Positions 1 through 64,000 of a stretch of 64,000 nucleotides of DNA are shown here, piece by piece. The notes under the pieces were generated by a model that was given only the letters and a program-made list of their open reading frames with translations, made no database searches and was not told the DNA's origin. A program made the position numbers and the translations under genes. Source of the DNA: Alphaproteobacteria bacterium (GTDB lineage: Bacteria > Pseudomonadota > Alphaproteobacteria > Bin95); assembly GCA_965205265.1 (NCBI GenBank), contig CBDBGH010000003.1, positions 2,560,001 through 2,624,000 on the forward strand, written 5' to 3'. Positions within the stretch are counted from its first letter, which is position 1. Every line of letters begins with the position of its first letter.

Positions 1-25
1 CGTCGGAACTCCCGGCAGCGACCGG

Positions 26-751
26 TCAGAACCGAACATCGCCGCCGCCTCCCGCGTTGTCGAGAACAGCCGGGACACGGCTGTGATGCTCGATCCATGC
101 CCGGGTCGCCGGCGAGATCCACCCGGCAACCTCCAGAATCCGCTCATGGTCTTCAACGAGATTCCGCGCGAATATCGGTTCATGGTGAGCGATCCGGTTG
201 CGCAATGTCCGCAAGGCGTTCAACGGCCGGTGAGCCTGCCTGCGGGTCAGCGGGGCGCGATGCGGGAAGGCGCCGCGCAGCGCCGGACGCCAGAGCGTCA
301 TCTCGTAGTTGGCCCTGCGCCCAGCGGCCGCACGGCCCCCGGGACCCAGCAACGAGACCCAAAATCCGAACGACAACGCCGCCACCACCCGGTGCGGATC
401 ATCGACATGCCCGTCTCGCGCCAATTCGGCCCTGGCGTTCGCGATCCGCTCCAGGGCGCCCCTGTCGAAACCCGCACGGCCGTTATCGTACCAGGCCACG
501 CCGTATCGTTCGCCAAGCCTTCGGTTCATAGCGTTACGCAGGGCGACCTCCAGACCCTGCAGCGGTCCGTAGAAGGCGGCGCTGACCGCGGTGTTCCACA
601 CATGGAGACGGACCGCTCCTTCCCGGTCTTCCCGAGCAGCGTCGAGATAGGTGCCGAGGCGCTCGCGCGAGAGAAAGGCTTCGAGATCGTCGAGGATTTC
701 GTCCGTGTAGCGGAAGTCATTGACGTCCGGCCCCCGGTCCGCCATATTCAT
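26..751 (-). CDS. Abi-like (AbiD/AbiF family) HEPN protein
   Basis: Motifs LEVALRNA, LSFGFW and HEPN RxxxxH (LRNRIAHHEPI). Start placed at ATG 751; the ORF track extends to 817. Confidence 0.85.
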   Translation of the reverse strand: MNMADRGPDVNDFRYTDEILDDLEAFLSRERLGTYLDAAREDREGAVRLHVWNTAVSAAFYGPLQGLEVALRNAMNRRLGERYGVAWYDNGRAGFDRGALERIANARAELARDGHVDDPHRVVAALSFGFWVSLLGPGGRAAAGRRANYEMTLWRPALRGAFPHRAPLTRRQAHRPLNALRTLRNRIAHHEPIFARNLVEDHERILEVAGWISPATRAWIEHHSRVPAVLDNAGGGGDVRF

Positions 752-758
752 GGCGTAC

Positions 759-798
759 ACCCCGGACCCGCCTCTGCCATTCGGTATGCGCCCGGGGT
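759..798 (-). ncRNA. abiF-like structured RNA hairpin upstream of the Abi gene
   Basis: Minus strand ACCCCGG-GCGCATACCGAATGGCAGAGGCGGGT-CCGGGGT: perfect 7-bp outer stem, inner pairing, GAGGC before the 3' arm, 7 nt upstream of the Abi start. Confidence 0.55.
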
Positions 799-821
799 TC
801 TTGTTTGCATCCCGCACTCGG

Positions 822-1337
822 TCATGACCGCTTGGCCTCGCCGCCGGTTCGGTTTCGGCGATATCCCCGCTTGGAGACCGCCCTGCGGGCCGTCTTGGCG
901 GCCTCGTCCACCTCGCGGAATTCCGGTTCGAGCTTTTTCAGCCGCGCCACCAGACCGCCGAGGTCGTACATGTTGGTCAGCTTTCCGCCATGGATGGCCC
1001 GACGCTCCACGCGCTTGACGAGGCCCGCCGTTTCCAGGTCAGCGATGTGGCGCTGCACCTGACGGGGACTGAGGCCCAACCGCTCAGCCAGGACTGCCTT
1101 GCCGGGATACGGCTTCCGGTCGCGTTCCCACCAGAAATCGCAGAGCTGCATCAGCACGGCAAGCTGCGTCGCATTGAGCCCCAGCCGGTTCTGCGCCCGC
1201 AGCAGCAGCGACGGGACGATGCAGAAGCCCAGCGCAATGACCTCCTTGCCCCACTTCTTCTCAGATGCCCGCCCGCTGTCCTTTTCCGGGAGCAACCGGA
1301 CTACATTGCCCGCCGCAGCCTTTCCGTTCCCGCTCAT
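822..1337 (-). CDS. Winged helix-turn-helix protein, Rep/replication-initiator-like
   Basis: GFCIVPSLLL...YPGKAVLAERLGLSPRQVQRHIADLETAGLVKR...NMYDL pattern of mobile-element wHTH proteins. Confidence 0.7.
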   Translation of the reverse strand: MSGNGKAAAGNVVRLLPEKDSGRASEKKWGKEVIALGFCIVPSLLLRAQNRLGLNATQLAVLMQLCDFWWERDRKPYPGKAVLAERLGLSPRQVQRHIADLETAGLVKRVERRAIHGGKLTNMYDLGGLVARLKKLEPEFREVDEAAKTARRAVSKRGYRRNRTGGEAKRS

Positions 1338-1886
1338 GACCGATGCCTTTCTGCCGCCGGTTCACCCGGCTATATCGCCATAGTCACCGGGAACATCAAG
1401 GTGACCCCATCGGACGTTGCCGACCTCAGCCATCGGTCATGGACGTCCGCTCGCTACGGTCGCATCCGTCCACCGAAGAAGCACGCATGCAATCCATATT
1501 CCGTCCAAGCGCATGAACAAGATCCCGGGACCACCGGGCGCCAATGTCTCCAGGGCTCTTCGCCGCCACTCCTGAACCACCGGATCCTCGCACTCAGACA
1601 CGAGCGATCACCAGAGGTAATCACCGGCAACACCGTACGATAAAGCGGCCGACGCTCAATCGACGTGCGGCCACCTCGGAGATGCCGCCCTCCAGCGTCT
1701 TGCGATCAACCGCCGCTCCTGAGAGACCGCATCCAGCCCTGTTTCCCACCAACACGACGCCCGCTGACGCTGTCGGCCCTGGCCGCCGCGCTTCCGCCCG
1801 ACGCCATCGTCACAGTTCGAGTTCCATGTCCCGCGACCGGCCACGTTCCGGCGCGGGCATTTCGCGGCCGGAAACACCCGTTGCGC

Positions 1887-2270
1887 TCAGTCCGGGGCGC
1901 CCCTGCCGAGCGAGTCCTGGAACGCGCGGGCCTCGCCGACAAGCTTTTCCAGCTCCGCTTCGCGGCCCTCGCGGACCATCGCGTCGCGTTTCTCGGTCGC
2001 CAGGAACCAGGTGTAGCGGAACATCCGCTCGATCAGCGGCGCCAACGTCGGCGGAACGGAGGGTGTGCCGACCCGCCCGGTGCCCCGCGCGAGCGCCAGA
2101 ATCTTCTCCCGGACGAACTCCGCGGCCGGCAGATCGTGCGCCAGCGCGGCGTTCCTGACCTCCTCCCATTCGGAGTCCGAGAAGCGGATGCTCCGGGTCT
2201 TGCGATTGTCGTCCGCCCTTTCGGCTGCCGCGCCGTCATCGACCGTGCCGTTTCGTGCGTCCTCGCTCAT
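1887..2270 (-). CDS. Ribbon-helix-helix protein, MobC/NikA-like relaxosome accessory
   Basis: RKTRSIRFSDSEWEEVRNAA...AAEFVRE RHH signature; directly downstream of the relaxase. ATG at 2270. Confidence 0.65.
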   Translation of the reverse strand: MSEDARNGTVDDGAAAERADDNRKTRSIRFSDSEWEEVRNAALAHDLPAAEFVREKILALARGTGRVGTPSVPPTLAPLIERMFRYTWFLATEKRDAMVREGREAELEKLVGEARAFQDSLGRGAPD

Positions 2271-2432
2271 CGCACCAACTCCGGCCGCCGTCCGTTCGCT
2301 CCCTCGACCGGGCCTCCGCAAGGCTTCCCCGGCGGCCCCAATGCCACCGTCGGGTGGCCCGGACTCGCCTTCTCCGCGTCGCCCCGGACCGCCGGGCGTG
2401 CCCGTCCGACCCGTCTACCCATCCCGCGTCCG

Positions 2433-5400
2433 TCACAATCCAAGGTCCATGCCCCCCTTGCCCCGGTCGCGGACCGGCGGTTCCGGTGTCTTTGTCGGCG
2501 TCTTCGTGGCTTCCCCGCCCTTTCCGGCACCTTCGGCGGGGCCGCGTTCCCGCCCGGTCTCTGGCGTCCGCGCGGCCTCGGCCGCCTTCTCCGGCGCCGC
2601 GCGCTTCATCTCGCCGATGCCTTCGAGCGCCGCGATGCGCTCGCCGGTCGCGGCCTGAAGCTGGGCGCGGAGCTCGGCCGCGTCGTCGGTGACCAGCTCG
2701 GCACGGTCGCGGGCGCGGCTGATCTCGACGTAGAAGCTCTTCTGCGTGGTGAGGTGTGGGTGCCGGGCCTCCATCGCGGCGATCACGTTGTCGACTGTGC
2801 GGCCCTGGAAGGCGTGCACGGTGGACGCCCAGGCATGGTCGAGATGGCGCAGATGCGGGTCGCCCCTGCCCAGCTCCAGCGTCTTCCCGTCCTCCAGGCG
2901 GAACGTCACCCGCCCATTCGCGATGCGCAGGACCTCCGCCGTGCGGCTGTTGACCAAGCCGAGGCCGGCGTCGTTGCGGGTCCAGCGGATGCGGTCGCCG
3001 GCCCTGAGCTCGATATCTTCCGCGCGGTAGACCTCGCTGCCGCCCCTTCGCCCTCCGATCTCCTCGGGCTTCCAGGCGACCCGGCCGCCCTTGCCGTCGT
3101 CCAGCAGCACCGAGCCGGCCTTGTGATCGACGCCCATGACGGGGCGCTCGTCGCCCTTTTCGACGCCGATCCGCTTGTAGGGGCGGTGGAACGCCACCAC
3201 GTCGCCCACCCCGTAGTTGGCGGCAAGCGCCTTCTCGGCATTGGTGTAGCCCATGGAGACCAGCCGTTCGGACTGCATTGCCGGTCCGTGGATGCGGCCC
3301 TCGCGGGCCAGCCGCTCGCGGATATGGCCGTTGATCGCCTGCCGGAGCTCGTGAGAGGGCGCCATCACGCCGGTGTTTGCCCGCGCGTCCTCGTCGAGCC
3401 GGAGCCATCGGGCCGCAACGGCGCCGGCGACGTTGTCGGGTTTGACCTCGGCGACGTTGCTTCCGAGCTTCTCGAAGGCGCGTTCGATGTCGCCCTTCAG
3501 GCTCGCCTCGACCGCTTCCTTCAGCACGGGATCGCGCTGGCGCATGATCTCGTCCATCGTCGCGGTCCGCATGCCGGCGGCCTGAAGCTGGGCGAACGGC
3601 TTGCCCGCGTCCACTGCGTCGAGCTGCTTCGCGTCGCCTACCAGCACGACCCGGGGAATGCGGAGTTCGTTCGCGATGCGCAGCAGGTCACGGGCCTGCA
3701 CGGTGGACGCCAGCGAGCCCTCGTCGACCACGAGGATGGTCTTCGCGAAGGCGGCGCGCATCTCCCTGGCGCCCTTCCGCGTAAGCCTGCCTGCGGCAAC
3801 GCCCGCGTTCCTGGCGAGGAAGCGCTGGAGGGTTTCGCTCTCGATGCCGGCCTCGGACGCCAGGGTCCGCGCCGCCGAGGCCGAGGGCGCGAGCCCCGCC
3901 ATGCGCCAGCCCTTCTTCTCCGCGAGCGTCCGCGCCCGGTTGAGCATCGTCGTCTTGCCGGTGCCGGCATAGCCCTGGACGCCGACCGTGCGGTCCTTCG
4001 CCGACAGGATCAGCTTCACCGCGTCCTTCTGCCCGGCCGTGAGCGGCCCCTTGTTGAGGTGCCCCTGGACCTGCCAGCCGCGCATCGGCGCCCGGCCGCG
4101 GCCTTGGCCCGAGTGCATCAGCGCCATCGCCTCGCGCTCCTCGCCGACGGTGCGGTCGGTCGCGAGCGAATCCTCGGCGCCCGGCAGGTCGACGGCGTGC
4201 AGCGATCCGGCCTTTTCCAGCGCCGCCACCTCGCGCTCGACGTCCCCGATCGCGACGGCCCCCGGCGCGTGGGCGAGCGCGGCGGCGAAGAGATCGGTGC
4301 GGGAGAACACCGCCTCGCGCTCGGAGAGGTGCGCCATCGCCCAGGCGACCGCCTCCGCCGCGGGCGACGGCGGCGCCATATCCGGGGAGAACCCGCGCCC
4401 GGACGAGCGGTCCCGATCCCTGCCGGGCGGAGATTCCGGCCCCACCGCCATCCCCGCCGGGGCGTCCGCAGGCGCGGCGCCGCCAATATCCATGGACACG
4501 GGCGCCGCCGCATCCCGGATCGGTACGGCGGATTTCCCGTCGGCTTCGGCAACCAGCGCCCTTCCCGGATCGGGGTCCGGGACAGGCGCATCGAAGCCGA
4601 GATCGGACGCCTGGCGCTGCCAAACGCTCCGCAGCTCGCCGCGGTCGACCTCGCGCTTCTTCGCGCGCGTCATCAGCGCCGCGCGCTCGGCGAGGCGGGG
4701 ATTGTCCGCCGAGCTGCCGAGATCGCGCGCTTCCATCGCCGCCTCGATCTCGGCGCGCCGGCTCGAGAAGGCCTCGACGACCTCGCGGGAGACCCCCGCG
4801 ATCTCGAAGCGGCCGTCGGCATGGGTCTTCTCGATGCCGTAGCCGAGCTTGCCGAGGCCGGCCGCCAGCTCGTTGCGGTAGAGCATGCCGATCAGCTTCT
4901 GGCGCGCGTAGAGGCCCTCGTTGGCCATGGACCGCCACTTGCCCTCCTCGCCCTGCACCATGTTGGCGAGCACGGCGTGGGTGTGGAGCTGGGGGTCGAG
5001 ATTGCGCGAAGTGTCGTGGCGGAAGGTGGCGGCGACGATCTTCTGGTTGCCGGCGCGAATCATGCGCCCGGTCTCGGGGACCTGCCCCGGACCCGATCCG
5101 GGGTCCTTCATACGGGTCTCGGCGGCGTTCTTCTCGATCCAGGCGAGCGCCGCCGCCACGGCGCGGTCGTGGACCTCGACGATGCGCCTGTCTCCGCCGA
5201 CCAGCGCGGCGAGGGAAACGGACTTCGGGGCCGAGAAGGTGAGGTCGCGGCCGGGGCGGTGGAGGATCTCGCCGTTCTTGCCGCGCCGCCCGAGTTCGGT
5301 TCCCGAGCCGTCCGGCACCTTGCCTTCGAGCACCGCGCGGAAGGTGTCGGGATCGACCGGTCCCGTCAGCCCGAGCTCCTCGGCTCCCTTTCCTGCCCAA

Positions 5401-5504
5401 CCACTGGCCTCGCGGTGTTCGGGATCGTCCTTCGCGTAATAGCCGTCGCGCTCGTAATAGGACGCGCCCTGGGCGGCCGAGGAAAGCGCGCCGATCGAGA
5501 GCAT
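2433..5504 (-). CDS. traI: MOBF relaxase-helicase (TrwC/TraI)
   Basis: MLSI...YY..DGYY tyrosines, DLTFSAPKSVS, HDTSRNLDPQLHTH, helicase GYAGTGKT, DEGS, TVHAFQG. ATG 5504 lies 1 nt after the traD stop. Confidence 0.97.
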   Translation of the reverse strand: MLSIGALSSAAQGASYYERDGYYAKDDPEHREASGWAGKGAEELGLTGPVDPDTFRAVLEGKVPDGSGTELGRRGKNGEILHRPGRDLTFSAPKSVSLAALVGGDRRIVEVHDRAVAAALAWIEKNAAETRMKDPGSGPGQVPETGRMIRAGNQKIVAATFRHDTSRNLDPQLHTHAVLANMVQGEEGKWRSMANEGLYARQKLIGMLYRNELAAGLGKLGYGIEKTHADGRFEIAGVSREVVEAFSSRRAEIEAAMEARDLGSSADNPRLAERAALMTRAKKREVDRGELRSVWQRQASDLGFDAPVPDPDPGRALVAEADGKSAVPIRDAAAPVSMDIGGAAPADAPAGMAVGPESPPGRDRDRSSGRGFSPDMAPPSPAAEAVAWAMAHLSEREAVFSRTDLFAAALAHAPGAVAIGDVEREVAALEKAGSLHAVDLPGAEDSLATDRTVGEEREAMALMHSGQGRGRAPMRGWQVQGHLNKGPLTAGQKDAVKLILSAKDRTVGVQGYAGTGKTTMLNRARTLAEKKGWRMAGLAPSASAARTLASEAGIESETLQRFLARNAGVAAGRLTRKGAREMRAAFAKTILVVDEGSLASTVQARDLLRIANELRIPRVVLVGDAKQLDAVDAGKPFAQLQAAGMRTATMDEIMRQRDPVLKEAVEASLKGDIERAFEKLGSNVAEVKPDNVAGAVAARWLRLDEDARANTGVMAPSHELRQAINGHIRERLAREGRIHGPAMQSERLVSMGYTNAEKALAANYGVGDVVAFHRPYKRIGVEKGDERPVMGVDHKAGSVLLDDGKGGRVAWKPEEIGGRRGGSEVYRAEDIELRAGDRIRWTRNDAGLGLVNSRTAEVLRIANGRVTFRLEDGKTLELGRGDPHLRHLDHAWASTVHAFQGRTVDNVIAAMEARHPHLTTQKSFYVEISRARDRAELVTDDAAELRAQLQAATGERIAALEGIGEMKRAAPEKAAEAARTPETGRERGPAEGAGKGGEATKTPTKTPEPPVRDRGKGGMDLGL

Positions 5505-5505
5505 G

Positions 5506-7641
5506 TCACAGCCACTCCGGGGGCCGTTCGCCATGCGGCCCGGCCTCCGCCGGCGGGTCTCCCGCGTCCGAACCCTCTTCCGGAGGGCCGTCCTGCGGCG
5601 CGGGGCCGCCGGTTGCCGTTGCCGGGACCGGCGCCGGGGTATCGGTTTCCGGCGCCTGCCCGTCCGCCTCCCGCGCCGCACCGGCCTCTCCCGGCAGCGG
5701 CACGGGCGCCAGCTCGCCCTGGCGCGCGACCGCGTCCCGCGCGTCTTCCCGCGCCGACGGCGGGCGTTCCCGGCCGGGACCCGCTTCGCCCGGCAGCGCG
5801 GGGATCGCGACGACGTTACCGCCGCAGGGCGCAGCGTCCGGGGCCGACGGCGCGATACCGGCCTCTCCGCAGCCGCCGCCGGGGGCATCCGCGCTCCCTT
5901 CGGCGCGCCCCACGAATCGTTCCGCCGCCTTCGGCCGGGCGACGTATTTCAGGCGAATGGCGGCGACCGGGAAGGGGCCGGGGAACTTGAGATAGCCTTC
6001 GAGGTTGGGCAGGCGCATGATCTCGGAAGGGAGCGCCAGCGCCCGGAGCTCGCGGCGCGGCGTCAGGCTCACCCCGTCGCGGATGGTGTTGGCGCCGTAG
6101 CTGAACCCCTCGGAGACCTCCTCGATTTCGCTGCGGCCGAGGCTGTCCGCGGACCACTGCGCGGTGTCGCGATCGGGTGCGGCCAGCACGACGCGGGTGC
6201 CGCAGAGGCCGGAGATGGTCTCGGCGCCGTTGCGGCCGTAGAGGTCGCGCAAGGCCGAGGCGACCTGGACGCCGAGCACGAAGCAGCCGCCGAACTGGCG
6301 CGACTCGGCAAGTCCCGGCTGGAGCGACGGCACCTGGTGCAGGGTCGGCAACTCGTCGAGGATGATCCAGATCCGCCGTCCGTCGTCCTGGGAGAGCGAC
6401 AGCATGGCGTTGACCGCAATCTCCAGCCAGGTCGAGATCAGGCCGCGCAGAGACGCGTGCTGGTCGCCGCGCGAGGTGAGGAACAGGAACCCGTCCCGCT
6501 CCTCGTCACCGATCCACTCGCGGATCGAGAACGGCTTGCCCTCGTCCGGCAGGAACTCCAATGCGGACAGGTTCGCGGTCAGCATGGCGCGCACGCTGAG
6601 CGCGGTCTTGGGATTGTCGGGATCGACGATCGACTGGGCGACCGTGCCCTCCATGGCCTCGGCGAGCGCGGTCAGGTCGGTCTTGAGCAGATGGTCGACC
6701 AGGACCCGGTTCTCCGTGATGCCCTTCTGGCGCAGCACGCCGGCGCCGTTGGAGAAGAGCTGGCGGGCGGCGGTGACCCAGAACGGGTCCACCGTGTCCT
6801 TCTGCTGCGGGATGAGCGCCGCGGCCATCATGTCGAAGTCGCGCGGGTTGCGCGCCTCCAGGAAGGGCGACCAGCGCGGCGCGCGGGCGTCCAGCGGGTT
6901 CAGCAGCACGTCCCGCTCAGCATCGAAGAAGGCGCGGGTGTAGGAGCCCATCTTGTCGTAGAGGACGCAGCGCTCGCCCCGGCTGCGGATCTGCGAGACC
7001 AGGTCGGAGATCAACACGGTCTTGCCCGAGCCCGTGGTGCCCGAGACGATGGTGTGCTGGGTCTCGGTGCGCTCGGGATACGGGATGCCGGCGATCGCGT
7101 AGGACCGGAGGCTCCTGCCGCCCGGGAGGGCGCCCAGGAACCGTTCATGGGGCGATTGCAGCCGCCTCCGGAGCTCTCCGGCGGTCACCATCTCGGCGCC
7201 CCGGATGCGCTTCTGGCGGCCGAGCTGGGCGCCCCGGACCCAGAACACGACGAGGAACAGCCCGATCAGCCCGGCGCCGGCCGCAGCCCCGAGCCCTGCG
7301 CTGGCGAACATCTCGTCCCTGATCCGCTCCCGCGCCTGCCGGGCCCGGATGGAGGCGGCGATATCGCGGATGCGCAATACGCGCCGCGTGCCGTCTTCGA
7401 ACCGGACCTCCTGGCCCGAGTCCGGCTCGTAGCCGAGCGTCAGCTTGACCTCGGCCAGCGTCACCATGCCGGCGGCGTACCACTCCGCCCCCGTCGTGCG
7501 GTGCCACAGCGTCCAGGCCGGCACGGCGACGGTGGTGAAGGCGGCGAACAGCATCGCCGCGCGGAACAGCTGCCCCCACATGCGGATCGCGTGGAAGACG
7601 GTCTGGCCGCCCCGGAGCGTGCTGCCGCCGATGCCGCGCAT
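5506..7641 (-). CDS. traD: Type IV coupling protein TraD
   Basis: N-terminal TM segments, Walker A GTTGSGKT, LNPLDAR, LDELPTL, ESRQFGGC. Start ATG 7641 (MRGIGG). Confidence 0.95.
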   Translation of the reverse strand: MRGIGGSTLRGGQTVFHAIRMWGQLFRAAMLFAAFTTVAVPAWTLWHRTTGAEWYAAGMVTLAEVKLTLGYEPDSGQEVRFEDGTRRVLRIRDIAASIRARQARERIRDEMFASAGLGAAAGAGLIGLFLVVFWVRGAQLGRQKRIRGAEMVTAGELRRRLQSPHERFLGALPGGRSLRSYAIAGIPYPERTETQHTIVSGTTGSGKTVLISDLVSQIRSRGERCVLYDKMGSYTRAFFDAERDVLLNPLDARAPRWSPFLEARNPRDFDMMAAALIPQQKDTVDPFWVTAARQLFSNGAGVLRQKGITENRVLVDHLLKTDLTALAEAMEGTVAQSIVDPDNPKTALSVRAMLTANLSALEFLPDEGKPFSIREWIGDEERDGFLFLTSRGDQHASLRGLISTWLEIAVNAMLSLSQDDGRRIWIILDELPTLHQVPSLQPGLAESRQFGGCFVLGVQVASALRDLYGRNGAETISGLCGTRVVLAAPDRDTAQWSADSLGRSEIEEVSEGFSYGANTIRDGVSLTPRRELRALALPSEIMRLPNLEGYLKFPGPFPVAAIRLKYVARPKAAERFVGRAEGSADAPGGGCGEAGIAPSAPDAAPCGGNVVAIPALPGEAGPGRERPPSAREDARDAVARQGELAPVPLPGEAGAAREADGQAPETDTPAPVPATATGGPAPQDGPPEEGSDAGDPPAEAGPHGERPPEWL

Positions 7642-7838
7642 CACGCTCTCCCCGTCATCGGCCGGATCGCCGCCCGGAGATCGAGGAGGGCCGGGTGCCG
7701 GGCGAAGGCGGCCGGGCCGGAGAGGGCCTGTCCCGGCCCCCGGATCGAGTCCGGGGCAGGCTCCCGAGCCGGGAAGGCCGGAGCCCGCAGGGGCGCCGGG
7801 GATACCAATCTCCCGGATCGCCGGTATGATCGGAGGCC

Positions 7839-8237
7839 ATGAACATGACGAGAACAATCCCAGGCCCGGACTGCGATCCGGGCAACGACCGGTTCGCACC
7901 GCCGGCGCCGCACCGCGCGCCCCGGAGCACCCGGACCGAACGCGCCGTCGTGCTCGGCGGCTTCGCCGTGGCGGCGCTCTGGACCGCGGTTTCCGCCGCG
8001 CTCGGGTTCGGCGTGGAGACCGTGGGCGCCGCGTGGCTGGCCGCGGTCCTCTGGACGGTCCCCGCCAGCCTCGCCTGCGCACTCCGGCGCGGCATCCGCC
8101 GCCGCGACTGGTCCGCCTTCACCGGCTACACCCTTCCGGACGGCCGCGACGAGCGGATCGACTGGGCGACACGGACAGGTTCCTATGCCTGGGAGCCGAT
8201 CGCCGAGGAGCACGAGCGGCTGATGCGCGGCGACTGA
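7839..8237 (+). CDS. Small two-TM membrane protein, candidate entry exclusion protein
   Basis: GGAGG RBS, two hydrophobic helices; the only plus-strand gene in the tra region, convergent with traG. Confidence 0.55.
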   Translation: MNMTRTIPGPDCDPGNDRFAPPAPHRAPRSTRTERAVVLGGFAVAALWTAVSAALGFGVETVGAAWLAAVLWTVPASLACALRRGIRRRDWSAFTGYTLPDGRDERIDWATRTGSYAWEPIAEEHERLMRGD

Positions 8238-8263
8238 GCCCGGGACCGGTTTGCGGCCCGGCC

Positions 8264-11167
8264 TCACGGCGAAGCCTTTCCCCAGTCCCTCTCGTCCGCG
8301 GGCGGCGGCTCCGCCGCGCCGTCCGGCGCCGTGTTCTTCGCACTGCCGAACAGCTGCCCGGCGAGCCAGCCGCCGATGAAGGGCAGGTTCTCCGTCGCCT
8401 GTTGCTCGAACGGCTTGCTCCTCTCGGCGGCGACGCCGGCGCGGCCCTCCGCGGCCTCCTCCCGCGTCACGGTCTGCCGCGCCTCCCGGGCCGTGCCCGT
8501 CATGGTCATCTCGGTCTTCGTCTCGACCCGTTCCTCCATCGCCCCGGTCTCGACCGCGCCCGGGCGTGGCGCGCCCGACGCAGCCGCCCGGTCCCGCACG
8601 CCCGCCGACCAGCCGCCATACGCGGCCGCCGTCTCTCTTCCGTACGCATCGCGCAGCTCGCCCGTGGCGGCCTCGTACTCAGCCGCGCCGCCGACCGAAG
8701 CCGGGTCCGGCCCGGCGGGGGCCGGGAACTTCTCCGCGATGAAGGCGGCGGCGTGCTCCCGGAGCTGCTCGGCGCCCTCCGGGGTCTGGGGCGAGGCGAT
8801 GCGCATGGCCCCGGCGGCGCCGATGGCGCGCCCGTCCGCGCCCGGCCGCTCCGAGAGCCAGGCGAAGAAGGGCTGGCCGAGCTCGCGCTCGATGGCCTGG
8901 GCGTCGGAGCGCACCTGCGCGGCCTGCTCCGACCAGCTCTCGGATTCCTGGCGCGCCAGCGAGGCCCGCTCCTGGAACGTCCGCATGCGCGTCAGGTTGG
9001 CCGAGAGGCTCTCGTCGAGCCCCGCCATTTCGCTCATCCCCGTCCGGGTCGAGTAGCGGCGCGAGGCCTCGGCCACTTGGGACCAGGTCTCGGTCACGCC
9101 ATGCTGGCGGTCGTATTCCCTGATCCGGTTCCAGGCGTCGGACTCGATGGTCTGGCCGCGCCACATGGCGGCGCCGTCGGCGCCGATCTTGACGATCGCG
9201 TTCCAGCCGCCGCCCACCTTCGCCTCGGCGGTGAGGTTCATCGCCTGGTTCCTGGTCAGCCCGCCGATCTCGGCCAGTTTCTCGACATGGGAGTCGAGCT
9301 GCTGCGCCTGGCTCGACTCGCTCTCGGTGACGCCGCGCGCATAGGCTTCGCCCGTGCTGACGTCGTGGCTGTAGCGCTCGATCATCGCGGTCGCGTCGGT
9401 GACGGCGGCATTGCGCGCCATGCCGGCCTCCGCCGACCAGTGGCGCGAGAGGCCTCGGGCCTCCGCTGCGCGCTGTTCGTGCGAAGTCGCGAGGGATTCG
9501 GACAGCCGCACCCCGGCGGCGGGGATGCGGCTGGTGGCGGCGCCCATGTCGGCGATGGGCGTGCCTTCGCCGGCGACGGTGAACGCCGCGCCCGCCGGCG
9601 CGTAGCCGGTGTAGCGGTCGGTGTCGACGTGCATGGAGGTGCGGATCTGCCGGCCCTCCAGGGTCCCGAAGCGGTGGGTGTCGTAGCCGGTGTTGGCGAG
9701 GCTGAGGTTGCCGGTCGTGCCCTCGTGCGCGGCCGAGCTTGCCGCGTCCTGGCCGACCGCAAGCACGGACGTGGCCAGCACGGTCGCCTTCGACAGGCCG
9801 TAGGCGAGCGCGGCGGCGAGGAACGGCACCGACATCGAGAGGTAGCCCGACATCACCGCGACGTCCGACGCCACCGCCCTTATGCCGGCCTGCGCCACCA
9901 GCGAGATGCCGAAGTCGCCCCCCGGCATCGCCGCCGCCGCGGTCATGCGCTCGGCCGCCTCGCCCATCGAGATGCGGTGCAGGATGGCGTAGAGCGGCCC
10001 CCAGGACTGGAGCCAGATCAGTCCCGTCACGTAGGAGCGGAAGATCGGCAGCCCCGCCGGGGTCAGCATCAGCAGCACCGCCAGCGGGAAGGCGCCGACA
10101 TAGAGGCACTCGAAGACGATCCTCAAGAGCGGCACCCAGGTCTCGGCCTGCCGCCCGATCGCCCGGTAGGCCGAGACGGTCTGGGCTTCCGCCCTTGCTT
10201 CCGTATAGGCCCGCAAGGCGGCCGCGTTGCCGGCCTCGGCCGCCCACTGCTCGCCGGCGGCATGCAGCGCGTTCAGCACCATCTGCTGGCGCATGATTTC
10301 CGCCGCCGTGCGGGCGGCGCCGATCAGGAAGGTGTGCGCGGCCGGCAGGGCGGCGGTGAGCTCGGCCCGGGCCACCGCGTCGGTGGCGGAGTCGGGGAAC
10401 AGGCGCATGCCGAAGATGTCGCCGGCGCGCGTGAGCTCACCCGTCCACGCCGCATCCAGCCGCCCGGCCCCGTCGGCGCAGGTGACGATCTCGCGGGTGA
10501 CGGAGGTCGCCCCGGTGCCGGTGGTGGTTGCCCGCGCCGAGAACTCGAACATGCGCGCGGGCGAGGCCCCGGCCGACGGCGTGCCCACCGCGGTCACCAG
10601 GCGCCACACGTCGACCGACTCGCGCAGGTCGTCCGCCGTGATGTGGCCGAGCAGCAGCGCGTGGAAGACGCACTGGCGGGCGTAATTGCGCAGGTTGCGC
10701 GCGAACACCGCGTCCGTGACCTCCAGCCGTGTCGCGGCCGCGGCGAGCCTCGCCCCGAAGATCAGGCCGTGGCGCTGGTAGCGCAGGTCGTCCGGCAGGG
10801 TGAAGGCCTGTTCGGTGAGCCGGGTCAGCCCGTCGCCCACCTGGGAGGTGAGAGAGGCAAAGAGCGCCAGCCCGATGGGGACGTTCGCCACCACGGCCGG
10901 AGCCAGCGTGGGATCGAGCCGGTCGACCACCCGGACCGTCGCCCGGGGCACGATCATCGCGCCCCAGACGGCGACGAAGAGCAGCACCCACTTCGCGTTG
11001 TCCTTCCACGACCCTCCGAAGGCGGTGCGGAACAGCACCCAGGCGAGCCCCGCCACGCCCGCGAGCTGGGCGAGCGTCACATAGGCGCCGCCGCCGGTGA
11101 TCGCGGCGACGGCGTTCAGCAGATCGACCAGGTAGGCGCCGCCGCCTAGGGTGAAGAGCTCGAACAC
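8264..11167 (-). CDS. traG: F-type mating pair stabilisation protein TraG
   Basis: N-terminus ELFTLGGG..LVDLLNAVAA, VVANVPIGLA, WLQSWGPLYAIL; 967 aa; follows traH. Confidence 0.95.
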   Translation of the reverse strand: MFELFTLGGGAYLVDLLNAVAAITGGGAYVTLAQLAGVAGLAWVLFRTAFGGSWKDNAKWVLLFVAVWGAMIVPRATVRVVDRLDPTLAPAVVANVPIGLALFASLTSQVGDGLTRLTEQAFTLPDDLRYQRHGLIFGARLAAAATRLEVTDAVFARNLRNYARQCVFHALLLGHITADDLRESVDVWRLVTAVGTPSAGASPARMFEFSARATTTGTGATSVTREIVTCADGAGRLDAAWTGELTRAGDIFGMRLFPDSATDAVARAELTAALPAAHTFLIGAARTAAEIMRQQMVLNALHAAGEQWAAEAGNAAALRAYTEARAEAQTVSAYRAIGRQAETWVPLLRIVFECLYVGAFPLAVLLMLTPAGLPIFRSYVTGLIWLQSWGPLYAILHRISMGEAAERMTAAAAMPGGDFGISLVAQAGIRAVASDVAVMSGYLSMSVPFLAAALAYGLSKATVLATSVLAVGQDAASSAAHEGTTGNLSLANTGYDTHRFGTLEGRQIRTSMHVDTDRYTGYAPAGAAFTVAGEGTPIADMGAATSRIPAAGVRLSESLATSHEQRAAEARGLSRHWSAEAGMARNAAVTDATAMIERYSHDVSTGEAYARGVTESESSQAQQLDSHVEKLAEIGGLTRNQAMNLTAEAKVGGGWNAIVKIGADGAAMWRGQTIESDAWNRIREYDRQHGVTETWSQVAEASRRYSTRTGMSEMAGLDESLSANLTRMRTFQERASLARQESESWSEQAAQVRSDAQAIERELGQPFFAWLSERPGADGRAIGAAGAMRIASPQTPEGAEQLREHAAAFIAEKFPAPAGPDPASVGGAAEYEAATGELRDAYGRETAAAYGGWSAGVRDRAAASGAPRPGAVETGAMEERVETKTEMTMTGTAREARQTVTREEAAEGRAGVAAERSKPFEQQATENLPFIGGWLAGQLFGSAKNTAPDGAAEPPPADERDWGKASP

Positions 11168-11173
11168 AGGGCT

Positions 11174-12748
11174 TTACTGTGCGCCCGCCGCGCCGGCGCC
11201 GCCGCGCGAGAAGGCCAATGCGGCACGAAGATCGGCGCTGAGCGCGCCCGCGAGCTCGGTCTCGATCAGGCGCAGCTTCTCGACCACGGCGAGCGCCGTG
11301 TTGAGGCGCTGGAGGCCCTGGTGGCGGTGACGCGCGAGCGCGATGCGGTTCGCCCTCAGCCCCTCGCGCCATCTTTGGAGCTGCTCCCCGTCGGCGATGT
11401 CCAGCGTGCCGGCGCGCTCCTCCACCGTGCGGTGGAGGTCCGTGATCCAGACCTGCATCACGTCGAGCGCCACCGCCTCGGCGAGCGCGTCCATCTCCTG
11501 GTCGATCACCGCGCCCCGGTAGGCGGCGGCCGCGTTGGCGACCCGGTAGACCGGCAATGTCGTGAGGTTGACCAGTCCCAGCGCCGCTGCGGGCGGCGCG
11601 GTATCTGTCCTGACCGCGTCGACCAGATCGCGCAGCAGCCCGGCGACCCGCGCCCGGAAGCCCCGGTCGGTCGGGATGGTGACGGTGCCGAGCGCGGGGT
11701 TGAGGCAGAGGTCCGCCGTGTCGCAGCGGTAGACCGGAAGGGCGCCGTCGCCCTCCATCAGCGCCGCGACGGTGCGCCGGTCGAGCGCCAGCGGCTCCAG
11801 GATGCGCACGCGGGGTCCCCCGGTGTCGCCGTCGGAGACCGGCGCGGTCACGATCAGCGTACCCGTAATCGCCATGGCGAACTCGGCGAGCTGGGCGTCC
11901 CCCGACAGGAAGGACGACGCCCGGATCGCCTTCCAGGCATAGTTGACGTTGACCGGCACCTGGTCGGCCATGGCCCCCGAAGCCGATGCGAGCGTGGAGT
12001 TGCGCTTGCCGTCGGCGCCGCAGCCGTGCTTCGCCGCAGCGTAGTCCGAGAAAATGCCCTGGGACGTGCCGATGGCGGCGCAGATCGCGGACGAGGCGCG
12101 GTCGTTCTTGGACCACAGCGCGCCGACCAGCGCCTGGGCGGTCTCGCAGGAGTTGAGGTTTTGGGAGTTCACCCACTGCGCCAGCGCCCGGAGCTTGGCC
12201 ATGGTCTCGGCGATCACCGGCGAGATGGTCTCCAGCGCCAGCTCGAAGGCGAAGCCGGCGGCGTTCTGCGCCACCGCGCGGCCGAAGGCGATCAGCTGGT
12301 CGGAGTCGATGAAGGAGAAGGCGCCGGCGAAAGCGTCGATGCCGCCGCAGCCGGCCCGGAAGGAGGGCAGGTTGACGGTGGCGATCTGCTCCGAGCGCAC
12401 CGGCGAGCGCAGATAGAGGTTGCCGAGCGTCCAGTGTCCGGAGGCCTGGCCCTGGAAGGCGGTCGGGCCGGTGGTGTTGACCGCGGCCCCCTGCCAGAAC
12501 GTCTCCATCTCGCCCAGCACGTCGGCGCGGGCCGGCGCCGTCACTATGAGCAGAAGAGCGAACAGCAGCGCCGGGACGAGGGTCCCAGGGGTCCGGCCGG
12601 CCCCGGCGAACGAGATGCCCGCGACGGTCCGCGTGACGGCGATCCCTGTCCGGTGCGCGTCGGCCGCTCTTGCGGTGGCGGCCATCGGTTTCGCGCCTGC
12701 AATCCGGCCGAGACCGATTTCGTGGGGGTACGCGGGCTCAGTAGTCAT
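11174..12748 (-). CDS. traH: Pilus assembly protein TraH
   Basis: PSFRAGCGGIDAFAGAFSFI, NSCETAQ. True start may lie downstream of 12748. Confidence 0.95.
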   Translation of the reverse strand: MTTEPAYPHEIGLGRIAGAKPMAATARAADAHRTGIAVTRTVAGISFAGAGRTPGTLVPALLFALLLIVTAPARADVLGEMETFWQGAAVNTTGPTAFQGQASGHWTLGNLYLRSPVRSEQIATVNLPSFRAGCGGIDAFAGAFSFIDSDQLIAFGRAVAQNAAGFAFELALETISPVIAETMAKLRALAQWVNSQNLNSCETAQALVGALWSKNDRASSAICAAIGTSQGIFSDYAAAKHGCGADGKRNSTLASASGAMADQVPVNVNYAWKAIRASSFLSGDAQLAEFAMAITGTLIVTAPVSDGDTGGPRVRILEPLALDRRTVAALMEGDGALPVYRCDTADLCLNPALGTVTIPTDRGFRARVAGLLRDLVDAVRTDTAPPAAALGLVNLTTLPVYRVANAAAAYRGAVIDQEMDALAEAVALDVMQVWITDLHRTVEERAGTLDIADGEQLQRWREGLRANRIALARHRHQGLQRLNTALAVVEKLRLIETELAGALSADLRAALAFSRGGAGAAGAQ

Positions 12749-13595
12749 GGCCGGACTCCAGGACGGTGAGGGCGTAGATCCGCTCGGCCATCTGGTCCTC
12801 GGCCATGACGCCGAAGCCGACCGGCAGGACCCGTTTCGTGGCGGTGTCGAACAGCACGAGCGCGGGGACGGGGGCGTTGCCGAGCCCGAGCCGGGCGGCG
12901 CGCCCGTTGTCGGCGACCGCCTCGGGCCAGCCCTCCAGCGCCTCGCCGGAGAGCGATACCGCGAGCACGTCGAGGCCGTGGCGCTGCGCGAAGGCGCGCA
13001 GCAGCGGGCCGAACACCCGACAGCCCGCGCAGCCGGCATGGCCGAGATAGATCAGCCCGTAGCGCTCCCCGAGCCGCGCCAGTGCGGCATCGCGGGTCTG
13101 TCGTCTCTCGTCCGACCAGACCTGCTTGGCGAGCGCGCCCACCGGGCGGCGCAGCGTGTAGTCGAGCTCCGGCGTCGCCCAGACCGTGCGCCGGAAGGCG
13201 TCGGAGAACGCCGCCGCCCGTTGCAGCGTCTCCTGCTGGAGGCGCAGATAGGCGGTGACGTTCTCCGTGGTGGGGTCGAGGATCGCCTCGGCCCGGGCCT
13301 CTTCCAGCGCCTTGCGCAGTTCAAGAATGCGTCGGGTCGCGCTTCCCGCTTCGGGAGCCGCGGGCGGCGGCGGAACGGGCTCGACCGCATTGTCCTCCGG
13401 CTCCTCCCGGTCGCAGTAGAAGTGCCACCCGAGCGAAGGACCGTATTCCGCCGCTTGCCCCGGACCCGATCCGGGGCACCAGGACCGCCATTCCCCGCCC
13501 GCCGCGGACGCGCCGAGCGCCGCCCAGACGCCGATCGCGGCAAGGACTCGTCCCACCGTGCGCCGGACGGCATGTTTCGCGGCGCGCGCCATCAT
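12738..13595 (-). CDS. traF: TraF thioredoxin-like pilus assembly protein
   Basis: GWHFYCD, AILDPTTENVTAY, CAGC motif, VPALVL; between traN and traH. Confidence 0.93.
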   Translation of the reverse strand: MMARAAKHAVRRTVGRVLAAIGVWAALGASAAGGEWRSWCPGSGPGQAAEYGPSLGWHFYCDREEPEDNAVEPVPPPPAAPEAGSATRRILELRKALEEARAEAILDPTTENVTAYLRLQQETLQRAAAFSDAFRRTVWATPELDYTLRRPVGALAKQVWSDERRQTRDAALARLGERYGLIYLGHAGCAGCRVFGPLLRAFAQRHGLDVLAVSLSGEALEGWPEAVADNGRAARLGLGNAPVPALVLFDTATKRVLPVGFGVMAEDQMAERIYALTVLESGHDY

Positions 13596-14764
13596 TGGCC
13601 CCGCCGGTAGAAGTCGCGGATGCGGGTGCGCATCGCCTCGCCGGTGTCGCCGGCGTCGGGCAGCGACACCGACGGCTCCCGCGATCCATCCATCACGTCC
13701 TGGGTGAACTCGGACAAGTCGAGGCGGGCGAAGTCGATGCCCTCGATCTCCGCGATGGTGAGGCCGCGGCAGCTCGACCAGCCGATGCCGAGCTGGCGGC
13801 GGCCCTGCTGCTGCAGGATGCGGCCGAGCTTGGAGCCGAACACGCACCAGGCCCGCGAGCGGCGGATGCAGGCGCCGAAGAAGGTGCGCTTCGAGCAGTA
13901 GCGGCCGAGATAGTGCGTGTTGCCGGCGTGGCGCTCTTCCGCCAGCTCGCGCTCGGAGGCCGAGCAGTTGCCGAGCCCGATCAGCAGCCCGCTGTTCTTG
14001 CAGCAGTTGGCGAGCCCGAACAGCTTGATGTGGCAGGCCCGGCGCTGGCCGGTGAAGAAGCGCATGTCGTCGCGGTCGAACTCCTCGCCGCCGAGCTCCA
14101 GCGCCATGTTGAGCCGCGTCGTCGCGTTCACGAAGCCGGTGTTCGACTGCGGCGAGACCGTCTCGCAGCCGGCGCCGACGCAATACCGCACCGACCCGCA
14201 GGACCCGCCGTCCTCCGCGTCCTGAAGATCCGCGCGGCAGTCCGCCGTGCTGCCGGAGGCGAGCCCGTCCGCGCGGTGTGCCGCCGATTGCGGCGACGCC
14301 GCGATAGTCTCCGAGCGCTGCACCAGCGGATCGTCCGCCGGCACGCTCGCCGAGGGACGGCTCGTGGTGCCCCGGATCACCGCGCGCCCCGCGACGCCGC
14401 CCGGATCGTCCGGATCGGCCAGCCGCGCGCGCCCCTCGTCCTGGAGGCTGCCCGCGCCGATGTTCCGTTCCGGCACATCGGTCCCGGCGTAGCCCGGCAC
14501 GTCGGCCGCGTTGGAGGCGTCCCGCGCGATGGTCCGCGCCGCCGCATTGCCCGCGTTGCCGATGTCGCGCGCCACTGCCCGGGGATCTCCTGCCCCGGAC
14601 TCCGACCCGGGGTCGTCCGCCCTGGCCGCCATCCCCGACACCACCCACAGCATCAGGCAGACCAGCGCGAACATCGCGGTCCACGTCAGCAGCCGCATGA
14701 CCCGCGTCCCGCGGTCCAGCGCAATCTCGACGCGATCGCGGAGAAGATCGGATCGTTCCGTCAT
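13592..14764 (-). CDS. traN: TraN (short, 390 aa)
   Basis: Cys-rich C-terminal domain: NCCK, YLGRYCS, CVFGSKLGRILQQQGRRQL, CRGLT, IDFARLDLSEF. Confidence 0.92.
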   Translation of the reverse strand: MTERSDLLRDRVEIALDRGTRVMRLLTWTAMFALVCLMLWVVSGMAARADDPGSESGAGDPRAVARDIGNAGNAAARTIARDASNAADVPGYAGTDVPERNIGAGSLQDEGRARLADPDDPGGVAGRAVIRGTTSRPSASVPADDPLVQRSETIAASPQSAAHRADGLASGSTADCRADLQDAEDGGSCGSVRYCVGAGCETVSPQSNTGFVNATTRLNMALELGGEEFDRDDMRFFTGQRRACHIKLFGLANCCKNSGLLIGLGNCSASERELAEERHAGNTHYLGRYCSKRTFFGACIRRSRAWCVFGSKLGRILQQQGRRQLGIGWSSCRGLTIAEIEGIDFARLDLSEFTQDVMDGSREPSVSLPDAGDTGEAMRTRIRDFYRRGQ

Positions 14765-15498
14765 GGCCGGTCTTCCCCTTCCAGTCGTTGCAGATGCCGG
14801 CGCGCCGCGTCGCGGGCGACGGCGCCCTCTTCGGCGACCGCCTCCAGCGCCGCCGCGAGGCCGATGTTGCCGCTCACCAGGTCATGCGGCGGCGCGGGAT
14901 CGTCGGCGCAGCCCCGGCTCCGGCAGGCCGGCACGCCGCCCGGCGCGACGACCACGGCAGGCACCCGCTCGATGCCGAACAGGCGGAACAGGCGCGGGTC
15001 GATGGCGACCCCGGCCTCCGCCCCGCCGAGGCGGGCGCCGATCCGCTTCGCCGTCGCGGGCAGCCCGCCTTCGCCAACCCCGCGCAGCACCAGGGGCGCG
15101 CCGGTCCGGGCCGCCTCGCGCGCCCACTGCCGCCAGCTCTCGGGCAGCACCGACAGGCTGGTGAAGATCAGGATTTCCGCCGTGCCGGAACGCGGCCCTG
15201 CAAGTTCGCCGGCGCGACGCTCGGCAGGAAGGGGCGCGGGCGATCCCGGTATGGTCTGCCTTGCAGTCTCGCCTGCGCGTTCCAGCGCGCGGTCGAGGAT
15301 CGAGCGCGTCCAGGCGCCGAGCGACTCCTCGTCATCGCCGCCCGCCCTGCGCAGGACCTCCTCGACCAGGCCAGCGGCAGCCGCATCGGTCGTGCCGGCG
15401 GGCGGCAATTCCTCTGCCCGCAGCGTTCCGAACCAGCCCGCCGCCAGCAATGTGCCGGTCAGGAACAGGACTCTCGAGGCTTGTCGGAAACGGCGCAT
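14761..15498 (-). CDS. trbC: F-type pilin assembly protein TrbC
   Basis: IFTSLSV, LVLRG, IDPRLFRLFGIERVPAVV, VSGNI. ATG 15498. Confidence 0.92.
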   Translation of the reverse strand: MRRFRQASRVLFLTGTLLAAGWFGTLRAEELPPAGTTDAAAAGLVEEVLRRAGGDDEESLGAWTRSILDRALERAGETARQTIPGSPAPLPAERRAGELAGPRSGTAEILIFTSLSVLPESWRQWAREAARTGAPLVLRGVGEGGLPATAKRIGARLGGAEAGVAIDPRLFRLFGIERVPAVVVAPGGVPACRSRGCADDPAPPHDLVSGNIGLAAALEAVAEEGAVARDAARRHLQRLEGEDRP

Positions 15499-15542
15499 CG
15501 GGCTATCCTCGGTGTGGAAATTATCATTGTGTTTCAATGGGT

Positions 15543-16544
15543 TCAGAGCAAACAACAGTTCCGTTTGCGCCACAGCAGGTAGCCGAAGTTCTCGCCCGCG
15601 ACCGGCAATTCGCGCAGGGATTCCCAGAGCACCGAGGACCGCCCCGTGGGGTTGCAGCCGGTAAACGGATCGACGGCCGGCACCGGCTGGGTCATCTGCC
15701 AGCGGTACTGCGACTTCTTCATCACCGGCATCGGATAGCGTCCGCAGAGCGCGCCCGAGCCCATCGTCCCCCAGGCGACCCCGGCCCGGTGCAGCCGGTA
15801 GAGCAAGCGCTGGGAGGCGAGCAGCGAGGCCTGCACCCCGCCGACATGGGCGGCGACGTTGCCGGTGAGCGGATACATCCCGCCCTGGCAGCCCGCGCAC
15901 CAGAACATGGGATCGAGCGGCAGGCCGGCCGAGGAAGCAGCGCAATCGGCGGCGCAGGCCGCCTGGGCAGGGAGGTTGGCGAACAGCGCCGCCTCCGGGT
16001 TGAGCAGGAAGGTCAGCTCGTCGTCGAGCCAGGCCGGGTCGAGCTCCGAGGCCCAGGCGATGTCGAGCCCGCCGCCCTCCAGGCAGCCGAGATCGAGCAG
16101 GACGCCGATCCAGCTCAGGAGCGGATACATGTAGTAGTGGGCATGCCAGACCGAGCCCTTGGCGCCGTCGCCGCCCGCCGCGCCGGTGCGCCCGCGCCCT
16201 GCGGGAAGGCCCGGATCGATGGTGAGGCCGCCGAGGTTGGGGAAGCACCAGGGCGCCCGCGTCGCGTCGACCAGCCGGGCCGGCTCCCAGACCCCGAGCG
16301 AGAGGCCGATGCGGGGGATCGGCGAGCCGCAGAGGCAGATCGGCGAGGACGGGTTCGGCGTGTCGAGCACGCCGGAGACGCTGCCGATCGTGATCGGCCC
16401 GATCGAGATCGGGAACAGGCACTCCCAGCAGACGTCCGAGATCGGGTTGACGAAGCGCCCGGTGCAGGACTGCGCCGAGGCCGGGGCGGCCCACAGCACG
16501 GCCAGCAGCGCCAGCGCGGCCGGAAGGGTTACGTGGCGGATCAT
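15543..16544 (-). CDS. traU: TraU
   Basis: CTGRFVNPISDVCWECLFPISIG, WEPARL, FWCAGCQG, WRKRNCC. Confidence 0.96.
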   Translation of the reverse strand: MIRHVTLPAALALLAVLWAAPASAQSCTGRFVNPISDVCWECLFPISIGPITIGSVSGVLDTPNPSSPICLCGSPIPRIGLSLGVWEPARLVDATRAPWCFPNLGGLTIDPGLPAGRGRTGAAGGDGAKGSVWHAHYYMYPLLSWIGVLLDLGCLEGGGLDIAWASELDPAWLDDELTFLLNPEAALFANLPAQAACAADCAASSAGLPLDPMFWCAGCQGGMYPLTGNVAAHVGGVQASLLASQRLLYRLHRAGVAWGTMGSGALCGRYPMPVMKKSQYRWQMTQPVPAVDPFTGCNPTGRSSVLWESLRELPVAGENFGYLLWRKRNCCLL

Positions 16545-16969
16545 GCCGGCGATTCCGGCGCGCCGCCGCCCGCCTCGGCGTCCGGCGTTTCTTCCGCCTG
16601 GCCCGGACCGCGATCCGGGCTCGCCCGGCGTCCACCCAAGATATTGACCATGCCGTGCCGGCCCGAGACGACGATCTCGGTGACCGCCCTTTCCTTCCCT
16701 TCCCGGTCGGTGAAGCCGCGCGTCGCGATCCGGCCCTCGACCATCACCCGGTCGCCCTTGCGCAGCATCTTTTCGACCGCCGCGACCGTGGGACCGTAGA
16801 CGACGATGCGATGCCATTCGGTCGCCTCGGCCGGGCGGCCGTCCCCGTCCGTCCACTTCTCGGTGGTGGCGAGCGTGAACACCGCCGCCTTGCCGCCGTT
16901 CTTCAGGTCCCGGATCTCGGGATCGCGCCCGGCATGGCCGAGCAGGGTGGCGCGGTTCATGTTCAGCAT
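16541..16969 (-). CDS. ssb: Single-stranded DNA-binding protein
   Basis: NRATLLGHAGRDPEIR, LATTEKW, TEWHRIV, KGDRVMVEGRI OB-fold. Confidence 0.95.
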   Translation of the reverse strand: MLNMNRATLLGHAGRDPEIRDLKNGGKAAVFTLATTEKWTDGDGRPAEATEWHRIVVYGPTVAAVEKMLRKGDRVMVEGRIATRGFTDREGKERAVTEIVVSGRHGMVNILGGRRASPDRGPGQAEETPDAEAGGGAPESPA

Positions 16970-16972
16970 CGT

Positions 16973-17764
16973 TCAGTCCTCCTCTTCGGGGCTTGTCCGC
17001 CCGGCTCCGGGGGAGCCTGCCCCGGCCTCCGAGCCGGGTGGCCAGGCTCCCACCGATCCGGGACCATTCCCCGGATCGGTGTCCCCCGGATCGGTGTCCG
17101 GGGCAGGCGGGGCAGGCCGGTCCTCGACCGGAATCTCCGTAATCCGCAGCCGCGATCCCGTCTGTTCGACCAGACTCGGCGTGAACCCGAGGCCGAAGCG
17201 CGCGGCGAGGCGCCCGCCCTGGTCGAAGAAGAAGGGCCGGCGGTGCCGCCGCATCAGGTCGAGCGGCCGCCCGGCGAGCAGCACGATCTTCGCAGGACGC
17301 CCGCTTTCCTCTTCCCGGGCGAGCGCCCAGGCGATCTCCGCCGCGCGCCGGCCGTCGACGAACAGCAGGTCGCGGGCGAGCGTGGTGCGCTCCAGCGGGT
17401 TGACCCGCGTGCCGGCAGCGGCGATGAGCGCGCCGTCGGCCGTCCGGATATCCCGCGCGACCGTGATGGCCGGATCGAACAGGCGGCTGCGTTCTTCCCT
17501 CGCCGGCGCGATGCCGGCCACCGGGTCCGGTTCTTCCAGCTTCCTCCGGGCATTGGCGCGGGCCTCTCGTTCCAGCCGCGCCAGCTCGCCGGAGCGTTCC
17601 ATTTCGAGAAGGCGCGCCTCGATCTGCGCCAGCAGGTCGGGCTCGGCGACCGGCCAGGTCGCGCCGCGCACACCCAGGTCTTCCGCCGAGACCGGAAGCG
17701 GAGTTGCGGACGCCATCACCGCGCCGAGCGTCGTGGCGAGCAGCAAGGCAGCAGCGCGCTTCAT
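16973..17764 (-). CDS. traW: TraW
   Basis: DLGVRGATWPVAEPDLL, FDPAIT, GTRVNPL, FFDQGGRL. Confidence 0.95.
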   Translation of the reverse strand: MKRAAALLLATTLGAVMASATPLPVSAEDLGVRGATWPVAEPDLLAQIEARLLEMERSGELARLEREARANARRKLEEPDPVAGIAPAREERSRLFDPAITVARDIRTADGALIAAAGTRVNPLERTTLARDLLFVDGRRAAEIAWALAREEESGRPAKIVLLAGRPLDLMRRHRRPFFFDQGGRLAARFGLGFTPSLVEQTGSRLRITEIPVEDRPAPPAPDTDPGDTDPGNGPGSVGAWPPGSEAGAGSPGAGRTSPEEED

Positions 17765-18351
17765 GGTCTTGCCTCCGGCCCCTTGTCGTCGCCGGTGTCT
17801 TCCGGCCCGACCAACGGTCCGTTCAGTCCCAGCCAGGGAATGTCCGGCATGGCGACGGCGCGTCCGAGGATGCGGTCGCGCGGCACCAGCCCGATCTCGG
17901 CGTAGCGGCTGTCATGGCTGTCCGTGTGGTCGCCGTGCAGGTAGAAGTGTCCCGGCGGGACGATCCCGGGCGCGATCGCCGCGAGCGGCCGCCCGTCGAG
18001 CGCATGGGTCTTGGCCCGGCCCACCGGCTCGCCGTCCAGAAACACCGTTCCGTCCGTCCCGACCGCGACCGCCATGCCCGGCACGCCGCGCACTGTCTTC
18101 AGGTAGGGAACCCGGGAACCGACGGCCTCCGGCGGCTCGAACAGCACGCGGTCGCCGGGCTTCGGGTCCTCGCCGAACAGAGGGAAGGCGGCATAGCCCC
18201 AGGACCCGTCCGACCAGGAGGCGTTGACATGCACGCGCGACGCCGCGCCCAGCCAGACGGCCGCCAGCACGACCATGACGGCGAGGCCGATATGCCGGCC
18301 ACGGCGCGAACGGCCTGCCCTCGGTGAGAGTTGCAGCCCCCGCGCGCTCAT
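17761..18351 (-). CDS. trhF: S26 conjugative signal peptidase (TrhF-like, pilin maturation)
   Basis: VNASWS (Ser), YLKTVRGVPG (Lys), SHDSRY...GLV. Confidence 0.85.
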   Translation of the reverse strand: MSARGLQLSPRAGRSRRGRHIGLAVMVVLAAVWLGAASRVHVNASWSDGSWGYAAFPLFGEDPKPGDRVLFEPPEAVGSRVPYLKTVRGVPGMAVAVGTDGTVFLDGEPVGRAKTHALDGRPLAAIAPGIVPPGHFYLHGDHTDSHDSRYAEIGLVPRDRILGRAVAMPDIPWLGLNGPLVGPEDTGDDKGPEARP

Positions 18352-18794
18352 CGCTCCGCTCTCCGGTCCGCGAGGATCGCCGCGAGCGCGGCCTCGACCC
18401 GGGCCGTCGCGTCGGGCGCGCCGGCGGCTACGGCGCGGGCCGGCAGCAGCACCAGGCGATGGCGCGCCGCCACCCGGTCGAGCGCCGCTTCCAGCGCCGC
18501 GCCCCAGGCGCGCACGTCCTCCGCACCCGCGCCTTCGCTTGCGGCGCGGGTGGTGTAGGCCGCCGTGATCTCGGCAAGCCGGACGCCGGCGACGCGCGGC
18601 GGCTCTTCCACTCCGTATCGGAGCGTTGCCGCCGCGACCGCAGCCGCAATCGCGCCAGAGAGCAGAACCGCCGAGACCATGACCGGCCAGCTCCCAGGCC
18701 CGTCCCCCCGGCTCGGGGGCCGGGGCAGGCTCCCCCGATCCGGGATCCGGCCCATGTCAGCCTTCGCCGGCATCAGATCCGTCCGGTCGGGCAA
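18348..18794 (-). CDS. trbI: TrbI F-type pilus protein
   Basis: One TM, VAGVRLAEIT, LVLLPARAVAAGAPDAT; position upstream of trhF/traW. Start uncertain. Confidence 0.75.
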   Translation of the reverse strand: MPDRTDLMPAKADMGRIPDRGSLPRPPSRGDGPGSWPVMVSAVLLSGAIAAAVAAATLRYGVEEPPRVAGVRLAEITAAYTTRAASEGAGAEDVRAWGAALEAALDRVAARHRLVLLPARAVAAGAPDATARVEAALAAILADRRAER

Positions 18795-19398
18795 CCGCCG
18801 CGATGCGCCGCTGCCGCTCCTCGTCCGGCCCGGCGAGCGCCCGGAAGCGGGCGAGCCAGCCCTCGGCCGCCTTGTCCGGCGGGACCGAGCGGATGCGCCG
18901 CTTCAGCGGCGGGAAGGCGACTCCGGCGCCCGTGGGCGCGTTTCCGTCGAGCAGGTCGCGGCTCTCGGCCGCCGCCGCCATGCGGGCCACGAACCGCAAC
19001 AGCTCGGCCGGCTCCTCGTCCAGCACCGCATCGAGGCCGGCGGCCTCGCGCACCGCCGACGCGATCGCCGTCGCGAACCGCCCGGCGCGTTCGGCGGCGC
19101 GCTGCGAGTCGGGCCAGCCGCCCCGCAGCCAGGCCGACGGCGCGTCCGCGACCAGCGCGTGCAGCGCCAGCCGCCGCCGGTCCTCGTCTTCGAGCCCGTC
19201 CAGCGCCTCGACTTCCTCCGACACAATCACCGCATGGGCCGCGACCGAGTGGTAGCCGCGCATGCAGCCGCCCCGGCGGCAGGTGTTGGCCAGCACATGG
19301 GCCAGCGCCTCGAAGTCGATATCGGCAGCCGTGACATTCTCCGGGTCTGCCAGCCAGGCGAGCGGGCGTTGCCCGCCTCCGGTTGGTTTCCGCGTCAT
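18757..19398 (-). CDS. YfdR/YfbR-like HD-domain protein with degenerate HD motif
   Basis: DIDFEALAHVLANTCRRGG..YHSVAAH...ALVADAPSAW resembles DIAHAL..CRF.GH..YSVAQH..ALLHDA.EAY. ATG overlaps the traC stop (ATGA). Confidence 0.75.
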   Translation of the reverse strand: MTRKPTGGGQRPLAWLADPENVTAADIDFEALAHVLANTCRRGGCMRGYHSVAAHAVIVSEEVEALDGLEDEDRRRLALHALVADAPSAWLRGGWPDSQRAAERAGRFATAIASAVREAAGLDAVLDEEPAELLRFVARMAAAAESRDLLDGNAPTGAGVAFPPLKRRIRSVPPDKAAEGWLARFRALAGPDEERQRRIAAVARPDGSDAGEG

Positions 19399-22028
19399 AC
19401 GGTGTCTCCAGGTTCGGTCGTTTCGGAATGGCCGGAAGCGGGAGGCGGTGCGGCTCCCGCGAGACGGGCGCCGTCCGCGAGGGGAGCGTCCCCCGCGAGC
19501 CGGTCGATGGCCTCGACCGTGGTGAGCCCCTCGGCCTTGAGCCGCTCGACCGCCGCGAAGGCGGGACCGCGCGACGAGAACAGCGCGACCGACCAGGCGT
19601 CGAGCACCAGGCGGGCGACCCGCCAGCCGTCGGGGCCGTGCAGCACCAGCTCGGCGTAGCGGCCATCGGCCGTGGTCAGGCTCTTCAAGGCCCGCTCCAT
19701 GCCGGGATCGCAGTGGATGCGCTTCTCGGATTTCAGCAGCTCGACCGACTCGTCCTTCTGGGCGAGGAAGATCACCCAGTCCGAGTTCTCCCAGGCGGCC
19801 CTGGCGGCCGGGTTGGCGTAGTAGTCGTTGACCGACTGCGTGCCGGTGACGAGGGCGCCGCGGTATTTGCGGGCGCGCCGGGCGGCGCCTTCGAGGAACG
19901 CCTTCGAGTCCTCGCCGGAGAGCAGGTCCCAGGCCTCGTCGATGACGATCGCCTTCGCCCGCGTGCGCGGGCCGTGATACATGCGCTGGGTCGCCAGGAA
20001 GACCACCAGCATCAGCACCACCGCCTGGACGTCGCCCCTTCCCTTGAGCTCGGCGAGCTCGAACACGGTGAGCGCGTTCTCCAGGTCGGGCACGTTCGAG
20101 CCCGCGAACAGCCGGCCCATGGCGCCGCCGGGACACCAGGGGCCAAGCGAGGTCGCCATGTCGGCGGCGCGGCGGTCGTCGCGCTTCGAGAGGTGGCCCC
20201 GCACCGTGCCGAGGTCGGCGTCGTTGCCGGCCTCGTCCCAGGCCGCCGCGATCGCCTCGGCAATCAGCGCCGCCTCGATGTCGTCGATCGAGCCCCGCCG
20301 CCGCGCCATGCGGCCGATGACGCCGGCCAGCATGGCGAAGCACTCCTCGCGGTAGTCGCCGTCATGCGCCGCCGTGCCTGAGTCGATCATGGCGAAGGGG
20401 TTGAGGCAGGCCGGGTCCTTGCCGAAGGCGATGAACGCCCCCTCCAGCGCTTCGGCGGTGTGCTGGAAGGACCGCCCGTCGTCGATCACCACGGCCTCGC
20501 CGCCGGCGCCGATCAGCCCGGTCACCAGTTCCTGCATCAGCACCGACTTGCCCGAGCCGGACTTGCCGGTGACGGCGACGTTGTAGTTGCCGGCCTCGTT
20601 GGCGAAGGGCGACCAGCAGGCCGGCTGGCCCCGGCGCCCGATCAGGAACAGCGCCGGCGGGTTGTCCGGATTCGCCGGCTGCCCGCGCCACTCGCCATGC
20701 AGGGGGCTGAGGTTGACGGCCGAGGAGGTCAGCAGCGTCTTCATCCGGCCCATGCGTTCGAGGTCGGCGTCGAGACCGCCGGCCGAGGCCATCGGCAGGC
20801 AGGCCAGCCAGGAGGGCAGTTGCATGTAGCGCTCCGCGTTCACCCGCCAGCCCTGGCCGTGATAGATGGCGCGCACCGCCTGCTCGGCCTCGTCGAGCGC
20901 ATCGAGCGGGGCGTAGACGGCGGCCATGTAGCAGGCGCGGACCAGCCGCTCGCCGTCCTTCAGCCGTTCGGTCACCGTCTGCCAGTCGCGCGCCTTCTCG
21001 GGCAGGCCCGGGAGATAGCGCGCGATGCCGGTGCCGGCCTGCTGGGTCGCGCGGGCGGACTTGAGGAACGCCTTCTCGCCCGCCGCTTCGTCGCCGGTCA
21101 TGACGGTGAGGCAGGTCAGCACCGGGCAGCCGGGTTGCAGAAAATCGCGGTGGAAGTCGCCGATCAGCGCGTTGCCGCGCCAGCCCGGCCACACCTCCGG
21201 GAAGGCGATGGCCGAGAGCACGCGCACGGCGATATCCCCGGAGCCGCTGTCGCGGCCGCCGTCGGGGTGGTGGAAGGTGAGGCCGGTGGGATGGACGGTG
21301 AGCGCGCGGCCGGGCGCGGCGCATTGTTCGTGGAGGGGATCCCGCGGTGCCCAGCGCCGCGGCGGGCGCTCGGTGCCACCGTCGCGATACCCGGTAATAT
21401 CCGGCGCGGCGAGCTCGGCCGCGAGCGAGAGCAGGCCGTCCGGCTCCAGCCGCCGGGTCCGCGCCCCGGCGGAAGCCAATGTTCCTTCGAGCGCGCGGCG
21501 GAAGGCGCCCAGCGCGGTCTCCGCGGCGGGGCCGGGCGGTCCCGCCAGGCAGGCGGTGACGAACACCCGGTAGTCCGACAGCGTGAAGGGCGGCCCGCCC
21601 GCATGCAGCCGGCGCCAGCCGCCGGGCGCCAGCAGGTCGCGGCGGCGCGAACCCATCCGGGCAAGCGCCCCGTCGGTCTCCCTGCGATCTGCCCTGGACC
21701 CGATCCGGGGTTCCGCCCAGCTCCTGGCCGCCGCGCCGAAGCGCGGGCTCGCCCAGTGGATCACCTGCGCCGTGCAGCGCTCGGGCGCGGCGTCCGCCAG
21801 CGTGCCGGCAAGCGCACCCAGGGTCTCGGCGTCGATCCCCGCGAAGGGCGGCAGCTCCACGACGAACCCGGTGCTGGCCGCGTTGACGTAGAGCTCGCTC
21901 GATTCGTCCCAGGCGCGCCAGGGCAGCAGCGCATGGAGTGCGGCCGGCACCGCCGGCGGCGTCCACGCGCCCGGCGCCTCCGGCCCCTCGAAGAGCTCCA
22001 GCAGCCGGCCGAGCGCGCCCGACGCCAT
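19395..22028 (-). CDS. traC: TraC (VirB4-like ATPase)
   Basis: NYNVAVTGKSGSGKS, IDDGRSF, IDEAWDLL, RRARKYRG, TQSVNDYY. Confidence 0.97.
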   Translation of the reverse strand: MASGALGRLLELFEGPEAPGAWTPPAVPAALHALLPWRAWDESSELYVNAASTGFVVELPPFAGIDAETLGALAGTLADAAPERCTAQVIHWASPRFGAAARSWAEPRIGSRADRRETDGALARMGSRRRDLLAPGGWRRLHAGGPPFTLSDYRVFVTACLAGPPGPAAETALGAFRRALEGTLASAGARTRRLEPDGLLSLAAELAAPDITGYRDGGTERPPRRWAPRDPLHEQCAAPGRALTVHPTGLTFHHPDGGRDSGSGDIAVRVLSAIAFPEVWPGWRGNALIGDFHRDFLQPGCPVLTCLTVMTGDEAAGEKAFLKSARATQQAGTGIARYLPGLPEKARDWQTVTERLKDGERLVRACYMAAVYAPLDALDEAEQAVRAIYHGQGWRVNAERYMQLPSWLACLPMASAGGLDADLERMGRMKTLLTSSAVNLSPLHGEWRGQPANPDNPPALFLIGRRGQPACWSPFANEAGNYNVAVTGKSGSGKSVLMQELVTGLIGAGGEAVVIDDGRSFQHTAEALEGAFIAFGKDPACLNPFAMIDSGTAAHDGDYREECFAMLAGVIGRMARRRGSIDDIEAALIAEAIAAAWDEAGNDADLGTVRGHLSKRDDRRAADMATSLGPWCPGGAMGRLFAGSNVPDLENALTVFELAELKGRGDVQAVVLMLVVFLATQRMYHGPRTRAKAIVIDEAWDLLSGEDSKAFLEGAARRARKYRGALVTGTQSVNDYYANPAARAAWENSDWVIFLAQKDESVELLKSEKRIHCDPGMERALKSLTTADGRYAELVLHGPDGWRVARLVLDAWSVALFSSRGPAFAAVERLKAEGLTTVEAIDRLAGDAPLADGARLAGAAPPPASGHSETTEPGDTV

Positions 22029-22711
22029 CAGCGGAGCCTCCAGCCGGCGGGCTCCAGCACGACCCGGACGTGGCTGGCCTCGCGGTAGACGCCTTCGGCA
22101 TCGACGAAGGGCGCGATCCAGATGCGCGCGACGATCTCGTCGGTGCGCAGATCGTCCTCGGCGAGGTCGCCCGCGACGGGATCGTCCTGCTCCGGGTCGG
22201 GATCGGCCGGGAGGGCGCCGGCCGGATTCTCGGACCGGGACTTCTGCTTCCCGGGGAACTGCATGGACGTCGCCGCATCGGCGTCTCGAACCGCACTCCC
22301 GGAGGCCGAACGGCGCTCCTCCGGGGAACCCGCCGGTGCCGCCGCGGTCGTGTCCGACCCGGCGCCGTCGTCGTCATCCGCGCCATCGGCTCCGCCGAAC
22401 AGCCGTGCGAGCCAGCCGAAGGGATCGAACCCGGCGCCGCACGTCGCCGCGCAACCCGGCTCAGGTGGCGTCTCTGCCGCGGTGGCCCGCACCCGCCAGA
22501 GCGGCTCCTTCAGGACCGCGTTCCGGGCCGCGTCCGGGTCCGGCACCGCCGGATCGGCCGCCGCCACGCTGTCGCAGGTGCCGCCTTCTGCCAGCGGGCA
22601 CTGCCAGGATTCGCCGACATGCCCCGACGAGCAGCCGGCCAGCAGGAGCGCGGCGAACATTGCAACCGGGAGCGGCGCAGTGCGCCGGGCGCGTTTCGTG
22701 TCATGCGTCAT
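22028..22711 (-). CDS. traV: TraV lipoprotein
   Basis: Lipobox LLAGC, WQCPLAEGGTC, RT...RIWIAPFVDAEG; contains a long low-complexity insert. Confidence 0.92.
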   Translation of the reverse strand: MTHDTKRARRTAPLPVAMFAALLLAGCSSGHVGESWQCPLAEGGTCDSVAAADPAVPDPDAARNAVLKEPLWRVRATAAETPPEPGCAATCGAGFDPFGWLARLFGGADGADDDDGAGSDTTAAAPAGSPEERRSASGSAVRDADAATSMQFPGKQKSRSENPAGALPADPDPEQDDPVAGDLAEDDLRTDEIVARIWIAPFVDAEGVYREASHVRVVLEPAGWRLR

Positions 22712-22712
22712 G

Positions 22713-24026
22713 TCACTGTCCTTTCTGCGCGGTGCGGACCGGCGCGCGACCGTCGATGCGGGCGCCTTCGAGGAACACCAGCGTCACCTTCGTGCCGGCC
22801 TGGAGCTGGATCACCGGCTGGTACTGCTCGGCCCGGCGGATCATGTAGTCGGCGACCTTCTGACCGGCGGTCGACGCACCCGCCCCGAGGCCGGCCCGGC
22901 CAATGTCGGAGAGCGCGGTGTTGGCGACCGCGGCGCCCGAACCGGTCGCGACCGCCTGGGGCTGGAACGCCTGCGCGACGCCCTGGCCGATGCCGGAGAT
23001 CATGCCGGCGAGGAACGCCTTCTCGACCAGCGCGCCTTCGCGGCTCACCACCGGACCGCGCACGCCGGTCTTGCCGGAACCGGCGACGAAGCCCGCGACG
23101 TCGGTCTCGATCACCGTGCCGGACTCCGGTCCGGCGCAGGTCATGGTGCGGAAGCGGACATAGACCTTCTCCGAAGAGAGGTCGCCATGGGCGGCGCCCG
23201 TGACGGTGCAGCCGTCGACGTCGACAGCCAAGGCGGTCCCCTCCTCGGCCGCCGTCCAGGCGGGTCCCGTGATGCGCAGCAGCACCGGGCGGGGATCGCC
23301 CTGGGACGAGACCCCGGCCGAGGCGTCGACGCCCGCCAGCACCACGGCCTCGGCGTGGGCGCCCGCCGGCAGCCACACCGAGACCGGCTTGGCGACGGCG
23401 TCGGCGACCAGCTCCGGTCCGCTGCGGGGATCGGCCAACGACGATTGCGGCGCACCTTCCAGCTCGAAGGTCTCGATCATGCGTCCCGGCAGGGCCTGCC
23501 CCGGCCCCCGAGCCGGGGGCGCCTCCGGTTGCGCCTGTCCCCGGAACCAGGGGTCGTTCCCCGGCGCAGCGCCTGCCGCATTGCCCGGGGAGGCGGGCGG
23601 CTGGAGCCGGCGCTCCAGCTCGTCGATCACGGCCGCCTGGCGGTCGATCGTGCGGCGCGCGTCGACGCCGTCCTGCTCCAGCTTCGCGCGCAGCCGCTCG
23701 TTGTCGGCGCGCAGCGTCCGCGCGTCCTGCCGCAGCTCGCGAAGCTGCGTCTCGATCCCGCCGAGCCGGGCCTCGGAGCGCCGGGTCCAGACCTGCTCGG
23801 CGGCGTCCGGCCCGGCGATCTCCGCCTCGATGCCGCCCTGCGGCGCGCGCTCCTTGCCGCCGCCCATGCCGAGCCACGCGGCCACCGCGACCAGGAACAC
23901 CGCCCCAATGACCGAAAACAGCAACAGCTGGCGCCGCCGCACCGCCCCGGCGTCGCCGCCCGCCCCGGCCCACGACCTGTCCGGGCCCCCGGGCCGGGAG
24001 CCGGAGGCGTCCGCACGGGCGCTCAT
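22713..24026 (-). CDS. traB: TraB (VirB10-like)
   Basis: TM plus coiled coil, LPAG..A.VLAGVDA, GDLSSEKV, GVRGPVVSREG, AEQYQPVI. Confidence 0.95.
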   Translation of the reverse strand: MSARADASGSRPGGPDRSWAGAGGDAGAVRRRQLLLFSVIGAVFLVAVAAWLGMGGGKERAPQGGIEAEIAGPDAAEQVWTRRSEARLGGIETQLRELRQDARTLRADNERLRAKLEQDGVDARRTIDRQAAVIDELERRLQPPASPGNAAGAAPGNDPWFRGQAQPEAPPARGPGQALPGRMIETFELEGAPQSSLADPRSGPELVADAVAKPVSVWLPAGAHAEAVVLAGVDASAGVSSQGDPRPVLLRITGPAWTAAEEGTALAVDVDGCTVTGAAHGDLSSEKVYVRFRTMTCAGPESGTVIETDVAGFVAGSGKTGVRGPVVSREGALVEKAFLAGMISGIGQGVAQAFQPQAVATGSGAAVANTALSDIGRAGLGAGASTAGQKVADYMIRRAEQYQPVIQLQAGTKVTLVFLEGARIDGRAPVRTAQKGQ

Positions 24027-24817
24027 CGCGGCTCTCCCGCGGCGCTTTCCACGACCGCCACCGCGAGCCGTCCGCCCGACGGGCCGGTGCCGGGCGGCGC
24101 CAGCCACAGGGCGGCGAGACGGGCGCCGTCTCCGATGCGCCCGGCGTCCAGGGTCTCTTCGATGGTCCCGGCGAGGCCCGCGGCTGTGTCCGCATCTTCC
24201 GATGCCGAACCGGCGGCCTCGAAGACGAGCGCCGCGAAGCGCGGGCCCCGCCAGGTCTCGATGAGTGTCAAGCCGCCGACGGACAGGCCGTGCCGGGCCT
24301 CGATGCCGTAGCCGGGCAGCGGCTCGCGCCGGGCGACGGCGCGCACCAGCCGCACCAGCGCCGCGACGTGAGGACTGCCGGCGGCGGACGGCGACCCGAT
24401 GGCGCTGTCCGGCAGGGCCCCGGCGTTGCGGATCAGGATCTGCGCCGAGTCCCGGTCCGCCGGCGTCAGCGTCAGCCGGTAGGTGAACCCCTTCTCCGTG
24501 CCGATGAACAGGGTGACGGGATCCCCCGCCGCGTGTCCTGCCGCCGCCGGAACCGAGGGCCGCAGATAGAGGTCGCCCGACCGGGCGTCGTGCTCGACCG
24601 AGAAGCCGTCCGGCGCGCGAACCACCGTCGCGATCCGGTCGCCGGCCAGCGCGATGCGGTTCACATGCGTCGCGGAGATCTCCGCCGCGATCTCGCCATG
24701 GTCGGCCGCGTCGAGGATCTGCATCGCCAGCGCCGGAGCCGGCGCCGCGAGGCCGCCCAGGACCAGAATGTGCAGGGCAAGCAGCATCGCGCGCGGGCGC
24801 GATCCGATAATCGTCAT
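24023..24817 (-). CDS. traK: TraK (secretin-like)
   Basis: Signal peptide, ISATHVNRIALAGDRI, GDLYLRP, TLFIGTEKGFTY. Confidence 0.92.
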   Translation of the reverse strand: MTIIGSRPRAMLLALHILVLGGLAAPAPALAMQILDAADHGEIAAEISATHVNRIALAGDRIATVVRAPDGFSVEHDARSGDLYLRPSVPAAAGHAAGDPVTLFIGTEKGFTYRLTLTPADRDSAQILIRNAGALPDSAIGSPSAAGSPHVAALVRLVRAVARREPLPGYGIEARHGLSVGGLTLIETWRGPRFAALVFEAAGSASEDADTAAGLAGTIEETLDAGRIGDGARLAALWLAPPGTGPSGGRLAVAVVESAAGEPR

Positions 24818-25386
24818 TTTCCACTCTCCAGTTGTTCGAAGCGCAGGAGACCGATGCGCCCGGCGTCGATCCGGAAGACCAGCCGGTAGCGCCGGTCCTC
24901 GCGCGAGGACTCCTCGCGGCCGATCCAGGTCACGAGCTCACCCGCGATCTCGGCGCTGAGCCGCCCGGGGTCGGCCTCGATCTCCAGGGGGTAGAAGGCG
25001 CTCGCCATGTCGCGCCCGGCCAGGCGCGCGGCCTCGGCCTCGACCCAGGCGCCGATCGCGCCGCGCGCCGAGGCGTGGGCGAGACGCGCCGCCGCGAGGC
25101 GGACATGGGCCGCGTTCTCCGGGGTCAGCGTGAGCAGCGTCACCGCGACGGTGCGCGCCATGTCTTCGAGATACCGGGCGCCTGCCCGGTCGATGCCGAC
25201 TCCGCCGGCGCCCACTTCCCAGGCCGGACCGGCCGCCGCCGGCACCAGCACGGTGACGGTCTCGCGCCCGGCGAAGCTCATGGTGAGCGCCAGGTTCGCG
25301 GTCATCGACAGCACCAGCAGCGCCGCCAGGGCGAGGCGGACGTCCCGCACCCGGCGGATGGCGGAGTCCAGTTCGATGCGCTTCAT
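24814..25386 (-). CDS. traE: TraE
   Basis: N-terminal TM, TVLVP, YLEDMA, LTLTPEN; between traL and traK. Confidence 0.9.
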   Translation of the reverse strand: MKRIELDSAIRRVRDVRLALAALLVLSMTANLALTMSFAGRETVTVLVPAAAGPAWEVGAGGVGIDRAGARYLEDMARTVAVTLLTLTPENAAHVRLAAARLAHASARGAIGAWVEAEAARLAGRDMASAFYPLEIEADPGRLSAEIAGELVTWIGREESSREDRRYRLVFRIDAGRIGLLRFEQLESGK

Positions 25387-25396
25387 GCCACCCCCC

Positions 25397-25690
25397 TCAG
25401 CCGACGAAGCGCCGGAGGTGGCTCGGCGGCGTCGCCCTGAGCCGCAGCACGAAGTCCGGCAGGAACCAGTAGAGGGCGTAGCGCGCGATGTTGGCCCCGC
25501 CGCCGCGCTTGACCCGGCGCAGCAGCAGCCAGCCGCCGACGCCGGCAACGAGGCCGGGCACGAACTGGTTGGCCGCGAGTCCGAGCAGGGCCGGGCCCAT
25601 CAACGCGGCCGCCTCGTCGACGGTCCAGAACATCCAGCGCTCCGGATCGTCGAGCCGGCGCGGGATGGTGTGGCGGGCGGTGTCGTTCAT
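25397..25690 (-). CDS. traL: TraL
   Basis: IPRRLDDPERWMFWTVDE, YWFLP, TPPSHLRRFVG. Confidence 0.95.
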   Translation of the reverse strand: MNDTARHTIPRRLDDPERWMFWTVDEAAALMGPALLGLAANQFVPGLVAGVGGWLLLRRVKRGGGANIARYALYWFLPDFVLRLRATPPSHLRRFVG

Positions 25691-25707
25691 GGCTGCCGAC
25701 CTTCGGC

Positions 25708-26247
25708 TCAGACGATCGCCGTGCCGACGAGGCCGGTGACGATGCCGGTGCCGGCGCCCGCCGCGATGCCGACGCCGACCGCGCCCATGAGCTGCATCGC
25801 ATTGAAGCGCAGCACCGAGCCGACCAGTGCGGCGCCCACGGCGAGCGCGGCGGCGAGCTGGCCGCCGGTGCCGCCGACGATCCCTTCCACCGTGTCGAGC
25901 GGATCGTCGAACGTGGTGTCGGTGGTCGCGAACGCGGCGTCCGGTCCCGCGAGCAGCAGCGCGACGCCGAGCGCCGCCACCGCCGCGCAGCGCAGCGCGG
26001 GACCGAGGCCATCCCCCGGTCCGGGGCCTGCCCCGGATTCCGGCCCGGGGTCCACGGTCGAGTTGCGCTCGCGCTTCGCCGCCCACTCGTCGAGATGCTC
26101 GCGCCGGTAGCGCACCCGGCCGCCGAAGCGGTTGAACACCGGGCCCTCGCCGGTCACCCGGTAGCGTTTCAGGGTGCGGTGCGACAGCCGCAGATAGCGG
26201 GCCGCCTCGACCGTCGTGAAAAATATCTGTTCGTCGGCCACCGTCAT
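25708..26247 (-). CDS. traA: Fusion of an RdfS/excisionase-like HTH (aa ~1-68) to TraA propilin
   Basis: N-terminal TTVEAARYLRLSHRTLKRYRVTGEGPVFNRFGGRVRY...LDEW...STVDPG; then a signal-like h-region ending AFA; then TTDTTFDD...GG.GGQL with two hydrophobic helices. AAGGAG RBS; immediately upstream of traL. Confidence 0.85.
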   Translation of the reverse strand: MTVADEQIFFTTVEAARYLRLSHRTLKRYRVTGEGPVFNRFGGRVRYRREHLDEWAAKRERNSTVDPGPESGAGPGPGDGLGPALRCAAVAALGVALLLAGPDAAFATTDTTFDDPLDTVEGIVGGTGGQLAAALAVGAALVGSVLRFNAMQLMGAVGVGIAAGAGTGIVTGLVGTAIV

Positions 26248-26313
26248 TCTCCTTCGTCTCCGCCTGCCCCGGACGCCGATCCAGGACGCCGCGCTCTGCG
26301 GCCCGGTCCGCGA

Positions 26314-26370
26314 TTGAAACGGCGCGCCCGGCCCGCCGTAAGGGTCGATTTGCGAGTCGCAAAACCGACC
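26314..26370 (-). promoter_or_regulatory. Candidate activator box and promoter of the rdfS-traA/tra operon
   Basis: GGTCGG-N16-TCGACC (26343-26370) enclosing the perfect palindrome TTTGCGA-N-TCGCAAA, followed on the minus strand by CTTACG-N18-TTCAAT. Confidence 0.5.
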
Positions 26371-26569
26371 TCCCCAGGCGGTGCCTCACGGTGCCCTGCG
26401 GTGCCGGGAGGGCGATCGCCCGAGGACCGGCAGATCGCCCCGGACCGGTTCCGGGGACCGGGACAGGCGCGCCGGCACGCCGGCCGCAATGTTTCGGACG
26501 GGCGCGCGGGCAGCGGATTCGGGAACGGGGGAGCGGTTCGGGACCGCCTCGCGGAAACGCCGGACCGCG

Positions 26570-27372
26570 CTACGTCGCGGAGGGATCCGGCTTGCGCTGA
26601 CGGCGGCGCTTGCGGCGCGGCTCGAGGAACGCCGCGCTGTAGCCGCCGTCCCTCAGCCCCTTCGCCTTCTCGATGCGGCGCCTCGACTTCGAGCGCGGTC
26701 CCCCGTTGGGGTCCCAGGGCTCCACCGCGTCGGCCTCGAGAACGTCCAGCGCAATGTCCCGCTGCGACTTCTCCGCGCCGAGCGCGTCCAGGACCTTCAG
26801 AAGCTCGTCGTGCTCCTTGCCCGGACCCGGCGCCTCCGAGGAGGGGGCGGGCGTCCCGTCACCCGCCACAGGTCCTCGATCCGCCCGACCGCCGCCTCCA
26901 GCGGCAGGCTCAGCCCGAGCTTCGCCATGATCCCGTCGCCGGGGCCGAACGCGCGGCCCGACGGCACCAGGATCTGCAGCAGCGCGTTGCCGAGCTCCGC
27001 CTTGAGAACGAACCGGCCGTCGAGCAGCCTCAGCCCCTCGACCCGCGCTCCTGCTTCCGTCAGAAGCCCCAGCAGCGGCGCCGGGTCGGGCCAGGGGTCC
27101 GGGTCGGGCTCGCCGACGAGCATCGGGATGCCGGACCAGAAGGGCGAGCGCCAGACCTCCGCTTCGGGGTCCTCCCAGGCGAGCAGCGCCCACTCCGCTT
27201 CCGCCCGCAGGTCGGCCTCGGTCTGCACCCGGAGCGGGAACCCCGCATCCTCGAAGCGGGGCGGGGCGGCATGCACCGCCCATGCCTCGCGGTAGTCGGG
27301 GTTGCGCCGCATGTAGGCCCAGGCATGGCCCCCGAGGACCGCGTCCCGGTCCGCGCCCCTGACGCGGCTCAT
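26570..27372 (-). CDS. FseA-like (DUF6499 + DUF2285) transcriptional activator, split by a -1 frameshift near 26820-26860
   Basis: Frame 1: AWAYMRRNPDY...EW.L..EDP...PFW, stop at 26797. The -1 frame carries LLKVLDALGAEKSQRDIALDV...W...RSKSRRRIEKAKGLRDGGY, the DUF2285-type HTH. Confidence 0.75.
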
Positions 27373-27394
27373 CTCCCGGGTTGCCGCCGGGTGC

Positions 27395-30300
27395 CTACCA
27401 ACGGGCGGTAAACCCGAAGCCTATCCTGTGCTCGGGCGGGGTGTTGTCGTTGACGCTCTCGTTGCGCAGCGCCTCGACCTTGAACTCGAAGGTCCGCGGA
27501 CCCTGCCGCTCCGGCGTCAGACGCCAGCCGAGCGCGTAGTCGCGCCCCGTGTCCGACAGGCCCAGCGCGACCTCCGGCGTCCCCGTCAGCCGGCCGCCGA
27601 ACGCCGGCACGCCGTAGCCCAGCCGCGCCTCGAAGCGCCGCCGGTCCCAACTATTGTCGTTGGCCGCAAGCCCCGCCAGATCGTCGCGCGCGAGCAGCGC
27701 GTCCACGCCGCCCGCATCGGTCGCCCCCAGGGTCTGGCTCAGCGTCAGCTTCGGCCCGCGCTCCGTGTCCGGCCGCGGGTCCCAGGTCAGCCCGCCCGAG
27801 ACCCCGCGCTCGCTGAAGCCCGAGTCCTCGTGGGTCAGCAGGCCCCGCGCCTTGACCTCGGCCGACAGCCCGCGCTCCGGGTCGGACCACGCCACGCCGC
27901 CGCCGACCTCGGTGCCGAACCCGGTCTCGGCGTCGCCGCCGTCCACCCTGAGCCCGATCTCCGCGCTCGGCGTCAGCGTCGCGCCGCCGCCGACCGCGAA
28001 GGTCCGGCTGCCGTCCAGCACCAGCCGGAGCCGCGTCGCCTCGCCCTCGCTCGCCGCCATGCCCGGCACGGCATCGCTCTCCGTGCCGACCCACATCGCG
28101 TCGGACCGCACGTTGAGCGCGATGCCGTCCTCGCCGTCGAGCAGCCGCCCGGTGACGCCGACCGCGGCCATGCGCATCCGCACGTCGGTCTCCATGGCGC
28201 GCTCGCCCTCGGGCTTCAGCGTGAGCCTGCCCCAGCCCGCGCCGGCGAGGCCCGCCACCGACACCCGTTCGGTCAGGTCGAACTTGGCGTAGGGCCAGAC
28301 CCCGGTCAGCGCGCTCTCGACGTCGCCCTTGCCGGCCGGGCCGCCGTATGTGCCCTCGCCCAGGCTGTGCGAGACCATCACGCCCGCCAGCAGCCGGTCC
28401 CACTCGGCGTCGGCGCCGAGGAAGCCGGTCGTGACCGTGCCGTCCAGGTCGAGCCCGCCGGCCTCGCCCTCGAAGGCGGTGGTCGCGAACCGGCCCCACG
28501 CGGCGAAGCCCGGACCGCCCGCCTCCTTGCGGCCGGAGGCCGCGAGGTGGAACGACGTGCCGAGCAGGAACTGCTCCAGCGTCATGGTCCGCAGCCCGGT
28601 CCCGCCGCCGTGCGGGTCGCTCCCGTGCAGGCCGCGGTCGCCGGTGTACTGCCACCACGGCCGTTCGGCCCCGGCGCCGAGCGCCATTCCCTGCGCCGTG
28701 CCGTCGGACGTCCCGTCCGACGCCGCGCCGCCGGTGACGGCCTGTCCGCCGAGCGTGCCGTGCGAGCCGCCGGTCTCGGCGAACCGGCTGCCGAGCGCGT
28801 CCAGCGCCTGGCTGCCGACGGTGCGGCCCATCCGCACCAGCCACGCCCCCGGCATCGGGTCCGTGTTGGTTATCGTGCCGACCGCGTCGCCGTCGACCTT
28901 GCGCAGGCCGGAGGGGTTCGACAGCACGAGCAGCAGCTCCTCCTCGCCCTCGTCATGCGCGTCGTCCAGCACCGGCACCGACACCGTCTTCTCCGTCTCG
29001 CCCGGCGCGAACAGCAGCGTGCCCGAGGTCGGCGTGTAGTCGTAGCGCGGATGCGCCGTCCGGGCGACGGTCCGGTAGTCCACCGACGCCAGCGCGTCCG
29101 GCGCACGGTCCAGCGTCACCCTAAACGCGAGCACCGCGCCCGGCGCCTCGCGCACCCGCGCATCGGCCACCGACACGCCCGGCAGGGATCCCGGCGCCGC
29201 CTGCGGCTCCCGCGCCTTCTGCGGCTCCGCGAGCTTCTTGCGCAGCCACTTCAGGCCGCCGTTGTTGACCTTCGCCCGCGCCGGACCCCAGCCCTCTTCC
29301 TCCGGGTCGCCCAGGAAGAAGCGCGGCAGCACCGAGTTCGAGACGCCCGCGAGTCCGTCCACCTTGTCGGAGCCCGTCACCGTGCGCACCGTGTACGAGG
29401 CCCACTCCGCGCCGTCGAGCAGCCCGACCGCCGTGTCGTAGCGGCCCGTCGCCGCGGTCCCGTCGTCCGGGTCGTGGTAGATCGTGAACGAGACCGGCTC
29501 GGGCTCCGGCTCCGGTTCCGGCTCGGCGGGGGCCTCGTCGTCGTCGCGCACCGTCACCGCCGCGCTCGACGCCGCGCCCAGGTTGTAGCCGTCGCCGTGG
29601 TCCAGCGTCACCGTCACGCTGCCGTCCGGCTCGTCCGCGTCGTCGCCCGCCGTCGGCACCTCGATCGTCGCGCTCGTGGCGCCCCCGTCGATGGCGAGCG
29701 TCTTCGCGCCCTCATCGTCCGCCGCCACGAACTCGCCGTCCTCCGACACGCCGTAGGCGAGCGTCAGCCCGCCTTCCGGCGCCGCCTCCGAGAGCGTCAC
29801 CGTGAACGACGCCGCCGTGCCCTCGTCCACCGCCGGGCCGGCGGCAAGCGTGACATCCAGCGACCACGGCGAATGGCGCACCCGCACCGGCTCGCGCCCG
29901 TTGTAGTGCCGCCGGTCGAGCGCGTTCACCTCCACCAGCCAGTGCCGCGCCGCGTCGAAGTTCGGGATCTGCAGGCTGCAGCGGTCGTCCGCGCAGGTGC
30001 GGACGTCCACGATCTCGAAGCCCTTGTTCCGCGCGCCCCGCGACTTCCGCTTCGCCAGCCGCTTCGTGCCGCTCGCCCAGGCGACCGTGTAGTCGTCCCG
30101 CACCGACGGCACGCTCCAGGTCACCAGCCCGGTGTCCGAGACCGCCACGTTCTCCGGCACGCCGGTGAGGTTCAGCACCTCGCCCGGCGCCGGCGTGTGC
30201 CGCGCCGCCGCCGCCGGCAGGCCCTTGATCGGCCGCTCCGCATTGTTCACCTCGACGAGGTAGTGGTAGCGGGCGTCGAAGTCCTCGATCCGGGTCTCGC

Positions 30301-33300
30301 AGCGCCCCTCGGAGCACTGGAACTCGTGGACCGTCGCCTGGCCGGTATTCACGAAGCCCAGGTCCATGTACGACGGCGCCACCTCGTCCCAGTTCCATTC
30401 CACCCAGTACTTGATCCGGCCGTCGGGCGCCGTCGCCTTGTCCAGGGTCCAGGTCACCACCCCGGTGTCCGACACCGCGAGGTTGCGCGGCACGCGGTTC
30501 GGATCCCGCGGCGGCAGCGGCACGAATTCCGTCTTGTCGTCGTCGACGACGGTCAGCATGGCCCCCGCGCTCGGGAACCCGCCGACGCTGGCCCGGAAGT
30601 ACACCCTCTCGTCGCCCTCCTCGGCCGTGTCGTTCGTCGGCGTCACGGTGAGGTCGATCGACCCGCTCGCAGCGCCGGCCGGGATGGCGAACTCGAAGGT
30701 GGTCGGACAGGACTTGCCGGCGGACGCAATGCCGAGGTCGGTGCCGTAGGTGGCGGTATCGCCCTCCCGGCCGCAGGCCAGGATCACGTCGGCCGCGGTC
30801 GCCAGCGTCCCGCCGACCAGGGTCGCGGTCGCCGTCACCGTCCGCGCGCCGCCGTCCTCGGCGATGCGCGACGGGCTGAGACTGAGCTCGATGCCGGTGA
30901 CCACGGCCGGCGGCGTGACGGCGGGGCAGTTCTGCGTCGCGGCGACCACCGCCAGCTCGACCTTCTGGCCGTTGGTCCAGGTCAGGCCGGAGGGGTCCCA
31001 GTCGACTCTGCTGGCTGCCCCCGTAAAGGGGTTCCAGCCGGGCGTCTTCGTGAACGCCGTGCCGTCCACGCAGAACTTGTAGCTGCCCGTCGCGCTGCCC
31101 GTCAGATCCCCGTAGGCTATGCTCAGGCCGCTGCCGACGAGAAAGACGCCGGTGAGCGCCCGCGTCGCGCCCTGGTCCGTCATGCTGCTGCTGGTGATCG
31201 AGCCAATGCCCGTGTCAGCACTCCAGCCCCGTTGGAGCGTACCCCCCACCGTCAGCGTTGCCGACCAGACGGGCATGACGGACGCCGCGTCATCGTCGTC
31301 TTCCACCGCCACCGAGGTGCTTGTCGTCGCGCCCAGCGTGTAGCCCGTGCCGGCGTTCAGCGTCACCGTCACGGTGCCGTTGGCCTCGTCGTCCCCGTCG
31401 TCCACCGTGGGGACGTTGTAGGTCCCGGTCGTGGCGCCGCCGGCGATGTCCAGCGTCTTGGCGCCCTCGTTGCCCGAGGCCACGTAGTCGTCGTCCACCC
31501 CCTCCGACACCGTCAGGTCGATGGTGAGGCCGCTCGCCGGCGCCGCGCTCGACAGCGTCACCGTGAAGCTCGCGTCCGTGCCCTCCGTCACCGGAGAGGT
31601 GCCCGCCGCGATGGTGGCGGTCGGCAGCACGCCAGTCAGCGTCCCCGTGATCTCGCTCTGGGCCTGGGGCGCCTCCAACTGGTCGACGGCGCTCACCCGG
31701 ACGTCATACGCCGTATCCGCCGTCAGGCCCGTCAGCTGCACCTCCGTGTCGGGGTCCGGACCCCTGTTGGTCGTCTGGCGGCTGCTGTCGTAGCTCTGCC
31801 CGGCGCTCTTCCACTCGATGATGTAGCTGTCGAAGGTGACGCCGGTCGGCGCGTCCCAGTCCACGTCGAGCTTGGTCGGCTCGCCGTCGACCGCGGCCAC
31901 GGTCAGGTTCGGGATCGCCGGCAGGTCGTTGTCCTGCACCGTCACCGCCGCGCTCGACGGACTGCCCAGGGTGTAGCCCGGCGCCGACAGGAGCGTCACC
32001 GACACGGGGCCGTCCGTCTCGTCGTTGCCGTCGTCCACCGTGGCGACGCTGTAGTCCTTGGTCGTCTCGCCCGCGGCGAAGGACACCGTCTTCACGCCCT
32101 GGTCGGCCGCCGCCACGAAATCGCTGCCCGGCGCGTCCGCCACGCTGATGCTGAAGTTGAGGCCGGCAGCCGGCGCCGCCGTCGTCAGCGTCACCGTGAA
32201 CACCGCCGCCGTCCCCTCCGTCACCGGCGAGGTCTTCGCCGCGATCGTCGCGGAGTTCGCCGCATGCGTCCGCGTTCCCGCGACCTCGCTCCGGGCCGAG
32301 ACGGAATGATCACTGGCGACGACGGTGACCTGAACGTCATACGCGGTGTCGGCCGTCAGGCCCGTGATCTGCGCGCTCGTTTGAGGGTCGCCTGGTCTAG
32401 GGTTAGTTTGGATTTGACGGGTATTGACGTACGTCTGGCCGCCGGTCTTCCACCGGACGACGTAATTCAAGGTATCCGCCACCGCGTCCCACGACACGTC
32501 GAGCTTGTCCGTCGCGCCCATGACCGGGGTGACGACCAGGTTCGGCACCGCCGGCAGCGCCGCCGAGGTGGTGCCCGACGTCGAATCCGACCACGCCCCG
32601 TCGCCCTCGGCGTTCGTCGCCCGCACCTGCACCTGGTAGGACGTGCCCGCATCCAGGCTGCCGATCATCGCCGTCAGGCCCGTCTGGTCCTGCGGGCCGT
32701 CGTCCCAGGTCCCGCTCGTGCCCTCCCGGTAGCGCAGGTCGTAGCCCGTGATCGCCGGGCCGGCGTTCGACGGCGCGGTCCACTCCACGTCCAGGCTCGA
32801 CGACGAACCCGTCGTCGGCCCCACCGTGGGCGCCGCGGGCTTGCCCGGCGCCTCGGTGTCCACGTCCGTCACCGCCACCGTCACGGTCGCCGTGTCGGTC
32901 GCCGTGCCGTCGCTCGCCCGCACCGTCAGGGTGAAGGCGGACGCCGGGTCGGCCGGGTCCGTGAAACTCTCGTAGTTCTCGCCGCTGCCGGTATAGGTGA
33001 TCGCGCCTGTGGATGCGCCGATGGCGAACACGCTGCCGGTGTTGCCCGCCGTGATGCTGTAGGTGATCGAGTCGCCCGTGTCCGCATCCGTCGCCGTCAC
33101 CGTGCCCACCGACACCGCCGTGGTGCTGCCGTCCGCGTTCTCCGCCAGGCTGAAGCTGTAGCTCGCCGCGTCGAACGCGGGCGCGGTGTTGGTCGTCGAC
33201 GAGACCGTGATGTCGAACTCCAGCGTCGCGGTGTCGCCGTCCTCGTCGGTCGCCGTGTAGGTGTAGGTGGTCGCGCTCTGCGCCGCCGTCGGCGTGCCCG

Positions 33301-36300
33301 TGAGCATGCGCGTCCCGGCGTCGAAGCCCAGCCCCGCCGGCGGCGCCGGCGACAGGCTGTAGCGCACCGTCCCGTTGCCGCCCGTCGCCGCGGGCAGCGC
33401 CAGGTCCGATATCACCGAGTTCTGGGTGTAGGTCTGGTCGTCGATCGACACCGAGCTGCCGAACGCGGGCGACGAATTCGCCACCAGCGTCGCCGTCATC
33501 CAGACGTGGTCCGCGGTGTTTTCGGCCTGCAGCGCGTGCCGGAGCGAGGCCGTGTCCCCGGCCGCGGCGCCCGGCTGGGCAGTCACGGTGACCGTCTGGG
33601 CCACGTTCCAGTTCGTCGCGTCGTATTCGAGACGGCTCGGTGACACGCTGACCTTGTCGCTGAGCGTCGTGGACCCCTGGGACTGGAACGCAAAGACAGT
33701 GACATGTTCGTTTGTGTTTCCGCCCCCAGGAGCCCGTTTCAGCTTGACCGTATAGGTGATGGACTTGCCAACCGGCACGCTGAGCGCGGTCTTCGACAGG
33801 ACGATCCCCTGCGCGGCGTCCGCCGTCGACGTCGTGCCCGTCCCGGAGTCCGACCACGAGCTGTCGCCCTCGTCGTTGGTCGCGCGCACCTGCACCTGGT
33901 AGGATGTGCCCGCCGTGAGGCTGGGGATCTTCGCCGTGAGGCCGGTCTGGTCCTGCGGGCCGTTCTCCCAGGTCCCGCTCGTGCCCTCCCGGTAGCGCAG
34001 GTCGTAGCTCGCGATCGCCGGGCCGGCGTTCGACGGCGCCGTCCAGGTCACGTCGAGGCTCGTCGTCGAACTCGCCGTCGGCGTCACCGTCGGCGCGGCC
34101 GGCTTGCCCGGCGCCTCGGTGTTGTCGTCTGTCACCGCCACCGTCACGGTCGCCGTGTCGGTCGCCGTGCCGTCGCTCGCCTGCACCGTCAGGGTGAAGG
34201 CCGAGGCCGGGTCGGCCGGGTCGGTGAAGCTCTCGTAGTTCTCGCCGCTGCCGGTATAGGTGATCGCGCCGGTGGAGGAGATCGCGAACACGCTGCCCGT
34301 GTTGCCCGCGGTGATGCTGTAGCTCACCGTGTCGCCGGTGTCGGCATCGGTCGCCGATACCGTGCCCACCGACACCGCGTTCGTGCTGCCGTCCGCGTTC
34401 TCCGCCAGGGTGAAGCTGTAGCTCGCCGAACCGAACGCGGGCGCCCGGTTCGACGGCGCCGCCACCGCGATGGTGAAGGTCAGCTCGGCCTTGTCGCCGT
34501 GGCTGTCCGTCGCCCGCCAGATGTAGCTCACCGCCGACTGCGTCGCCGTCGGCGTGCCGGTGATCTTGCGGTTCGTCGAGTCGTAGCTCAGCCCCGCCGG
34601 CAGCGTCCCCACCAGCGCATACTCCACCGTGCCGTCGCCGCCCGACGCCGTCGGCAGCGTCAGCTCCGCGATCTGCGCGTTCTGCGTATAGGACTGGTCG
34701 TCGATGGTGCTCCCGCCGAATGACGGCGCCGTCCCCTCGATGACCGTGATGCTGAAACTCACCGTCGCCTTCTCGCGGTCGGTGTCCTCGGCCTGCCAGG
34801 TTTCGCTCGTCGCCACCTGCCGCGCCGTCGGCGTGCCCTTCAGCGTGTAGGTGCCGCCCGACCGCTCGACCGTCAGCCCGGTCGGCAGCGGCAGCGTCGA
34901 GATGGCGTGACTGAGCGGCGCGTTGCCGCCCGTCGCCAGGGGCAGCGTCACCGGCGTCATCATGGAATCCTTGGTCAGCACCAGGTCGTCGATGCCCGTG
35001 CCGAAGGTCGGCGTCGCGTTCGCCACCACCTCCAGCGAGAAGGTCAGCTCGGCCTTGTCGCCGTTGTTGTCGGTCGCCACCAGCGTGTAGGTCGAGGCAG
35101 ACTTCACCGCCGTCGGCGTGCCCACCACCCAGACGTTGCTGTTCTGGAACTGCAGGCCGGTCGGCAGGGTTTCCTTGACGCTGTAGGTCACCGGGCTGTC
35201 GCCGCCGGTCGCCAGGGGGAAGAAGGTCGACCGGTTGTACTTGTTGACCGCGAACACGAGGTCCGGGATCGACGCCCCGTCCGGGAAGGACGGCACCGCG
35301 TTGGCGGTCACCGCGATGGTGAAGGTCAGCGTGTCGGAATCCGGGTTGGTCGCGTCGCTGTCCGTCACCTTGTAGGTGTAGGTCGTGGCGTTCTGCGTCG
35401 TCGTCGGCTTGCCGGTGAGCTTGCGGGTCGCGGGATTGAAGCTCAGGCCCGCCGGCGGGTTCGGGGAGATGCTGTAGATCAGCGCGCCGTCGCCGCCGGT
35501 CGCCGCCGGCAGCGTCAGGTCCACCGCGCGGAGTTGCGGAAAGGACTGGGCCGCAACGGTCTCGGAGCCGAAGTCCGGCACCAGGTCGGTCACGCCGTCG
35601 TCATCGGTCAATGTCAGGGCGGCGCACACAAACTGCGTGTTGGCCACGCCATTGAAATTACCAATGTCGCACTTCCGCGTGAGCAGTCCGGAATTCGACA
35701 CGTCACTCGGATACGCATGCACCACGAGCGTTTTGTTCACCCCGACACGGTCGTTGTTGCGCGCCGTGATCGTCACCGTGCCGGTGCTCGTGGTCGCGCC
35801 CGCCGCGATCGTCAGCGTCTTGTTCGTGCTGAAGGAGAAATCCGTGCCTTCGACCAGCTCAGTCCCCGCATGGTCTGGATCGGAAGCGGCCTTGACGGTT
35901 ATCCGGACTTCCCGGGACACCGCAGCGCTGAGCGATGCAGTGACCGTGGCCGAGCCGCCGTTCTCGGAGATCGACGATGAACTCAACGCCAGCGTCAGGG
36001 TCGGCCGGGTCCCCGACACCGCGATGGTGAAGGTCAGCTCGTCCGAGTCCGGATCGCTGGCATCGCTGTCCGTCACCTTCCAGGTGTAGGTCACCGCCGA
36101 CTGCGCCTCCGTCGGCGTGCCGGTGATCTGCCGGGTGTTGGCGTTGTAGCTCAGCCCCGCCGGCAGCGTCCCCACCAGCTCGTAGTTCAATGCACCGTCG
36201 CCGCCCGTCGCCGCCGGCAGGGTCAGCGGCGTGATCTGCGTGTTCCGGGTGTAGGACTGGTTGGAGATGGTGTTGGTGCCGAACGTCGGCACTTCGTCGA

Positions 36301-38178
36301 TCACCGTCCCCTTCGCCGTGCCGTTGATGCGAAGCTTGAAGGAATTGGTCCACGTCAACCACGTTCCGGACGTCGCGCCCCGGTTTCGATACAGGTTGCC
36401 GTCGCCGAGGCTCCAGCCAGCCAAACCGGTCTCGGCGTCGCTCGCGGTGACATCTACGCCCAAAATTCCGGTGTCGATGTCAACAACCACAAAGTAGGGG
36501 GTGTTCGCGGTCAGATCGAGGCCCGGGTGGGTGTAGGTGCGCGCGCCTGCCGTCGACGACCCCGTCAACGTGCCCAACACGGCACCCGGCTGATCTCCCG
36601 TCGCGCTGTTGACTGTTACGGTAACGCTGGTGGCATTGGAGAACCCGGCGAATTCGACGCTGGTCAGCCTGTAGCCGTCCGGGTTGCTGCCGGTGGTGAA
36701 TGCCAGAGCCTGATCGAATTGTGACAGATTAGCCGCGACATTGGCATTGGTCTCATCATGGTTGCTGACCAGCACGGAGTCGCTTGCGCCACTCGGCCCG
36801 GAGAAGGTTTGCGGCCCGGAGAAGACTTGCGGCGCGGCGCGGAATTGTGGCCTGTCGTCGTCTCTCACCGTCACCGACGCGCGCTTTGCCGTGCCGAGCG
36901 TGTAGCCGGTGCCGCCGGCCAGCGTCACCGTCACGCTGCCGTCGGGCTCGTCGTCCCCGTCGCCCGTCGTGACGACACGGTAGGTCCCGGTCGTGGCGCC
37001 CCCGGCGATGGCGAGCGTCTTCGCACCCTCGTCGGCCGAGGCCACGAAATCGCCGTTGGCGGACTCGCTCACGGTGAGGTTCACCGTCAGACCGGCGGCC
37101 GGCGCCACACTCGACAGCGTCACCGTGAACTGCGCCGCCGTCCCCTCCGTCACCGGGGAGGTCCCGGCCGCGATGGTGGCGGCCGGCTTGCCCGGCGCGT
37201 CGTCGTCCACGTCGGTCACGCCCACCGTCACGGTCGCCTCGGTGTAGGCCGCGCCGTCGCTCGCCCGCACGCGCAGGCTGTAGGCCCGCGCCGGGGTCGC
37301 GAAGCTCTCGAAATCCTCGCCGCGCCCGCGGTAGGTGATCGCCCCGCTCGAGGAGATGTCGAACACGTTGCCCGTGTTCCCGGACTCGATGCTGTAGGCG
37401 AGCGTGTCGCCGGCGTCCGCATCCGTCGCCGAGACCGTGCCCACCGACACCGGCGTCGCGCTGCCGTCCGCATTCTCCGCCAGCGTGAAGCGGTAGCTCG
37501 CTGCGCCGAAGGCGGGCGCGCTGTTCGGCGCGGACGCCGCCGCGCCGGTCCGCGTCCCGGTGACCTCGCCGTGGGCCAGCTTCCAGTAGCCGCTGTCGAA
37601 CACCCGGACCTGGACGTCGTACACGGTGTCGGGATCGAGGCCGTTGATCCGCGCGCTCGTCGGATGCCTGCCTTCCTCGACCGTGACGACGACGCCGCGG
37701 CGATGGTGGTAGGCCTGGCTGCCGGTCTTGTACCAGACGGAATAGATGAAGGCGTCGTCGACCTCGTCCCAGGTGACGTCGAGCCTGTCTCCGGAGCCCG
37801 GGACCGCGCTCACCGTCAGGTTCGGCACCGCCGGAACGTCCCGGGCCTGCGCGGGAAGTGCGGCGAGCGCACCCAGCGACAGGAGGAGGAAGGCCCCGGC
37901 GAGGGCGCGCCGGGCTCCGGACCGGAGCCCGGCGAAGACGGGAAGGAGGAAGCGGGAAGCGGGCCCGCCGCGCGGCGGTCGGGACGAACCCGAAAGGGCT
38001 AGGTCAGAGGAGCAGTCCCGGCGTGGGGACGGATGAAGGCGAGAGGCAAGACACAGGAGCCCGCTCGGCGCTCGGCGCTCGGCGCTCGGCGCTCGGCGCT
38101 CGGCGCTAAATTATATACGAGGCAACGAAACACCGATGTCAAGCTCTTGTCCGGAAAACGCAAACGCTCCATGACCAT
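27395..38178 (-). CDS. Giant repeat adhesin/autotransporter-like protein (FN3, cadherin, Calx-beta, putative Ig repeats, C-terminal beta-barrel); upstream ATG currently out of frame
   Basis: 3477-aa ORF from GTG 37828. The frame stays open upstream to 38110 and encodes signal peptide RRALAGAFLLLSLGALAALPAQA. Ends in barrel-type GFGFTARW. ATG 38178/38172 is out of frame across the heptamer tract. Confidence 0.88.
32590..34445 (-). repeat. Near-identical internal duplication of a cadherin+FN3 module (~33855-34445 and ~32590-33185)
   Basis: Both copies encode ENADGST.AVSVGTV...ITYTGSGENYESFTDPADPASAFTLTV...EAPGKPAAPTV...YDLRYREGTSGTW with long identical DNA runs; a third cadherin copy lies at ~37190-37520. 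Confidence 0.9.
38063..38107. repeat. Heptanucleotide simple sequence repeat (GCTCGGC)6 + GCT
   Basis: Read directly: six perfect units at 38063-38104. Confidence 0.97.
38110..38142 (-). promoter_or_regulatory. Possible sigma70-like promoter upstream of the repeat tract
   Basis: Minus strand TTGACA...TATATAAT, but spacing is 19-21 nt, which is non-optimal. Confidence 0.35.
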
Positions 38179-38539
38179 ACCCCGAATCCAATCCCCGCAT
38201 GCGCGGGCACGATAGACCGGTGGAATGGAAAACGCCAGATGCGGCCGCTGTCAAGCGCCGCCATTCGCCGCCGGGTCCGCCACGCGGACAGTCGGTCGCA
38301 AGCCTGCGGACACTCCGGTCATCCATCGCGACATAACGCCGGCGCCGTGACGGTCCGCAAATTCGCTGATAGGGTGCCGCCGGGTATCGTGGTCGGCGTC
38401 GGGAGCGCTCGACGTGGGATCGTTCCTCGGGGGGTGTGCTGGCGGACTGCCAGATCGACAAGACCCCTCGTTGGGGTGAATCCTCTTACAGTATGCTTAC
38501 GCTGGCCCGATTCCAACAGTAGCCGGTCGGGCCGCGAAC

Positions 38540-40609
38540 ATGTCACAAGATACTGAAAATACATCGAAAAAGTCCGTTTCCGGCGGTGGAATACGCATCG
38601 GAGTGGATGTCGGCGGCACCTTCACCGACTTCTCCGCCGTCAACGACCGGACCGGCGAAACCCATGTCTTCAAGCGCCCCTCGACGCCGGACGACCCGAG
38701 CCGCGCCATCCTGGAGGGCATCCGGGAGATGGCGGACGCCTGCGGGATCGCCCTCGACGAGGTTTCCCGGCTCGCCCACGGCACGACGGTCGCAACCAAT
38801 GCGCTGCTCCAGGGCAAGGGCGGCCGGGTGGCGCTGGTCACCACCGAAGGCTTCCGGGACCTGCTGGAGATCGGCCGGCAGGTCCGCCCGCACATGTACG
38901 ATTTCCGCCGCAGCTTTCCGGCCCCGCCCGTGCCGGCGGAGCGGCGCTTCGAGCTTGCCGAGCGCATGGATGCGGCGGGCGAGCCGGTGCGCGCGCCGAC
39001 GGAGGCGGATATCGAGGCGGCCGTGGAGGCGGTGCGCGCGAGCGGCGCGGAGGCCTGCGCCGTCTGCTTCCTGTTCGCCTATCTGAACGGGGCGCATGAG
39101 CGGGCGCTGGCGGATGCGCTCAGCGCCGCGCTGCCGGCGCTGCATGTCTCGCTCTCCTCCGAAGTGCAGCCGGAGTTCCGGGAGTTCGAACGGTTCTCGA
39201 CCACGGCCGTGAACGCCTATCTGCAATCGGTCATGGAGCGTTACCTCGGCCGGCTGGAAGAAGGCCTTTCAGCCGTAGCGCCCCGCGCCAGCCTGGGCAT
39301 CAACCAGTCGAGCGGCGGGCTGATGTCGGCGGCGCGCGCCCGCGCCTTCCCCGTCCGCACCGCGCTTTCGGGGCCGGCGGCGGGCGTCGTCGGCGCGGTC
39401 CACGCCGCCCGCAGCGCCGGCTTCGGCGACCTCGTCACGCTCGACATGGGCGGCACCAGCGCGGATATGGCGCTCATCCGGGGCGGCGAGGCGGACATTG
39501 CCTATGAGCGCGCCGTGGCGGGCTTTCCCATCCGCCTGCCGCAGATCGACATTGCGACCATCGGGGCGGGCGGCGGCTCCATCGCCTGGTTCGACCGCGA
39601 CGGGCTGATGAAGGTCGGCCCCGGGAGCGCCGGCGCCGACCCCGGCCCCGCCTGCTACGGGCGCGGCAACACGGAGCCGACCGTCACCGACGCGAACCTG
39701 CTGCTTGGGCGGCTCAGCCCGCGCGGCCTGCTGGACGGCGGCATGCGGCTCGACGAAGGCAGGGCCCGCGCCGCCTTCGAACCGGCGGCCCGGCGCCTCG
39801 GCCTTTCGGTCGAGCGCACGGCGGAAGGCGTGCTCGACATCGTGGCCGCCAACATGATCCGCGCGATCCGCACGGTCTCGGTGGAGCGCGGCCACGACCC
39901 GCGCGGCTACGTGCTGGCCGCCTTCGGCGGGGCCGGGCCGCTGCATGCGCGCGATGTGGCCGCCGGTCTCGGTATCGGCAAGATCCTGGTGCCGCCCGCG
40001 CCCGGCATCGTGTGCGCGGAGGGCCTGCTGGTCTCGGACCTCCGCGAGACCTTCACCCGCAGCGAGCGCATCGCCGTCTCGCGCAAGGCGTTTGACCGCA
40101 TCGCGGCCATTCTGGAAGAGCTGGAAGAACAGGCCCGGCTCTGGTTCGCAGGCGAACCGGGCGCGGAAGGCCGGCGGACCGAAGCATCGCTCGACATGCG
40201 CCATGTCGGGCAGAATTTCGAGCTCGCCGTGGCGTTGCCGGACAGGCTGGACGAGCTCGGCGACCGGTTCCTCGATGCGCATGAGTCCGCCTACGGCTTC
40301 CGCAATCCGGAGGACCCGGTCGAAATCGTCAATCTGCGCCTGACGGCGAAGGCCCGCCTCTACCGGGCGCCCGAAACGGAATTGCCGCCTGCCGACGGGC
40401 CGCCCGCGCCGAGGGAGCGCCGGCCCGTCCGCTTCGCGGGACAGGAGTTCCCGGAGACACCCGTTTACGACCGCGCCCGGCTCGGGGCCGGCGCCCTTGT
40501 CGCCGGGCCGGCCGTCATCGAACAACTCGACGCCACCGCCGTCGTCTGGCCGGGCGACGCGGCCGCGGTGGACGCCCACGGCAACCTCACCGTCCGGATC
40601 GCACCATGA
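38540..40609 (+). CDS. Hydantoinase/oxoprolinase subunit A
   Basis: IGVDVGGTFTD, HGTTVATNA, SGPAAG, DMGGTS, IGAGGGSI, GPGSAGADPGPACY. Confidence 0.95.
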   Translation: MSQDTENTSKKSVSGGGIRIGVDVGGTFTDFSAVNDRTGETHVFKRPSTPDDPSRAILEGIREMADACGIALDEVSRLAHGTTVATNALLQGKGGRVALVTTEGFRDLLEIGRQVRPHMYDFRRSFPAPPVPAERRFELAERMDAAGEPVRAPTEADIEAAVEAVRASGAEACAVCFLFAYLNGAHERALADALSAALPALHVSLSSEVQPEFREFERFSTTAVNAYLQSVMERYLGRLEEGLSAVAPRASLGINQSSGGLMSAARARAFPVRTALSGPAAGVVGAVHAARSAGFGDLVTLDMGGTSADMALIRGGEADIAYERAVAGFPIRLPQIDIATIGAGGGSIAWFDRDGLMKVGPGSAGADPGPACYGRGNTEPTVTDANLLLGRLSPRGLLDGGMRLDEGRARAAFEPAARRLGLSVERTAEGVLDIVAANMIRAIRTVSVERGHDPRGYVLAAFGGAGPLHARDVAAGLGIGKILVPPAPGIVCAEGLLVSDLRETFTRSERIAVSRKAFDRIAAILEELEEQARLWFAGEPGAEGRRTEASLDMRHVGQNFELAVALPDRLDELGDRFLDAHESAYGFRNPEDPVEIVNLRLTAKARLYRAPETELPPADGPPAPRERRPVRFAGQEFPETPVYDRARLGAGALVAGPAVIEQLDATAVVWPGDAAAVDAHGNLTVRIAP

Positions 40610-42192
40610 CCGCACTCGACCCCATCGGCCTCGAAATCCTCGCCAACGCGCTGCGCTCCATAACCGACGAAACCTTCGCCGCGCTGATGAAGAGCGCCTA
40701 CTCCACCAATATCAAGGAGCGGCACGACCACTCGACCGCCATCATGGACGCGAAGGGACGGCTGATCGCGCAGGCGGAGCAGTCCCTGCCGATCCACATC
40801 GCGTCCATGAGCGGGCTGATGGAGTGCCTGCTGGCTCGTTACGGCGACGATATCGAGGAAGGCGACATCGTCATCGCCAACGACCCGCACATAGCGGGCG
40901 GCACGCACCTTCCCGACATCAACATGGCCGCGCCGGTCTTCGCGGACGGGCGCATCGTCGCCTGGGTCTGCAATATCGCCCACCACGCCGATGTCGGCGG
41001 CATGGCGCCCGGATCCATGGCCGGCGGCATGTCGGAAATCTACCAGGAAGGCCTGCGCGTGCCGGTGGTCAAGCTCTTCCGCAGGGGCGAGTTGCAGAGC
41101 GAGCTGTTCGACCTCGTGCTGCTGAATGTGCGCCTGCCGAACGAGCGGCGGGGGGACTATTTCGCCCAGGTCGCCGCCTGCAATCTGGGGGTGAGGCGCA
41201 TGGCGGAGACCATCGAGGCCTATGGCGCCGATACCGTCCTCGCCGCCTTCGAGGACATGCTGGCGCGCACTGCCGGACGCATGGCGGACGCCATCCGGGC
41301 CATCCCGGACGGCACCTACCGCTTCCAGGACGTCATGGACGATGACGGCATCGAGACCCGCGACATTCCCATCGTGCTCACCGTCGAGAAGAAGGGCGAA
41401 CGCGCGCGCTTCGACTTTTCCGGCACTGCGCCGCAAGTGCCTGGCAATATCAACGTGACCATGAACGCGACCGTCGCCGCGGTCACCTACACGCTCAAGG
41501 CGCTACTCGACCCGGAGGTGCCGAACAACCAGGCGGTGATCGACTGCGTGGAGATATCCGCGCCGCGCGGCTCGCTGCTCAACGCCGTCTTCCCCGCCCC
41601 CGTGGCGGCGCGGGCGCATACCTGCCAGCGGATCATCGATGTCGTGTTCGGCGCGCTGGCGCCGGCCGTGCCGGACCGCGCGCCGGCGGCCGGCAACGGC
41701 GCCAACACCACCGCCGTCTTCTCCGGCATCGACCCTCGCACGGGCGAGGGCTACCTCTATCTGGAAACGCTGGGCGGCGGGGCCGGCGGCTGGCCGGGCG
41801 GCCACGGCAAGGACGGCGTGCAGGTCGGCATCACCAACACCTCCAACCTGCCGGTCGAGGCCATCGAGACCGAATATCCTCTCCGGGTCGAGCGTTACGG
41901 CCTGCTGGAGGGCTCCGGCGGCGCAGGGCGGTTCCGCGGCGGGCGTGGGCTCTACCGCGTCGTGCGCCCGGTCGGGCATGACTGCCTGTTCAACGGCGCG
42001 GGCGAGCGCTTCTCCAACGCCCCCTGGGGCCTCGCCGGCGGGAAGCCCGGCGGCCGGGGCCGCTTTGCGCTGCTGGACGGTGCCGGGGCCGAAACCCCGC
42101 TTGAGATCAAGCCGTCGGGCGTCATCGTGCGCGAGGGCGAAGGGCTGCGCGTCGAGACCCCCGGCGCGGGCGGGTTCGGGTCCCCGTCGTGA
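40606..42192 (+). CDS. Hydantoinase B/oxoprolinase subunit B
   Basis: AYSTNIKERHD, NDPH..GTHLPD, HHADVGG, EIYQEG, GSGGAGRFRGG, ETPGAGGFG. Confidence 0.95.
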   Translation: MTALDPIGLEILANALRSITDETFAALMKSAYSTNIKERHDHSTAIMDAKGRLIAQAEQSLPIHIASMSGLMECLLARYGDDIEEGDIVIANDPHIAGGTHLPDINMAAPVFADGRIVAWVCNIAHHADVGGMAPGSMAGGMSEIYQEGLRVPVVKLFRRGELQSELFDLVLLNVRLPNERRGDYFAQVAACNLGVRRMAETIEAYGADTVLAAFEDMLARTAGRMADAIRAIPDGTYRFQDVMDDDGIETRDIPIVLTVEKKGERARFDFSGTAPQVPGNINVTMNATVAAVTYTLKALLDPEVPNNQAVIDCVEISAPRGSLLNAVFPAPVAARAHTCQRIIDVVFGALAPAVPDRAPAAGNGANTTAVFSGIDPRTGEGYLYLETLGGGAGGWPGGHGKDGVQVGITNTSNLPVEAIETEYPLRVERYGLLEGSGGAGRFRGGRGLYRVVRPVGHDCLFNGAGERFSNAPWGLAGGKPGGRGRFALLDGAGAETPLEIKPSGVIVREGEGLRVETPGAGGFGSPS

Positions 42193-42986
42193 GCCCTGTC
42201 CGGGTGGAGCGGGAGGGGATCGCCCTTCACGTCCTGCTGACGCGGCCGGAACGCCGCAACGCGCTGACCCAGGAGACGATGGACGCGCTGCTTGTTGCGT
42301 TCCGGAATGCGAAGGAGTCGGACGCGCGCGCGGTCGTGCTGCGCGGCGAGGGCGGGCAGTTCTCGGCAGGCGGCGACATGTCCATGCTGGGCGACATCCC
42401 GCCGCCTGCGGACCCGGACCCGCTCTTTCCCGTCTATCGCAAGATGGGCCATGTGCTGGAACTGCTGAACGCGCTGCCGCAGGCTGTGATCGCGGTGGTC
42501 GAGGGAGCCTGCACGGGCGGCGGCCTCGGCATGGCCTGCTGCTCCGATGTCGTCATCGTCACCGAGGACGCAAAGATCGGCCTGCCCGAGGCGCGCGCCG
42601 GCTTCATCCCGGCGCAGGTGATCCCCCATATCGTGCGCCGCATGGGCGAAGGCTGGACCCGGCGGCTGGTCGCAACCGGCACGATACTGGACGGTCACGA
42701 CGCGCTCCGCGACGGCCTCGCCCACATTCTCGTATCCGGACGCGAGGAAGCCGACAGGGCGCTGAGGGAGGTGCTGGAGCAGGTCTGCCGCTCGGAGCCG
42801 AACGCGGTCGCGGAGGCGAAGCGGCTGGTCATCTCCGCCTCCGACCGCCCGGTGGACGAAACCCTGGACGACGCCGCCCGCACCATAGCCGCCCTATTGC
42901 GCGCCCCCGCCGCCCGCGCCGGCATAGACGCCTTCCGCGCAAAGCGCCCGCCTCCCTGGGCGGAAGAGGACGGTGACACCGGATAG
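42189..42986 (+). CDS. Enoyl-CoA hydratase/isomerase
   Basis: RPERRNAL, FSAGGD, GGGLGM, LPEARAG. Confidence 0.93.
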   Translation: MSPVRVEREGIALHVLLTRPERRNALTQETMDALLVAFRNAKESDARAVVLRGEGGQFSAGGDMSMLGDIPPPADPDPLFPVYRKMGHVLELLNALPQAVIAVVEGACTGGGLGMACCSDVVIVTEDAKIGLPEARAGFIPAQVIPHIVRRMGEGWTRRLVATGTILDGHDALRDGLAHILVSGREEADRALREVLEQVCRSEPNAVAEAKRLVISASDRPVDETLDDAARTIAALLRAPAARAGIDAFRAKRPPPWAEEDGDTG

Positions 42987-43240
42987 CAGCAGGAAGCTGC
43001 GCTCCGATTTCAAGGACCGAAAACTTATCGGCGGCGCGATCTACAAGGGCCATGGCGATGCCGGGCTGCTGACAGACAACGCCTGCGCCGGCGGCTGAAG
43101 CGCGGGCTTGGGCCGCCCAGCAGTAGGGCTGCGGCCGCACAGGACGTCGGCGCGCCGTCCGGAGAGGCGGCGAGAGCACGCAAATCGCGGCAAGAGAAGC
43201 GAATTGTTCGAAATAATTGAGTAATATTTCTCTATATGAC

Positions 43241-43267
43241 TTGCGTTTTCAGAAAGTGTGCTATAAT
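43241..43267 (+). promoter_or_regulatory. Extended -10 sigma70 promoter of cassette A
   Basis: TTGCGT-N15-TATAAT with TGn extension, preceded by an AT-rich tract. Confidence 0.6.
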
Positions 43268-43334
43268 GGGTTCGAGGGAGTGGAGTCCGCGCGGACCGCT
43301 TCCCGCCCGCGCCGGCCCGGTGCGGAACGACCCC

Positions 43335-43457
43335 GATTCAGCCGACAGGCGAAGTGCGCCCTGTGCCTGCCTCGCGCACGCGCAATCAGGCGCGCGAACC
43401 GCGCCGCCGCGAAACGTGCGCCCGCCCGCGCACAGGCGCCCGCGCAGGATACGCGCG
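43335..43457 (+). repeat. Conserved GC-rich leader, copy A (homologous to 55719-55830, minus strand)
   Basis: 33-nt identity (43379-43411 vs 55764-55796) and 16-nt identity (43430-43445 vs 55730-55745). Confidence 0.9.
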
Positions 43458-43525
43458 GTAAAGGGTCGCTCCGATGCCGGGACGGGGCGCCTGATGAACG
43501 CGAGACGAACGAAGGAGCCGCACCC

Positions 43526-43960
43526 ATGCCCGTGCTCGACCCGACCCTCTCCCTCTCCTCGCGCCAGGAAGCCTTCCGCAACCACTATTATGAAAATACC
43601 AGAGTAAGCATGTCATTCCATGACACGCCGCAACAGCCCGCCCGTCCAGCCGGCGTCGTCCCCGACGGCGCGAAGCGTCGATCCGGGACCTCAGGCGGCC
43701 CGCCCGAAGATAACTACAACCCCGAACGATCCTCCCGCAAGCGGGCCGATGGCGAGCGCCCGAGCGAGGAGGAACGCGCCGAGGGCGCGGAAACCGACTG
43801 GCTCTACCAGCGCCGCAACAACTACACGGAACTCCACGACCCCTGGTCGCCGGAGAACATCGAACGCCGTCGCCGGGACAGCCTCAACCGGCTCGAAAGG
43901 GCCGGCCCCTTCAACCCGCCCCGAAACGCCGGTTCCGCCCCCGACCATGACATTTCATGA
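43526..43960 (+). CDS. Orphan protein (144 aa); N-terminus resembles the start of a terminase small subunit
   Basis: AAGGAG RBS; LSSRQEAFRNHY resembles LT.KQ..F...Y; the remainder is low complexity. Confidence 0.5.
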   Translation: MPVLDPTLSLSSRQEAFRNHYYENTRVSMSFHDTPQQPARPAGVVPDGAKRRSGTSGGPPEDNYNPERSSRKRADGERPSEEERAEGAETDWLYQRRNNYTELHDPWSPENIERRRRDSLNRLERAGPFNPPRNAGSAPDHDIS

Positions 43961-43985
43961 CATTTCATGACATCCCATGACACTT
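43946..43985 (+). repeat. Four tandem 10-bp CATGACATTT-like units
   Basis: catgacattt catgacattt catgacatcc catgacactt. Confidence 0.92.
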
Positions 43986-44037
43986 CGCCAGGGAGCCCGC
44001 CATGTGCCGGTCCATGAACCTCAGCACATACCCGCCC

Positions 44038-44925
44038 TCAATCCCGTCCGGCGATGCGGTCTGCCAGCGCCAGAGTGCGGCGGGCCTTTTCGACGATGGG
44101 GTAATCGACGAAATAGCCGTCCACCTGGATGGAGGCGGAGCCGGCGGCCTCGGCTTCGTCGAAGGCGGCGACGATGCGCCGTGCGCGTGTCGTCTCCTTC
44201 TCTGTCGGCGAGAAGGCGTCGTTGACCGGGCCCACCTGGCTCGGGTGGATGCAGAGCTTGCCCTGGAAGCCGAGCGCCAGCGCGCGCCGCGCCGAGGCCG
44301 CGAAGGCCTCCGTCTCGCGCAGTTCGATGAACACCGTATCGACTGGCGGCTCCAGCCCGCCCGCCCGCGACTCCATCACCATCGCCGCGCGCGCATGCGC
44401 CAGTTCCGCCTCGTCCAGAGACCAGCGCATCCCCACATCGAGCGTGTAGTCGCCGGCGCCGAAAGAGAGCCGCCGGAGCCGCGAGCGGCAGGCGGCGATC
44501 TCCTTCAGGTTGGACATGCCGAGGCCGGTCTCCACGATAGGCATGAGGTCGATGCTGCCGACCTCCAGCCCCGCCTTGCGCTCGAGCTGGGCGAGTGTCC
44601 AGTCGATGGTCTGGAGCATGGCCGCGCTTTCGAGTTTCGGCAGCACGATGCCGTCGAGCCACGGCCCGACGACCGCTTCCATGTCCCCGAAGCACCACTC
44701 GGTCTCGGCGGCGTTGACGCGCACGAAGCCCTTGCAGGGCCGCGGCCGCCTGAGCGCGGCGACGGCGTCGGCGCGGGCGGCCGGTTTCTCTGCGACCGCA
44801 ACCGCGTCCTCAAGGTCCAGGATCGCCGCGTCCGCGCCCGCCCGGAACACCTTCTTCGCCATGCGGGCATGGTTGGCCGGCGCGAACAGGAAGCTCCGCC
44901 AGGGTCCGGTCGAGGACAGGGCCAT
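44038..44925 (-). CDS. CitE/HpcH-HpaI citrate lyase beta family CoA ester lyase
   Basis: RSFLFAPAN, ILDLEDAV, VRVN, LPK, IVET, GKLCIHPSQV. Confidence 0.93.
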   Translation of the reverse strand: MALSSTGPWRSFLFAPANHARMAKKVFRAGADAAILDLEDAVAVAEKPAARADAVAALRRPRPCKGFVRVNAAETEWCFGDMEAVVGPWLDGIVLPKLESAAMLQTIDWTLAQLERKAGLEVGSIDLMPIVETGLGMSNLKEIAACRSRLRRLSFGAGDYTLDVGMRWSLDEAELAHARAAMVMESRAGGLEPPVDTVFIELRETEAFAASARRALALGFQGKLCIHPSQVGPVNDAFSPTEKETTRARRIVAAFDEAEAAGSASIQVDGYFVDYPIVEKARRTLALADRIAGRD

Positions 44926-44934
44926 CTCGGCGCC

Positions 44935-45711
44935 TCACATCGCGGTCATGCCGCCGTCGATGGTCAGGTTCTTGCCGGTGATGTAGTTGGCCCCCGGCGC
45001 AAGCAGGAAGCAGACGCTGGGCGCCACGTCGCTGGTCTCGGCGTAGCGGCCGAGCGGTATGCGGGCCATGGTCTGGGCACCGAATTTCGGCCCCCGGATC
45101 ACTTCCGTCATCGGCGTGACGACCGTGCCGAACGCCACCGAATTCACGCAGATGCCGTAGCGCGCCCATTCCCGCGCCGCGCTCATGGTGATGCCGAGCA
45201 CGCCGGCCTTGGCGGCGCCGTAATTGATCTGGCCGATGGTGCCGGCCGTGCCTGCGATGGAGGACACATTGACGATCTGGCCGGGGCAGACGCCGAACTC
45301 GCCGGTCTCGGACTGTTTGATCATCTGCCTGCCGACCGACTGCAAGACCAGATAGACGGCCGTCAGGTTCACATTGATGACCTCGTCCCAGTATTCGCGG
45401 CTCATCTTGTGGATCATGGCGGCGCGGACGATACCGGCATTGTTGACGAGCCCGGTGATCGAACCCCACTCGCCGACCATCGCCTCGACGATGCCGTCCG
45501 CAAGGCCCTGGTCGGTGACCGAGCCGTGGAAGCCCATCGCCTTGTCGTCTCCGAGTTCGGCGACGAGGCTGTCTATGCCTTCCTTGTTGAGATCGACGAC
45601 GGCGGCGCGGCCGCCCATGGAGACGACGGTGCGCGCGACCTCGCGGCCGACGCCCTGCGCGGCGCCCGTGACCAGGACATTGCGGCCTTCGAGACTGAAG
45701 GGATTGCTCAT
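44935..45711 (-). CDS. SDR oxidoreductase (FabG/PhaB-like)
   Basis: TGAAQGVG, NNAG, YGAAK, IDGG. Confidence 0.93.
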   Translation of the reverse strand: MSNPFSLEGRNVLVTGAAQGVGREVARTVVSMGGRAAVVDLNKEGIDSLVAELGDDKAMGFHGSVTDQGLADGIVEAMVGEWGSITGLVNNAGIVRAAMIHKMSREYWDEVINVNLTAVYLVLQSVGRQMIKQSETGEFGVCPGQIVNVSSIAGTAGTIGQINYGAAKAGVLGITMSAAREWARYGICVNSVAFGTVVTPMTEVIRGPKFGAQTMARIPLGRYAETSDVAPSVCFLLAPGANYITGKNLTIDGGMTAM

Positions 45712-45788
45712 TTCGGCGTTTCCTTATGCATTCGGGTTCCGTTACCGTAGCCGCAACTGCGCCGGCGGCAAGCGGGAGAAAGGGACGC

Positions 45789-46847
45789 ATGACGGAGAAT
45801 CCGCGTTGGACGAGGCGGCCCGACGGGTCCACCTGGGGCGATTGGGGCCCAGACGACCAGCTCGGCCGGCTGAACCTGCTGACACCCGAACGGGTGCTGA
45901 CCGCGCGCGAGGAAATCCGCCTGGGCGAAGTCTATTGCCTGTCCCTGCCGCTGGACTATCCGGGCCGCAATGTGCTCAATCCCCGTCGTCATCCGCCCGT
46001 ACTGGAGCCGACCCGGGGACCGGACGGCGCGCCGCGCTACAACTTTCCGCTCCAGATCGAAGACCCCCGCCATATCGATGTCGGCTGCGACGACCGGGTG
46101 CAGATGACGCTGCAATATTCCTCGCAGTGGGACGCCTTCTGCCACATGGGGCAGATGTTCGATGCGGACGGCGACGGCATCCCGGAAATCCGCTTCTACA
46201 ACGGCTTCAGGGGCGGCGAGGACATTATCGGTCCGGTGGACTACAACGCCGACGGCTCGCAGACGCCCCGCCCGGAAGCGATGGGCGCGCGCAAGCTCGG
46301 CATCGAAACCTTCGCCGAAAAGGGGATTGTGGGGCGCGGCGTGATGATCGACCTGGAGCGCTTCTTCGGGCGCGAGGGGCGCCATCTCGTCACATATGAA
46401 GAGCTGATGCGCGTGCTGGAGGAGACCGGCGCGACGGTCGAGGAAGGCGATCTCGCCTTCTTCTACACGGGCTTCGCCGACCTGCTGCTGGAGATGGAGA
46501 AGGAGCCGGACGGCCCCCGCCTCGCCAATAGCTGCGCTGCGCTCGACGGGCGCGACGACCGGCTGCTGCAATGGGTCACGGACTCGGGCGTCGCCGCGCT
46601 CTTCGCCGACAACTACGCCGTCGAGCAGTCGCCCGCCCGGCCCATGCCGGGAGAGCGCTACGCCAACTCGCCGCTGCACCAGCACTGCCTGTTCAAGCTC
46701 GGCGTGCCGCTGGGCGAACTCTGGTATCTGGGCGACCTCGCCCGGCGGCTCCGGGAGCTCGGCCGGACACGCTTCTTCACCACCTGCCAGCCGCTCCGCC
46801 TGCCGGGCGCGGTCGGCTCCCCCGCCAATCCCGTCGGCATCGTCTGA
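45789..46847 (+). CDS. Cyclase (kynurenine formamidase-like) family protein
   Basis: WGDWGPDDQLGRLNLL, SSQWDAFCH, GRGVMID, ADNYAVE, LGELWYL, GAVGSP. Confidence 0.9.
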   Translation: MTENPRWTRRPDGSTWGDWGPDDQLGRLNLLTPERVLTAREEIRLGEVYCLSLPLDYPGRNVLNPRRHPPVLEPTRGPDGAPRYNFPLQIEDPRHIDVGCDDRVQMTLQYSSQWDAFCHMGQMFDADGDGIPEIRFYNGFRGGEDIIGPVDYNADGSQTPRPEAMGARKLGIETFAEKGIVGRGVMIDLERFFGREGRHLVTYEELMRVLEETGATVEEGDLAFFYTGFADLLLEMEKEPDGPRLANSCAALDGRDDRLLQWVTDSGVAALFADNYAVEQSPARPMPGERYANSPLHQHCLFKLGVPLGELWYLGDLARRLRELGRTRFFTTCQPLRLPGAVGSPANPVGIV

Positions 46848-46876
46848 CCCGCCAACCAGGAAAGCGACCGCATCCC

Positions 46877-47281
46877 ATGGCCATCACCAAGGGCATCGAC
46901 CGGCTCCTCGCCGCCGCCCGCGCGAAGATCGAGGAAATCCCCGCCGCAGACGCGCTGGCGCTCCGGGACGACGATTCCGTGCAGATCGTCGATATCCGCG
47001 ATGTGCGCGAACTCGACCGCGACGGCATGATCCCGGGCGCGCTGCATGCGCCGCGCGGCATGCTGGAATTCTGGGTCGATCCGGCAAGCCCCTATCACCG
47101 CGATGTGTTCGCAAGCGGCAAGAAGTTCGTCTTCTACTGCGCGAGCGGCTGGCGTTCGGCTCTGGCAACGGAGACGCTGCAGGACATGGGCCTGGAACCC
47201 GTCGCCCATATCGAAGGCGGTTTCACGGCCTGGAAAGAGGCCGGCGGCCCGGTCGCCGAACGGCCGCGCAAGGGCGGATAG
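46877..47281 (+). CDS. Rhodanese-like protein
   Basis: VDIRDVRE, PRGMLEFWVDP, YCASGWRS, GGFTAW. Confidence 0.93.
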   Translation: MAITKGIDRLLAAARAKIEEIPAADALALRDDDSVQIVDIRDVRELDRDGMIPGALHAPRGMLEFWVDPASPYHRDVFASGKKFVFYCASGWRSALATETLQDMGLEPVAHIEGGFTAWKEAGGPVAERPRKGG

Positions 47282-47309
47282 GCGGCGCTCCCGACATATT
47301 GCCTTCTTC

Positions 47310-47325
47310 CGGCACGCAGTTTGCT
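47310..47325 (+). promoter_or_regulatory. sigma54 (-24/-12) promoter of amtB-glnK
   Basis: CGGCAC-GCAGT-TTGCT (GG-N10-GC), 46 nt upstream of amtB. Confidence 0.75.
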
Positions 47326-47371
47326 TCTTACTAGGGGAACGGTCGTCCTCTGCAGGAGTTCGGAAGCGGCA

Positions 47372-49034
<1,663 letters not shown>

Positions 49035-49164
49035 CGGAGACATTGCGTCCCTGAAGCAGTTCGGGCGGCGCTGTCAGTTTGGTAGCGCCGCTTGCGCTTG
49101 CCGACCGCGACACCTGGCGGGTAGCCTTCGCCCTCCCGGCCCGCAAACAAAGGAAGCCGCGCCC

Positions 49165-50250
49165 ATGACGACGGTCCGAGCCATGACCTTCGGCGTGCAG
49201 ACCGCGCCCTCCACCGATGTCCGCAAGTCCGACAAGATGCTCTATGACGAGGTGATCGAAGACGTGAAGCTCGCCGCGGCGCTCGGCTACGAATCGGTCT
49301 GGATGCTGGAGCACCATTTCTCGGACTACTACCCGACGCCGAGCCCACTGCTCTTCATGGCGCATGTCGCCGCGCTTTGTCCGGATATCGGGCTCGGCAC
49401 CTCGGTGCTGGTGCTGCCCTGGTACCATCCGGTGCGCATCGCCGAAGAGGTCGCGATGCTGAACTCGCTGACGCGCGGCACCCTGCATCTGGGCCTCGGG
49501 CGCGGCACCGCGAAATCCGAATACGACGCCTATGGTGTGTCCATGCCGGAGGCGCGCGGCCGGTTCGCAGAGTCGCTGGACATCATCCGCAAGGGCCTCT
49601 CGGGGCAGGAATTCACCCATGACGGGACCTACTACAAGGTGCCGCGCCCGGTCCGCCTGCGCCCGGAGCCGGTGGACAAGCCGGTCAGGTTCTACGGCGC
49701 CATCGGCAGCCCGCAAAGCGCCGGCGTGATGGCCGGGCTCGAACTGCCACCGCTTTGCCTCTCCACCTTCCCGGCGCGGCTGCTGGAGCGGATCCTGGCG
49801 ACCTGGGACGAGAGCGCGCCCGCAAGCGCGGACCGGACCAAGGCCATCTCGATCAAGATGCTGATCGCCGACAGCGACGAGGAGGCGCTCAAGCTCGCGC
49901 GGCGTTATTTCCCGCCTTATTTCTCGATCCAGGCGGACCACTACGAGGCGGACGCGAACCCCTGGGAGAATATCGAGGAATACCAGCAGTTCTCCCGCAT
50001 GTTCGCCAATCTGCGCAAGATGGCGGACCCGGACGAGCTCGGCCCCTATTGCGAGATGAACCTTGTCGGCTCGCCGGAGACCGCCGTGGAGCGCCTCAAG
50101 GGCTATGCCGCGCTCGGTTTCGACTATGCGCTGGTTTCCGCCGCCACGCCCGGCATGCCCAAGGACCTGCAGCGCGAGGTCATGGCCCGCTTCGCCCGCG
50201 AAGTCGCCCCGCACTTCTCGCCGGCGTTCCGGGCGGAGGCGGCGGAGTAG
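49165..50250 (+). CDS. LLM (luciferase-like) flavin-dependent oxidoreductase
   Basis: WMLEHHF, LPWYHPVRIAEE, LGLGRG, VGSPE. Confidence 0.92.
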   Translation: MTTVRAMTFGVQTAPSTDVRKSDKMLYDEVIEDVKLAAALGYESVWMLEHHFSDYYPTPSPLLFMAHVAALCPDIGLGTSVLVLPWYHPVRIAEEVAMLNSLTRGTLHLGLGRGTAKSEYDAYGVSMPEARGRFAESLDIIRKGLSGQEFTHDGTYYKVPRPVRLRPEPVDKPVRFYGAIGSPQSAGVMAGLELPPLCLSTFPARLLERILATWDESAPASADRTKAISIKMLIADSDEEALKLARRYFPPYFSIQADHYEADANPWENIEEYQQFSRMFANLRKMADPDELGPYCEMNLVGSPETAVERLKGYAALGFDYALVSAATPGMPKDLQREVMARFAREVAPHFSPAFRAEAAE

Positions 50251-50424
50251 CGCCGCGAAGCGGCCTCGGTGACGAGCGTCGGAGCGCGGCCCGATCCGGC
50301 TGCGTTTCGGCAGTCGGAACCGCCAACGATCCCGGCATCCCGATCCGTCACGACTCCTGATGACATAGCGGCGCGTCTCCGTGAATATAGGCGTCGATTG
50401 CCCGAACAGCGAACCGGAGGCGCC

Positions 50425-51408
50425 ATGACCCTCAATGCCGAGCTCAGCCGCAGGATCTACACGGACATGTGGCGAATCCGCCTCTTCGAGGAAGAAGCGC
50501 TGCGCCAGACCAGCCTCGGCTCCGTCAAGGGCACGCTCCACACCTATTGCGGCGAGGAGGCCATCGCGGTCGCGGTCTGCGCGCATCTGCGCGACGACGA
50601 CTATGTACTGGGAACCCACCGCAGCCACGGGCACTGCCTCGCCAAGGGCGCGCCGATGGACCGCATGATGGCGGAGCTGTTCGGGCGCGCGACCGGGAGC
50701 TGCCGCGCCAAGGGCGGTTCCATGCACATCGCCGACTTCTCGCGCAACATACTGGGCGCGAACGGTATCGTCGCCGGCGGCATCGGCCCCGGCACCGGCA
50801 CGGCGCTTGCGAGCAAAATCCGCAAGAGCGACCAGGTGTCGGTCGTCTTCTTCGGCGACGGGGCGGCGGCGCGCGGGCCCTTCCATGAGGGCCTCCTGTT
50901 CGGCTCGCTCTGGAAGCTGCCGGTCATCTATGTCTGCGAGAACAACGGTTACCAGCAATGGGTGCCCCGGAAGAATGTGGCGGTGGTGGACTCGGTGGCC
51001 GACATGGCGGCCTCCTACGCCATCCCCGGCGTCTCGGTGGACGGGCAGAACCTGGAGGCGGTCTATGAGGCCGCCGGCGAGGCCGTCGCCCGCGCCCGCA
51101 ATGGCGAGGGCCCGACCTTGATCGAGGCCCGCACATACCGTTTTTACGGCCACAGCCTGGGCGACATGGAGGAATACCGCTCGCGCGAGGAAGTCGATGA
51201 CTGGCGCGAGAACCGCGACCCGATCAAGCTGTTCAGCGCGTGGATGAAGGAGCGCCAGTGGCTGGGCGACGATGAGGACGAGGCCATCCAGGGCGAGGTT
51301 GCGGCGGAGGTCTCGCGGTCCGTGGCGTATGCCGAGGAAAGCCCGTTGCCGGAGCCGGAGGACGTGCTGACCGACGTGCTGGATACGGAATGGAGGGTTT
51401 CGGCATGA
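50425..51408 (+). CDS. TPP-dependent dehydrogenase E1 alpha (AcoA/PdhA-like)
   Basis: THRSHGH, KGGSMH, FFGDGA...CENN, TYRFYGHS. Confidence 0.95.
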   Translation: MTLNAELSRRIYTDMWRIRLFEEEALRQTSLGSVKGTLHTYCGEEAIAVAVCAHLRDDDYVLGTHRSHGHCLAKGAPMDRMMAELFGRATGSCRAKGGSMHIADFSRNILGANGIVAGGIGPGTGTALASKIRKSDQVSVVFFGDGAAARGPFHEGLLFGSLWKLPVIYVCENNGYQQWVPRKNVAVVDSVADMAASYAIPGVSVDGQNLEAVYEAAGEAVARARNGEGPTLIEARTYRFYGHSLGDMEEYRSREEVDDWRENRDPIKLFSAWMKERQWLGDDEDEAIQGEVAAEVSRSVAYAEESPLPEPEDVLTDVLDTEWRVSA

Positions 51409-52376
51409 GGACCATCGCGCTCCGCGATGCGCTCCGGGAAGCGCTGCATGAGGAAATGGCCCGCGACGAGAGCGTCTTCGTCATCGGCGAGGACGTGATC
51501 GCCCATGGCGGCCCCTATACCGTCACCCAGGGCATTGTGGACAAGTGGCCGGACCGCATTTTCGAGACGCCGATTGCGGAGGCGGGCATTGTCGGCCTCG
51601 GCGTGGGCGCGGCGCTGGCCGGCATGCGCCCGGTGGTCGAGATCATGTATGTCGATTTCATCACCTGCGCGATGGACGAGGTCGTCAACCAGGCCGCCAA
51701 GATGCGCTACATGACCGGCGGCCAGGCGAGCGTGCCCATCGTCATCCGCCTGCCCTGCGGCCCCGCCCGGCTGGTCGCGGCCCAGCATTCGCAGATCATG
51801 GAATCCTGGTTCATGCATGTGCCGGGCCTCCAGGTGGCGGCGCCGAGCACGCCCTATGACGCAAAGGGCCTGATGAAGACCGCGATCCGCAGCCCCGACC
51901 CCGTGGCGTTCTTCGAATACAAGGCGCTCTATGTGAGCGAGGGCGAGGTGCCGGAAGACGACTATGTCATCCCCTTCGGCAAGGCCGACATCAAGCGCGA
52001 GGGCGAGGACGCGACCGTGGTCGCCATCGGCGGCATGGTGCCGCGCGCGCTGGAGGCCGGCATTGCGCTCGAGGACGAGGGCTACGACATCGAGGTGGTG
52101 GACCCGAGGACGCTCGCCCCGCTCGACATGGAGACGATCCGCGAGTCCGTGCGCCGCACGGGCCGCGCCGTGGTTTGCGAGATGGATTCCTCCTTCGCCG
52201 GCACCGGCGCGGAGATCGCGGCTGCGCTCGCCGAGCAGTGCTTTCACGACCTGCGCGCGCCCATTGTGCGGGTCGGCAGCCCGCATGTGCCGATGCCCTT
52301 CGCCGAGGAGCTGGTCAACGTCACGGTTCCCGATGCCGGGGACGTCTCGGATGCCGTGCGCAGGGTCATGGCCTGA
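51405..52376 (+). CDS. E1 beta subunit
   Basis: GEDV, TPIAE, GMRPVVEIM, QHSQ, EVVDPRTL. Confidence 0.95.
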   Translation: MRTIALRDALREALHEEMARDESVFVIGEDVIAHGGPYTVTQGIVDKWPDRIFETPIAEAGIVGLGVGAALAGMRPVVEIMYVDFITCAMDEVVNQAAKMRYMTGGQASVPIVIRLPCGPARLVAAQHSQIMESWFMHVPGLQVAAPSTPYDAKGLMKTAIRSPDPVAFFEYKALYVSEGEVPEDDYVIPFGKADIKREGEDATVVAIGGMVPRALEAGIALEDEGYDIEVVDPRTLAPLDMETIRESVRRTGRAVVCEMDSSFAGTGAEIAAALAEQCFHDLRAPIVRVGSPHVPMPFAEELVNVTVPDAGDVSDAVRRVMA

Positions 52377-53545
52377 TGGCGGTCCGCCTCAGGCTCGCCG
52401 CGCTCGGCCACACCATGGAGCGCGGCAGGATCGTGGAATGGTATGCGGCGGAAGGCGCGCCGGTCGAACAGGGCGCGCCGCTCTACTCCGTCGAGACCGA
52501 CAAGGCGACCGTCGATGTCGAGGCGCCGGCCGGCGGCGTGCTGTTGCGCATCGACGCGGAGGCGGACCGGGAATATCCGGTGGGCGCAACGCTCGCCTGG
52601 ATCGGCGAGAGCGGCGAGGACCTGCCGGACAGGACGGACGAGACCGCGGCCGCGCCGGCGGCCGTGTCGGACGAACAGCGCGTCACGCCCGTCGCCCGGC
52701 GCCTCGCGGAACGCCATGGCGTGGACGCCGACCGGCTGGAAGGCACCGGCCCCGGCGGGCGCGTCACCAAGGAGGACGTGCAGCGCGCCGTCGCCTCGGG
52801 CACGGCCCCGCCGCTGGAAGAGAAGCCGTCGGGCGAGCCCGCGCATGACGTGATTGCGCTGGAAGGCATCCGCCGGGTCACGGCCGAGCGCCTCAGCGCG
52901 CACTGGACCGGCACGCCGCAGGTGACCGAGGGCCTCGATATCGACATGACCGCCATGCGCGCCTTCCGCAACGCCAACCGCAGCGAATGGCGCGCGGCCT
53001 ACGGCATCGTGCCGGCGCTGAACGACATCGTGCTCAAGGCCGCCGCGGCTGCGCTGGAAGCCAACCCGGCGCTCAACGCAGCCTTCGTGGACGGGGCGAT
53101 CCATCGCTACCGGGAGATCAATCTCGGCATGGCCGTGGATGTCGAGGACGGGCTCGTCGTGCCTGTGCTGCGCGATGCCGGCAGGCTCGACCTCGGCGGC
53201 ATCGCCTATGCCGCCGCCGACCTGACCGCCCGCGCGCGGTCCCGCAAGCTCGCGCCTGCGGATTTCGAGGGCGCCACCTTCACGGTCACAAATCTGGCCG
53301 CGCTCGGCGTGGACTGGTTCACGCCGGTGCTCAACCCGCCGCAATGCGCCATCCTCGGCGTCGGCCGGATGCGGCGCATGCCGGCCGTCGCCGGCAACGA
53401 GGTCGCGATCCGCGACATCGCCACCTTCGTCGTCACCTTCGACCACCGGGCCCTCGACGGCGCCCCGGCCGGGCGTTTCCTCTCCAGGCTGAAGCGCCTG
53501 CTCGAATCGCCCGACCCGGCGCTGTTCGCGGGCGCGGGCGGGTAG
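52376..53545 (+). CDS. Dihydrolipoamide acyltransferase E2
   Basis: Lipoyl VETDKA, E3-binding GTGPGGRVTKEDV, catalytic DHRALDG. Confidence 0.95.
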   Translation: MAVRLRLAALGHTMERGRIVEWYAAEGAPVEQGAPLYSVETDKATVDVEAPAGGVLLRIDAEADREYPVGATLAWIGESGEDLPDRTDETAAAPAAVSDEQRVTPVARRLAERHGVDADRLEGTGPGGRVTKEDVQRAVASGTAPPLEEKPSGEPAHDVIALEGIRRVTAERLSAHWTGTPQVTEGLDIDMTAMRAFRNANRSEWRAAYGIVPALNDIVLKAAAAALEANPALNAAFVDGAIHRYREINLGMAVDVEDGLVVPVLRDAGRLDLGGIAYAAADLTARARSRKLAPADFEGATFTVTNLAALGVDWFTPVLNPPQCAILGVGRMRRMPAVAGNEVAIRDIATFVVTFDHRALDGAPAGRFLSRLKRLLESPDPALFAGAGG

Positions 53546-53569
53546 GCCGGCCGGGCCTCGCGCTGAGCC

Positions 53570-54601
53570 ATGCGGACCACGCAGCTGATCCATGTCGTCG
53601 GCTGCCATGCCGAGGGCGAGGTGGGGGATGTGATCGTGGGCGGGGTCGCGCCGCCGCCGGGAGCGACGCTCTGGGAGCAGAGCCGCTTCATCGCCGGGGA
53701 CGGCCGGCTGCGCGATGTGGTGCTGAACGAGCCGCGCGGCGGCGTCTTCCGCCATGTCAACCTGCTCGTGCCGCCGAAGGACCCGGCCGCGGCGATGGGC
53801 TTCATCATCATGGAGCCGGAGGACACCCCGCCTATGTCCGGCTCCAACGCGATGTGCGTCGCGACCGTTCTGCTGGAGACCGGCATCGTGGCGATGGAGG
53901 AGCCGGAAACCCGTTTCCTGCTGGAGGCGCCGGGCGGCCCGGTCGAGGTCATCGCCGCCTGCCGGGACGGCAAGGCCGAGCGGGTGCGCATCCGCAATGT
54001 CCCCTCCTTCGCCGACCGGCTCGACGCGCCGCTCGAGGTCGAGGGCATGGGCACGCTGCGGGCCGATACCGCCTATGGCGGCGACAGCTACGCCATCGTG
54101 GACGCGGCCGCGCTCGGCTTCTCGCTCCGCCCCGACGAGGCGCGCGACCTCGCCGTCGCCGGCATGCGCATCGTCAGCGCCGCGAACGAGCAGATCGGCT
54201 TCCGCCATCCCGAGCAGGCGGACTGGGCGCATCTCTCCTTCTGCCAGTTCGCCGCCCCGCTCGAATATCGCGGCGGCGTCCCTCACGGCCGCAATGCGGT
54301 CGCCATCCGCCCCGGCAAGATCGACCGCTCGCCCTGCGGCACCGGCTGCTCGGCCCGGCTGGCCGTGCTGCACGCGAAGGGCGTTCTCCGCGTGGGCGAC
54401 AGCTTTGTGGGCGTCTCGCCGATCGACTCCCGCTTCGACTGCCGGATCGAGGGCGAGACCGCGGTGGGCGGCCGCCCGGCCATCCTGCCCTCGCTCGCCG
54501 GGCGGGCCTGGATCACCGGCACGCGCCAGGTCATGGTCGATCCCGACGACCCCTGGCCGCGCGGCTACCGCCTCGCCGACACCTGGCCCGACGACCGCTG
54601 A
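53570..54601 (+). CDS. Proline racemase/hydroxyproline epimerase-dehydratase family protein
   Basis: [25 protein letters not shown]. Confidence 0.93.
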
Positions 54602-54647
54602 ACAGGGCGGCAGGCCCGCGATCCCGCCGCACCGCGCCTTCCCGGCC

Positions 54648-54710
54648 GATGTCATGAGATGTCATGAGGCGCCGTGAGCCTTCCCCGCGATGTGTCATGA
54701 AATGTCATGA
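54648..54710 (-). repeat. Two pairs of 10-bp TCATGACAT-type repeats (3' end of cassette B)
   Basis: gatgtcatga-gatgtcatga and tgtgtcatga-aatgtcatga; reverse complements of the 43946 units. Confidence 0.88.
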
Positions 54711-54832
54711 TCTGCATGCCCGGAGTTCATATGCCGTAGCCGTTTCAGGCATGAAGCCGTCCACGCATTGACCTCCTTCCCGGCCTGTGGGCGAAGCCCG
54801 GCAAAGGCCCGTCGCGCTGAAAGACGGCCTCC

Positions 54833-54991
54833 CGTCCCCCTGCCCTCGCGAAAGCGGGGGCACCCCGGTTCCCCTTCAGCGTCACCCCGGCCGGAACGGA
54901 GCGAAGCGGAGTGGAGAGCCGGGGTCTCCCTGCGGCGTCGCCCCTGCCGCGGGAGGTCCCGGATCGGCGCTGACGCGCCGTCCGGGACGAC
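54833..54991. repeat. REP/BIME-like palindromic cluster
   Basis: Hairpins CCCTCGCGAAAGCGGGGG, GTCACCCCGGC...GAGCGAAGCG...GCCGGGG and GTCCCGGATCGGCGCTGACGCGCCGTCCGGGAC. Confidence 0.75.
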
Positions 54992-55083
54992 GGCAAAAGC
55001 TCATGGGTTCTTGCATGTAGCCGCTGGTATAAGGCAAGCAGGATGGAGACGATCCCCGCCGCAAGCGGGAGGGCGGGCATGCT

Positions 55084-55680
55084 CTACCATCCACCGGCGC
55101 TCCCGCCCGCAGCGGCGGCCTCCCTTGCGGCGAGTTCTGCGGCCTCGCGGCGTTCCTGGCGGGCGAGCCAGTCGTAGAACGCGGGCGTGGTCAGCTTGCC
55201 CACATACTGGCGCTCGCCGAAGTTGTAGTAGTCCTCGCTGCCGTCGTAACTGTCCTCGTCGGGCACCAGCGGCCCGAAGCGGCGCTCCTGCTCCGCATGC
55301 CACGCCCGGAACTCCGGCGTCTGCTGGCTGCCGACATAGACCTCGTCGAAATAGTGGTATTCGTCCTCGCTGCCGTCATAGCCGGTCTCGGGCTCCGGCT
55401 CCGGAACCCAGTCGTCGAGGTCCTCCGCCGGTTCCCCGATGACTGCCGGCTCCGGCTCGGGCATGCGGGCGGCGGCCCAGTCGAGGAGGTTGAGGATCTG
55501 GCGCAGATGGGAGAGCGCGGCGCGCCCGGCGCGGTGACGGTCGGCCAGGGCGCGGTCGTCCTCCGGCGGCGGCGCTGCGTTCATGTCCTGGGCATAAGCT
55601 TCGGCAAGGGCTGCGGCGGCGGGCGCCAGCTTTTCGGCCAGCATCGCCGCCAGTGCGGGGCGGGGGTCGGTTGCGGTCAT
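55084..55680 (-). CDS. Orphan protein (198 aa): helical N-terminus plus two ~43-aa acidic/aromatic tandem repeats
   Basis: GGAGGAGG RBS; repeats YDGSEDEYHYFDEVYVGSQQTPEFRAWHAEQERR and YDGSEDYYNFGERQYVGKLTTPAFYDWLARQERR. Confidence 0.75.
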   Translation of the reverse strand: MTATDPRPALAAMLAEKLAPAAAALAEAYAQDMNAAPPPEDDRALADRHRAGRAALSHLRQILNLLDWAAARMPEPEPAVIGEPAEDLDDWVPEPEPETGYDGSEDEYHYFDEVYVGSQQTPEFRAWHAEQERRFGPLVPDEDSYDGSEDYYNFGERQYVGKLTTPAFYDWLARQERREAAELAAREAAAAGGSAGGW

Positions 55681-55718
55681 CGTCTCTCCTCCTCCGACGG
55701 GAAGCGGGTCCCTGTTTC

Positions 55719-55830
55719 GCGCGTCTCCCGCGCGGGCGCCTGTGCCGGCGCGGGCGGGCGTTACGCGGCGGCGCGGTTCGCGCGCCTGATTGCGCGCGCG
55801 AGGCGGCGGGCGCACGTCTCCCGTCGGCTT
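55719..55830 (-). repeat. Conserved GC-rich leader, copy B
   Basis: Reverse-complement homologue of 43335-43457. Confidence 0.9.
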
Positions 55831-55911
55831 CCCAGGGGTTTTCAGAAAGTGGCGCCGCTCGGCCGCGCAGCACCCGGGGAGGCGGCTCCGGAGTCCGCTT
55901 CCCTGGGGGCC

Positions 55912-55938
55912 ATCATACCATAATCCGCCAGATGTCAA
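55912..55938 (-). promoter_or_regulatory. Extended -10 sigma70 promoter of cassette B
   Basis: TTGACA-N15-TATGAT with TGn extension and an AT-rich upstream tract. Confidence 0.65.
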
Positions 55939-56006
55939 GCCCATACAGGGAACATAATTCAAAAATATCGGAAATTGTTCATATTATCGAAGGCAGGAAA
56001 GGGCAG

Positions 56007-56624
56007 TTATTGCGGACCCGCCTCCCGGCCGAGCAGAAGCCGGAGGCCGAGGCCGCCGAGGATGAGGGCGGCGGCGCGGTCGATATGGCGCTTCGCCCGC
56101 AAGTAGCGTTTTGCGACCGCCTGCGTGCTCATGCAGAAGGCGAGCGTCGAATAGAAGGCGACCTCCACCAGGAAATGATTGGCGACAACCAATGCACTCT
56201 GTGCCGCATCGAGCCCGGCGGGAAACACGGTGACCAGAACCGCCGCCGCGAAGAGCACCGACTTGGGATTGAGCAGGTTCACCAGGAAGCCCTGCCGGAA
56301 GGCGCGCGCCGCCGCCGGCGCTCGCGCCTCCACGGGCGTGGACGAGTTCCGCCACATCCTCCAGGCGAGCCAGACGAGATAGGCCGCGCCCGCGATCTTC
56401 GCCGCCGTGTGGACCGCCGGGAACAGCCGGAAGACGGCGCCGAGGCCGAGCAGCGCCATCCCCGTCCAGGCAGCCGCCATGCAGCCGAGGCCCGCGCCCA
56501 CCGCGATCCCCGCCCTTCTGCCGGCGCTGAGCGAGGTCTGCACGGCCATCAGCAGCGCCGGCCCGGGACTCGCAATCGCGGCCGCCAGCACGAGGTTGAA
56601 GGCAAGAAGCTGTTCGAGCGTCAT
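56007..56624 (-). CDS. LysE/RhtB family translocator
   Basis: SPGPA, GAAYLVWLA, GFLVNLLNPK. Confidence 0.95.
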   Translation of the reverse strand: MTLEQLLAFNLVLAAAIASPGPALLMAVQTSLSAGRRAGIAVGAGLGCMAAAWTGMALLGLGAVFRLFPAVHTAAKIAGAAYLVWLAWRMWRNSSTPVEARAPAAARAFRQGFLVNLLNPKSVLFAAAVLVTVFPAGLDAAQSALVVANHFLVEVAFYSTLAFCMSTQAVAKRYLRAKRHIDRAAALILGGLGLRLLLGREAGPQ

Positions 56625-57127
56625 GCGTCTTCCTCTTGCCGGCCCCGCTGCGCCGTACTCATCCAGCGGCTCATGACCGTGCGCTTCTCGACGCCGTAGC
56701 CGAGGGTTTCGTAGAACCGGCGCACCGCCTCGTTTTCCTCGCGGATCATCAGCATGACCTTGGGCGCGCCGGCTCTGGCGAGCCAGGCTTCGGCATGGCG
56801 CATCAGCGCCGCGCCCAGGCCTTGCGAACGGTGCTGCGGCGCGACAGCGACATAATAGACCCAGCCCCGATGGCCCTCATATCCGGCCATGACGCTGCCC
56901 GCGACGCCGCCTTCGGCGGCGACGGCGACGAGAATCTCCGAGGAAGCGTTGGCGCGCGCCCGGGCAATGTCGCGGAACGGGTCGTTCCAGGGCCGCACCA
57001 GCCCGCATGTCCGCCAGAGCGCCGCGACCGCTTCCTCCTCCCCGTCCCGGACCGGCCGGATCGCGAACCCGCCCCGGCCCCGTTCTACCCCGCCACCCTG
57101 CATCCCGCCCTCGCCTGCAAGCGTCAT
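56621..57127 (-). CDS. GNAT acetyltransferase
   Basis: VMAGYEGHRGWVYYVAV.P.HRSQGLG, N..VRRFYETLGY. Start uncertain. Confidence 0.92.
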   Translation of the reverse strand: MTLAGEGGMQGGGVERGRGGFAIRPVRDGEEEAVAALWRTCGLVRPWNDPFRDIARARANASSEILVAVAAEGGVAGSVMAGYEGHRGWVYYVAVAPQHRSQGLGAALMRHAEAWLARAGAPKVMLMIREENEAVRRFYETLGYGVEKRTVMSRWMSTAQRGRQEEDA

Positions 57128-57221
57128 GGCTCAATAGTAGGCCACAGATTGCGCTCTGGCGCGGGCGCAGCGTTCGGGGCATCATCCGGGCGTTCCCCAT
57201 CGTTCACCGGAGGTCGGTCCC

Positions 57222-58439
57222 ATGGCTCGGCGCGGCATGAGTTTCGGCGTCTTCCTCGCTCCCTTCCACGCGCTCGGCGAAAACCCGACCGTCGCCATGA
57301 GCCGCGACATGGAGCTGATCGAGTGGCTCGACCATCTGGGCTATGACGAGGCCTGGATCGGCGAGCACCACTCCGCCGGCTGGGAGATCATCGCCGCCCC
57401 GGAGATCTTCATCGGCGCGGCGCTGGAGCGCACGAAGCACATAAAGCTCGGCTCGGGCGTCACCTCCCTTCCCTACCACCACCCGATGCTGGTGGCGCAA
57501 CGCTTCGTGCAGCTCGACCATATGAGCCGGGGGCGGACCATGCTCGGCTGCGGGCCGGGCGCACTGGTGACCGACGCCTACATGATGGGCATCAAGCCGA
57601 CCGACCAGCGCCGGCGGATGATCGAGTCCCTCGACGCCATCGTGGCGCTGCTGGAATGCGGCGAGCCGGTGACGATGGAGACCGACTGGTTCACGCTCCG
57701 CGAAGCGCGGCTGCATCTGGCGCCCTGGACCGAGGGGCGCTTCCCGATCGCGGTCGCCTCCACCATCACCCCCTTCGGCATGATGGCCGCCGGGCGCCAC
57801 GGCATCGGCGTGCTGTCCATCGGGGCCGGCATTCCGGGCGGGCCGGAAATGCTGGCGAAGCAGTGGCGGATCGCCGAGGAGGAGGCCGAGAAGCACGGCA
57901 AGACCATGGACCGCAGGGACTGGCGCGTGGTCGTCAACATGCATCTGGCGGAGGACGACGAGGAGGCGCTCCGCCAGGTCCACGCCGGCGAACGGCTTGA
58001 AACCGTGACCTATTTCGAGGAGACGCTCGGCCGTCCGCCCGGCCGCGCCGACAACCCTGTCCGCGAAGGCGTGAAGATGGGCACGACCCTGATCGGCTCG
58101 CCGGAGACCGCCATCAGGGGCATCGAATATCTGCTGGAGCTCTCCAAGGGCGGCTTCGGCGGCATCCTCTTCCGCGCGAACGAGTGGGCGAACCGCGAGG
58201 ACACGATGAAGAGCTACGAGCTGTTCGCCCGCTATGTGGCGCCCCGCTTCCAGGGCTCGATGGACACGCTCCACGGCTCCAACGCCTTCGTGCGCGAGAA
58301 CCGGCTGCGCGTGCTGGAGGGCAATGTCGAGGCGGTCAGGCGCGCCTTTACTGACACCGGCCGCGAAGTCCCCGCCGGCTTCGAGGACCGCACGCTCGGC
58401 GCCGGCGATCTGCCGAAGGACGAAGACGCGGCGGAATAG
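57222..58439 (+). CDS. LLM flavin-dependent monooxygenase (limonene monooxygenase-like)
   Basis: FGVFLAPFH, EAWIGEHHSAGWE, SLPYHHP, GPGAL. Confidence 0.92.
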   Translation: MARRGMSFGVFLAPFHALGENPTVAMSRDMELIEWLDHLGYDEAWIGEHHSAGWEIIAAPEIFIGAALERTKHIKLGSGVTSLPYHHPMLVAQRFVQLDHMSRGRTMLGCGPGALVTDAYMMGIKPTDQRRRMIESLDAIVALLECGEPVTMETDWFTLREARLHLAPWTEGRFPIAVASTITPFGMMAAGRHGIGVLSIGAGIPGGPEMLAKQWRIAEEEAEKHGKTMDRRDWRVVVNMHLAEDDEEALRQVHAGERLETVTYFEETLGRPPGRADNPVREGVKMGTTLIGSPETAIRGIEYLLELSKGGFGGILFRANEWANREDTMKSYELFARYVAPRFQGSMDTLHGSNAFVRENRLRVLEGNVEAVRRAFTDTGREVPAGFEDRTLGAGDLPKDEDAAE

Positions 58440-58489
58440 CGGGGCAGAAGCCGCGCTCTTCCTGGCCGCAGACGACAGAGACACGGTAC

Positions 58490-59284
58490 ATGCCCCTGGC
58501 GCAGATCGACGGCGGCGACATCCGCTATGAGGAACGCGGCGGCGGGCCGCCGCTGGCGATGCTGCTGCCGCAGAGCGGCGGGCCGGTCGGCGTCGGCCCG
58601 TTCCTCGAGCGGCTGGCGGCGCGCTTCCGGGTCATCCGCTACGACCAGCGCGGCACCGGCCGGAGCGCGCCCGCGCCTGCGCCCGATGGCATGAGCATGG
58701 CGGGCCGCGCGGGGGAACTGGAAGGGCTGTTCGACGCGCTCGGGATCGACCGGGCGCACCTGTTCTGCCACTCCACCGGCTGCGGTATCGGCCTGGCGTT
58801 TGCCGCCGCCCGCCCGGACCGGGTGGCGGGTCTGGCGCTGGCCAATCCGTGGAGCCACGGCGACGCGCATCTGGCAACGATGCAACGCCTGCGCGTGGCG
58901 GCCGCGCGGGCGCTCGACCCGTACCGCTACGCCTGGTTCAATGCGAGCCTGCTGTTCCCGCCCGACTACCGGCGCGCGCATGCCCAGGCGTTCGAGCGGA
59001 TGGCGAGGAACGCGTCCCCGCAGGACGCCGAGGGGATCGAGGCCCGGCTGGAAGCGATCCTGGCGTTCGACGCCCGCCCGCTCGCGCCGGGCCTCTCCTG
59101 CCCCGCCCTGATAGCCACCGCGGCCGACGACCAGCTGATGCCGCCCTGGTTCGGCGCGCAGCTGGCGGCCCTCATTCCCGGCGCGGTCCATCTGGCGCTG
59201 GACGGGGGCGGCCACATGCTGCCGGAAACGCGCGCCGACGCGCTGGCCGGCGCGGTGCTCGATTTCCTGGGTCCGGCCGCCTGA
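58490..59284 (+). CDS. Alpha/beta hydrolase (RutD-like)
   Basis: YDQRGTGRS, CHSTG nucleophile elbow, DD, GGH. Confidence 0.88.
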   Translation: MPLAQIDGGDIRYEERGGGPPLAMLLPQSGGPVGVGPFLERLAARFRVIRYDQRGTGRSAPAPAPDGMSMAGRAGELEGLFDALGIDRAHLFCHSTGCGIGLAFAAARPDRVAGLALANPWSHGDAHLATMQRLRVAAARALDPYRYAWFNASLLFPPDYRRAHAQAFERMARNASPQDAEGIEARLEAILAFDARPLAPGLSCPALIATAADDQLMPPWFGAQLAALIPGAVHLALDGGGHMLPETRADALAGAVLDFLGPAA

Positions 59285-59308
59285 GCCCTCCGGAAGCGCC
59301 GGTCCCGC

Positions 59309-60694
59309 TCAGAACGCCGCCAGTTCCTCCCCGAGGCGGGTGAGGACGGAGTCGAGGCGGTCCACGGCCTCGTCGATCTCGTCCCGGTCGATGCAGAGCG
59401 GCGGGGCGACCGGGATGACATGGCCCGCGCGGCCGAGCATCCGGTGCCCGCGCATGAGCCGGACGGCGCGCCTGTCCAACTCCGCCTCCTTCGGGAACGG
59501 CTCGCGCGTCTCGCGGTCCTTCACAAGCTCCACGGCCGAGAGCAGCCCCATGCCGCCGCGCACATCGCCCACGATTTCGTGCTTGCGGAGGTTCTGCAGG
59601 CGCGCGAACAGGTAGTCGCCCATCTCGCGCGAGCGCGCCGCCATGTCCTCGCCCTCCATGATGTCGAGATTGGCGAGCGCCGCAGCGCAGGAGGCCGGAT
59701 TGCCCCCGAAGGTAATGAGATGCTGGAACACATTGTCCTCGCCGGAGAAGGCGTCCGCGACCTTGCCCGTCGCGACGGCCGCGCCGATGGGCAGGTAGCC
59801 GCTGGTGAGCGCCTTGGCCACGGTGAAGATGTCGGGCTTCACCCCCCAATGCTCCATCGCGAACATGCGGCCCGTCCGGCAGAAGCCGGTGATGACCTCG
59901 TCGGCGATCAGCAGCACGCCGTAGCGGTCGCAGATCTCGCGCAGCTGCGGCCAGTAGTCCGGGTCGGGCACGTGGATGCCCGCCGCCGCCGAGACCGGCT
60001 CGGCGATGACGGCCGCCACCGTCGCCGGGCCCTCATGCAGGATCGCGCGCTCCACGTCGCGGGCGCATTCCAGGCTGCACGGCCCCGCCTCCGCGCACAG
60101 GTGGCAGCGATAGGCCCCCGGCTGGGCGACATGGATATTGCCCGGCACGAGCGGGCCGAAATGCATCGGCACGCTGCCGCCGCCCGGCCCGCCGCGCCCA
60201 AGGCTGGTGCAGGCCAGCGTGGCGCCGTGATAGGAGCCGCGCCGGGAGAGCACCTTCCAGCGCGTCGGCTCGCCGTTCAGGTGGTGGTAGTTCTTGGCAA
60301 GCTTGAGCGCGGTTTCGTTCGCCTCCGAGCCGCCGGACACGAAATAGACCCGCGCCGCCTCATCCTGGCTGAGCCGCGCGAGCCTGCCGGAAAGTGCGGC
60401 CGTCGCCGGGCTCACCGTGTCGCCCGGCGAGAAGGCGAGCTCCAGCATCTGGCGATAGACCGCATCCGCAATCTCCTGGCGCCCGTGGCCGATATTCACC
60501 AGCCAGAGGCCGGACATGGTGTCGAACCAGCGCTCGCCCTCGCCATCGATCACCCACACCCCCTTGCCGCGGGTGACAAGTTGCAGGCCCGTGGCGCCCG
60601 AAACGGTCCCCGCCGGGCGGGAATGCGGCCAGAAATGCGCCTCGGCATCGGCGCGCGCGCGTTCGAGATCCGGGGCGTTGGCGAAGTCGGGCAT
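59309..60694 (-). CDS. Class III PLP aminotransferase
   Basis: [35 protein letters not shown]. Confidence 0.95.
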
Positions 60695-60726
60695 GAACCG
60701 GGTCTCCCTCCTGTCGGCGCCGGACC

Positions 60727-61536
60727 CTACCACCCCTCCCCCGCTTCATACAGCGCCCGCAGCCCTTCCCGGTAGCCCGGATAGCTGAGGCGGACGCCGA
60801 GTTCGGCCTTGATGCGGGCGTTGGAGACGCGCTTGCTGTCCCGGTAGAAGCTGGCGGCCATGGGCGAGAGGTCCGCGCTCTCGAAGGGCTCGGCCGGAGG
60901 CGGCTCCAGACCGAGCAGGCGGCAGGCGAATTCGGTGACTGCCGCGGGCGGGGCCGGCCTGTCGTCGGCGAGATTGTAGGCGCGGCCGGGATTCGGGCGC
61001 GCGATGGAGGCCGCCAGCACCGCCGCGATGTCGTCCACATGGATGCGGGAGAACACCTGGCCCGGCTTGACGATCCGCCGCGCCCGCCCGGCCCTCGCGG
61101 CCGCCAGCGCGTTGCGGCCGGGCCCGTAAATGCCCGCGATGCGAAACACATGCAGCGGCAGGCCGAACGCGCGCCACGCGGCTTCCGCCTGCACCCGCCG
61201 GCGGCCCCGTTCCCCCGTCGGCAGGAGCGGGCTTTCCTCATCGACCCAGCCGCCGCCCCGGTCCCCGTAAACGCCGGTGGTCGAGAGGTAGCCTGCCCAG
61301 AGGAGCCCCGGCGGCGCCTCGAAGCCTGGCAGGAAGGGGTCGCCCGCTTCGCCCGGCGGGGCGGAGACGAGGAGATGCGTCGCCCCGGCCCGCCCGAAGC
61401 GGTTCCAGCCGCGCGCGGCGAAGCGCTCCGCCTTGCCGGGATCGCGCGTCGTGCCCGCGATCTCCCAGCCCTCCGACGCCAGCCGGAGCGCCAGCCGCTC
61501 CGCCGAATAGCCGAGGCCGTGGACGAAAAGCCTCAC
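60727..61536 (-). CDS. NAD(P)-dependent epimerase/SDR family protein
   Basis: GLGYSA, YLSTTGVYGD, RIAGIYGPGR, RIHVDDI. GTG start at 61536. Confidence 0.9.
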   Translation of the reverse strand: MRLFVHGLGYSAERLALRLASEGWEIAGTTRDPGKAERFAARGWNRFGRAGATHLLVSAPPGEAGDPFLPGFEAPPGLLWAGYLSTTGVYGDRGGGWVDEESPLLPTGERGRRRVQAEAAWRAFGLPLHVFRIAGIYGPGRNALAAARAGRARRIVKPGQVFSRIHVDDIAAVLAASIARPNPGRAYNLADDRPAPPAAVTEFACRLLGLEPPPAEPFESADLSPMAASFYRDSKRVSNARIKAELGVRLSYPGYREGLRALYEAGEGW

Positions 61537-61540
61537 CGGC

Positions 61541-62209
61541 TCAGAAGTCGAGGTCCGCGTAATGGGGGGCCGGCCGCCAGCCCGGCACCCGGTCCGACAG
61601 CAGCGGCCGGACCGACGGGCGCGACTTGAACCGCGCATACCATTCATACGCCGTCGGATGATCGGGCCAGGAAACCGCGCCCATATAGTCGAGCGAGGAC
61701 AGATGTGCGCCGGCCGCAACATCGGCAAGCAAGAAATGGTCGCCTGCCAGCCAGTGCCGCTCCGACAGCAGCATGTCGATATAGCGCAGATGCTGCTCCA
61801 GATTGAGCACGCCGGCGCGCACGAATTCCGAATTCGGCGGCCCGTGCCCCGCCAACCGTTTCATGATGCGCTCGCGGTAGAGGTAGTCGGTCACTTCGGA
61901 CGCGAATTTGGCGTCGAACCAGAGGGCGAGGCGGCGGATTTCCGCCCTTGCCACGGGCCCTGCGTCCAGCAACATCGGGGCTTCGGCCGTCTCCTCCAGA
62001 TATTCGACGATGGCCTGGCTCTCCGCCAGCGCATGGCCGTCGTCCAGCAGCAGCACCGGCACCGTCCCCGCCGGATTGAGTGCGACGAAGGCCTCGCGCC
62101 GCTCCCAGACCGGTTCTTCCTCCAGCGCGAACGGGACCTTGAGCTCGCCCAGCACGACACGAACCTTGCGGCAATAGGGCGAGAGCGGCAGATGAAGCAG
62201 GGTCGTCAT
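61541..62209 (-). CDS. fzlA: Glutathione S-transferase family protein (FzlA-like)
   Basis: LSPYCRKVR, LNPAGTVPVL, WFDAKF..EV, KSRPS.RPLL, HYADLDF C-terminus. Confidence 0.8.
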   Translation of the reverse strand: MTTLLHLPLSPYCRKVRVVLGELKVPFALEEEPVWERREAFVALNPAGTVPVLLLDDGHALAESQAIVEYLEETAEAPMLLDAGPVARAEIRRLALWFDAKFASEVTDYLYRERIMKRLAGHGPPNSEFVRAGVLNLEQHLRYIDMLLSERHWLAGDHFLLADVAAGAHLSSLDYMGAVSWPDHPTAYEWYARFKSRPSVRPLLSDRVPGWRPAPHYADLDF

Positions 62210-62296
62210 ATACGCCACCGGATGCGGTGCCGCAGTTTAACCCGCAACGGCACGCCGGTGCTATATCCTCACGGCCTTCCGGGGTCGGGATCGCCC

Positions 62297-63106
62297 TTGC
62301 CGCTATACCTCATCGTCCTTCTCGCGCTCGTCCAGGGCGTAACCGAGTTCCTGCCGGTCAGCTCCTCGGCGCATCTGGTGCTCGTCCACGCCGCTTTCGG
62401 GGAGCACCGCCCGGAGGAGGCCGCCGCGCTTGTCCTCGATGTCGCAGTGCATCTCGGCACGCTCGGCGCGGTGCTGGTCTATTTCCGCCGCGATATCGCC
62501 CGGCTGGCCGCCGCGGGCCTCGCAGGCCTCGCCGGACCCCGGCCCGAGGGCTGGGCGCTCGGCTGGCAGGTGGCGGCGGCGGCGGTTCCGGTCGCGGGCG
62601 CGGGCGCGCTGCTCAAGGACACGGTCGCGGCGGACCTCCGCAGCATCGAGGTAATCGCCTGGGCCACGCTTCTGTTCGGCCTGGTCCTCTGGGCCGCCGA
62701 CCGCTGGGGCCAGCGGACGAAACGGCTCGATTCGCTGCGCCTGCCCCATGCGCTCGCCATCGGCACGGCGCAGGTCCTGGCGCTGGCGCCGGGGGTCAGC
62801 CGCTCCGGCATCACCATGACGGCGGCGCTGGCGCTGGGCTTCGAGCGGGCGGAGGCGGCGCGCTTCTCCCTCCTGCTCTCGATCCCGGTCATTCTGGGCG
62901 CCGGGCTGTGGACCGCACGGGACCTGGCCCGCATGGGCGACCCCTCCATCGCGGCGGCCGCCGGGCTTGCCGCCCTTCTGGCCTTCCTGGCCGCGTTGGC
63001 AGCGATTGCCGCGATGATGCGCTGGCTCGCCCGCGCGAGCTTCGCGCCCTTCGTCGTCTATCGCCTCCTGCTCGGCGGGCTGCTGCTCGCCTGGGCCTAT
63101 TCCTGA
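62297..63106 (+). CDS. uppP: Undecaprenyl-diphosphate phosphatase
   Basis: QGVTEFLPVSSSAHL, PGVSRSGIT, AARFS, F..YR. TTG start inferred. Confidence 0.95.
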   Translation: MPLYLIVLLALVQGVTEFLPVSSSAHLVLVHAAFGEHRPEEAAALVLDVAVHLGTLGAVLVYFRRDIARLAAAGLAGLAGPRPEGWALGWQVAAAAVPVAGAGALLKDTVAADLRSIEVIAWATLLFGLVLWAADRWGQRTKRLDSLRLPHALAIGTAQVLALAPGVSRSGITMTAALALGFERAEAARFSLLLSIPVILGAGLWTARDLARMGDPSIAAAAGLAALLAFLAALAAIAAMMRWLARASFAPFVVYRLLLGGLLLAWAYS

Positions 63107-63139
63107 CCTTCCGGCCCGCAGGAAGAAAGGACCGCCCCC

Positions 63140-64000
63140 GTGACCGCTCTCGAAGGCATTCGCGTCGTCGATCTCACCCGCGTGCTGTCCGGCCCCTGGT
63201 GCGCGATGCAGCTTGCCGATCTCGGCGCGGAGGTGCTCAAGATCGAGAACCCCGCCGGCGGCGACGACACGCGCAGCTTCCTCTCTCCCGCCCGGGACGG
63301 CCACTCGACCTATTTCCTGACCGTCAACCGCAACAAGAAGAGCGTTGCCGTCGACATCACCCGGCCGGAGGGCGCCGAAATCGTGCGGGAGCTTGCGCGC
63401 CGCTCCGACGTGCTGCTGGAGAACGCGCGCACCGGCACGCTTGACCGGCGGGGCCTCGGCCACGAAGCGCTGGCGGCGGAAAATCCGGGCCTCGTCTATT
63501 GCTCCGTCTCCGGCTACGGGCGCAGCGGCACGCTCGCCGACAGGCCCGGCTACGACCCCGTGGCGCAGGGCGAGAGCGGCTTCATGTCGCTGACCGGCGA
63601 GCCCGACGGCCCGCCCATGCGCACCGGCGTATCGCTGGTGGACATCATGGCCGGCATGTATGCGGCCCAGGCGGTGCTGGCGGCCCTGGTCGCGCGCGGG
63701 CGCACCGGCCGGGGCCAGCGCATCGACGTGCCGCTGTTCGACACCGCCGTCGCCATGACCTCCCACGCCGCGACCGCCTGGCTCGAAGGCAGGGTGGATA
63801 TCGGCCGGCCGGGGAACTCGAACCTTGTTGCGATGCCCGCCGGCCTGTTCGAGGCCTCGGACGGGCCGGTGATGATTACGGTGACGACCGACCGGCTGTT
63901 CCGGCGCCTGGCTGCGGAAGTGTTCCGCCGCCCCGAACTCGCCGACGACCCGGCTTACGCGACCAATGCCGCGCGCATGGAAAACCGCGCGGCGCTGACC
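63140..64000 (+). CDS. CaiB/BaiF family CoA-transferase (truncated by window end)
   Basis: LEGIRVVDLTRVLSGP, LADLGAEVLKIE, NRNKKS, PGYD; no stop before 64000. Confidence 0.93.
   Translation, partial: MTALEGIRVVDLTRVLSGPWCAMQLADLGAEVLKIENPAGGDDTRSFLSPARDGHSTYFLTVNRNKKSVAVDITRPEGAEIVRELARRSDVLLENARTGTLDRRGLGHEALAAENPGLVYCSVSGYGRSGTLADRPGYDPVAQGESGFMSLTGEPDGPPMRTGVSLVDIMAGMYAAQAVLAALVARGRTGRGQRIDVPLFDTAVAMTSHAATAWLEGRVDIGRPGNSNLVAMPAGLFEASDGPVMITVTTDRLFRRLAAEVFRRPELADDPAYATNAARMENRAALT

What the first reader, a model, noticed from the sequence alone, without database searches (positions are those of the whole stretch)
25708..26247. Excisionase-like HTH fused to the conjugative pilin: pilin maturation could release a DNA-binding protein
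Seen: one 179-aa ORF with a good RBS occupies the traA position. Residues ~1-68 read like RdfS/Xis-family winged HTH proteins (EAARYLRLS.RTL..YR..G.GP.F..FGGRVRY...LDEW...ST.DPG). A G/P linker, an h-region ending AFA and a typical mature F/H-type pilin follow. Known: in Mesorhizobium ICEs RdfS is a stand-alone recombination directionality factor encoded first in an FseA-activated operon, and propilin leaders are removed by leader peptidase. Inference: here the propilin leader is the RDF. It would be made 1:1 with pilin and stay membrane-tethered until cleaved, so excision or tra regulation could be coupled to pilin processing. I do not know of a described case. Caveat seen: an out-of-frame ATG at 26012 plus a (CGCTG)2 duplication at ~25988-25997. 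Deleting one unit would give a stand-alone pilin (MASVPRCAAVAALG...), but the HTH frame would then have no stop until the end of traL.
Basis: partly seen in the sequence, partly recalled or inferred. Interest (0 to 1): 0.9.

Follow-up and report, generated by a model that had tools for sequence, protein, structure and literature searches.

The report
RdfS-like excisionase fused to conjugative propilin
In this integrated conjugative element a small DNA-binding excision and regulator domain is fused in frame to the front of the mating-pilus subunit, and the same fusion persists in dozens of related elements, so pilin there seems to be made only as part of this hybrid precursor.

Summary
Window 25708-26247 (minus) is one open frame. 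It holds an HTH_17 winged-helix domain (Pfam E 4e-12; best solved relative RdfS 8DGL), a Gly/Pro linker, a signal-peptide-like stretch ending AFA, and a 72-aa pilin. It lies directly upstream of traL-E-K-B-V-C.

It is neither an assembly error nor a recent frameshift. Contigs of two runs cover the junction without change. 61 of the 120 best database proteins have the same one-ORF architecture. Five other DNA loci keep the same frame through the (CGCTG)2 site.

Most relatives carry two genes whose stop and start overlap as (A/G)TGA (34 of 38 distinct split loci). In the fused clade the pilin's own Shine-Dalgarno and ATG are deleted. One fused locus has no in-frame start codon at all, and another has only a useless one. 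Mature pilin stays under strong purifying selection, HTH core residues stay invariant, and the downstream T4SS genes stay intact.

So the hybrid is most likely the only functional propilin. Release or tethering of the HTH on pilin processing fits the predicted topology but is untested. I found no description in print. Verdict: real; a new variant of known kinds; interest moderate to high.

The parts
25708..26247 (-). Fused rdfS-like::traA-like ORF (179 aa from ATG 26247; probable true start is GTG at 26241, giving 177 aa)
   Evidence: 61 of 120 listed homologues have the same architecture
26249..26254 (-). Shine-Dalgarno AAGGAG, 7 nt upstream of the conserved GTG start
   Evidence: ACGAAGGAG...ACGGTG identical in 6 of 6 aligned loci
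26062..26223 (-). Winged helix-turn-helix domain (residues 9-62), HTH_17 / RdfS family
   Evidence: Pfam E 4.1e-12; 8DGL E 4.4e-10; pLDDT about 90; rmsd 1.3 A to RdfS
25996..26061 (-). Gly/Pro-rich linker (residues 63-84). It is homologous to the N-terminal part of stand-alone pilin leaders, and its length varies in frame among homologues.
   Evidence: pLDDT below 50; leader lengths 91-137 aa
25927..25995 (-). Signal-peptide-like end of the leader (residues 85-107): Arg86, a hydrophobic helix, then A-F-A before the predicted cleavage site
   Evidence: helix 84-99; AxA at -3/-1 in 59 of 61 fused proteins; A107 invariant
25711..25926 (-). Mature pilin (72 aa, TTDTTF...GTAIV) with two hydrophobic segments around RFNAMQ
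   Evidence: dN/dS 0.07-0.30; position upstream of traL
25988..25997 (-). (CGCTG)2, lying inside codons L85-R86-C87-A88; not a recent duplication
   Evidence: same codons in L051 and L057; the protein motif is shared by fused homologues
25397..25690 (-). traL, followed by traE, traK, traB, traV and traC (down to 19395)
17761..18351 (-). Element-encoded S26 signal-peptidase-like protein (TraF/TrhF-like), a candidate propilin peptidase
   Evidence: Peptidase_S26 E 6.8e-18
26255..26569 (-). Intergenic region upstream of the fused gene, with blocks conserved in fused and split loci; presumed FseA-dependent promoter
   Evidence: alignment; no sigma-70 consensus found
26570..27372 (-). FseA-like activator gene in two overlapping frames: an N-terminal part with the motif AWAYMRRN, and DUF2285/RovC_DNA-bd in the other frame
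   Evidence: PF10074 E 6.7e-7; passages of PMC10359603 on the +1 frameshift and the AWEFLRRN motif; conserved upstream of fused and split loci

Best explanation
The gene is a genuine, evolutionarily maintained in-frame fusion of an RdfS-family winged-HTH protein to the propilin of an F-type conjugation system. RdfS is the recombination directionality factor and tra regulator of FseA-controlled ICEs.

Origin. It arose from the usual arrangement of this element family, in which the rdfS-like gene and the pilin gene are translationally coupled through an (A/G)TGA stop/start overlap. A deletion removed the HTH stop, the pilin's Shine-Dalgarno and start codon, and the first residues of the pilin leader.

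Shown from sequence. In the fused clade the hybrid polypeptide is the only evident source of pilin. The pilin, the AxA site and the HTH core all remain under purifying selection. The surrounding T4SS operon is intact.

Inferred:
- The basic HTH domain and the linker stay in the cytoplasm.
- The leader's hydrophobic segment inserts N-in/C-out.
- An S26 peptidase, either host LepB or the element's own TraF/TrhF-like enzyme, cuts after A-F-A. This frees the 72-aa pilin into the membrane pool.
- The roughly 105-aa HTH-linker-anchor piece is left tethered to the membrane.
- That piece acts on DNA while tethered, or is freed or destroyed by signal-peptide clearance (RseP/SppA type).

HTH activity would then be made 1:1 with pilin and tied to its membrane insertion.
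For: Real sequence. Contigs of runs X1 and X3 span the junction with 0 differences and 0 gaps.

Conserved architecture.
- 61 of the 120 best proteins are fused.
- Their leaders are 91-137 aa long, all in frame.
- 59 of 61 have AxA at -3/-1.
- 48 of 61 have no Met between the HTH and a point 15 aa before the cleavage site.
- 6 of 57 DNA loci that hold a pilin are fused.

Origins. The HTH tree needs at least 4 origins by well-supported branches. One clade holds 44 fused rows.

Ancestral state. 34 of 38 distinct split loci have the (A/G)TGA overlap with GGAG upstream.

Loss of the pilin's own start.
- Of 5 fused DNA loci, L057 has no in-frame ATG, GTG or TTG between the HTH and the mature pilin.
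- L045 has only a GTG 13 aa before the cleavage site.
- No candidate start has a Shine-Dalgarno motif.
- The split relatives L050, L053 and L054 have GAGGGAG 7 nt before their ATG.

Selection.
- Mature pilin dN/dS is 0.07-0.30, with dS 0.28-0.42, among fused pairs.
- 23 of 54 HTH positions are invariant in 42 fused clade-A sequences. These include the positions invariant in split HTHs. The entropy profiles correlate (Spearman 0.50, p 1e-4).
- HTH protein distance relative to TraL+TraE distance is no larger in fused pairs than in split pairs.

Context. L043, L045 and L057 keep full-length TraL, TraE and TraK, and TraB where the locus reaches it. An FseA-like gene was found upstream in L043 and L045, and in L058 rather than L057. 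The window holds a complete F-type set plus an S26 peptidase.

Fold. The HTH has pLDDT about 90, the linker is disordered, and residues 84-99 form a helix. The top fold match is RdfS.

Literature, from passages of PMC11963761. The C-terminal 25 residues of RdfS are disordered and dispensable for excision and conjugation, so a C-terminal extension is plausible. rdfS is the first gene of a conjugation operon and represses its own promoter. From the abstract of PMC8144685 in a search listing: RseP eliminates signal peptides from the membrane.
Against: No experiment, proteomics or transcript-end data exist. Cleavage, topology and the fate of the HTH are inferred only.

The fused form is rare in species-representative genomes. 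It is 1 of 35 places in 37 genomes of the order and 1 of 15 places in 401 genomes sampled from the class. None of 171 matching plasmid records covers 80% or more of the query.

NG86 dN/dS of the HTH among fused pairs is high: 0.26-1.67 over 10 pairs, with bin medians of 0.73-1.15. Split pairs at the same dN give 0.33-0.46. This could mean relaxed constraint. The cause is an unusually low dS (0.08-0.21), and the sample is small and non-independent.

L057 and L058 carry an extra free-standing HTH copy just upstream of the fused gene. This hints that the fused HTH may not supply all of the RdfS function.

RdfS acts as an oligomeric filament on DNA, and tethering might hinder that.

Some fused database proteins look defective or error-ridden: P0010, P0021, P0057 and P0062 (P0062 has no hydrophobic leader). 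Five of 61 keep a Met upstream of the h-region.

The pilin family assignment rests on synteny and sub-threshold HMM matches. The pilin-only model found no PDB fold match.
Confidence: 0.6

Rival explanations
1. Neutral or merely tolerated fusion. A deletion joined two already coupled genes. The pilin is still processed normally. The HTH-bearing leader is simply degraded like any signal peptide, or works as before, and no regulatory coupling has been selected. RdfS-type function may be reduced or supplied elsewhere.
For: The ancestral genes are already translated in tight 1:1 coupling, so fusing them changes little. Fusions arose several times, as expected for an easy mutational step in a frame that is open in high-GC DNA. 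HTH dN/dS is raised in fused pairs. L057 and L058 have an extra free HTH copy.
Against: One HTH clade is mostly fused: 44 fused rows of 56. It has diverged deeply while keeping the frame through many linker length variants. HTH core residues remain invariant. HTH divergence relative to TraL and TraE is not accelerated. The window's element shows no other RdfS-family copy with this query.
Confidence: 0.28
2. Pilin is translated separately from an internal, possibly non-canonical, start. The long ORF is then only a read-through by-product.
For: The window has an in-frame GTG at V65, which would give a 43-aa leader like that of stand-alone pilins, and a CTG at L85. Five of 61 fused proteins keep a Met upstream of the h-region.
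Against: No candidate has a Shine-Dalgarno motif. V65 is not conserved (STSD in L045; GTC in L051 and L057). L057 has no ATG, GTG or TTG at all in that stretch, and L045 has only a useless one. The Leu85 codon is CTG, CTG, CTT, TTG and CTT in the five loci. Ribosomes that start at the HTH must read through in any case, because there is no stop.
Confidence: 0.06
3. The fused gene marks a decaying, transfer-dead element, that is, a pseudogenised pilin locus.
For: The fused form is rare among representative genomes. Several fused database entries look broken (P0021, P0057, P0062).
Against: Mature pilin dN/dS is 0.07-0.30 among fused loci, with dS up to 0.42. TraL, TraE, TraK and TraB are full-length in fused loci even though TraK is only 64-72% identical. 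The window has a complete T4SS, relaxase and coupling protein.
Confidence: 0.05
4. Assembly or sequencing artefact in this genome.
For: The region is GC-rich and repeat-like, and there is a 5-nt tandem repeat at the site.
Against: Contigs of two runs agree exactly across 25735-26600. These runs may come from the source organism, so this is not independent support. Independent fused loci and proteins from other samples share the frame.
Confidence: 0.01

Closest known systems
RdfS of Mesorhizobium ICEMlSymR7A (PDB 8DGL; PMC11963761, passages read)
   Same: It shares the HTH_17 winged-helix fold (45% identity over 51 columns, rmsd 1.3 A). It is the first gene of a conjugation operon downstream of an FseA-type (DUF6499/DUF2285, two-frame) activator gene. 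It has a disordered Gly/Asp/Pro tail after the motif 'STxD'.
   Different: RdfS is a free 89-aa protein followed by traF-msi107 of a different T4SS type. Here the tail runs on into a propilin. The N-terminal alpha1 helix of ICESym RdfS is missing, with only 8 residues before beta1. No excision function has been tested here, and no integrase lies in the window.
F-plasmid TraA propilin and its long leader
   Same: The gene position is directly upstream of traL-traE-traK-traB-traV-traC. The mature subunit is about 70 aa with two hydrophobic segments. The leader is unusually long and ends in AxA.
   Different: The leader here is about 105 aa and contains a folded DNA-binding domain. HMM matches to the TraA and TrbC models are below threshold. 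The cluster encodes an S26 peptidase, as H-type and P-type systems do.
Split rdfS-like + pilin gene pairs of the same element family (L002-L042, L050-L056)
   Same: They share the same HTH (up to 79% identity), a nearly identical mature pilin (90-99%), the same upstream FseA-like gene and promoter blocks, and the same downstream tra genes.
   Different: They are two ORFs in different frames, joined by an (A/G)TGA overlap. The pilin has its own SD and start. That stretch is deleted in the fused clade.
Membrane-tethered regulators freed by sequential proteolysis, and signal-peptide-derived conjugation signals (RseA/RseP, FecR/RseP: abstract of PMC8144685 from a search listing; enterococcal pheromones from lipoprotein signal peptides: recalled)
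   Same: The logic is similar. A cytoplasmic regulatory module is held at the membrane by a single hydrophobic segment. Its fate depends on a periplasmic-side cut followed by intramembrane clearance.
   Different: Here the tether would be the signal peptide of a structural pilus subunit, and the 'site-1' cut would be ordinary leader removal. Nothing of this has been shown for this protein.
TraY of F (recalled)
   Same: It is a small DNA-binding protein encoded immediately upstream of traA in the same operon, with roles at oriT and the tra promoter.
   Different: TraY has a ribbon-helix-helix fold and is a separate protein. No homology.

Membership tests
HTH_17 / excisionase-type winged HTH (Pfam PF12728) | Match to the family model above the curated cut-off | tested here: met
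   46.6 bits against a cut-off of 27, residues 9-59 covering model positions 1-50 of 51. NCBIfam TIGR01764 'excise' scores 23.8 bits, below its cut-off of 28.8.
RdfS family (ICE recombination directionality factor and tra regulator) | Sequence and fold similarity to RdfS | tested here: met
   8DGL E 4.4e-10; top Foldseek hit, TM (target) 0.71-0.73, rmsd 1.3 A, 45% identity.
RdfS family (ICE recombination directionality factor and tra regulator) | First gene of a conjugation operon under an FseA-type activator | tested here: met
   a two-frame gene directly upstream carries a DUF6499-like motif and DUF2285; the gene and the promoter blocks are conserved in related loci. Activation itself was not tested.
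RdfS family (ICE recombination directionality factor and tra regulator) | Stimulates integrase-mediated excision; binds attP and its own promoter | not testable with these tools
   No integrase hit lies inside the window. The nearest is about 12 kb outside it. The element's borders were not found.
F-type conjugative pilin (TraA; VirB2/TrbC superfamily) | Match to a pilin family model | tested here: inconclusive
   NF041281 TraA_gammapb E 0.0079, 16.2 bits against a cut-off of 50, but end-to-end over the mature part. PF04956 E 0.063. The pilin-only model found no PDB fold hit.
F-type conjugative pilin (TraA; VirB2/TrbC superfamily) | Position at the head of traL-traE-traK-traB-traV-traC in a complete F-type T4SS | tested here: met
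   TraL, E, K, B, C, TrbI, W, U, TrbC, N, H, G, TraD and a TrwC relaxase were all found. TraV is called by position only.
F-type conjugative pilin (TraA; VirB2/TrbC superfamily) | Leader with a hydrophobic core and an AxA site, followed by a ~70-aa subunit with two hydrophobic segments | tested here: met
   AxA is present in 59 of 61 fused proteins. Stand-alone homologues of 100-130 aa share the same mature part.
F-type conjugative pilin (TraA; VirB2/TrbC superfamily) | Processed and assembled into a pilus | not testable with these tools
   No proteomic or microscopy data.

The most novel reading that the evidence does not exclude
The propilin leader is itself the element's RdfS-type regulator. 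Pilin insertion and leader cleavage by an S26 peptidase would act as the 'site-1' step. Signal-peptide clearance (RseP/SppA type) would act as the 'site-2' step. Together they would free, or destroy, a DNA-binding protein. Excision and autorepression of the tra operon would then be metered by how much pilin has actually entered the membrane. This would be a regulated-proteolysis circuit built from a structural pilus subunit.
Probability: 0.2. Interest if true: 0.85.

Novelty: new variant of a known kind. Interest (0 to 1): 0.66.

Why it matters
First, annotation. In these elements the pilin gene is hidden inside a protein that databases name only 'helix-turn-helix domain-containing protein'. 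Their T4SS therefore seem to lack a pilin.

Second, propilin biogenesis. A leader of about 105 aa with a folded, highly basic DNA-binding domain would be by far the largest known cargo on a conjugative propilin leader. It offers a natural test of what pilin insertion and leader peptidases tolerate.

Third, ICE regulation. RdfS-type proteins control excision, repress their own promoter, and cure the element when overexpressed (PMC11963761, passages). PMC10359603 (passage) adds that overexpressing FseA is bacteriostatic through induction of the rdfS promoter. A version made 1:1 with pilin and anchored to the membrane could limit, localise or time that activity. The existence of closely related split and fused alleles makes this directly testable by allele swaps.

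Tried and rejected
- Frameshift or assembly artefact at (CGCTG)2: rejected (protein motif shared).
- A conserved internal start codon: looked for and not found.
- The first scan of genome contigs, with the window's residues 1-110 alone, found no confirmed relative. The second scan, with alignment A1, found 6 loci.
- Plasmid collection (tblastn): only the HTH part matched, at 52% identity or less. 0 of 171 records covered 80% or more of the query. BLAST's low-complexity filter may hide the Gly/Ala-rich pilin, so this is no evidence of absence.
- The pilin-only AlphaFold model (mean pLDDT 69) found 0 PDB matches with Foldseek. This is uninformative for a small helical protein.
- The ESM Atlas gave no usable hit.
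- The sigma-70 promoter and terminator scan of 25600-26800 found nothing. An FseA-dependent promoter need not fit that consensus.
- tRNA search for element borders in C3:2.50-2.66 Mb: only two doubtful calls. Borders were not determined.
- 58 tyrosine-recombinase hits lie in the genome, none inside the window.
- Runs X4 and X5 covered the stretch only in pieces. I draw nothing from the uncovered parts or from the listed habitats.
- At 50% clustering, several further 'fused' representatives (P0130, P0132, P0134, P0139, P0143) read as pilin-frame ORFs that run through the wrong frame of the HTH gene. I do not count them.
- P0241 may be a distant true fusion. I did not follow it up.
- NG86 dN/dS on 54-58 codons is noisy, and GC3 is near 90%. 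I report it but do not lean on it.
- Literature: one search found 0 papers, one search found 11 (none relevant by title or abstract), one search found 1 (not relevant by title or abstract), and one search found 0. Supplementary files of PMC11963761 and PMC10359603 (RdfS and FseA homologue lists) were not seen and could mention such fusions.

Full report
WHAT IS THERE

On the minus strand, 25708-26247 is one 179-aa ORF.
- Residues 9-59 match Pfam HTH_17 (E 4.1e-12, above the cut-off).
- The best solved relative by sequence is the ICE recombination directionality factor RdfS (8DGL, E 4.4e-10).
- An AlphaFold model built on 45 fused homologues gives the HTH a pLDDT of about 90. Its best PDB fold match is RdfS, at rmsd 1.3 A over 51 columns and 45% identity.
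- Residues 62-82 are a low-confidence Gly/Pro linker. Residues 84-99 form a hydrophobic helix preceded by Arg86 and followed by G-P-D-A-A-F-A.
- The last 72 residues (TTDTTF...GTAIV) have two hydrophobic stretches around RFNAMQ. They match TraA and TrbC pilin models only weakly, though end-to-end (E 0.0079 and 0.063).

The gene heads a complete F-type set: TraL, E, K, B, V (V by position), C, TrbI, an S26 peptidase, TraW, SSB, TraU, TrbC, TraN, TraH, TraG, TraD and a TrwC-type relaxase. Upstream lies an FseA-like activator gene split over two frames. Its AWAYMRRN motif and DUF2285 domain fit what PMC10359603 describes for +1-frameshifted fseA genes (passages).

The conserved start is probably the GTG at 26241, 7 nt after AAGGAG, rather than the ATG at 26247.

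IS IT AN ARTEFACT?

No.
- Contigs of two public runs cover 25484-26600 and 25735-26600 with no difference and no gap. Both carry the same organism label and may be the source, so this is not independent support.
- Independent support comes from homologues. Of the 120 best proteins in the 5.8-billion-protein search (975 had E <= 0.001 among 8000 scored candidates), 61 carry the HTH and pilin motifs in one ORF. A further 55 are pilin only and 4 are neither.
- I obtained DNA for five other fused loci: L043, L045 (on a 463-kb MAG contig), L051, L057 and L058.
The codons L-R-C-A-A across that repeat are shared by L051 and L057, and by many fused proteins. The ATG is absent elsewhere. The frame here is therefore the family's frame.

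WHERE IT CAME FROM

In representative genomes the arrangement is two genes.
- All other pilin places in 37 genomes of the order (34 of 35 places) are split.
- So are all other places in a 401-genome sample of the class (14 of 15). The frames were checked.
- In 34 of 38 distinct split loci the pilin start overlaps the HTH stop as ATGA or GTGA, with GGAG upstream. Three more have TGATG.

The fused linker is homologous to the front of stand-alone pilin leaders. Compare '...PGSGSGA.ADRAGGALR...' with '...DPGSGSEAGDCSGDRPGPALR...'. Against the nearest split relatives (L050, L053, L054; HTH 76-79% identical), the fused loci lack the HTH tail, the stop, the SD, the ATG and the first leader residues.

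A tree of the 60-column HTH is poorly resolved, but its well-supported branches force at least 4 changes of state. One clade holds 44 fused rows of 56. Separate fused groups are P0046-P0054 and P0032/39/41. Their junctions also differ.

IS THE HYBRID THE WORKING PROPILIN?

Evidence for:
- Ribosomes that start at the HTH have no stop before the pilin's end.
- In 48 of 61 fused proteins no Met lies between the HTH and a point 15 residues before the cleavage site. Only 5 keep a Met upstream of the hydrophobic core.
- At DNA level, L057 has no in-frame ATG, GTG or TTG there. L045 has only a GTG 13 residues before the site. No candidate has a Shine-Dalgarno motif.
- AxA is kept in 59 of 61.
- Leader lengths run from 91 to 137 residues, always in frame.
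- Among fused loci the mature pilin has dN/dS 0.07-0.30 at dS 0.28-0.42.
- L043, L045 and L057 keep full-length TraL, TraE and TraK, and TraB as far as each locus reaches, although TraK is only 64-72% identical. An FseA-like gene was found upstream in L043, L045 and L058.

Evidence against, or cautionary:
- The fused form is rare outside metagenomes.
- Some entries look broken: P0010, P0021, P0057 and P0062.
- The pilin family call rests on synteny and weak HMM hits. The pilin-only model found no fold match.

IS THE HTH STILL USED?

Evidence for:
- 23 of 54 positions are invariant in 42 distinct fused clade-A sequences. They include every position that is invariant in 27 split HTHs. The variability profiles correlate (Spearman 0.50).
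- Relative to TraL+TraE divergence, the HTH is no more diverged in fused pairs (0.17-0.33) than in split pairs (medians 0.32-0.35).
- RdfS tolerates loss of its disordered C-terminal 25 residues (PMC11963761, passage).

Evidence against:
- NG86 dN/dS of the HTH is 0.26-1.67 in the 10 fused pairs, against medians of 0.33-0.46 in split pairs of like dN. The cause is a low dS.
- L057 and L058 carry an additional free HTH gene directly upstream.
- With this query, no other RdfS-family copy lies in the window's element.

HOW IT MOST LIKELY WORKS (inferred)

- The basic HTH and the linker remain cytoplasmic.
- The leader's hydrophobic segment spans the membrane N-in.
- An S26 peptidase cuts after A-F-A. 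The candidates are host LepB (C3:3022104) and the element's own enzyme at window 17761-18351, which has paralogues beside the genome's two other pilin loci.
- Pilin joins the membrane pool.
- The HTH-linker-anchor piece remains tethered until it is cleared. A host M50/RseP homologue exists, and RseP is known to remove signal peptides (abstract of PMC8144685).

Whether the HTH acts while tethered, is released, or is merely destroyed is open. So is whether any of this was selected as a control circuit.

COMPARISON AND NOVELTY

Both halves belong to known families, and the split pair is common. The in-frame fusion, with the regulator embedded in the propilin leader, is not described in the papers I could search (supplements not seen). 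NCBI names it only as an HTH protein. I rate it a new variant of a known kind.

Noticed in passing
window 26570-27372 (-): An FseA-like activator gene is encoded in two overlapping frames. ORF 26797-27372 carries an AWEFLRRN-like motif (AWAYMRRN). The frame 26570-27283 carries RovC_DNA-bd/DUF2285. This is a likely +1 programmed frameshift, as described for fseA. It is conserved upstream of both fused and split loci.
   Followed up: partly
window 17761-18351 (-); also G000:C3:3271356-3271676 and 4718262-4718579: Each of the genome's three pilin loci of this family has its own S26 signal-peptidase-like gene (TraF/TrhF-like), in addition to the housekeeping LepB at C3:3022104.
   Followed up: partly
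window 27395-37828 (-): A 3477-aa ORF with many repeated modules ends 23 nt before the FseA-like gene. I did not scan it against any family library.
   Followed up: no
L057:~300-930 and L058:~1750-2380: A tandem duplication of the HTH. A free-standing RdfS-like gene ends at the start of the fused HTH-pilin gene. L051 shows a remnant of the same duplication.
   Followed up: partly
window 26062-26223 compared with 25711-25926, and the same parts of L043, L045, L051, L057: Synonymous divergence of the HTH part (dS 0.08-0.23) is about half that of the pilin part (0.28-0.42) in the same locus pairs. This is unexplained. Candidates are recombination, or constraint on the mRNA near the start.
   Followed up: no
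P0241 (358 aa): A distant protein (36% identity over residues 5-165) reads as an extra N-terminal domain, an HTH and a pilin-like part in one ORF. It may be a separate fusion or a run-through ORF.
   Followed up: no
P0140, P0156, P0155, P0163, P0181, P0183: Proteins made of two or three tandem RdfS-like HTH_17 domains joined by 'STSDPG'-type linkers.
   Followed up: no
G010 and G016: Genomes of the same genus carry up to 9 and 7 places with this pilin family at E <= 1e-30, several of them identical. The own genome has 58 tyrosine-recombinase hits. These genomes are heavily loaded with mobile elements.
   Followed up: no
window 16541-16969 (-) and 822-1337 (-): An SSB gene lies inside the tra cluster. 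An HTH_36/RP-C-like (replication-protein-like) gene lies beyond the relaxase.
   Followed up: no
L043 and L044: Loci of this alphaproteobacterial-type element sit in MAGs labelled Vicinamibacteria and Chloroflexota. This is probably mis-binning of a mobile element rather than cross-phylum presence.
   Followed up: no

Follow-up and report, generated by a model that had tools for sequence, protein, structure and literature searches.

A repeat-bearing autotransporter adhesin gene precedes a split FseA-like activator at the head of a putative F-type conjugative element

Gene content of the locus

The locus lies in a 64-kb stretch of contig CBDBGH010000003.1 from an Alphaproteobacteria bacterium (the window), and its whole gene row, comprising the adhesin, activator, HTH_17-pilin, and tra genes, is encoded on the minus strand. 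At its head is a promoter-like element that was read directly from the sequence (38110..38142), in which TTGACA (38142-38137) and TATAAT (38115-38110) are separated by a 21-nt spacer. Beginning 3 nt past the TATAAT, there is a perfect tandem array of 6.6 copies of the heptanucleotide GCGCCGA (38062..38107; TRF score 92, 100% matches). A leader and signal-peptide region (37844..38061; ...RRALAGAFLLLSLGALAALPAQA) that is open in the adhesin frame follows the array.

The adhesin gene itself (27395..38110), recognized from its reading frame, Pfam matches, and fold, is open from 38110 to a TAG at 27397-27395, about 3570 codons or ~10.7 kb, and the uninterrupted 3570-codon frame has a GC3 of 0.93. 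Its passenger features FN3, He_PIG, cadherin, and Calx-beta repeats (Pfam). The C-terminal translocator barrel (about 27398-28500) has neither a Pfam nor an NCBIfam match and was identified with an AlphaFold model and Foldseek. The model has a pLDDT of 77-91 across residues 110-350; its top match is BrkA (3qq2; E = 9.6e-10, TMt 0.80), with further matches to Hbp, EspP, NalP, and AIDA-I, and its best 17 matches are autotransporter beta-domains. The fold of this model places the adhesin among the type Va autotransporters, with a predicted 12-strand translocator barrel.

Beyond the activator, which is encoded in two overlapping frames (26570..27372) and treated below, a single ORF (25708..26247) joins an excisionase/RdfS-like HTH_17 domain to a TraA/TrbC-like pilin precursor, as recognized by domain matches. 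This agrees with the original prediction, which had placed an RDF-pilin gene at the head of the tra operon. The two parts form one ORF in this genome and in two relatives that are about 78% identical (L058 and L059), and two ORFs in all nine of the other relatives. A 30-bp FseA-box-like inverted repeat (26343..26370, minus strand), consisting of the hexamers AGGTCG and CGACCC around an 18-nt spacer, sits 96 nt ahead of the ATG of the HTH_17 ORF; relatives carry 28-bp versions, and the arms covary. No copy with the arms GGTCG/CGACC, which could have formed a feedback loop, was found at the adhesin promoter.

Likewise, the tra operon follows the activator as had been predicted. After the HTH_17 gene, Pfam matches define an F-type T4SS block (19395..25690) of TraL (25397-25690), TraE (24814-25548), TraK (24023-24817), TraB (22713-about 24100), TraV (22028-22711), and TraC (19395-22028). 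The rest of the transfer module (822..19400) comprises TrbI-F, an S26 peptidase, TraW, SSB, TraU, TrbC, TraN, TraH, and TraG, together with a T4CP (5506-8082), a TrwC relaxase (2433-5888), and an HTH_36 protein (822-1337). The MPF-F gene set is complete by Pfam (TraL, E, K, B, V, C, W, U, N, H, and G, plus T4CP and relaxase). No integrase lies inside the window, and the nearest is 12 kb to the left (C3:2546545-2548172); in relatives, P4-type integrases are located 3-5 kb upstream of the adhesin. The genome as a whole has 58 integrase-family matches, and it contains two more F-type tra clusters, which are accompanied by neither an adhesin gene nor an FseA-like one. We propose that the locus is the regulatory front end of a putative F-type integrative conjugative element.

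The adhesin-activator junction and its conservation

The activator ATG (27372-27370) is on the same strand as the adhesin and follows its stop after a gap of 22 nt (27373..27394), exactly where the original prediction had put it. The accompanying claim, that no obvious terminator or promoter separates the two genes, is also upheld. A scan of 25500-39000 returned no sigma-70-type promoter match (0 versus 0.4 expected) and three terminator-like sites, against 4.2 expected from shuffled sequence. The gap contains no such site, and the RNA fold of 27330-27470 is not stabler than shuffles (z 0.70). Elsewhere in the genome, two decayed paralogous modules retain the same junction sequence. From the sequence, the adhesin and activator are likely to form one transcript.

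The arrangement recurs in other genomes, which had been put forward as a check on the original prediction. An autotransporter barrel is encoded directly upstream of the FseA-like gene at 22 of 28 related loci (13/14, 6/8, and 3/6 in three sets), counts that are not independent because many loci are copies within two genomes (G010 and G016). The order adhesin, activator, and HTH_17/tra is present in at least 13 genomes from several families, including other families of the class. Where the adhesin is missing (6/28 loci), one locus (L059) has a recombinase-like ORF in its place and the others are fragments or have short flanks. Across 14 loci, the gap between adhesin and activator measures 15-26 nt in six, 49 nt in one, 87 nt in five, and more in two, and none of the 14 gaps contains a T-run of four or more. 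The conserved position of the adhesin before the activator points to a link between adhesin expression and DNA transfer.

Alternatively, the adhesin could be a conserved accessory gene that serves mating or colonisation, while the activator has its own promoter in the adhesin 3' end or in the gap and the repeat has no say over transfer. We consider this explanation possible, if doubtful. Some relatives have gaps of 87, 245, 413, or ~570 nt, certain of which contain small DUF2285-like or DUF6499-like ORFs, and these leave room for separate control of the activator; the two further F-type tra clusters of this genome, which have neither gene beside them, point the same way. The 15-26 nt gaps at 6 of the 14 loci, however, are too short for a promoter outside coding sequence, the scan of 25500-39000 produced no promoter match, and the order and strand of the genes stay constant across families even as the passenger ranges from 788 to ~3500 aa. 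Co-transcription of the activator from the adhesin promoter remains our preferred reading.

The split activator

The FseA-like identity of the activator stands, but the single ORF assumed in the original prediction does not: the first frame (A) closes at 26797, with the DUF2285 domain encoded in the -1 frame down to 26570. Frame A (26797..27372, 191 codons, minus strand) encodes a DUF6499-type N-terminus with the motif HAWAYMRRN and a middle domain. Its PF20109 score of 17.4 bits is under the 23.8 cut-off, and it matches residues 7-81 of RovC (6xz5_A) with an E-value of 7e-5. Frame B (26570..26844, minus strand) encodes a linker and the DUF2285 helix-turn-helix, which scores 30.3 bits against PF10074, above the 26.4 cut-off, and matches RovC residues 191-248 weakly (E = 0.072). 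RovC is the only solved chain that matches both halves, and the GC3 frame plot changes frame at about 26800. The terminator scan also showed a weak 5-bp stem within the activator ORF (27029-27015).

The proposed -1 slip site is C_CCU (26842..26845), where the frame-A codon CCT (26844-26842) follows a C. Of 20 DNA homologues, 17 have C_CCT at the corresponding position; the others have one C_CCC, one A_AAA, and one ambiguous site. The -1 arrangement itself is present at 25 of 27 related loci (15/17 by tblastn frames and 10/10 by reading translations). None of the seven longer database proteins that we inspected is a fused, single-ORF activator; they represent frame-0 read-through or N-terminal extensions. 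Locus L052, another candidate for the single-ORF form, proved to be a decayed copy carrying an extra shift. An assembly error was rejected as the source of the break, as contigs from three sequencing runs (X1, X3, and X4) show 0 differences across 26800-26860 and relatives share the break. Frame B has no conserved start codon close to the DUF2285 domain, and a separate start of translation there was therefore judged less likely than slippage. No stable RNA structure is present 3' of the slip site in the window copy (z 0.23 versus shuffles). Relatives have a modest excess of G-runs after the site (3.7 versus 1.65 per 60 nt), and the window copy is not enriched.

Based on this conservation, we propose that the DNA-binding domain is made via a programmed -1 ribosomal slip. 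The frame break would then be a further lock on the activator, one that the original prediction overlooked.

The promoter repeat and the adhesin 5' end

The simple sequence repeat that had been predicted before the adhesin is present, conserved, and length-polymorphic among relatives. Its 7-nt unit is not divisible by three, and the array is located at the promoter and 5' end of the gene. Many relatives have a 7- or 8-nt repeat directly after TATAAT, built from three different units in 4 to 30 copies. Two near-identical copies of the element (flanks 97.6% and 99.8% identical) differ by six units, with 4.8 versus 10.8 copies, and a single MAG features arrays of 25 and 30 units at two loci. No repeat is found at 5 of the 11 adhesin 5' ends examined in relatives. 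Logan contigs of the strain's own reads end inside the repeat and at 27389. Among the sequencing runs listed for 26200-36199 none was of RNA, and one run suspected to be RNA (X12) matched with four short, dissimilar pieces.

The layout of TTGACA and TATAAT is identical before the two other GCGCCGA arrays of this genome, and TTGACA-N19-23-TATAAT occurs only four times in its 5.7 Mb. The spacers of 20-23 nt are over-long for a standard sigma-70 promoter, and the consensus scan, which allows spacers of up to 18 nt, passed over the element for this reason. We propose, from the position and polymorphism of the array, that repeat number acts on expression.

In five of the six repeat-bearing relatives, an in-frame ATG is located 0-25 nt past the repeat, so that the repeat there is a 5' leader and not coding sequence; the sixth (G008) has a TTG within the repeat unit, and at a paralogous lipoprotein locus, 290 nt separate the repeat from the ATG that follows it. 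The window copy is different in that a TAA within its TATAAT (at 38113) shuts the adhesin frame upstream, and no ATG, GTG, or TTG occurs in this frame between the TAA and the signal peptide. The signal-peptide-like stretch, which ends in AQA, is consequently left with no canonical in-frame start upstream. A paralogue (C3:818765) has an in-frame TTG and GTG within a ~38-nt stretch that is missing from the window copy. With no canonical in-frame start, the window copy may be untranslated or decaying.

It is conceivable, on these grounds, that the element analysed here is a decaying and inactive copy and that the cascade is idle in this genome, whatever the relatives do. The loss of the ~38 nt with the paralogue's starts, the two truncated adhesin/FseA stubs among many mobile elements (with the integrase-family matches counted above), and the lack of an integrase in the window are all consistent with it. 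We nevertheless regard it as unlikely: the unbroken 3570-codon frame and its GC3 speak against old decay, every tra gene examined is intact, and the HTH_17-pilin fusion, although defect-like, is kept in both L058 and L059.

The original prediction also held that an OFF allele of the repeat would leave ~10 kb untranslated and that Rho polarity would then silence the activator, a claim that fared poorly. ATG 38178/38172 does run through the repeat, in a different frame that would meet the adhesin frame upon a change of +1 or -2 units (350 nt to GTG 37828, remainder 2). The adhesin mRNA is G-rich, with a median C/G of 0.9 (0.76 in the 3' third) and only 8% of windows above 1.3; these ratios are equal to or under those of other genes and are not decisive for Rho sites. 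That the repeat is coding behind this ATG, such that the 10-kb mRNA of an out-of-frame allele escapes translation and is terminated by Rho short of the activator, is very improbable: a GGGG 7 nt upstream of ATG 38172, a frame that is open through the repeat, a paralogue that keeps the same ATG with GGAG upstream (likewise out of frame), and the lack of another canonical start in the window copy would favor it, but the relatives and the lipoprotein locus place their starts past the repeat or, in G008, within the unit, ATG 38172 is upstream of the conserved TATAAT box, a start there would put more than 110 residues ahead of the signal-peptide cleavage site, substitutions between the two paralogues over that stretch are mostly non-synonymous, and the mRNA is G-rich. 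A repeat that acts at the promoter, as proposed above, is carried forward below.

Comparison with known systems

The Mesorhizobium element ICEMlSymR7A (TraR/TraI, FseA from msi172-msi171, QseM, and RdfS), according to the available parts of its published descriptions (PMC4755241, PMC10359603), is alike in four respects: (i) a DUF6499 plus DUF2285 activator, with the DUF6499-type N-terminus below the cut-off here; (ii) an activator gene that is downstream of a same-strand gene; (iii) an activator encoded in two frames; and (iv) an inverted repeat upstream of the HTH_17/RdfS-like first gene of the transfer operon. As given in those same parts, FseA is co-transcribed with the upstream gene and limited by a frameshift (PMC4755241), and the known FseA box consists of two hexamers with a 15-16 nt spacer (PMC10359603).

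The two systems also differ. In the portions of the FseA literature available, the recoding site is a +1 shift at UUUC, which follows DUF6499 and adjoins the WGL motif, whereas the -1 shift proposed here, at C_CCU, falls at ~codon 177 within the linker that leads to DUF2285; frame A is unbroken through the corresponding WALLAW region, and the break comes ~110 codons further on. The upstream gene is a giant adhesin here and, in the same sources, traI2 there. The transfer apparatus is an F-type T4SS, and the RDF domain is fused to a pilin. Finally, this genome has no match to the LuxR family (PF03472; the control matched in E. coli) or to the LuxI family (PF00765; a weak result, as the control matched nowhere), and it has one DUF2285 match only, with no second, QseM-like gene. 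The original prediction had seen no traR, traI, or qseM in the window; the present searches covered the whole genome.

RovC of Yersinia (PDB 6xz5) is alike in that both its N-terminal (7-81) and C-terminal (191-248) regions match, the latter weakly; it is a single ORF and a T6SS activator, whereas the activator here is split and belongs to a conjugative element. In Haemophilus influenzae, 7-bp promoter repeats of variable copy number precede the start codons of hmw1A and hmw2A, which encode very large secreted adhesins. Here, in contrast, the repeat begins 3 nt past a -10 box in an environmental alphaproteobacterium of 72% G+C, and the next gene encodes the putative master activator of a conjugative element. 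Similarly, the aggregation substance PrgB of the Enterococcus plasmid pCF10 is an adhesin encoded upstream of, and expressed with, conjugation genes in a pheromone-induced operon; that system is Gram-positive and under peptide-pheromone control, without a repeat switch, an FseA-type activator, or a frameshift.

Proposed regulatory cascade

We propose a cascade in which (i) a promoter whose start site carries a hypermutable 7-nt repeat (ii) would head the ~10.7-kb type Va autotransporter adhesin gene, (iii) followed 22 nt on by an FseA-like activator of RovC fold whose DUF2285 domain would require a -1 slip at C_CCU; (iv) the full-length activator would bind the FseA-box-like inverted repeat and (v) thereby turn on the tra operon together with the HTH_17(RdfS-like)-pilin gene before it. 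The placement of the inverted repeat is what leads us to propose that the tra promoter is activated. The repeat-tuned adhesin promoter would fill the place of the quorum-sensing promoter (traI2-msi172-msi171) of ICEMlSymR7A, and the rare frameshift would restrict the activator a second time. Cells that prepare for transfer would then be mainly those with the adhesin on their surface, where it plausibly serves mating or aggregation. We put the probability of the whole cascade, with adhesin and activator in one transcription unit, at about 0.5.

A broader reading is more tentative. The hypermutable repeat could be a heritable, stochastic licence for transfer, such that only adhesin-ON cells transcribe the activator, a rare -1 frameshift filters this signal, and excision of the ICE and pilus formation follow. 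A contingency locus would thus replace quorum sensing, and throughout a family of conjugative elements in alphaproteobacteria the competence of a donor would depend on its adhesion to other cells, which we think possible at best.

FseA-type activators are thought to govern many proteobacterial mobile elements. To our knowledge, their control has been worked out only for the quorum-sensing input and +1 frameshift of one Mesorhizobium island. New here, and conserved across families, are two features: the place of traI2 is taken by the gene of a giant adhesin whose promoter bears a hypervariable repeat, and the proposed recoding differs, being a -1 shift at C_CCU ahead of the domain that binds DNA. 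Our literature search found no publication that joins DUF2285 with "autotransporter" or "adhesin", and just one that names DUF6499. If the coupling is true, contingency loci, hitherto tied to surface variation, would in addition determine how often genes are transferred horizontally, and donors would be pre-selected for adhesiveness. Likewise, pipelines that annotate a 190-aa orphan ORF at this position would overlook the activator; among 120 listed database relatives, 109 are at most 198 aa long.

Conservation of the adhesin-activator module

The locus belongs to a genome of 5.7 Mb (~72% G+C), on a contig of 5.46 Mb, and all main features of the locus are encoded on the minus strand. In a giant autotransporter gene (the adhesin), the reading frame runs uninterrupted from 38110 until it meets a TAG at 27397-27395 (-); the ATG of an FseA-like activator (DUF6499/DUF2285) follows at 27372 (-), 22 nt past that stop. 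Next on the same strand are, in order, HTH_17, TraL, TraE, TraK, TraB, TraV, TraC, TrbI-F, an S26 peptidase, TraW, SSB, TraU, TrbC, TraN, TraH, TraG, T4CP, and the TrwC relaxase. The SSB gene occupies the traW-traU interval of this tra operon (16541-16969 (-)). ORF coordinates and Pfam matches confirm the original prediction of a 22-nt, same-strand junction followed by the tra operon, and its claim that the gap holds no obvious promoter or terminator is borne out by a consensus scan of 25500-39000: no sigma-70-type promoter was found (0.4 expected) and three terminator-like sites (4.2 expected), with neither type in the gap. The predicted RNA fold at the junction is no more stable than those of shuffles (z 0.70).

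Recurrence of this arrangement in other genomes was a check set in advance, and it held: in 22 of 28 related loci the FseA-like gene is immediately preceded by an autotransporter barrel, a non-independent count since many loci are copies within two genomes (G010 and G016). These comprise 13/14 loci fetched out of 36 homology matches (the sole miss is a fragment), 6/8 from 400 genomes sampled evenly across the class, and 3/6 from a species-wide scan that excluded one locus (L062) identical in record to a contig of G010. Elsewhere, the adhesin-activator gap is 15-26 nt long in five loci and 87 nt in another five; one locus has 49 nt, and two have longer gaps of 245 and ~570 nt. T-runs are absent from the gaps of the examined loci. 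Because the gaps are short and terminator-free, an adhesin-activator operon would be their simplest account; co-transcription of the two genes is somewhat favored, and we put at roughly 0.85 the probability of the module being conserved as a functional unit. Two regions of the same contig outside the window (C3:382897-384267 and C3:2802562-2803932) look like remnants of further modules: their barrels are 67% identical in amino acids and 82% in nucleotides, and each retains the junction (stop, 22 nt, ATG) along with 25-45 codons from the start of the activator before breaking off.

Relative to ICEMlSymR7A, the adhesin gene occupies the place of traI2 upstream of fseA. The original remark that no traR, traI synthase, or qseM is visible in the window agrees with searches of the genome: LuxI had no match (nor did its control match anywhere), the LuxR autoinducer-binding family had none although its control matched, and the only DUF2285 gene is the activator itself. 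In certain relatives, long gaps contain small DUF2285-like or DUF6499-like ORFs (L032:12546-12800 (-), L058:1778-2190, and residues 1-70 of the database protein P0040, whose DUF2285-like part scores 24 bits, below the cut-off). By analogy with QseM, they are candidate antiactivators; the window has no such ORF between adhesin and activator.

In two relatives the adhesin promoter has defense genes immediately upstream of it: a CBASS-like SMODS and bacterial HORMA pair in G008 (L037:3479-4878) and a DruA-like gene in G010 (L025:101-814), with toxin-antitoxin genes and P4-type integrases also near the adhesin.

The adhesin is an autotransporter by predicted fold

Pfam identifies FN3, He_PIG, cadherin, and Calx-beta repeats in the passenger, and the C-terminal 531 residues match no family in Pfam or NCBIfam. 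We aligned this part with 13 relatives and modeled it (mean pLDDT 63; 77-91 for residues 110-350). All of the best 17 Foldseek matches are autotransporter translocator domains, led by BrkA (E 9.6e-10, TMt 0.80) and followed by Hbp, EspP, NalP, EstA, and AIDA-I; by its modeled fold, the adhesin is a type Va autotransporter. The passenger also holds long internal repeats, 81-83% identical (32558-33445/33821-34705 and 34459-34709/36013-36272), and contigs from public runs join them to one another at many points, a possible sign of ambiguous assembly or of modules that recombine.

A predicted -1 frameshift in the activator

Frame A of the activator (27372-26797 (-); 191 codons, motif HAWAYMRRN) matches RovC residues 7-81 (E 7e-5). 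The DUF2285 domain (PF10074, 30.3 bits) is encoded in the -1 frame, ends at 26570 (-), and aligns weakly with RovC 191-248 (E 0.072). A GC3 frame plot places the change at ~26800, and contigs of three runs span the break with zero differences. The -1 relation recurs in 25 of 27 related loci, 15/17 by tblastn frames (a decayed copy, L052, and an irregular one, L064, are the exceptions) and 10/10 by translations read. Among the best 120 database relatives, 109 are at most 198 aa, and the seven inspected of the 11 longer ones include no fused activator, all being frame-0 read-through or N-terminal extensions. No start codon in frame B is conserved among homologues, and a C precedes the frame-A codon CCT at the equivalent position in 17/20; the other three have C_CCC, A_AAA (in a low G+C homologue), and no resolved site. 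We infer that the activator is made via a programmed -1 slip at C_CCU (26845-26842 (-)), which would yield a protein with the DUF2285 domain. The known FseA frameshift is a +1 shift at UUUC, adjacent to the WGL motif (PMC4755241, PMC10359603), whereas the site here is -1 at C_CCU; the predicted site would therefore be new in both place and direction.

In 16 homologues (e.g., L008:1405-1512), runs of at least three G average 3.7 in the 60 nt 3' of C_CCU versus 1.65 per 60 nt in the gene body, an enrichment absent from the window copy. These runs may stimulate the slip, as a G-quadruplex or SD-like element, or may merely encode a Gly/Arg-rich linker.

A variable heptanucleotide repeat at the adhesin promoter

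An array of (GCGCCGA) x6.6 (38062-38107 (-)) starts 3 nt past a TATAAT (38115-38110 (-)), itself 21 nt past TTGACA. The genome holds only two further arrays, of 11 and 18 copies (C3:818765-818841 and C3:2759871-2759996, outside the window), and both share the TTGACA-N20/21-TATAAT layout and 3-nt offset; TTGACA-N19-23-TATAAT occurs four times genome-wide. The first heads the gene of an autotransporter paralogue (1694 aa) whose leader is homologous, and the second a lipoprotein gene (ATG 290 nt downstream); together with the window copy they make up a small group of surface-protein genes headed by such repeats.

A repeat occupies the same position in 6/11 relatives' adhesin 5' ends, with differing units and copy numbers (GAGCGCC x6.9; ATTGCCGG x11.2; GGTCGCCG or TCGCCGGG x4.8, 10.8, 12.9, and 13.9); it is absent from the other five, two of them disrupted. 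Two additional loci have 25 and 30 copies, and two element copies in one genome differ by six units although their flanks are 97.6% identical over 1500 nt and 99.8% over 2914 nt. Shared position, varied units, and copy-number differences thus mark the repeat as both conserved and unstable.

Most likely, the repeat tunes transcription or initiation of the adhesin-activator unit, and would do so from the adhesin promoter. The translational ON/OFF switch originally proposed fares less well: five of six repeat-bearing relatives have an in-frame ATG within 25 nt past the repeat, which as read from sequence is a non-coding 5' leader there, and the sixth has a TTG inside the repeat unit. This layout speaks against such a switch across the family, though the window copy could still use one. 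It has no in-frame ATG, GTG, or TTG from the TAA at 38113 to the signal peptide and is without ~38 nt that provide the paralogue with a TTG and a GTG in frame; translation from the ATG at 38172/38178 would pass through the repeat in another frame and would enter that of the adhesin if the array changed by +1 or -2 units. Rho polarity, the proposed link from repeat state to activator, is improbable: the reading does not require it, and the G-rich mRNA lends it no support. That repeat state gates transfer is a tentative proposition, on the doubtful side.

A candidate activator target and the HTH_17-pilin gene

The HTH_17 ATG is preceded, at a distance of 96 nt, by an inverted repeat of 30 bp with the sequence AGGTCG-N18-CGACCC (26343-26370 (-)), of which relatives carry 28-bp versions with covarying arms. 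The FseA box is two hexamers 15-16 nt apart (PMC10359603); the inverted repeat likewise pairs hexamers but with an N18 spacer. It resembles the FseA box and is a candidate target at which the full-length activator would act. No repeat of this type was found at the adhesin promoter.

The excisionase-like HTH_17 and a pilin precursor (signal peptide, two hydrophobic helices) form one ORF (25708-26247 (-)), as in the two closest relatives (L058:3184-3870, L059:11054-11623; ~78% identity). They are separate ORFs in different frames, the pilin with its own ATG, in nine other relatives; an RDF-pilin fusion protein would be unusual. Elsewhere in the window, ARAGORN reports a tRNA-like gene at 58993-59085 (+) whose 4-base anticodon (gacg) it leaves undetermined; this may be a pseudo-tRNA or what is left of an integration site.

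Follow-up and report, generated by a model that had tools for sequence, protein, structure and literature searches.

We identified a dispersed, non-autonomous repeat family with a conserved non-coding scaffold in the genome of an uncultured alphaproteobacterium. A genome-wide search found 71 copies containing its anchor motif, all of them chromosomal. In our preferred reading, to which we assign a probability of roughly 55%, these copies represent an undescribed MITE-like family of end-asymmetric selfish elements built on a phage pac/terS-like cassette. What defines a member is a pair of asymmetric ends. On the left, it has an AT-rich block with a −35/−10 pair mostly 15–16 nt apart, predicted to be a sigma-70-type promoter, and a GC-rich leader terminating in a Shine-Dalgarno site and an ATG, whereas the right end consists of a hairpin followed by 2–5 CATGACA repeats at 10-bp spacing. 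Between these ends, a long form contains a gene for either a small-terminase-like protein (A-type) or a 198-aa protein (B-type). The short forms of ~480 bp are deletion derivatives, several of which have arisen in place.

Two elements in the analysed window

The window is a stretch of 64,000 nt (GCA_965205265.1, contig CBDBGH010000003.1, positions 2,560,001–2,624,000 of the forward strand), and the coordinates of the loci are window positions. The original prediction had described two cassettes of common layout within it, and both were found where it had placed them: the 91-nt stretch 43375–43465 is 87% complementary to 55710–55800, the two loci lying on opposite strands, and the alignment contains identical blocks of 33 and 16 nt. 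There are 11 CATGACA sites in the window as compared to 3.26 ± 1.86 in shuffled sequences, with none of 100 shuffles reaching 11, and nine of these sites fall within the two loci. A sigma-70 scan restricted to spacers of 16–18 nt called neither promoter, and no intrinsic terminator was found at the 3' end of either locus.

Element A (43203–43990, plus strand) is an internally deleted A-type member. In the stretch 43190–44000, paralogues align from query position 13–14 to ~783, and a paralogue at C3:3934513–3935344 has the same composite layout. Its AT-rich left block (43203–43267), delimited by reading the sequence and by the family hexamer census, contains a putative promoter with the hexamers TTGCGT (43241–43246) and, after a 15-nt spacer, TGC-TATAAT (43259–43267). 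Transcription would start ~7 nt past the −10 box and run into the GC-rich leader (43275–43525, plus strand), in which AAGGAG lies at 43512–43517 and H1 and H2 pairing is kept across 36 copies. Within the leader, the conserved core (43375–43465), whose anchor motif is the one counted 71 times in the genome, includes the 33-nt and 16-nt blocks as hairpins H5 and H6. The 144-aa ORF that follows (43526–43960, plus strand) matches no Pfam family. It had been taken for an orphan but proved to join residues 1–21 and 218–287 of a 311-aa small-terminase-like paralogue, keeping 21 residues from the N-terminus and ~70 from the C-terminus and having lost the DNA-binding domain. An unrelated short REP-like repeat lies inside this ORF (43674–43699, plus strand) and occurs a second time in locus B (54946–54971). 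The right end holds four CATGACA repeats at 10-bp spacing (43946–43982, plus strand, starting at 43946, 43956, 43966 and 43976), the second of which contains the ORF's stop codon; a further CATGACA lies at 43619. Nine relatives have an empty site where element A lies, and one (G005) has a full-length A-type element there.

Element B (54647–55991, minus strand) is a B-type member whose left end lies ~16 nt past the stop codon of the upstream gene, and it has nine full paralogues of 89–97% identity, starting at query positions 1–62 of the stretch 56000 to 54640. Reading of the sequence together with the hexamer census placed its AT-rich left block at 55912–55991 (minus strand), with promoter-like hexamers TTGACA (55938–55933) and, again after 15 nt, TGG-TATGAT (55920–55912). 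The leader (55681–55905, minus strand) has its core at 55710–55800, and GGAGGAGGAG at 55695–55686 could, judging from its sequence, pair with an upstream CUUCC. The ORF (55084–55680, minus strand) encodes the lineage-restricted 198-aa protein, in which a helical hairpin precedes two repeats of a beta-hairpin plus helix, and is unrelated to that of element A. Between the ORF and the 3' module sits a nested, unrelated repeat of ~200 nt (54831–55030, minus strand, query 971–1170), which matches other genomic places at 83–93%, there without the rest of the element. The 3' module itself (54647–54763, minus strand) is composed of ATGCCTGAAACGGC, an imperfect hairpin and two CATGACA pairs (54703/54693 and 54660/54650), and this segment (query 1238–1354) matches the 3' ends of many other copies.

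Family census, genomic behaviour and missing partners

The original prediction rested on two copies, which the genome-wide count extends to 71; the family is neither a pair of remnants nor a known Rfam family. Paralogue similarity begins at the AT-rich block and stops at the repeats. The hexamer pair is present in 61 of the 71 copies, with 131 of 2000 random genomic segments also matching in the control scan, and from their sequence these pairs probably act as promoters. The 15-nt spacer common to elements A and B is a family trait, found in 24 copies alongside 16 nt in 15, and 34 copies carry the TG extension. A tandem CATGACA pair lies downstream in 64/71 copies, the distance between anchor and repeats being 182–1159 nt, and 73 of the 92 tandem-repeat clusters in the genome stand behind a leader. 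A covariance model of the leader gave 75 matches in the source genome and detected the family in 13 of the 16 congeneric genomes, with at least 83 matches in each of six; none was found in 20 genomes of two sister genera (0/10 and 0/10). It is thus far restricted to a single uncultured genus of Alphaproteobacteria.

Two genomes depart from this pattern. G011 has 219 tandem-repeat matches versus 18 leader-model matches; two of its copies that were read are short forms without the conserved core, and the shortest retains just the promoter, ~45 nt and the repeats. The repeat excess and the short forms point to a lineage-specific expansion of the short form. Because G011 has so few leader-model matches and these two copies lack it, the 33-nt core emphasised in the original prediction is dispensable. 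The other genome, G008, has 46 leader-model and 25 tandem-repeat matches and no terminase-like gene.

Of the 36 copies with both flanks callable, 16 lie between convergent genes. There is little sign of recent movement: of 12 sites from other genomes that could be resolved, the source genome has a copy at 10, and two are unoccupied. At common sites, a long form in one species corresponds to a short form in another, so that cargo has been lost in place. Orthologous leaders are 71–92% identical and their upstream flanks 66–97.5%, the leader being less conserved in eight of ten pairs. One leader of 84.9% identity next to a flank of 97.5% suggests replacement or conversion between copies.

Searches for the hallmarks of transposition were negative within their scope. 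An alignment of 16 copies showed no terminal inverted repeats, and upstream of the 71 copies the heptamer is hardly ever seen in reverse complement. Target-site duplications, which the original prediction had proposed to look for, were not detected in 50 copies: the longest word common to both flanks averaged 5.06 nt versus 5.31 in mismatched controls, and a flank word of 8 nt occurred in 1/50 copies versus 4.9% of controls, the test being blind to duplications of 2–4 bp. The transposase that had been noted as absent from the two loci belongs to none of the 71 copies. Y1 (HUH) transposases (PF01797) gave no match in the genome, the same search being positive in 6/14 control genomes, and for the Y2 transposases of IS91/ISCR rolling-circle elements (PF04986) only a 48-aa fragment with a stop codon was present. 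The IS110 family, which has a long 5' non-coding RNA and lacks inverted repeats, is represented in the genome by eight DEDD transposase matches (PF01548), none of them after a family leader. An IS110 gene next to one 3' module, the one inspected, was rejected as a partner on account of its REP-like flanks, which suggest secondary insertion into a nested REP, and an IS21-like ORF near one copy looks like a separate insertion. Neither large terminases (PF03237 and PF03354, the two families searched) nor the HK97 capsid (PF05065) gave a match in the genome; for the portal, the sole candidate was a fragment of 99 aa, below threshold and located on the 43-kb extra contig of the assembly, a plasmid.

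Cargo proteins

The variable cargo that the original prediction envisaged does differ between copies, but it reduces to just two real protein families, the A-type protein of ~300 aa and the 198-aa B-type protein; the remaining ORFs look like junk or nested repeats. The A-type protein matches PF03592 (Terminase_2; E 4.1e-13, residues 11–85) and PHROG 51 (E 6.6e-14), and its best Foldseek hits are the small-terminase DNA-binding domains of the SF6/SPP1 type (39–40% identity, target TM-score 0.82, rmsd 0.8–2.1 Å). It has the N-terminal helix-turn-helix DNA-binding domain of the Terminase_2 family. With regard to the oligomerisation core, the PF03592 match spans only profile positions 2–73 of 141, AlphaFold places long helices after the DNA-binding domain (pLDDT 58–73), and one full-length SF6-like chain aligns at an rmsd of 8.4 Å. 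Beyond this, the protein has an extra acidic tail of ~200 aa with invariant motifs. By eye, this tail and the 198-aa protein have in common a short W-L-x-x-Q/R-R-R-like motif. All seven PF03592 matches of the genome sit inside A-type elements. Both cargo proteins are under purifying selection, with dN/dS values of 0.30 for the A protein (21 pairs) and 0.26 for the B protein (36 paralogue pairs). Neither has a recognisable catalytic domain, and PADLOC defence models returned no family for either at E ≤ 0.01. Two unrelated proteins on one scaffold, both selected, do not fit a simple autonomous/non-autonomous pairing. The terminase-like cargo does give a lead to the earlier suggestion that the repeats are packaging or recombinase sites.

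Proposed origin of the family and comparison with known systems

Under our preferred reading, the family would descend from a phage pac/terS cassette, since promoter, ribosome-binding site, terS-like gene and direct repeats are arranged in a way that recalls one. The A-type terminase-like protein may recognise the CATGACA repeats. At the population level the family would behave as selfish DNA, occupying harmless gaps, decaying copy by copy and keeping only its ends and protein genes; any mechanism of mobility is putative. Counted against this reading are the lack of inverted repeats, target duplication, partner enzyme, large terminase and capsid gene in the searches described, and the 46 model matches of G008, a genome without the terminase-like gene.

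An alternative is a functional multicopy family of small-RNA or leader genes, in which the promoter of every unit would give rise to a structured RNA. Its 3' tail of CAUGACA repeats would do the work, perhaps by sponging or docking an RNA-binding protein or complementary targets, the protein-coding copies being variants on the same expression platform. Retention of the promoter hexamers in most copies fits this idea, as does the pairing of H1/H2, where 26 cells were changed on both sides (11.8 ± 2.6 in shuffles; 0/500 reached 26) and 21 further pair types were seen (16.4 in shuffles; 0/500 reached 21). One pair of H6 is CG in 23 copies and GC in nine, whole hairpins are cleanly deleted in some copies, the shortest G011 form keeps promoter and repeats, and a mini-ORF lacks conservation at the protein level, its frame being shifted between classes by a 20-nt indel. 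Against these compensatory changes stand weak minimum-free-energy z-scores (−2.0, −0.6 and −0.8), an RNAalifold covariation term of about zero and the absence of Rfam matches, both at gathering score over the whole window and at E ≤ 1 over eight family loci. The evidence for the structured RNA proposed earlier is modest. Given, in addition, that there is no intrinsic terminator, that the most conserved core is missing from the G011 copies read, that divergence is mostly faster in orthologous copies than in the flanking DNA and that copies gather between convergent genes like selfish repeats, we regard a functional RNA family as improbable. The same rapid divergence, together with in-place cargo loss, the 10/12 sites common to different species and a partner enzyme that was not found, would suit a fossil: one ancient burst in the ancestor of the genus, the enzyme since lost and the copies now immobile, functionless and eroding. 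Both cargo genes are nevertheless intact in many copies and selected (dN/dS 0.26–0.30), site A is polymorphic within the genus, two of the 12 sites are unoccupied in the source genome, and the G011 short forms and the possible leader replacement or conversion also count against a fossil; this explanation is the least probable of those considered.

The terminase-like cargo, in turn, allows for chromosome-wide pac-like sites with their own adaptor, the terminase-like protein, which would bind the phased CATGACA arrays and recruit the large terminase of an infecting phage, leading either to packaging of adjacent host DNA, in a spread resembling lateral transduction, or to diversion of the packaging motor as a decoy defence. 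The family's only recognisable domain is of the SF6/SPP1 small-terminase type, its gene is multicopy and under purifying selection, and promoter, terS-like gene and direct repeats follow a scheme like that of the SPP1 pac region (PMC4737164). As the genome has no large terminase of the two families searched, a partner would have to come from outside. Ten unrelated viral contigs also contain CATGACA triplets spaced 10 bp apart; IMG/VR, however, has only distant TerS relatives (28–36% identity) and no copy of the core, and a helper phage was not found, the extra contig being a plasmid. Persistence of leaders and repeats in G008 without the terminase-like gene, the lack of a place for the B-type protein and of a PADLOC family for either protein further make such sites about as doubtful as a functional RNA. 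Less probable again is a complete working system, in which dozens of transcribed pac-like sites would have their arrays read by terminase-like adaptors, possibly with the 198-aa protein, and would, with an infecting phage's motor, yield chromosome-wide transduction via headful packaging or a decoy defence.

If the preferred reading of a selfish family built on a phage cassette is true, these repeats multiply without inverted ends, target duplications or a recognisable transposase, and the element derives from a packaging cassette and not from an insertion sequence, which makes the question what moves the family. If the packaging-site reading were true instead, a bacterial chromosome would have a new way to engage phage terminases. 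Material for testing and comparison is provided by the pair of small conserved proteins, the array of 7-bp repeats and natural copies that number well over 1,000 in 13 genomes. For annotation, the elements scatter promoter-like sequences, spurious ORFs and calls of 'terminase small subunit' through the genomes of a lineage about which little is known, and short-read assemblies break at them.

Among known systems, the Correia (CREE) elements of Neisseria are MITEs with outward or internal promoters. Like them, the family is small, non-autonomous, high-copy and intergenic, carries promoter-like sequence, and combines conserved ends with a variable interior and individual decay. Unlike MITEs, it has asymmetric ends, no terminal inverted repeats or detected target duplication, and long forms carrying non-transposase genes, and a related autonomous IS was not found. 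REP/REPIN elements, which are mobilised by RAYT, are likewise short, GC-rich, hairpin-forming repeats in intergenic gaps, often between convergent genes; the present family differs in having its own promoter and genes and no inverted doublet, in a genome without a Y1 (RAYT/IS200) transposase. The repeat itself has a precedent in the ArtA operator of plasmid pSK41, which is CATGACA, single or tandem, overlapping −35 boxes and bound by a small DNA-binding repressor (PMC2777438); proteins are thus able to bind this motif. No homology is implied, the pSK41 case having a Staphylococcus host, a ribbon-helix-helix binder and sites at promoters, not at 3' ends (PMC2777438). SaPI/PICI satellites are a functional analogy only: they too are chromosomal elements encoding their own small terminase, which redirects the helper phage's packaging to the element's own site. 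The family is unlike them in lacking integrase, replication and capsid-remodelling genes, in measuring 0.5–1.4 kb and not forming islands, and in having dozens of sites per chromosome and no known helper. The SPP1/SF6 pac/terS region differs as well, in that our cassette stands alone with no large terminase, portal or capsid gene adjoining, is present in seven or more copies per genome, encodes an acidic tail of ~200 aa and has its repeats downstream of the gene. The resemblance lies in the small terminase, whose N-terminal helix-turn-helix is of the same type, and in its setting: the SPP1 pac site has direct repeats and extends over the promoters and the beginning of terS (PMC4737164), and the A-type gene similarly stands in a cassette with a promoter, a ribosome-binding site and short direct repeats.

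Shared architecture and genomic census of the element family

Loci A (43203-43990, plus strand) and B (54647-55991, minus strand) had been predicted to share an AT-rich tract, an extended -10 promoter with a 15-nt spacer, identical leader blocks and CATGACA repeats, and all of these features were confirmed. Both loci open with an AT-rich block that includes a -35/-10 pair with 15-nt spacing and a TG extension, the promoter-like hexamers reading TTGCGT (43241-43246) and TATAAT (43262-43267) on the plus strand in locus A, and TTGACA (55938-55933) and TATGAT (55917-55912) on the minus strand in locus B. A sigma-70 scan of the two loci, which takes spacers of 16-18 nt only, called neither promoter, and a terminator scan found no intrinsic terminator at the 3' end of either locus. 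Sequence comparison aligned the leaders at 87% over a 91-nt stretch (43375-43465 and 55710-55800, opposite strands) within which both identical blocks (33 nt and 16 nt) fall. The window has 11 CATGACA occurrences, where shuffles average 3.26 ± 1.86; the two loci account for 9 of the 11, spaced 10 bp. An unrelated repeat of ~200 nt (54831-55030), having genomic copies elsewhere at 83-93%, sits nested within locus B, separating ORF B from the 3' module, and a short REP-like word is common to 43674-43699 and 54946-54971.

The original prediction of a dispersed element held, but its count of two copies did not. Searching the whole genome with a 23-nt anchor out of the core, the conserved leader part that includes both identical blocks, at up to four mismatches and with BLAST alongside, we obtained 72 places, of which 71 are true copies, all on the 5.46-Mb chromosome contig. 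In 64 of the 71 copies, a tandem CATGA[CG][AG] pair follows 182-1159 nt downstream. The genome contains 92 such tandem clusters, 73 of them behind an anchor; the remaining 19 include several 3' modules that other insertions have separated from the 5' part. A hexamer pair was present in 61 of the 71 copies (control, 131 of 2000 random segments), with a TG extension in 34. The 15-nt spacer, singled out as unusual, is the commonest spacing listed for the family (24 copies, versus 15 with a 16-nt spacer).

Aligning 16 short copies defined a unit of ~480 bp, with inter-copy similarity ending at both unit boundaries. The unit comprises an AT-rich left block, often with TTGTTC at its start, promoter-like hexamers, a hairpin-bearing leader of ~230 nt, a purine-rich stretch with Shine-Dalgarno sites of the GGAAGGA type and then an ATG, ~50 variable nucleotides, and a 3' module in which ATGCCYGAAACGGC precedes an imperfect hairpin and a pair of CATGACA repeats; two to three further repeats often follow ~23 nt beyond that pair. 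The protein sequence of the short-copy mini-ORF is not conserved; a 20-nt indel sets the conserved 3' module in frames that differ between the 31-aa and 41-aa classes. Because TCATGA gives a stop codon in two of three frames, ORFs of every type terminate within the repeats.

The 33-nt leader block had been regarded as part of the conserved scaffold, a view qualified by G011, a genome of the same genus with 219 tandem-repeat matches versus only 18 core hits. One G011 copy that we read lacks the core while keeping promoter, first hairpin, Shine-Dalgarno region and 3' module, and a second consists of the promoter, ~45 nt and the repeats, with nothing more. The constant parts of the element are therefore its ends and not the 33-nt core, which is dispensable.

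Two cargo genes under purifying selection

Between the element ends, the family carries just two real genes, the remaining "cargo" ORFs being Arg- and Pro-rich read-throughs of nested repeats. The proposed variability of the cargo thus stands insofar as cargo differs between copies, but it is confined to these two genes. The A-type protein (300-311 aa, seven intact copies in the genome) has an N-terminus matching Terminase_2 (E 4.1e-13) as well as terS PHROGs. Its AlphaFold model contains a confident helix-turn-helix, with the DNA-binding domain of SF6/SPP1-type small terminases as best PDB matches, and all seven PF03592 matches in the genome fall within A-type elements. Beyond the N-terminus, the protein is helical or disordered, but invariant motifs are kept in 21 homologues. 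ORF A (144 aa), which had been taken for an orphan, turned out to be an internally deleted version of this small-terminase-like protein, in which residues 1-21 are fused to 218-287 and the DNA-binding domain is deleted.

The B-type elements comprise nine full copies encoding the 198-aa protein of locus B at 91-100% protein identity. This protein had no family match in Pfam, NCBIfam or PADLOC, a weak PHROG match to a family of unknown function, and only unnamed clusters in the protein atlas at 0.85. Searched exhaustively against 1.84 billion cluster representatives, it gave 78 matches, many fragmentary, with listed identities of 37-91%. Its predicted structure, a helical hairpin followed by two beta-hairpin-helix repeats, had no fold match in the PDB (best E 1.7). 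In agreement with the original prediction that the two ORFs are not homologous, no homology between the A and B proteins was detectable. Both are under purifying selection among paralogues, with median dN/dS values of 0.30 for A (21 pairs) and 0.26 for B (36 pairs).

Distribution, insertion sites and decay

A covariance model of the core, searched in genus relatives and two sister genera, was positive in 13 of 16 other genus genomes, with at least 83 matches in six of them, and in none of 10 genomes in either sister genus; BLAST against 16 genomes of other families in the class gave two marginal matches. In all, the 13 genomes offer more than 1000 copies. The three family-free genus members (G001, G003, G013) also show the greatest divergence in the flanking genes (78-85% identity). 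The terminase-like gene was present in 11 of the 16 relatives and the B protein in 14, and one relative, G008, lacks the terminase-like gene yet has 46 model hits. Public records with the core were MAGs titled "Alphaproteobacteria bacterium" and one contig titled Bryobacterales, which may be mis-binned, since its title conflicts with all other family-bearing records. That contig (L029:1229-2037) carries four tandem family copies 200-300 nt apart. The contamination estimate of the window's own assembly is 7.28%; on its chromosome contig, 0.83 Mb (4.63-5.46 Mb) is without a family copy and shows a positive GC skew of 0.03-0.05, exceeding the rest of the contig.

Of 44 copies on the loci of other genomes, we could assign 12 to a position in the window's genome, where 10 of these sites are occupied and two are not; the two unoccupied sites carry other repeats, so their junctions align uncleanly. 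Element length is often unequal at shared sites (e.g. 613 versus 1375 nt), and cargo has therefore been lost in place. Between orthologues, leader identity runs from 71% to 92%, and in 8 of 10 pairs the upstream flank is better conserved than the leader. Site A is empty in nine relatives, in which the flanking genes lie 22-40 nt apart, occupied by a full-length A-type element in G005, and taken by a different insertion of ~1.7 kb in G007, G010 and G012, which in G007 encodes a 445-aa P-loop ATPase-like protein and a 144-aa protein. Window positions 42992-43102 are 74-77% identical to the 3' end of the G007 144-aa gene. Site A (42965-43202) is a compound variable spot.

Looking for target duplications, as had been suggested, gave no signal in the flanks at 6 bp or above. 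Convergent-gene gaps were favoured (16 of 36 callable copies), without a bias toward facing the downstream gene (18 co-oriented, 29 opposed) and, in the window's genome, without a strand bias relative to replication direction. In G011, the tandem heptamer arrays show a regional strand bias, with 26 on the minus strand and seven on the plus strand in the first 1.55 Mb. Another repeat or IS-like element apparently prefers the family arrays as insertion target, with 12 of 21 ends found abutting their CATGA motif; examples on the chromosome contig are at 42319, 293197, 840610, 980248/980495 and 4009077, with none in the window.

Partner functions, rival readings and known systems

No inverted termini were seen in the copies, and the genome search found no Y1 transposase, its sole Y2 transposase match being fragmentary. 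IS110 genes are present in the genome, though never behind a family leader, and we rejected IS110 as a partner; the one IS110 gene inspected, adjoining a 3' module, looks inserted into a nested REP. The genome also encodes reverse transcriptases, most of which fall into two multicopy groups. A helper phage or gene-transfer agent was likewise rejected, as the genome has no match to the large terminases PF03237 and PF03354 or the HK97 capsid PF05065, and the 43-kb extra contig is a plasmid: a circular replicon of ~28.3 kb, of which the contig spans roughly 1.5 turns, with genes for a MobA/MobL relaxase-helicase, RepA, ParA and a resolvase. The only portal match was a sub-threshold fragment.

Evidence for RNA structure in the leader is positive but modest. 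RNAalifold consensus structures from three alignments were weak or empty, and we therefore counted hand-drawn hairpins, whose figures are not readable as probabilities because the copies are related. For the two 5' hairpins, H1 and H2, 82% of cells were paired across 36 copies (slid controls, 37-49%); 26 cells had changed on both sides versus 11.8 ± 2.6 in shuffles, with 21 further pair types versus 16.4, and neither value was reached in any of 500 shuffles. Hairpins H5, H6 and H8 had 91.6% of cells paired, most pairs being invariant, while one H6 pair is CG in 23 copies and GC in 9. Single-sequence folding was not clearly better than in shuffles (z = -2.0, -0.6 and -0.8). The leader matches no known Rfam family, neither at the gathering score nor at E ≤ 1. 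In the single RNA-labelled run found, a sponge metatranscriptome available as contigs, the depth ratio of leader to flank at locus B was ~100-fold, no different from the ~92-fold ratio in a DNA run. With paired changes on one side, and weak folding scores and a dispensable core on the other, we consider it unlikely that the family is a multicopy functional RNA.

A similarly doubtful reading is that the copies are pac-like sites that, with the protein as adaptor, engage an external phage: in its favour, the A-type protein resembles small terminases; against it, IMG/VR contains no core copy and only distant TerS relatives. That the family is a fossil is less probable still; the decay of copies in place speaks for it, the purifying selection on both proteins against it. 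Our analysis establishes the anatomy and census of the family, its two cargos and their selection, its genus-wide spread and its decay in place. We favour, at a probability of roughly 0.55, that the units are selfish non-autonomous elements. They would derive from a phage pac/terS-like cassette, their two asymmetric ends would be the parts required in cis, and the CATGACA arrays may be recognised by the terminase-like protein.

As a parallel for the cassette, we invoke the SPP1 pac site, which covers promoters and the terS start and includes direct repeats (PMC4737164). The CATGACA heptamer is also the operator of the ArtA repressor (PMC2777438), an unrelated protein illustrating that the heptamer can act as a protein operator. 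Ten unrelated viral contigs in IMG/VR (L133-L142, GC 28% to 64%) carry at least three CATGACA copies at 10-bp spacing, some of the arrays adjoining promoter-like sequence; judged from these sequences, a protein-binding array built on the phased heptamer may recur among phages. We found no description of the family in the literature searched and place it among non-autonomous dispersed repeats; its mechanism could still set it further apart from known systems.
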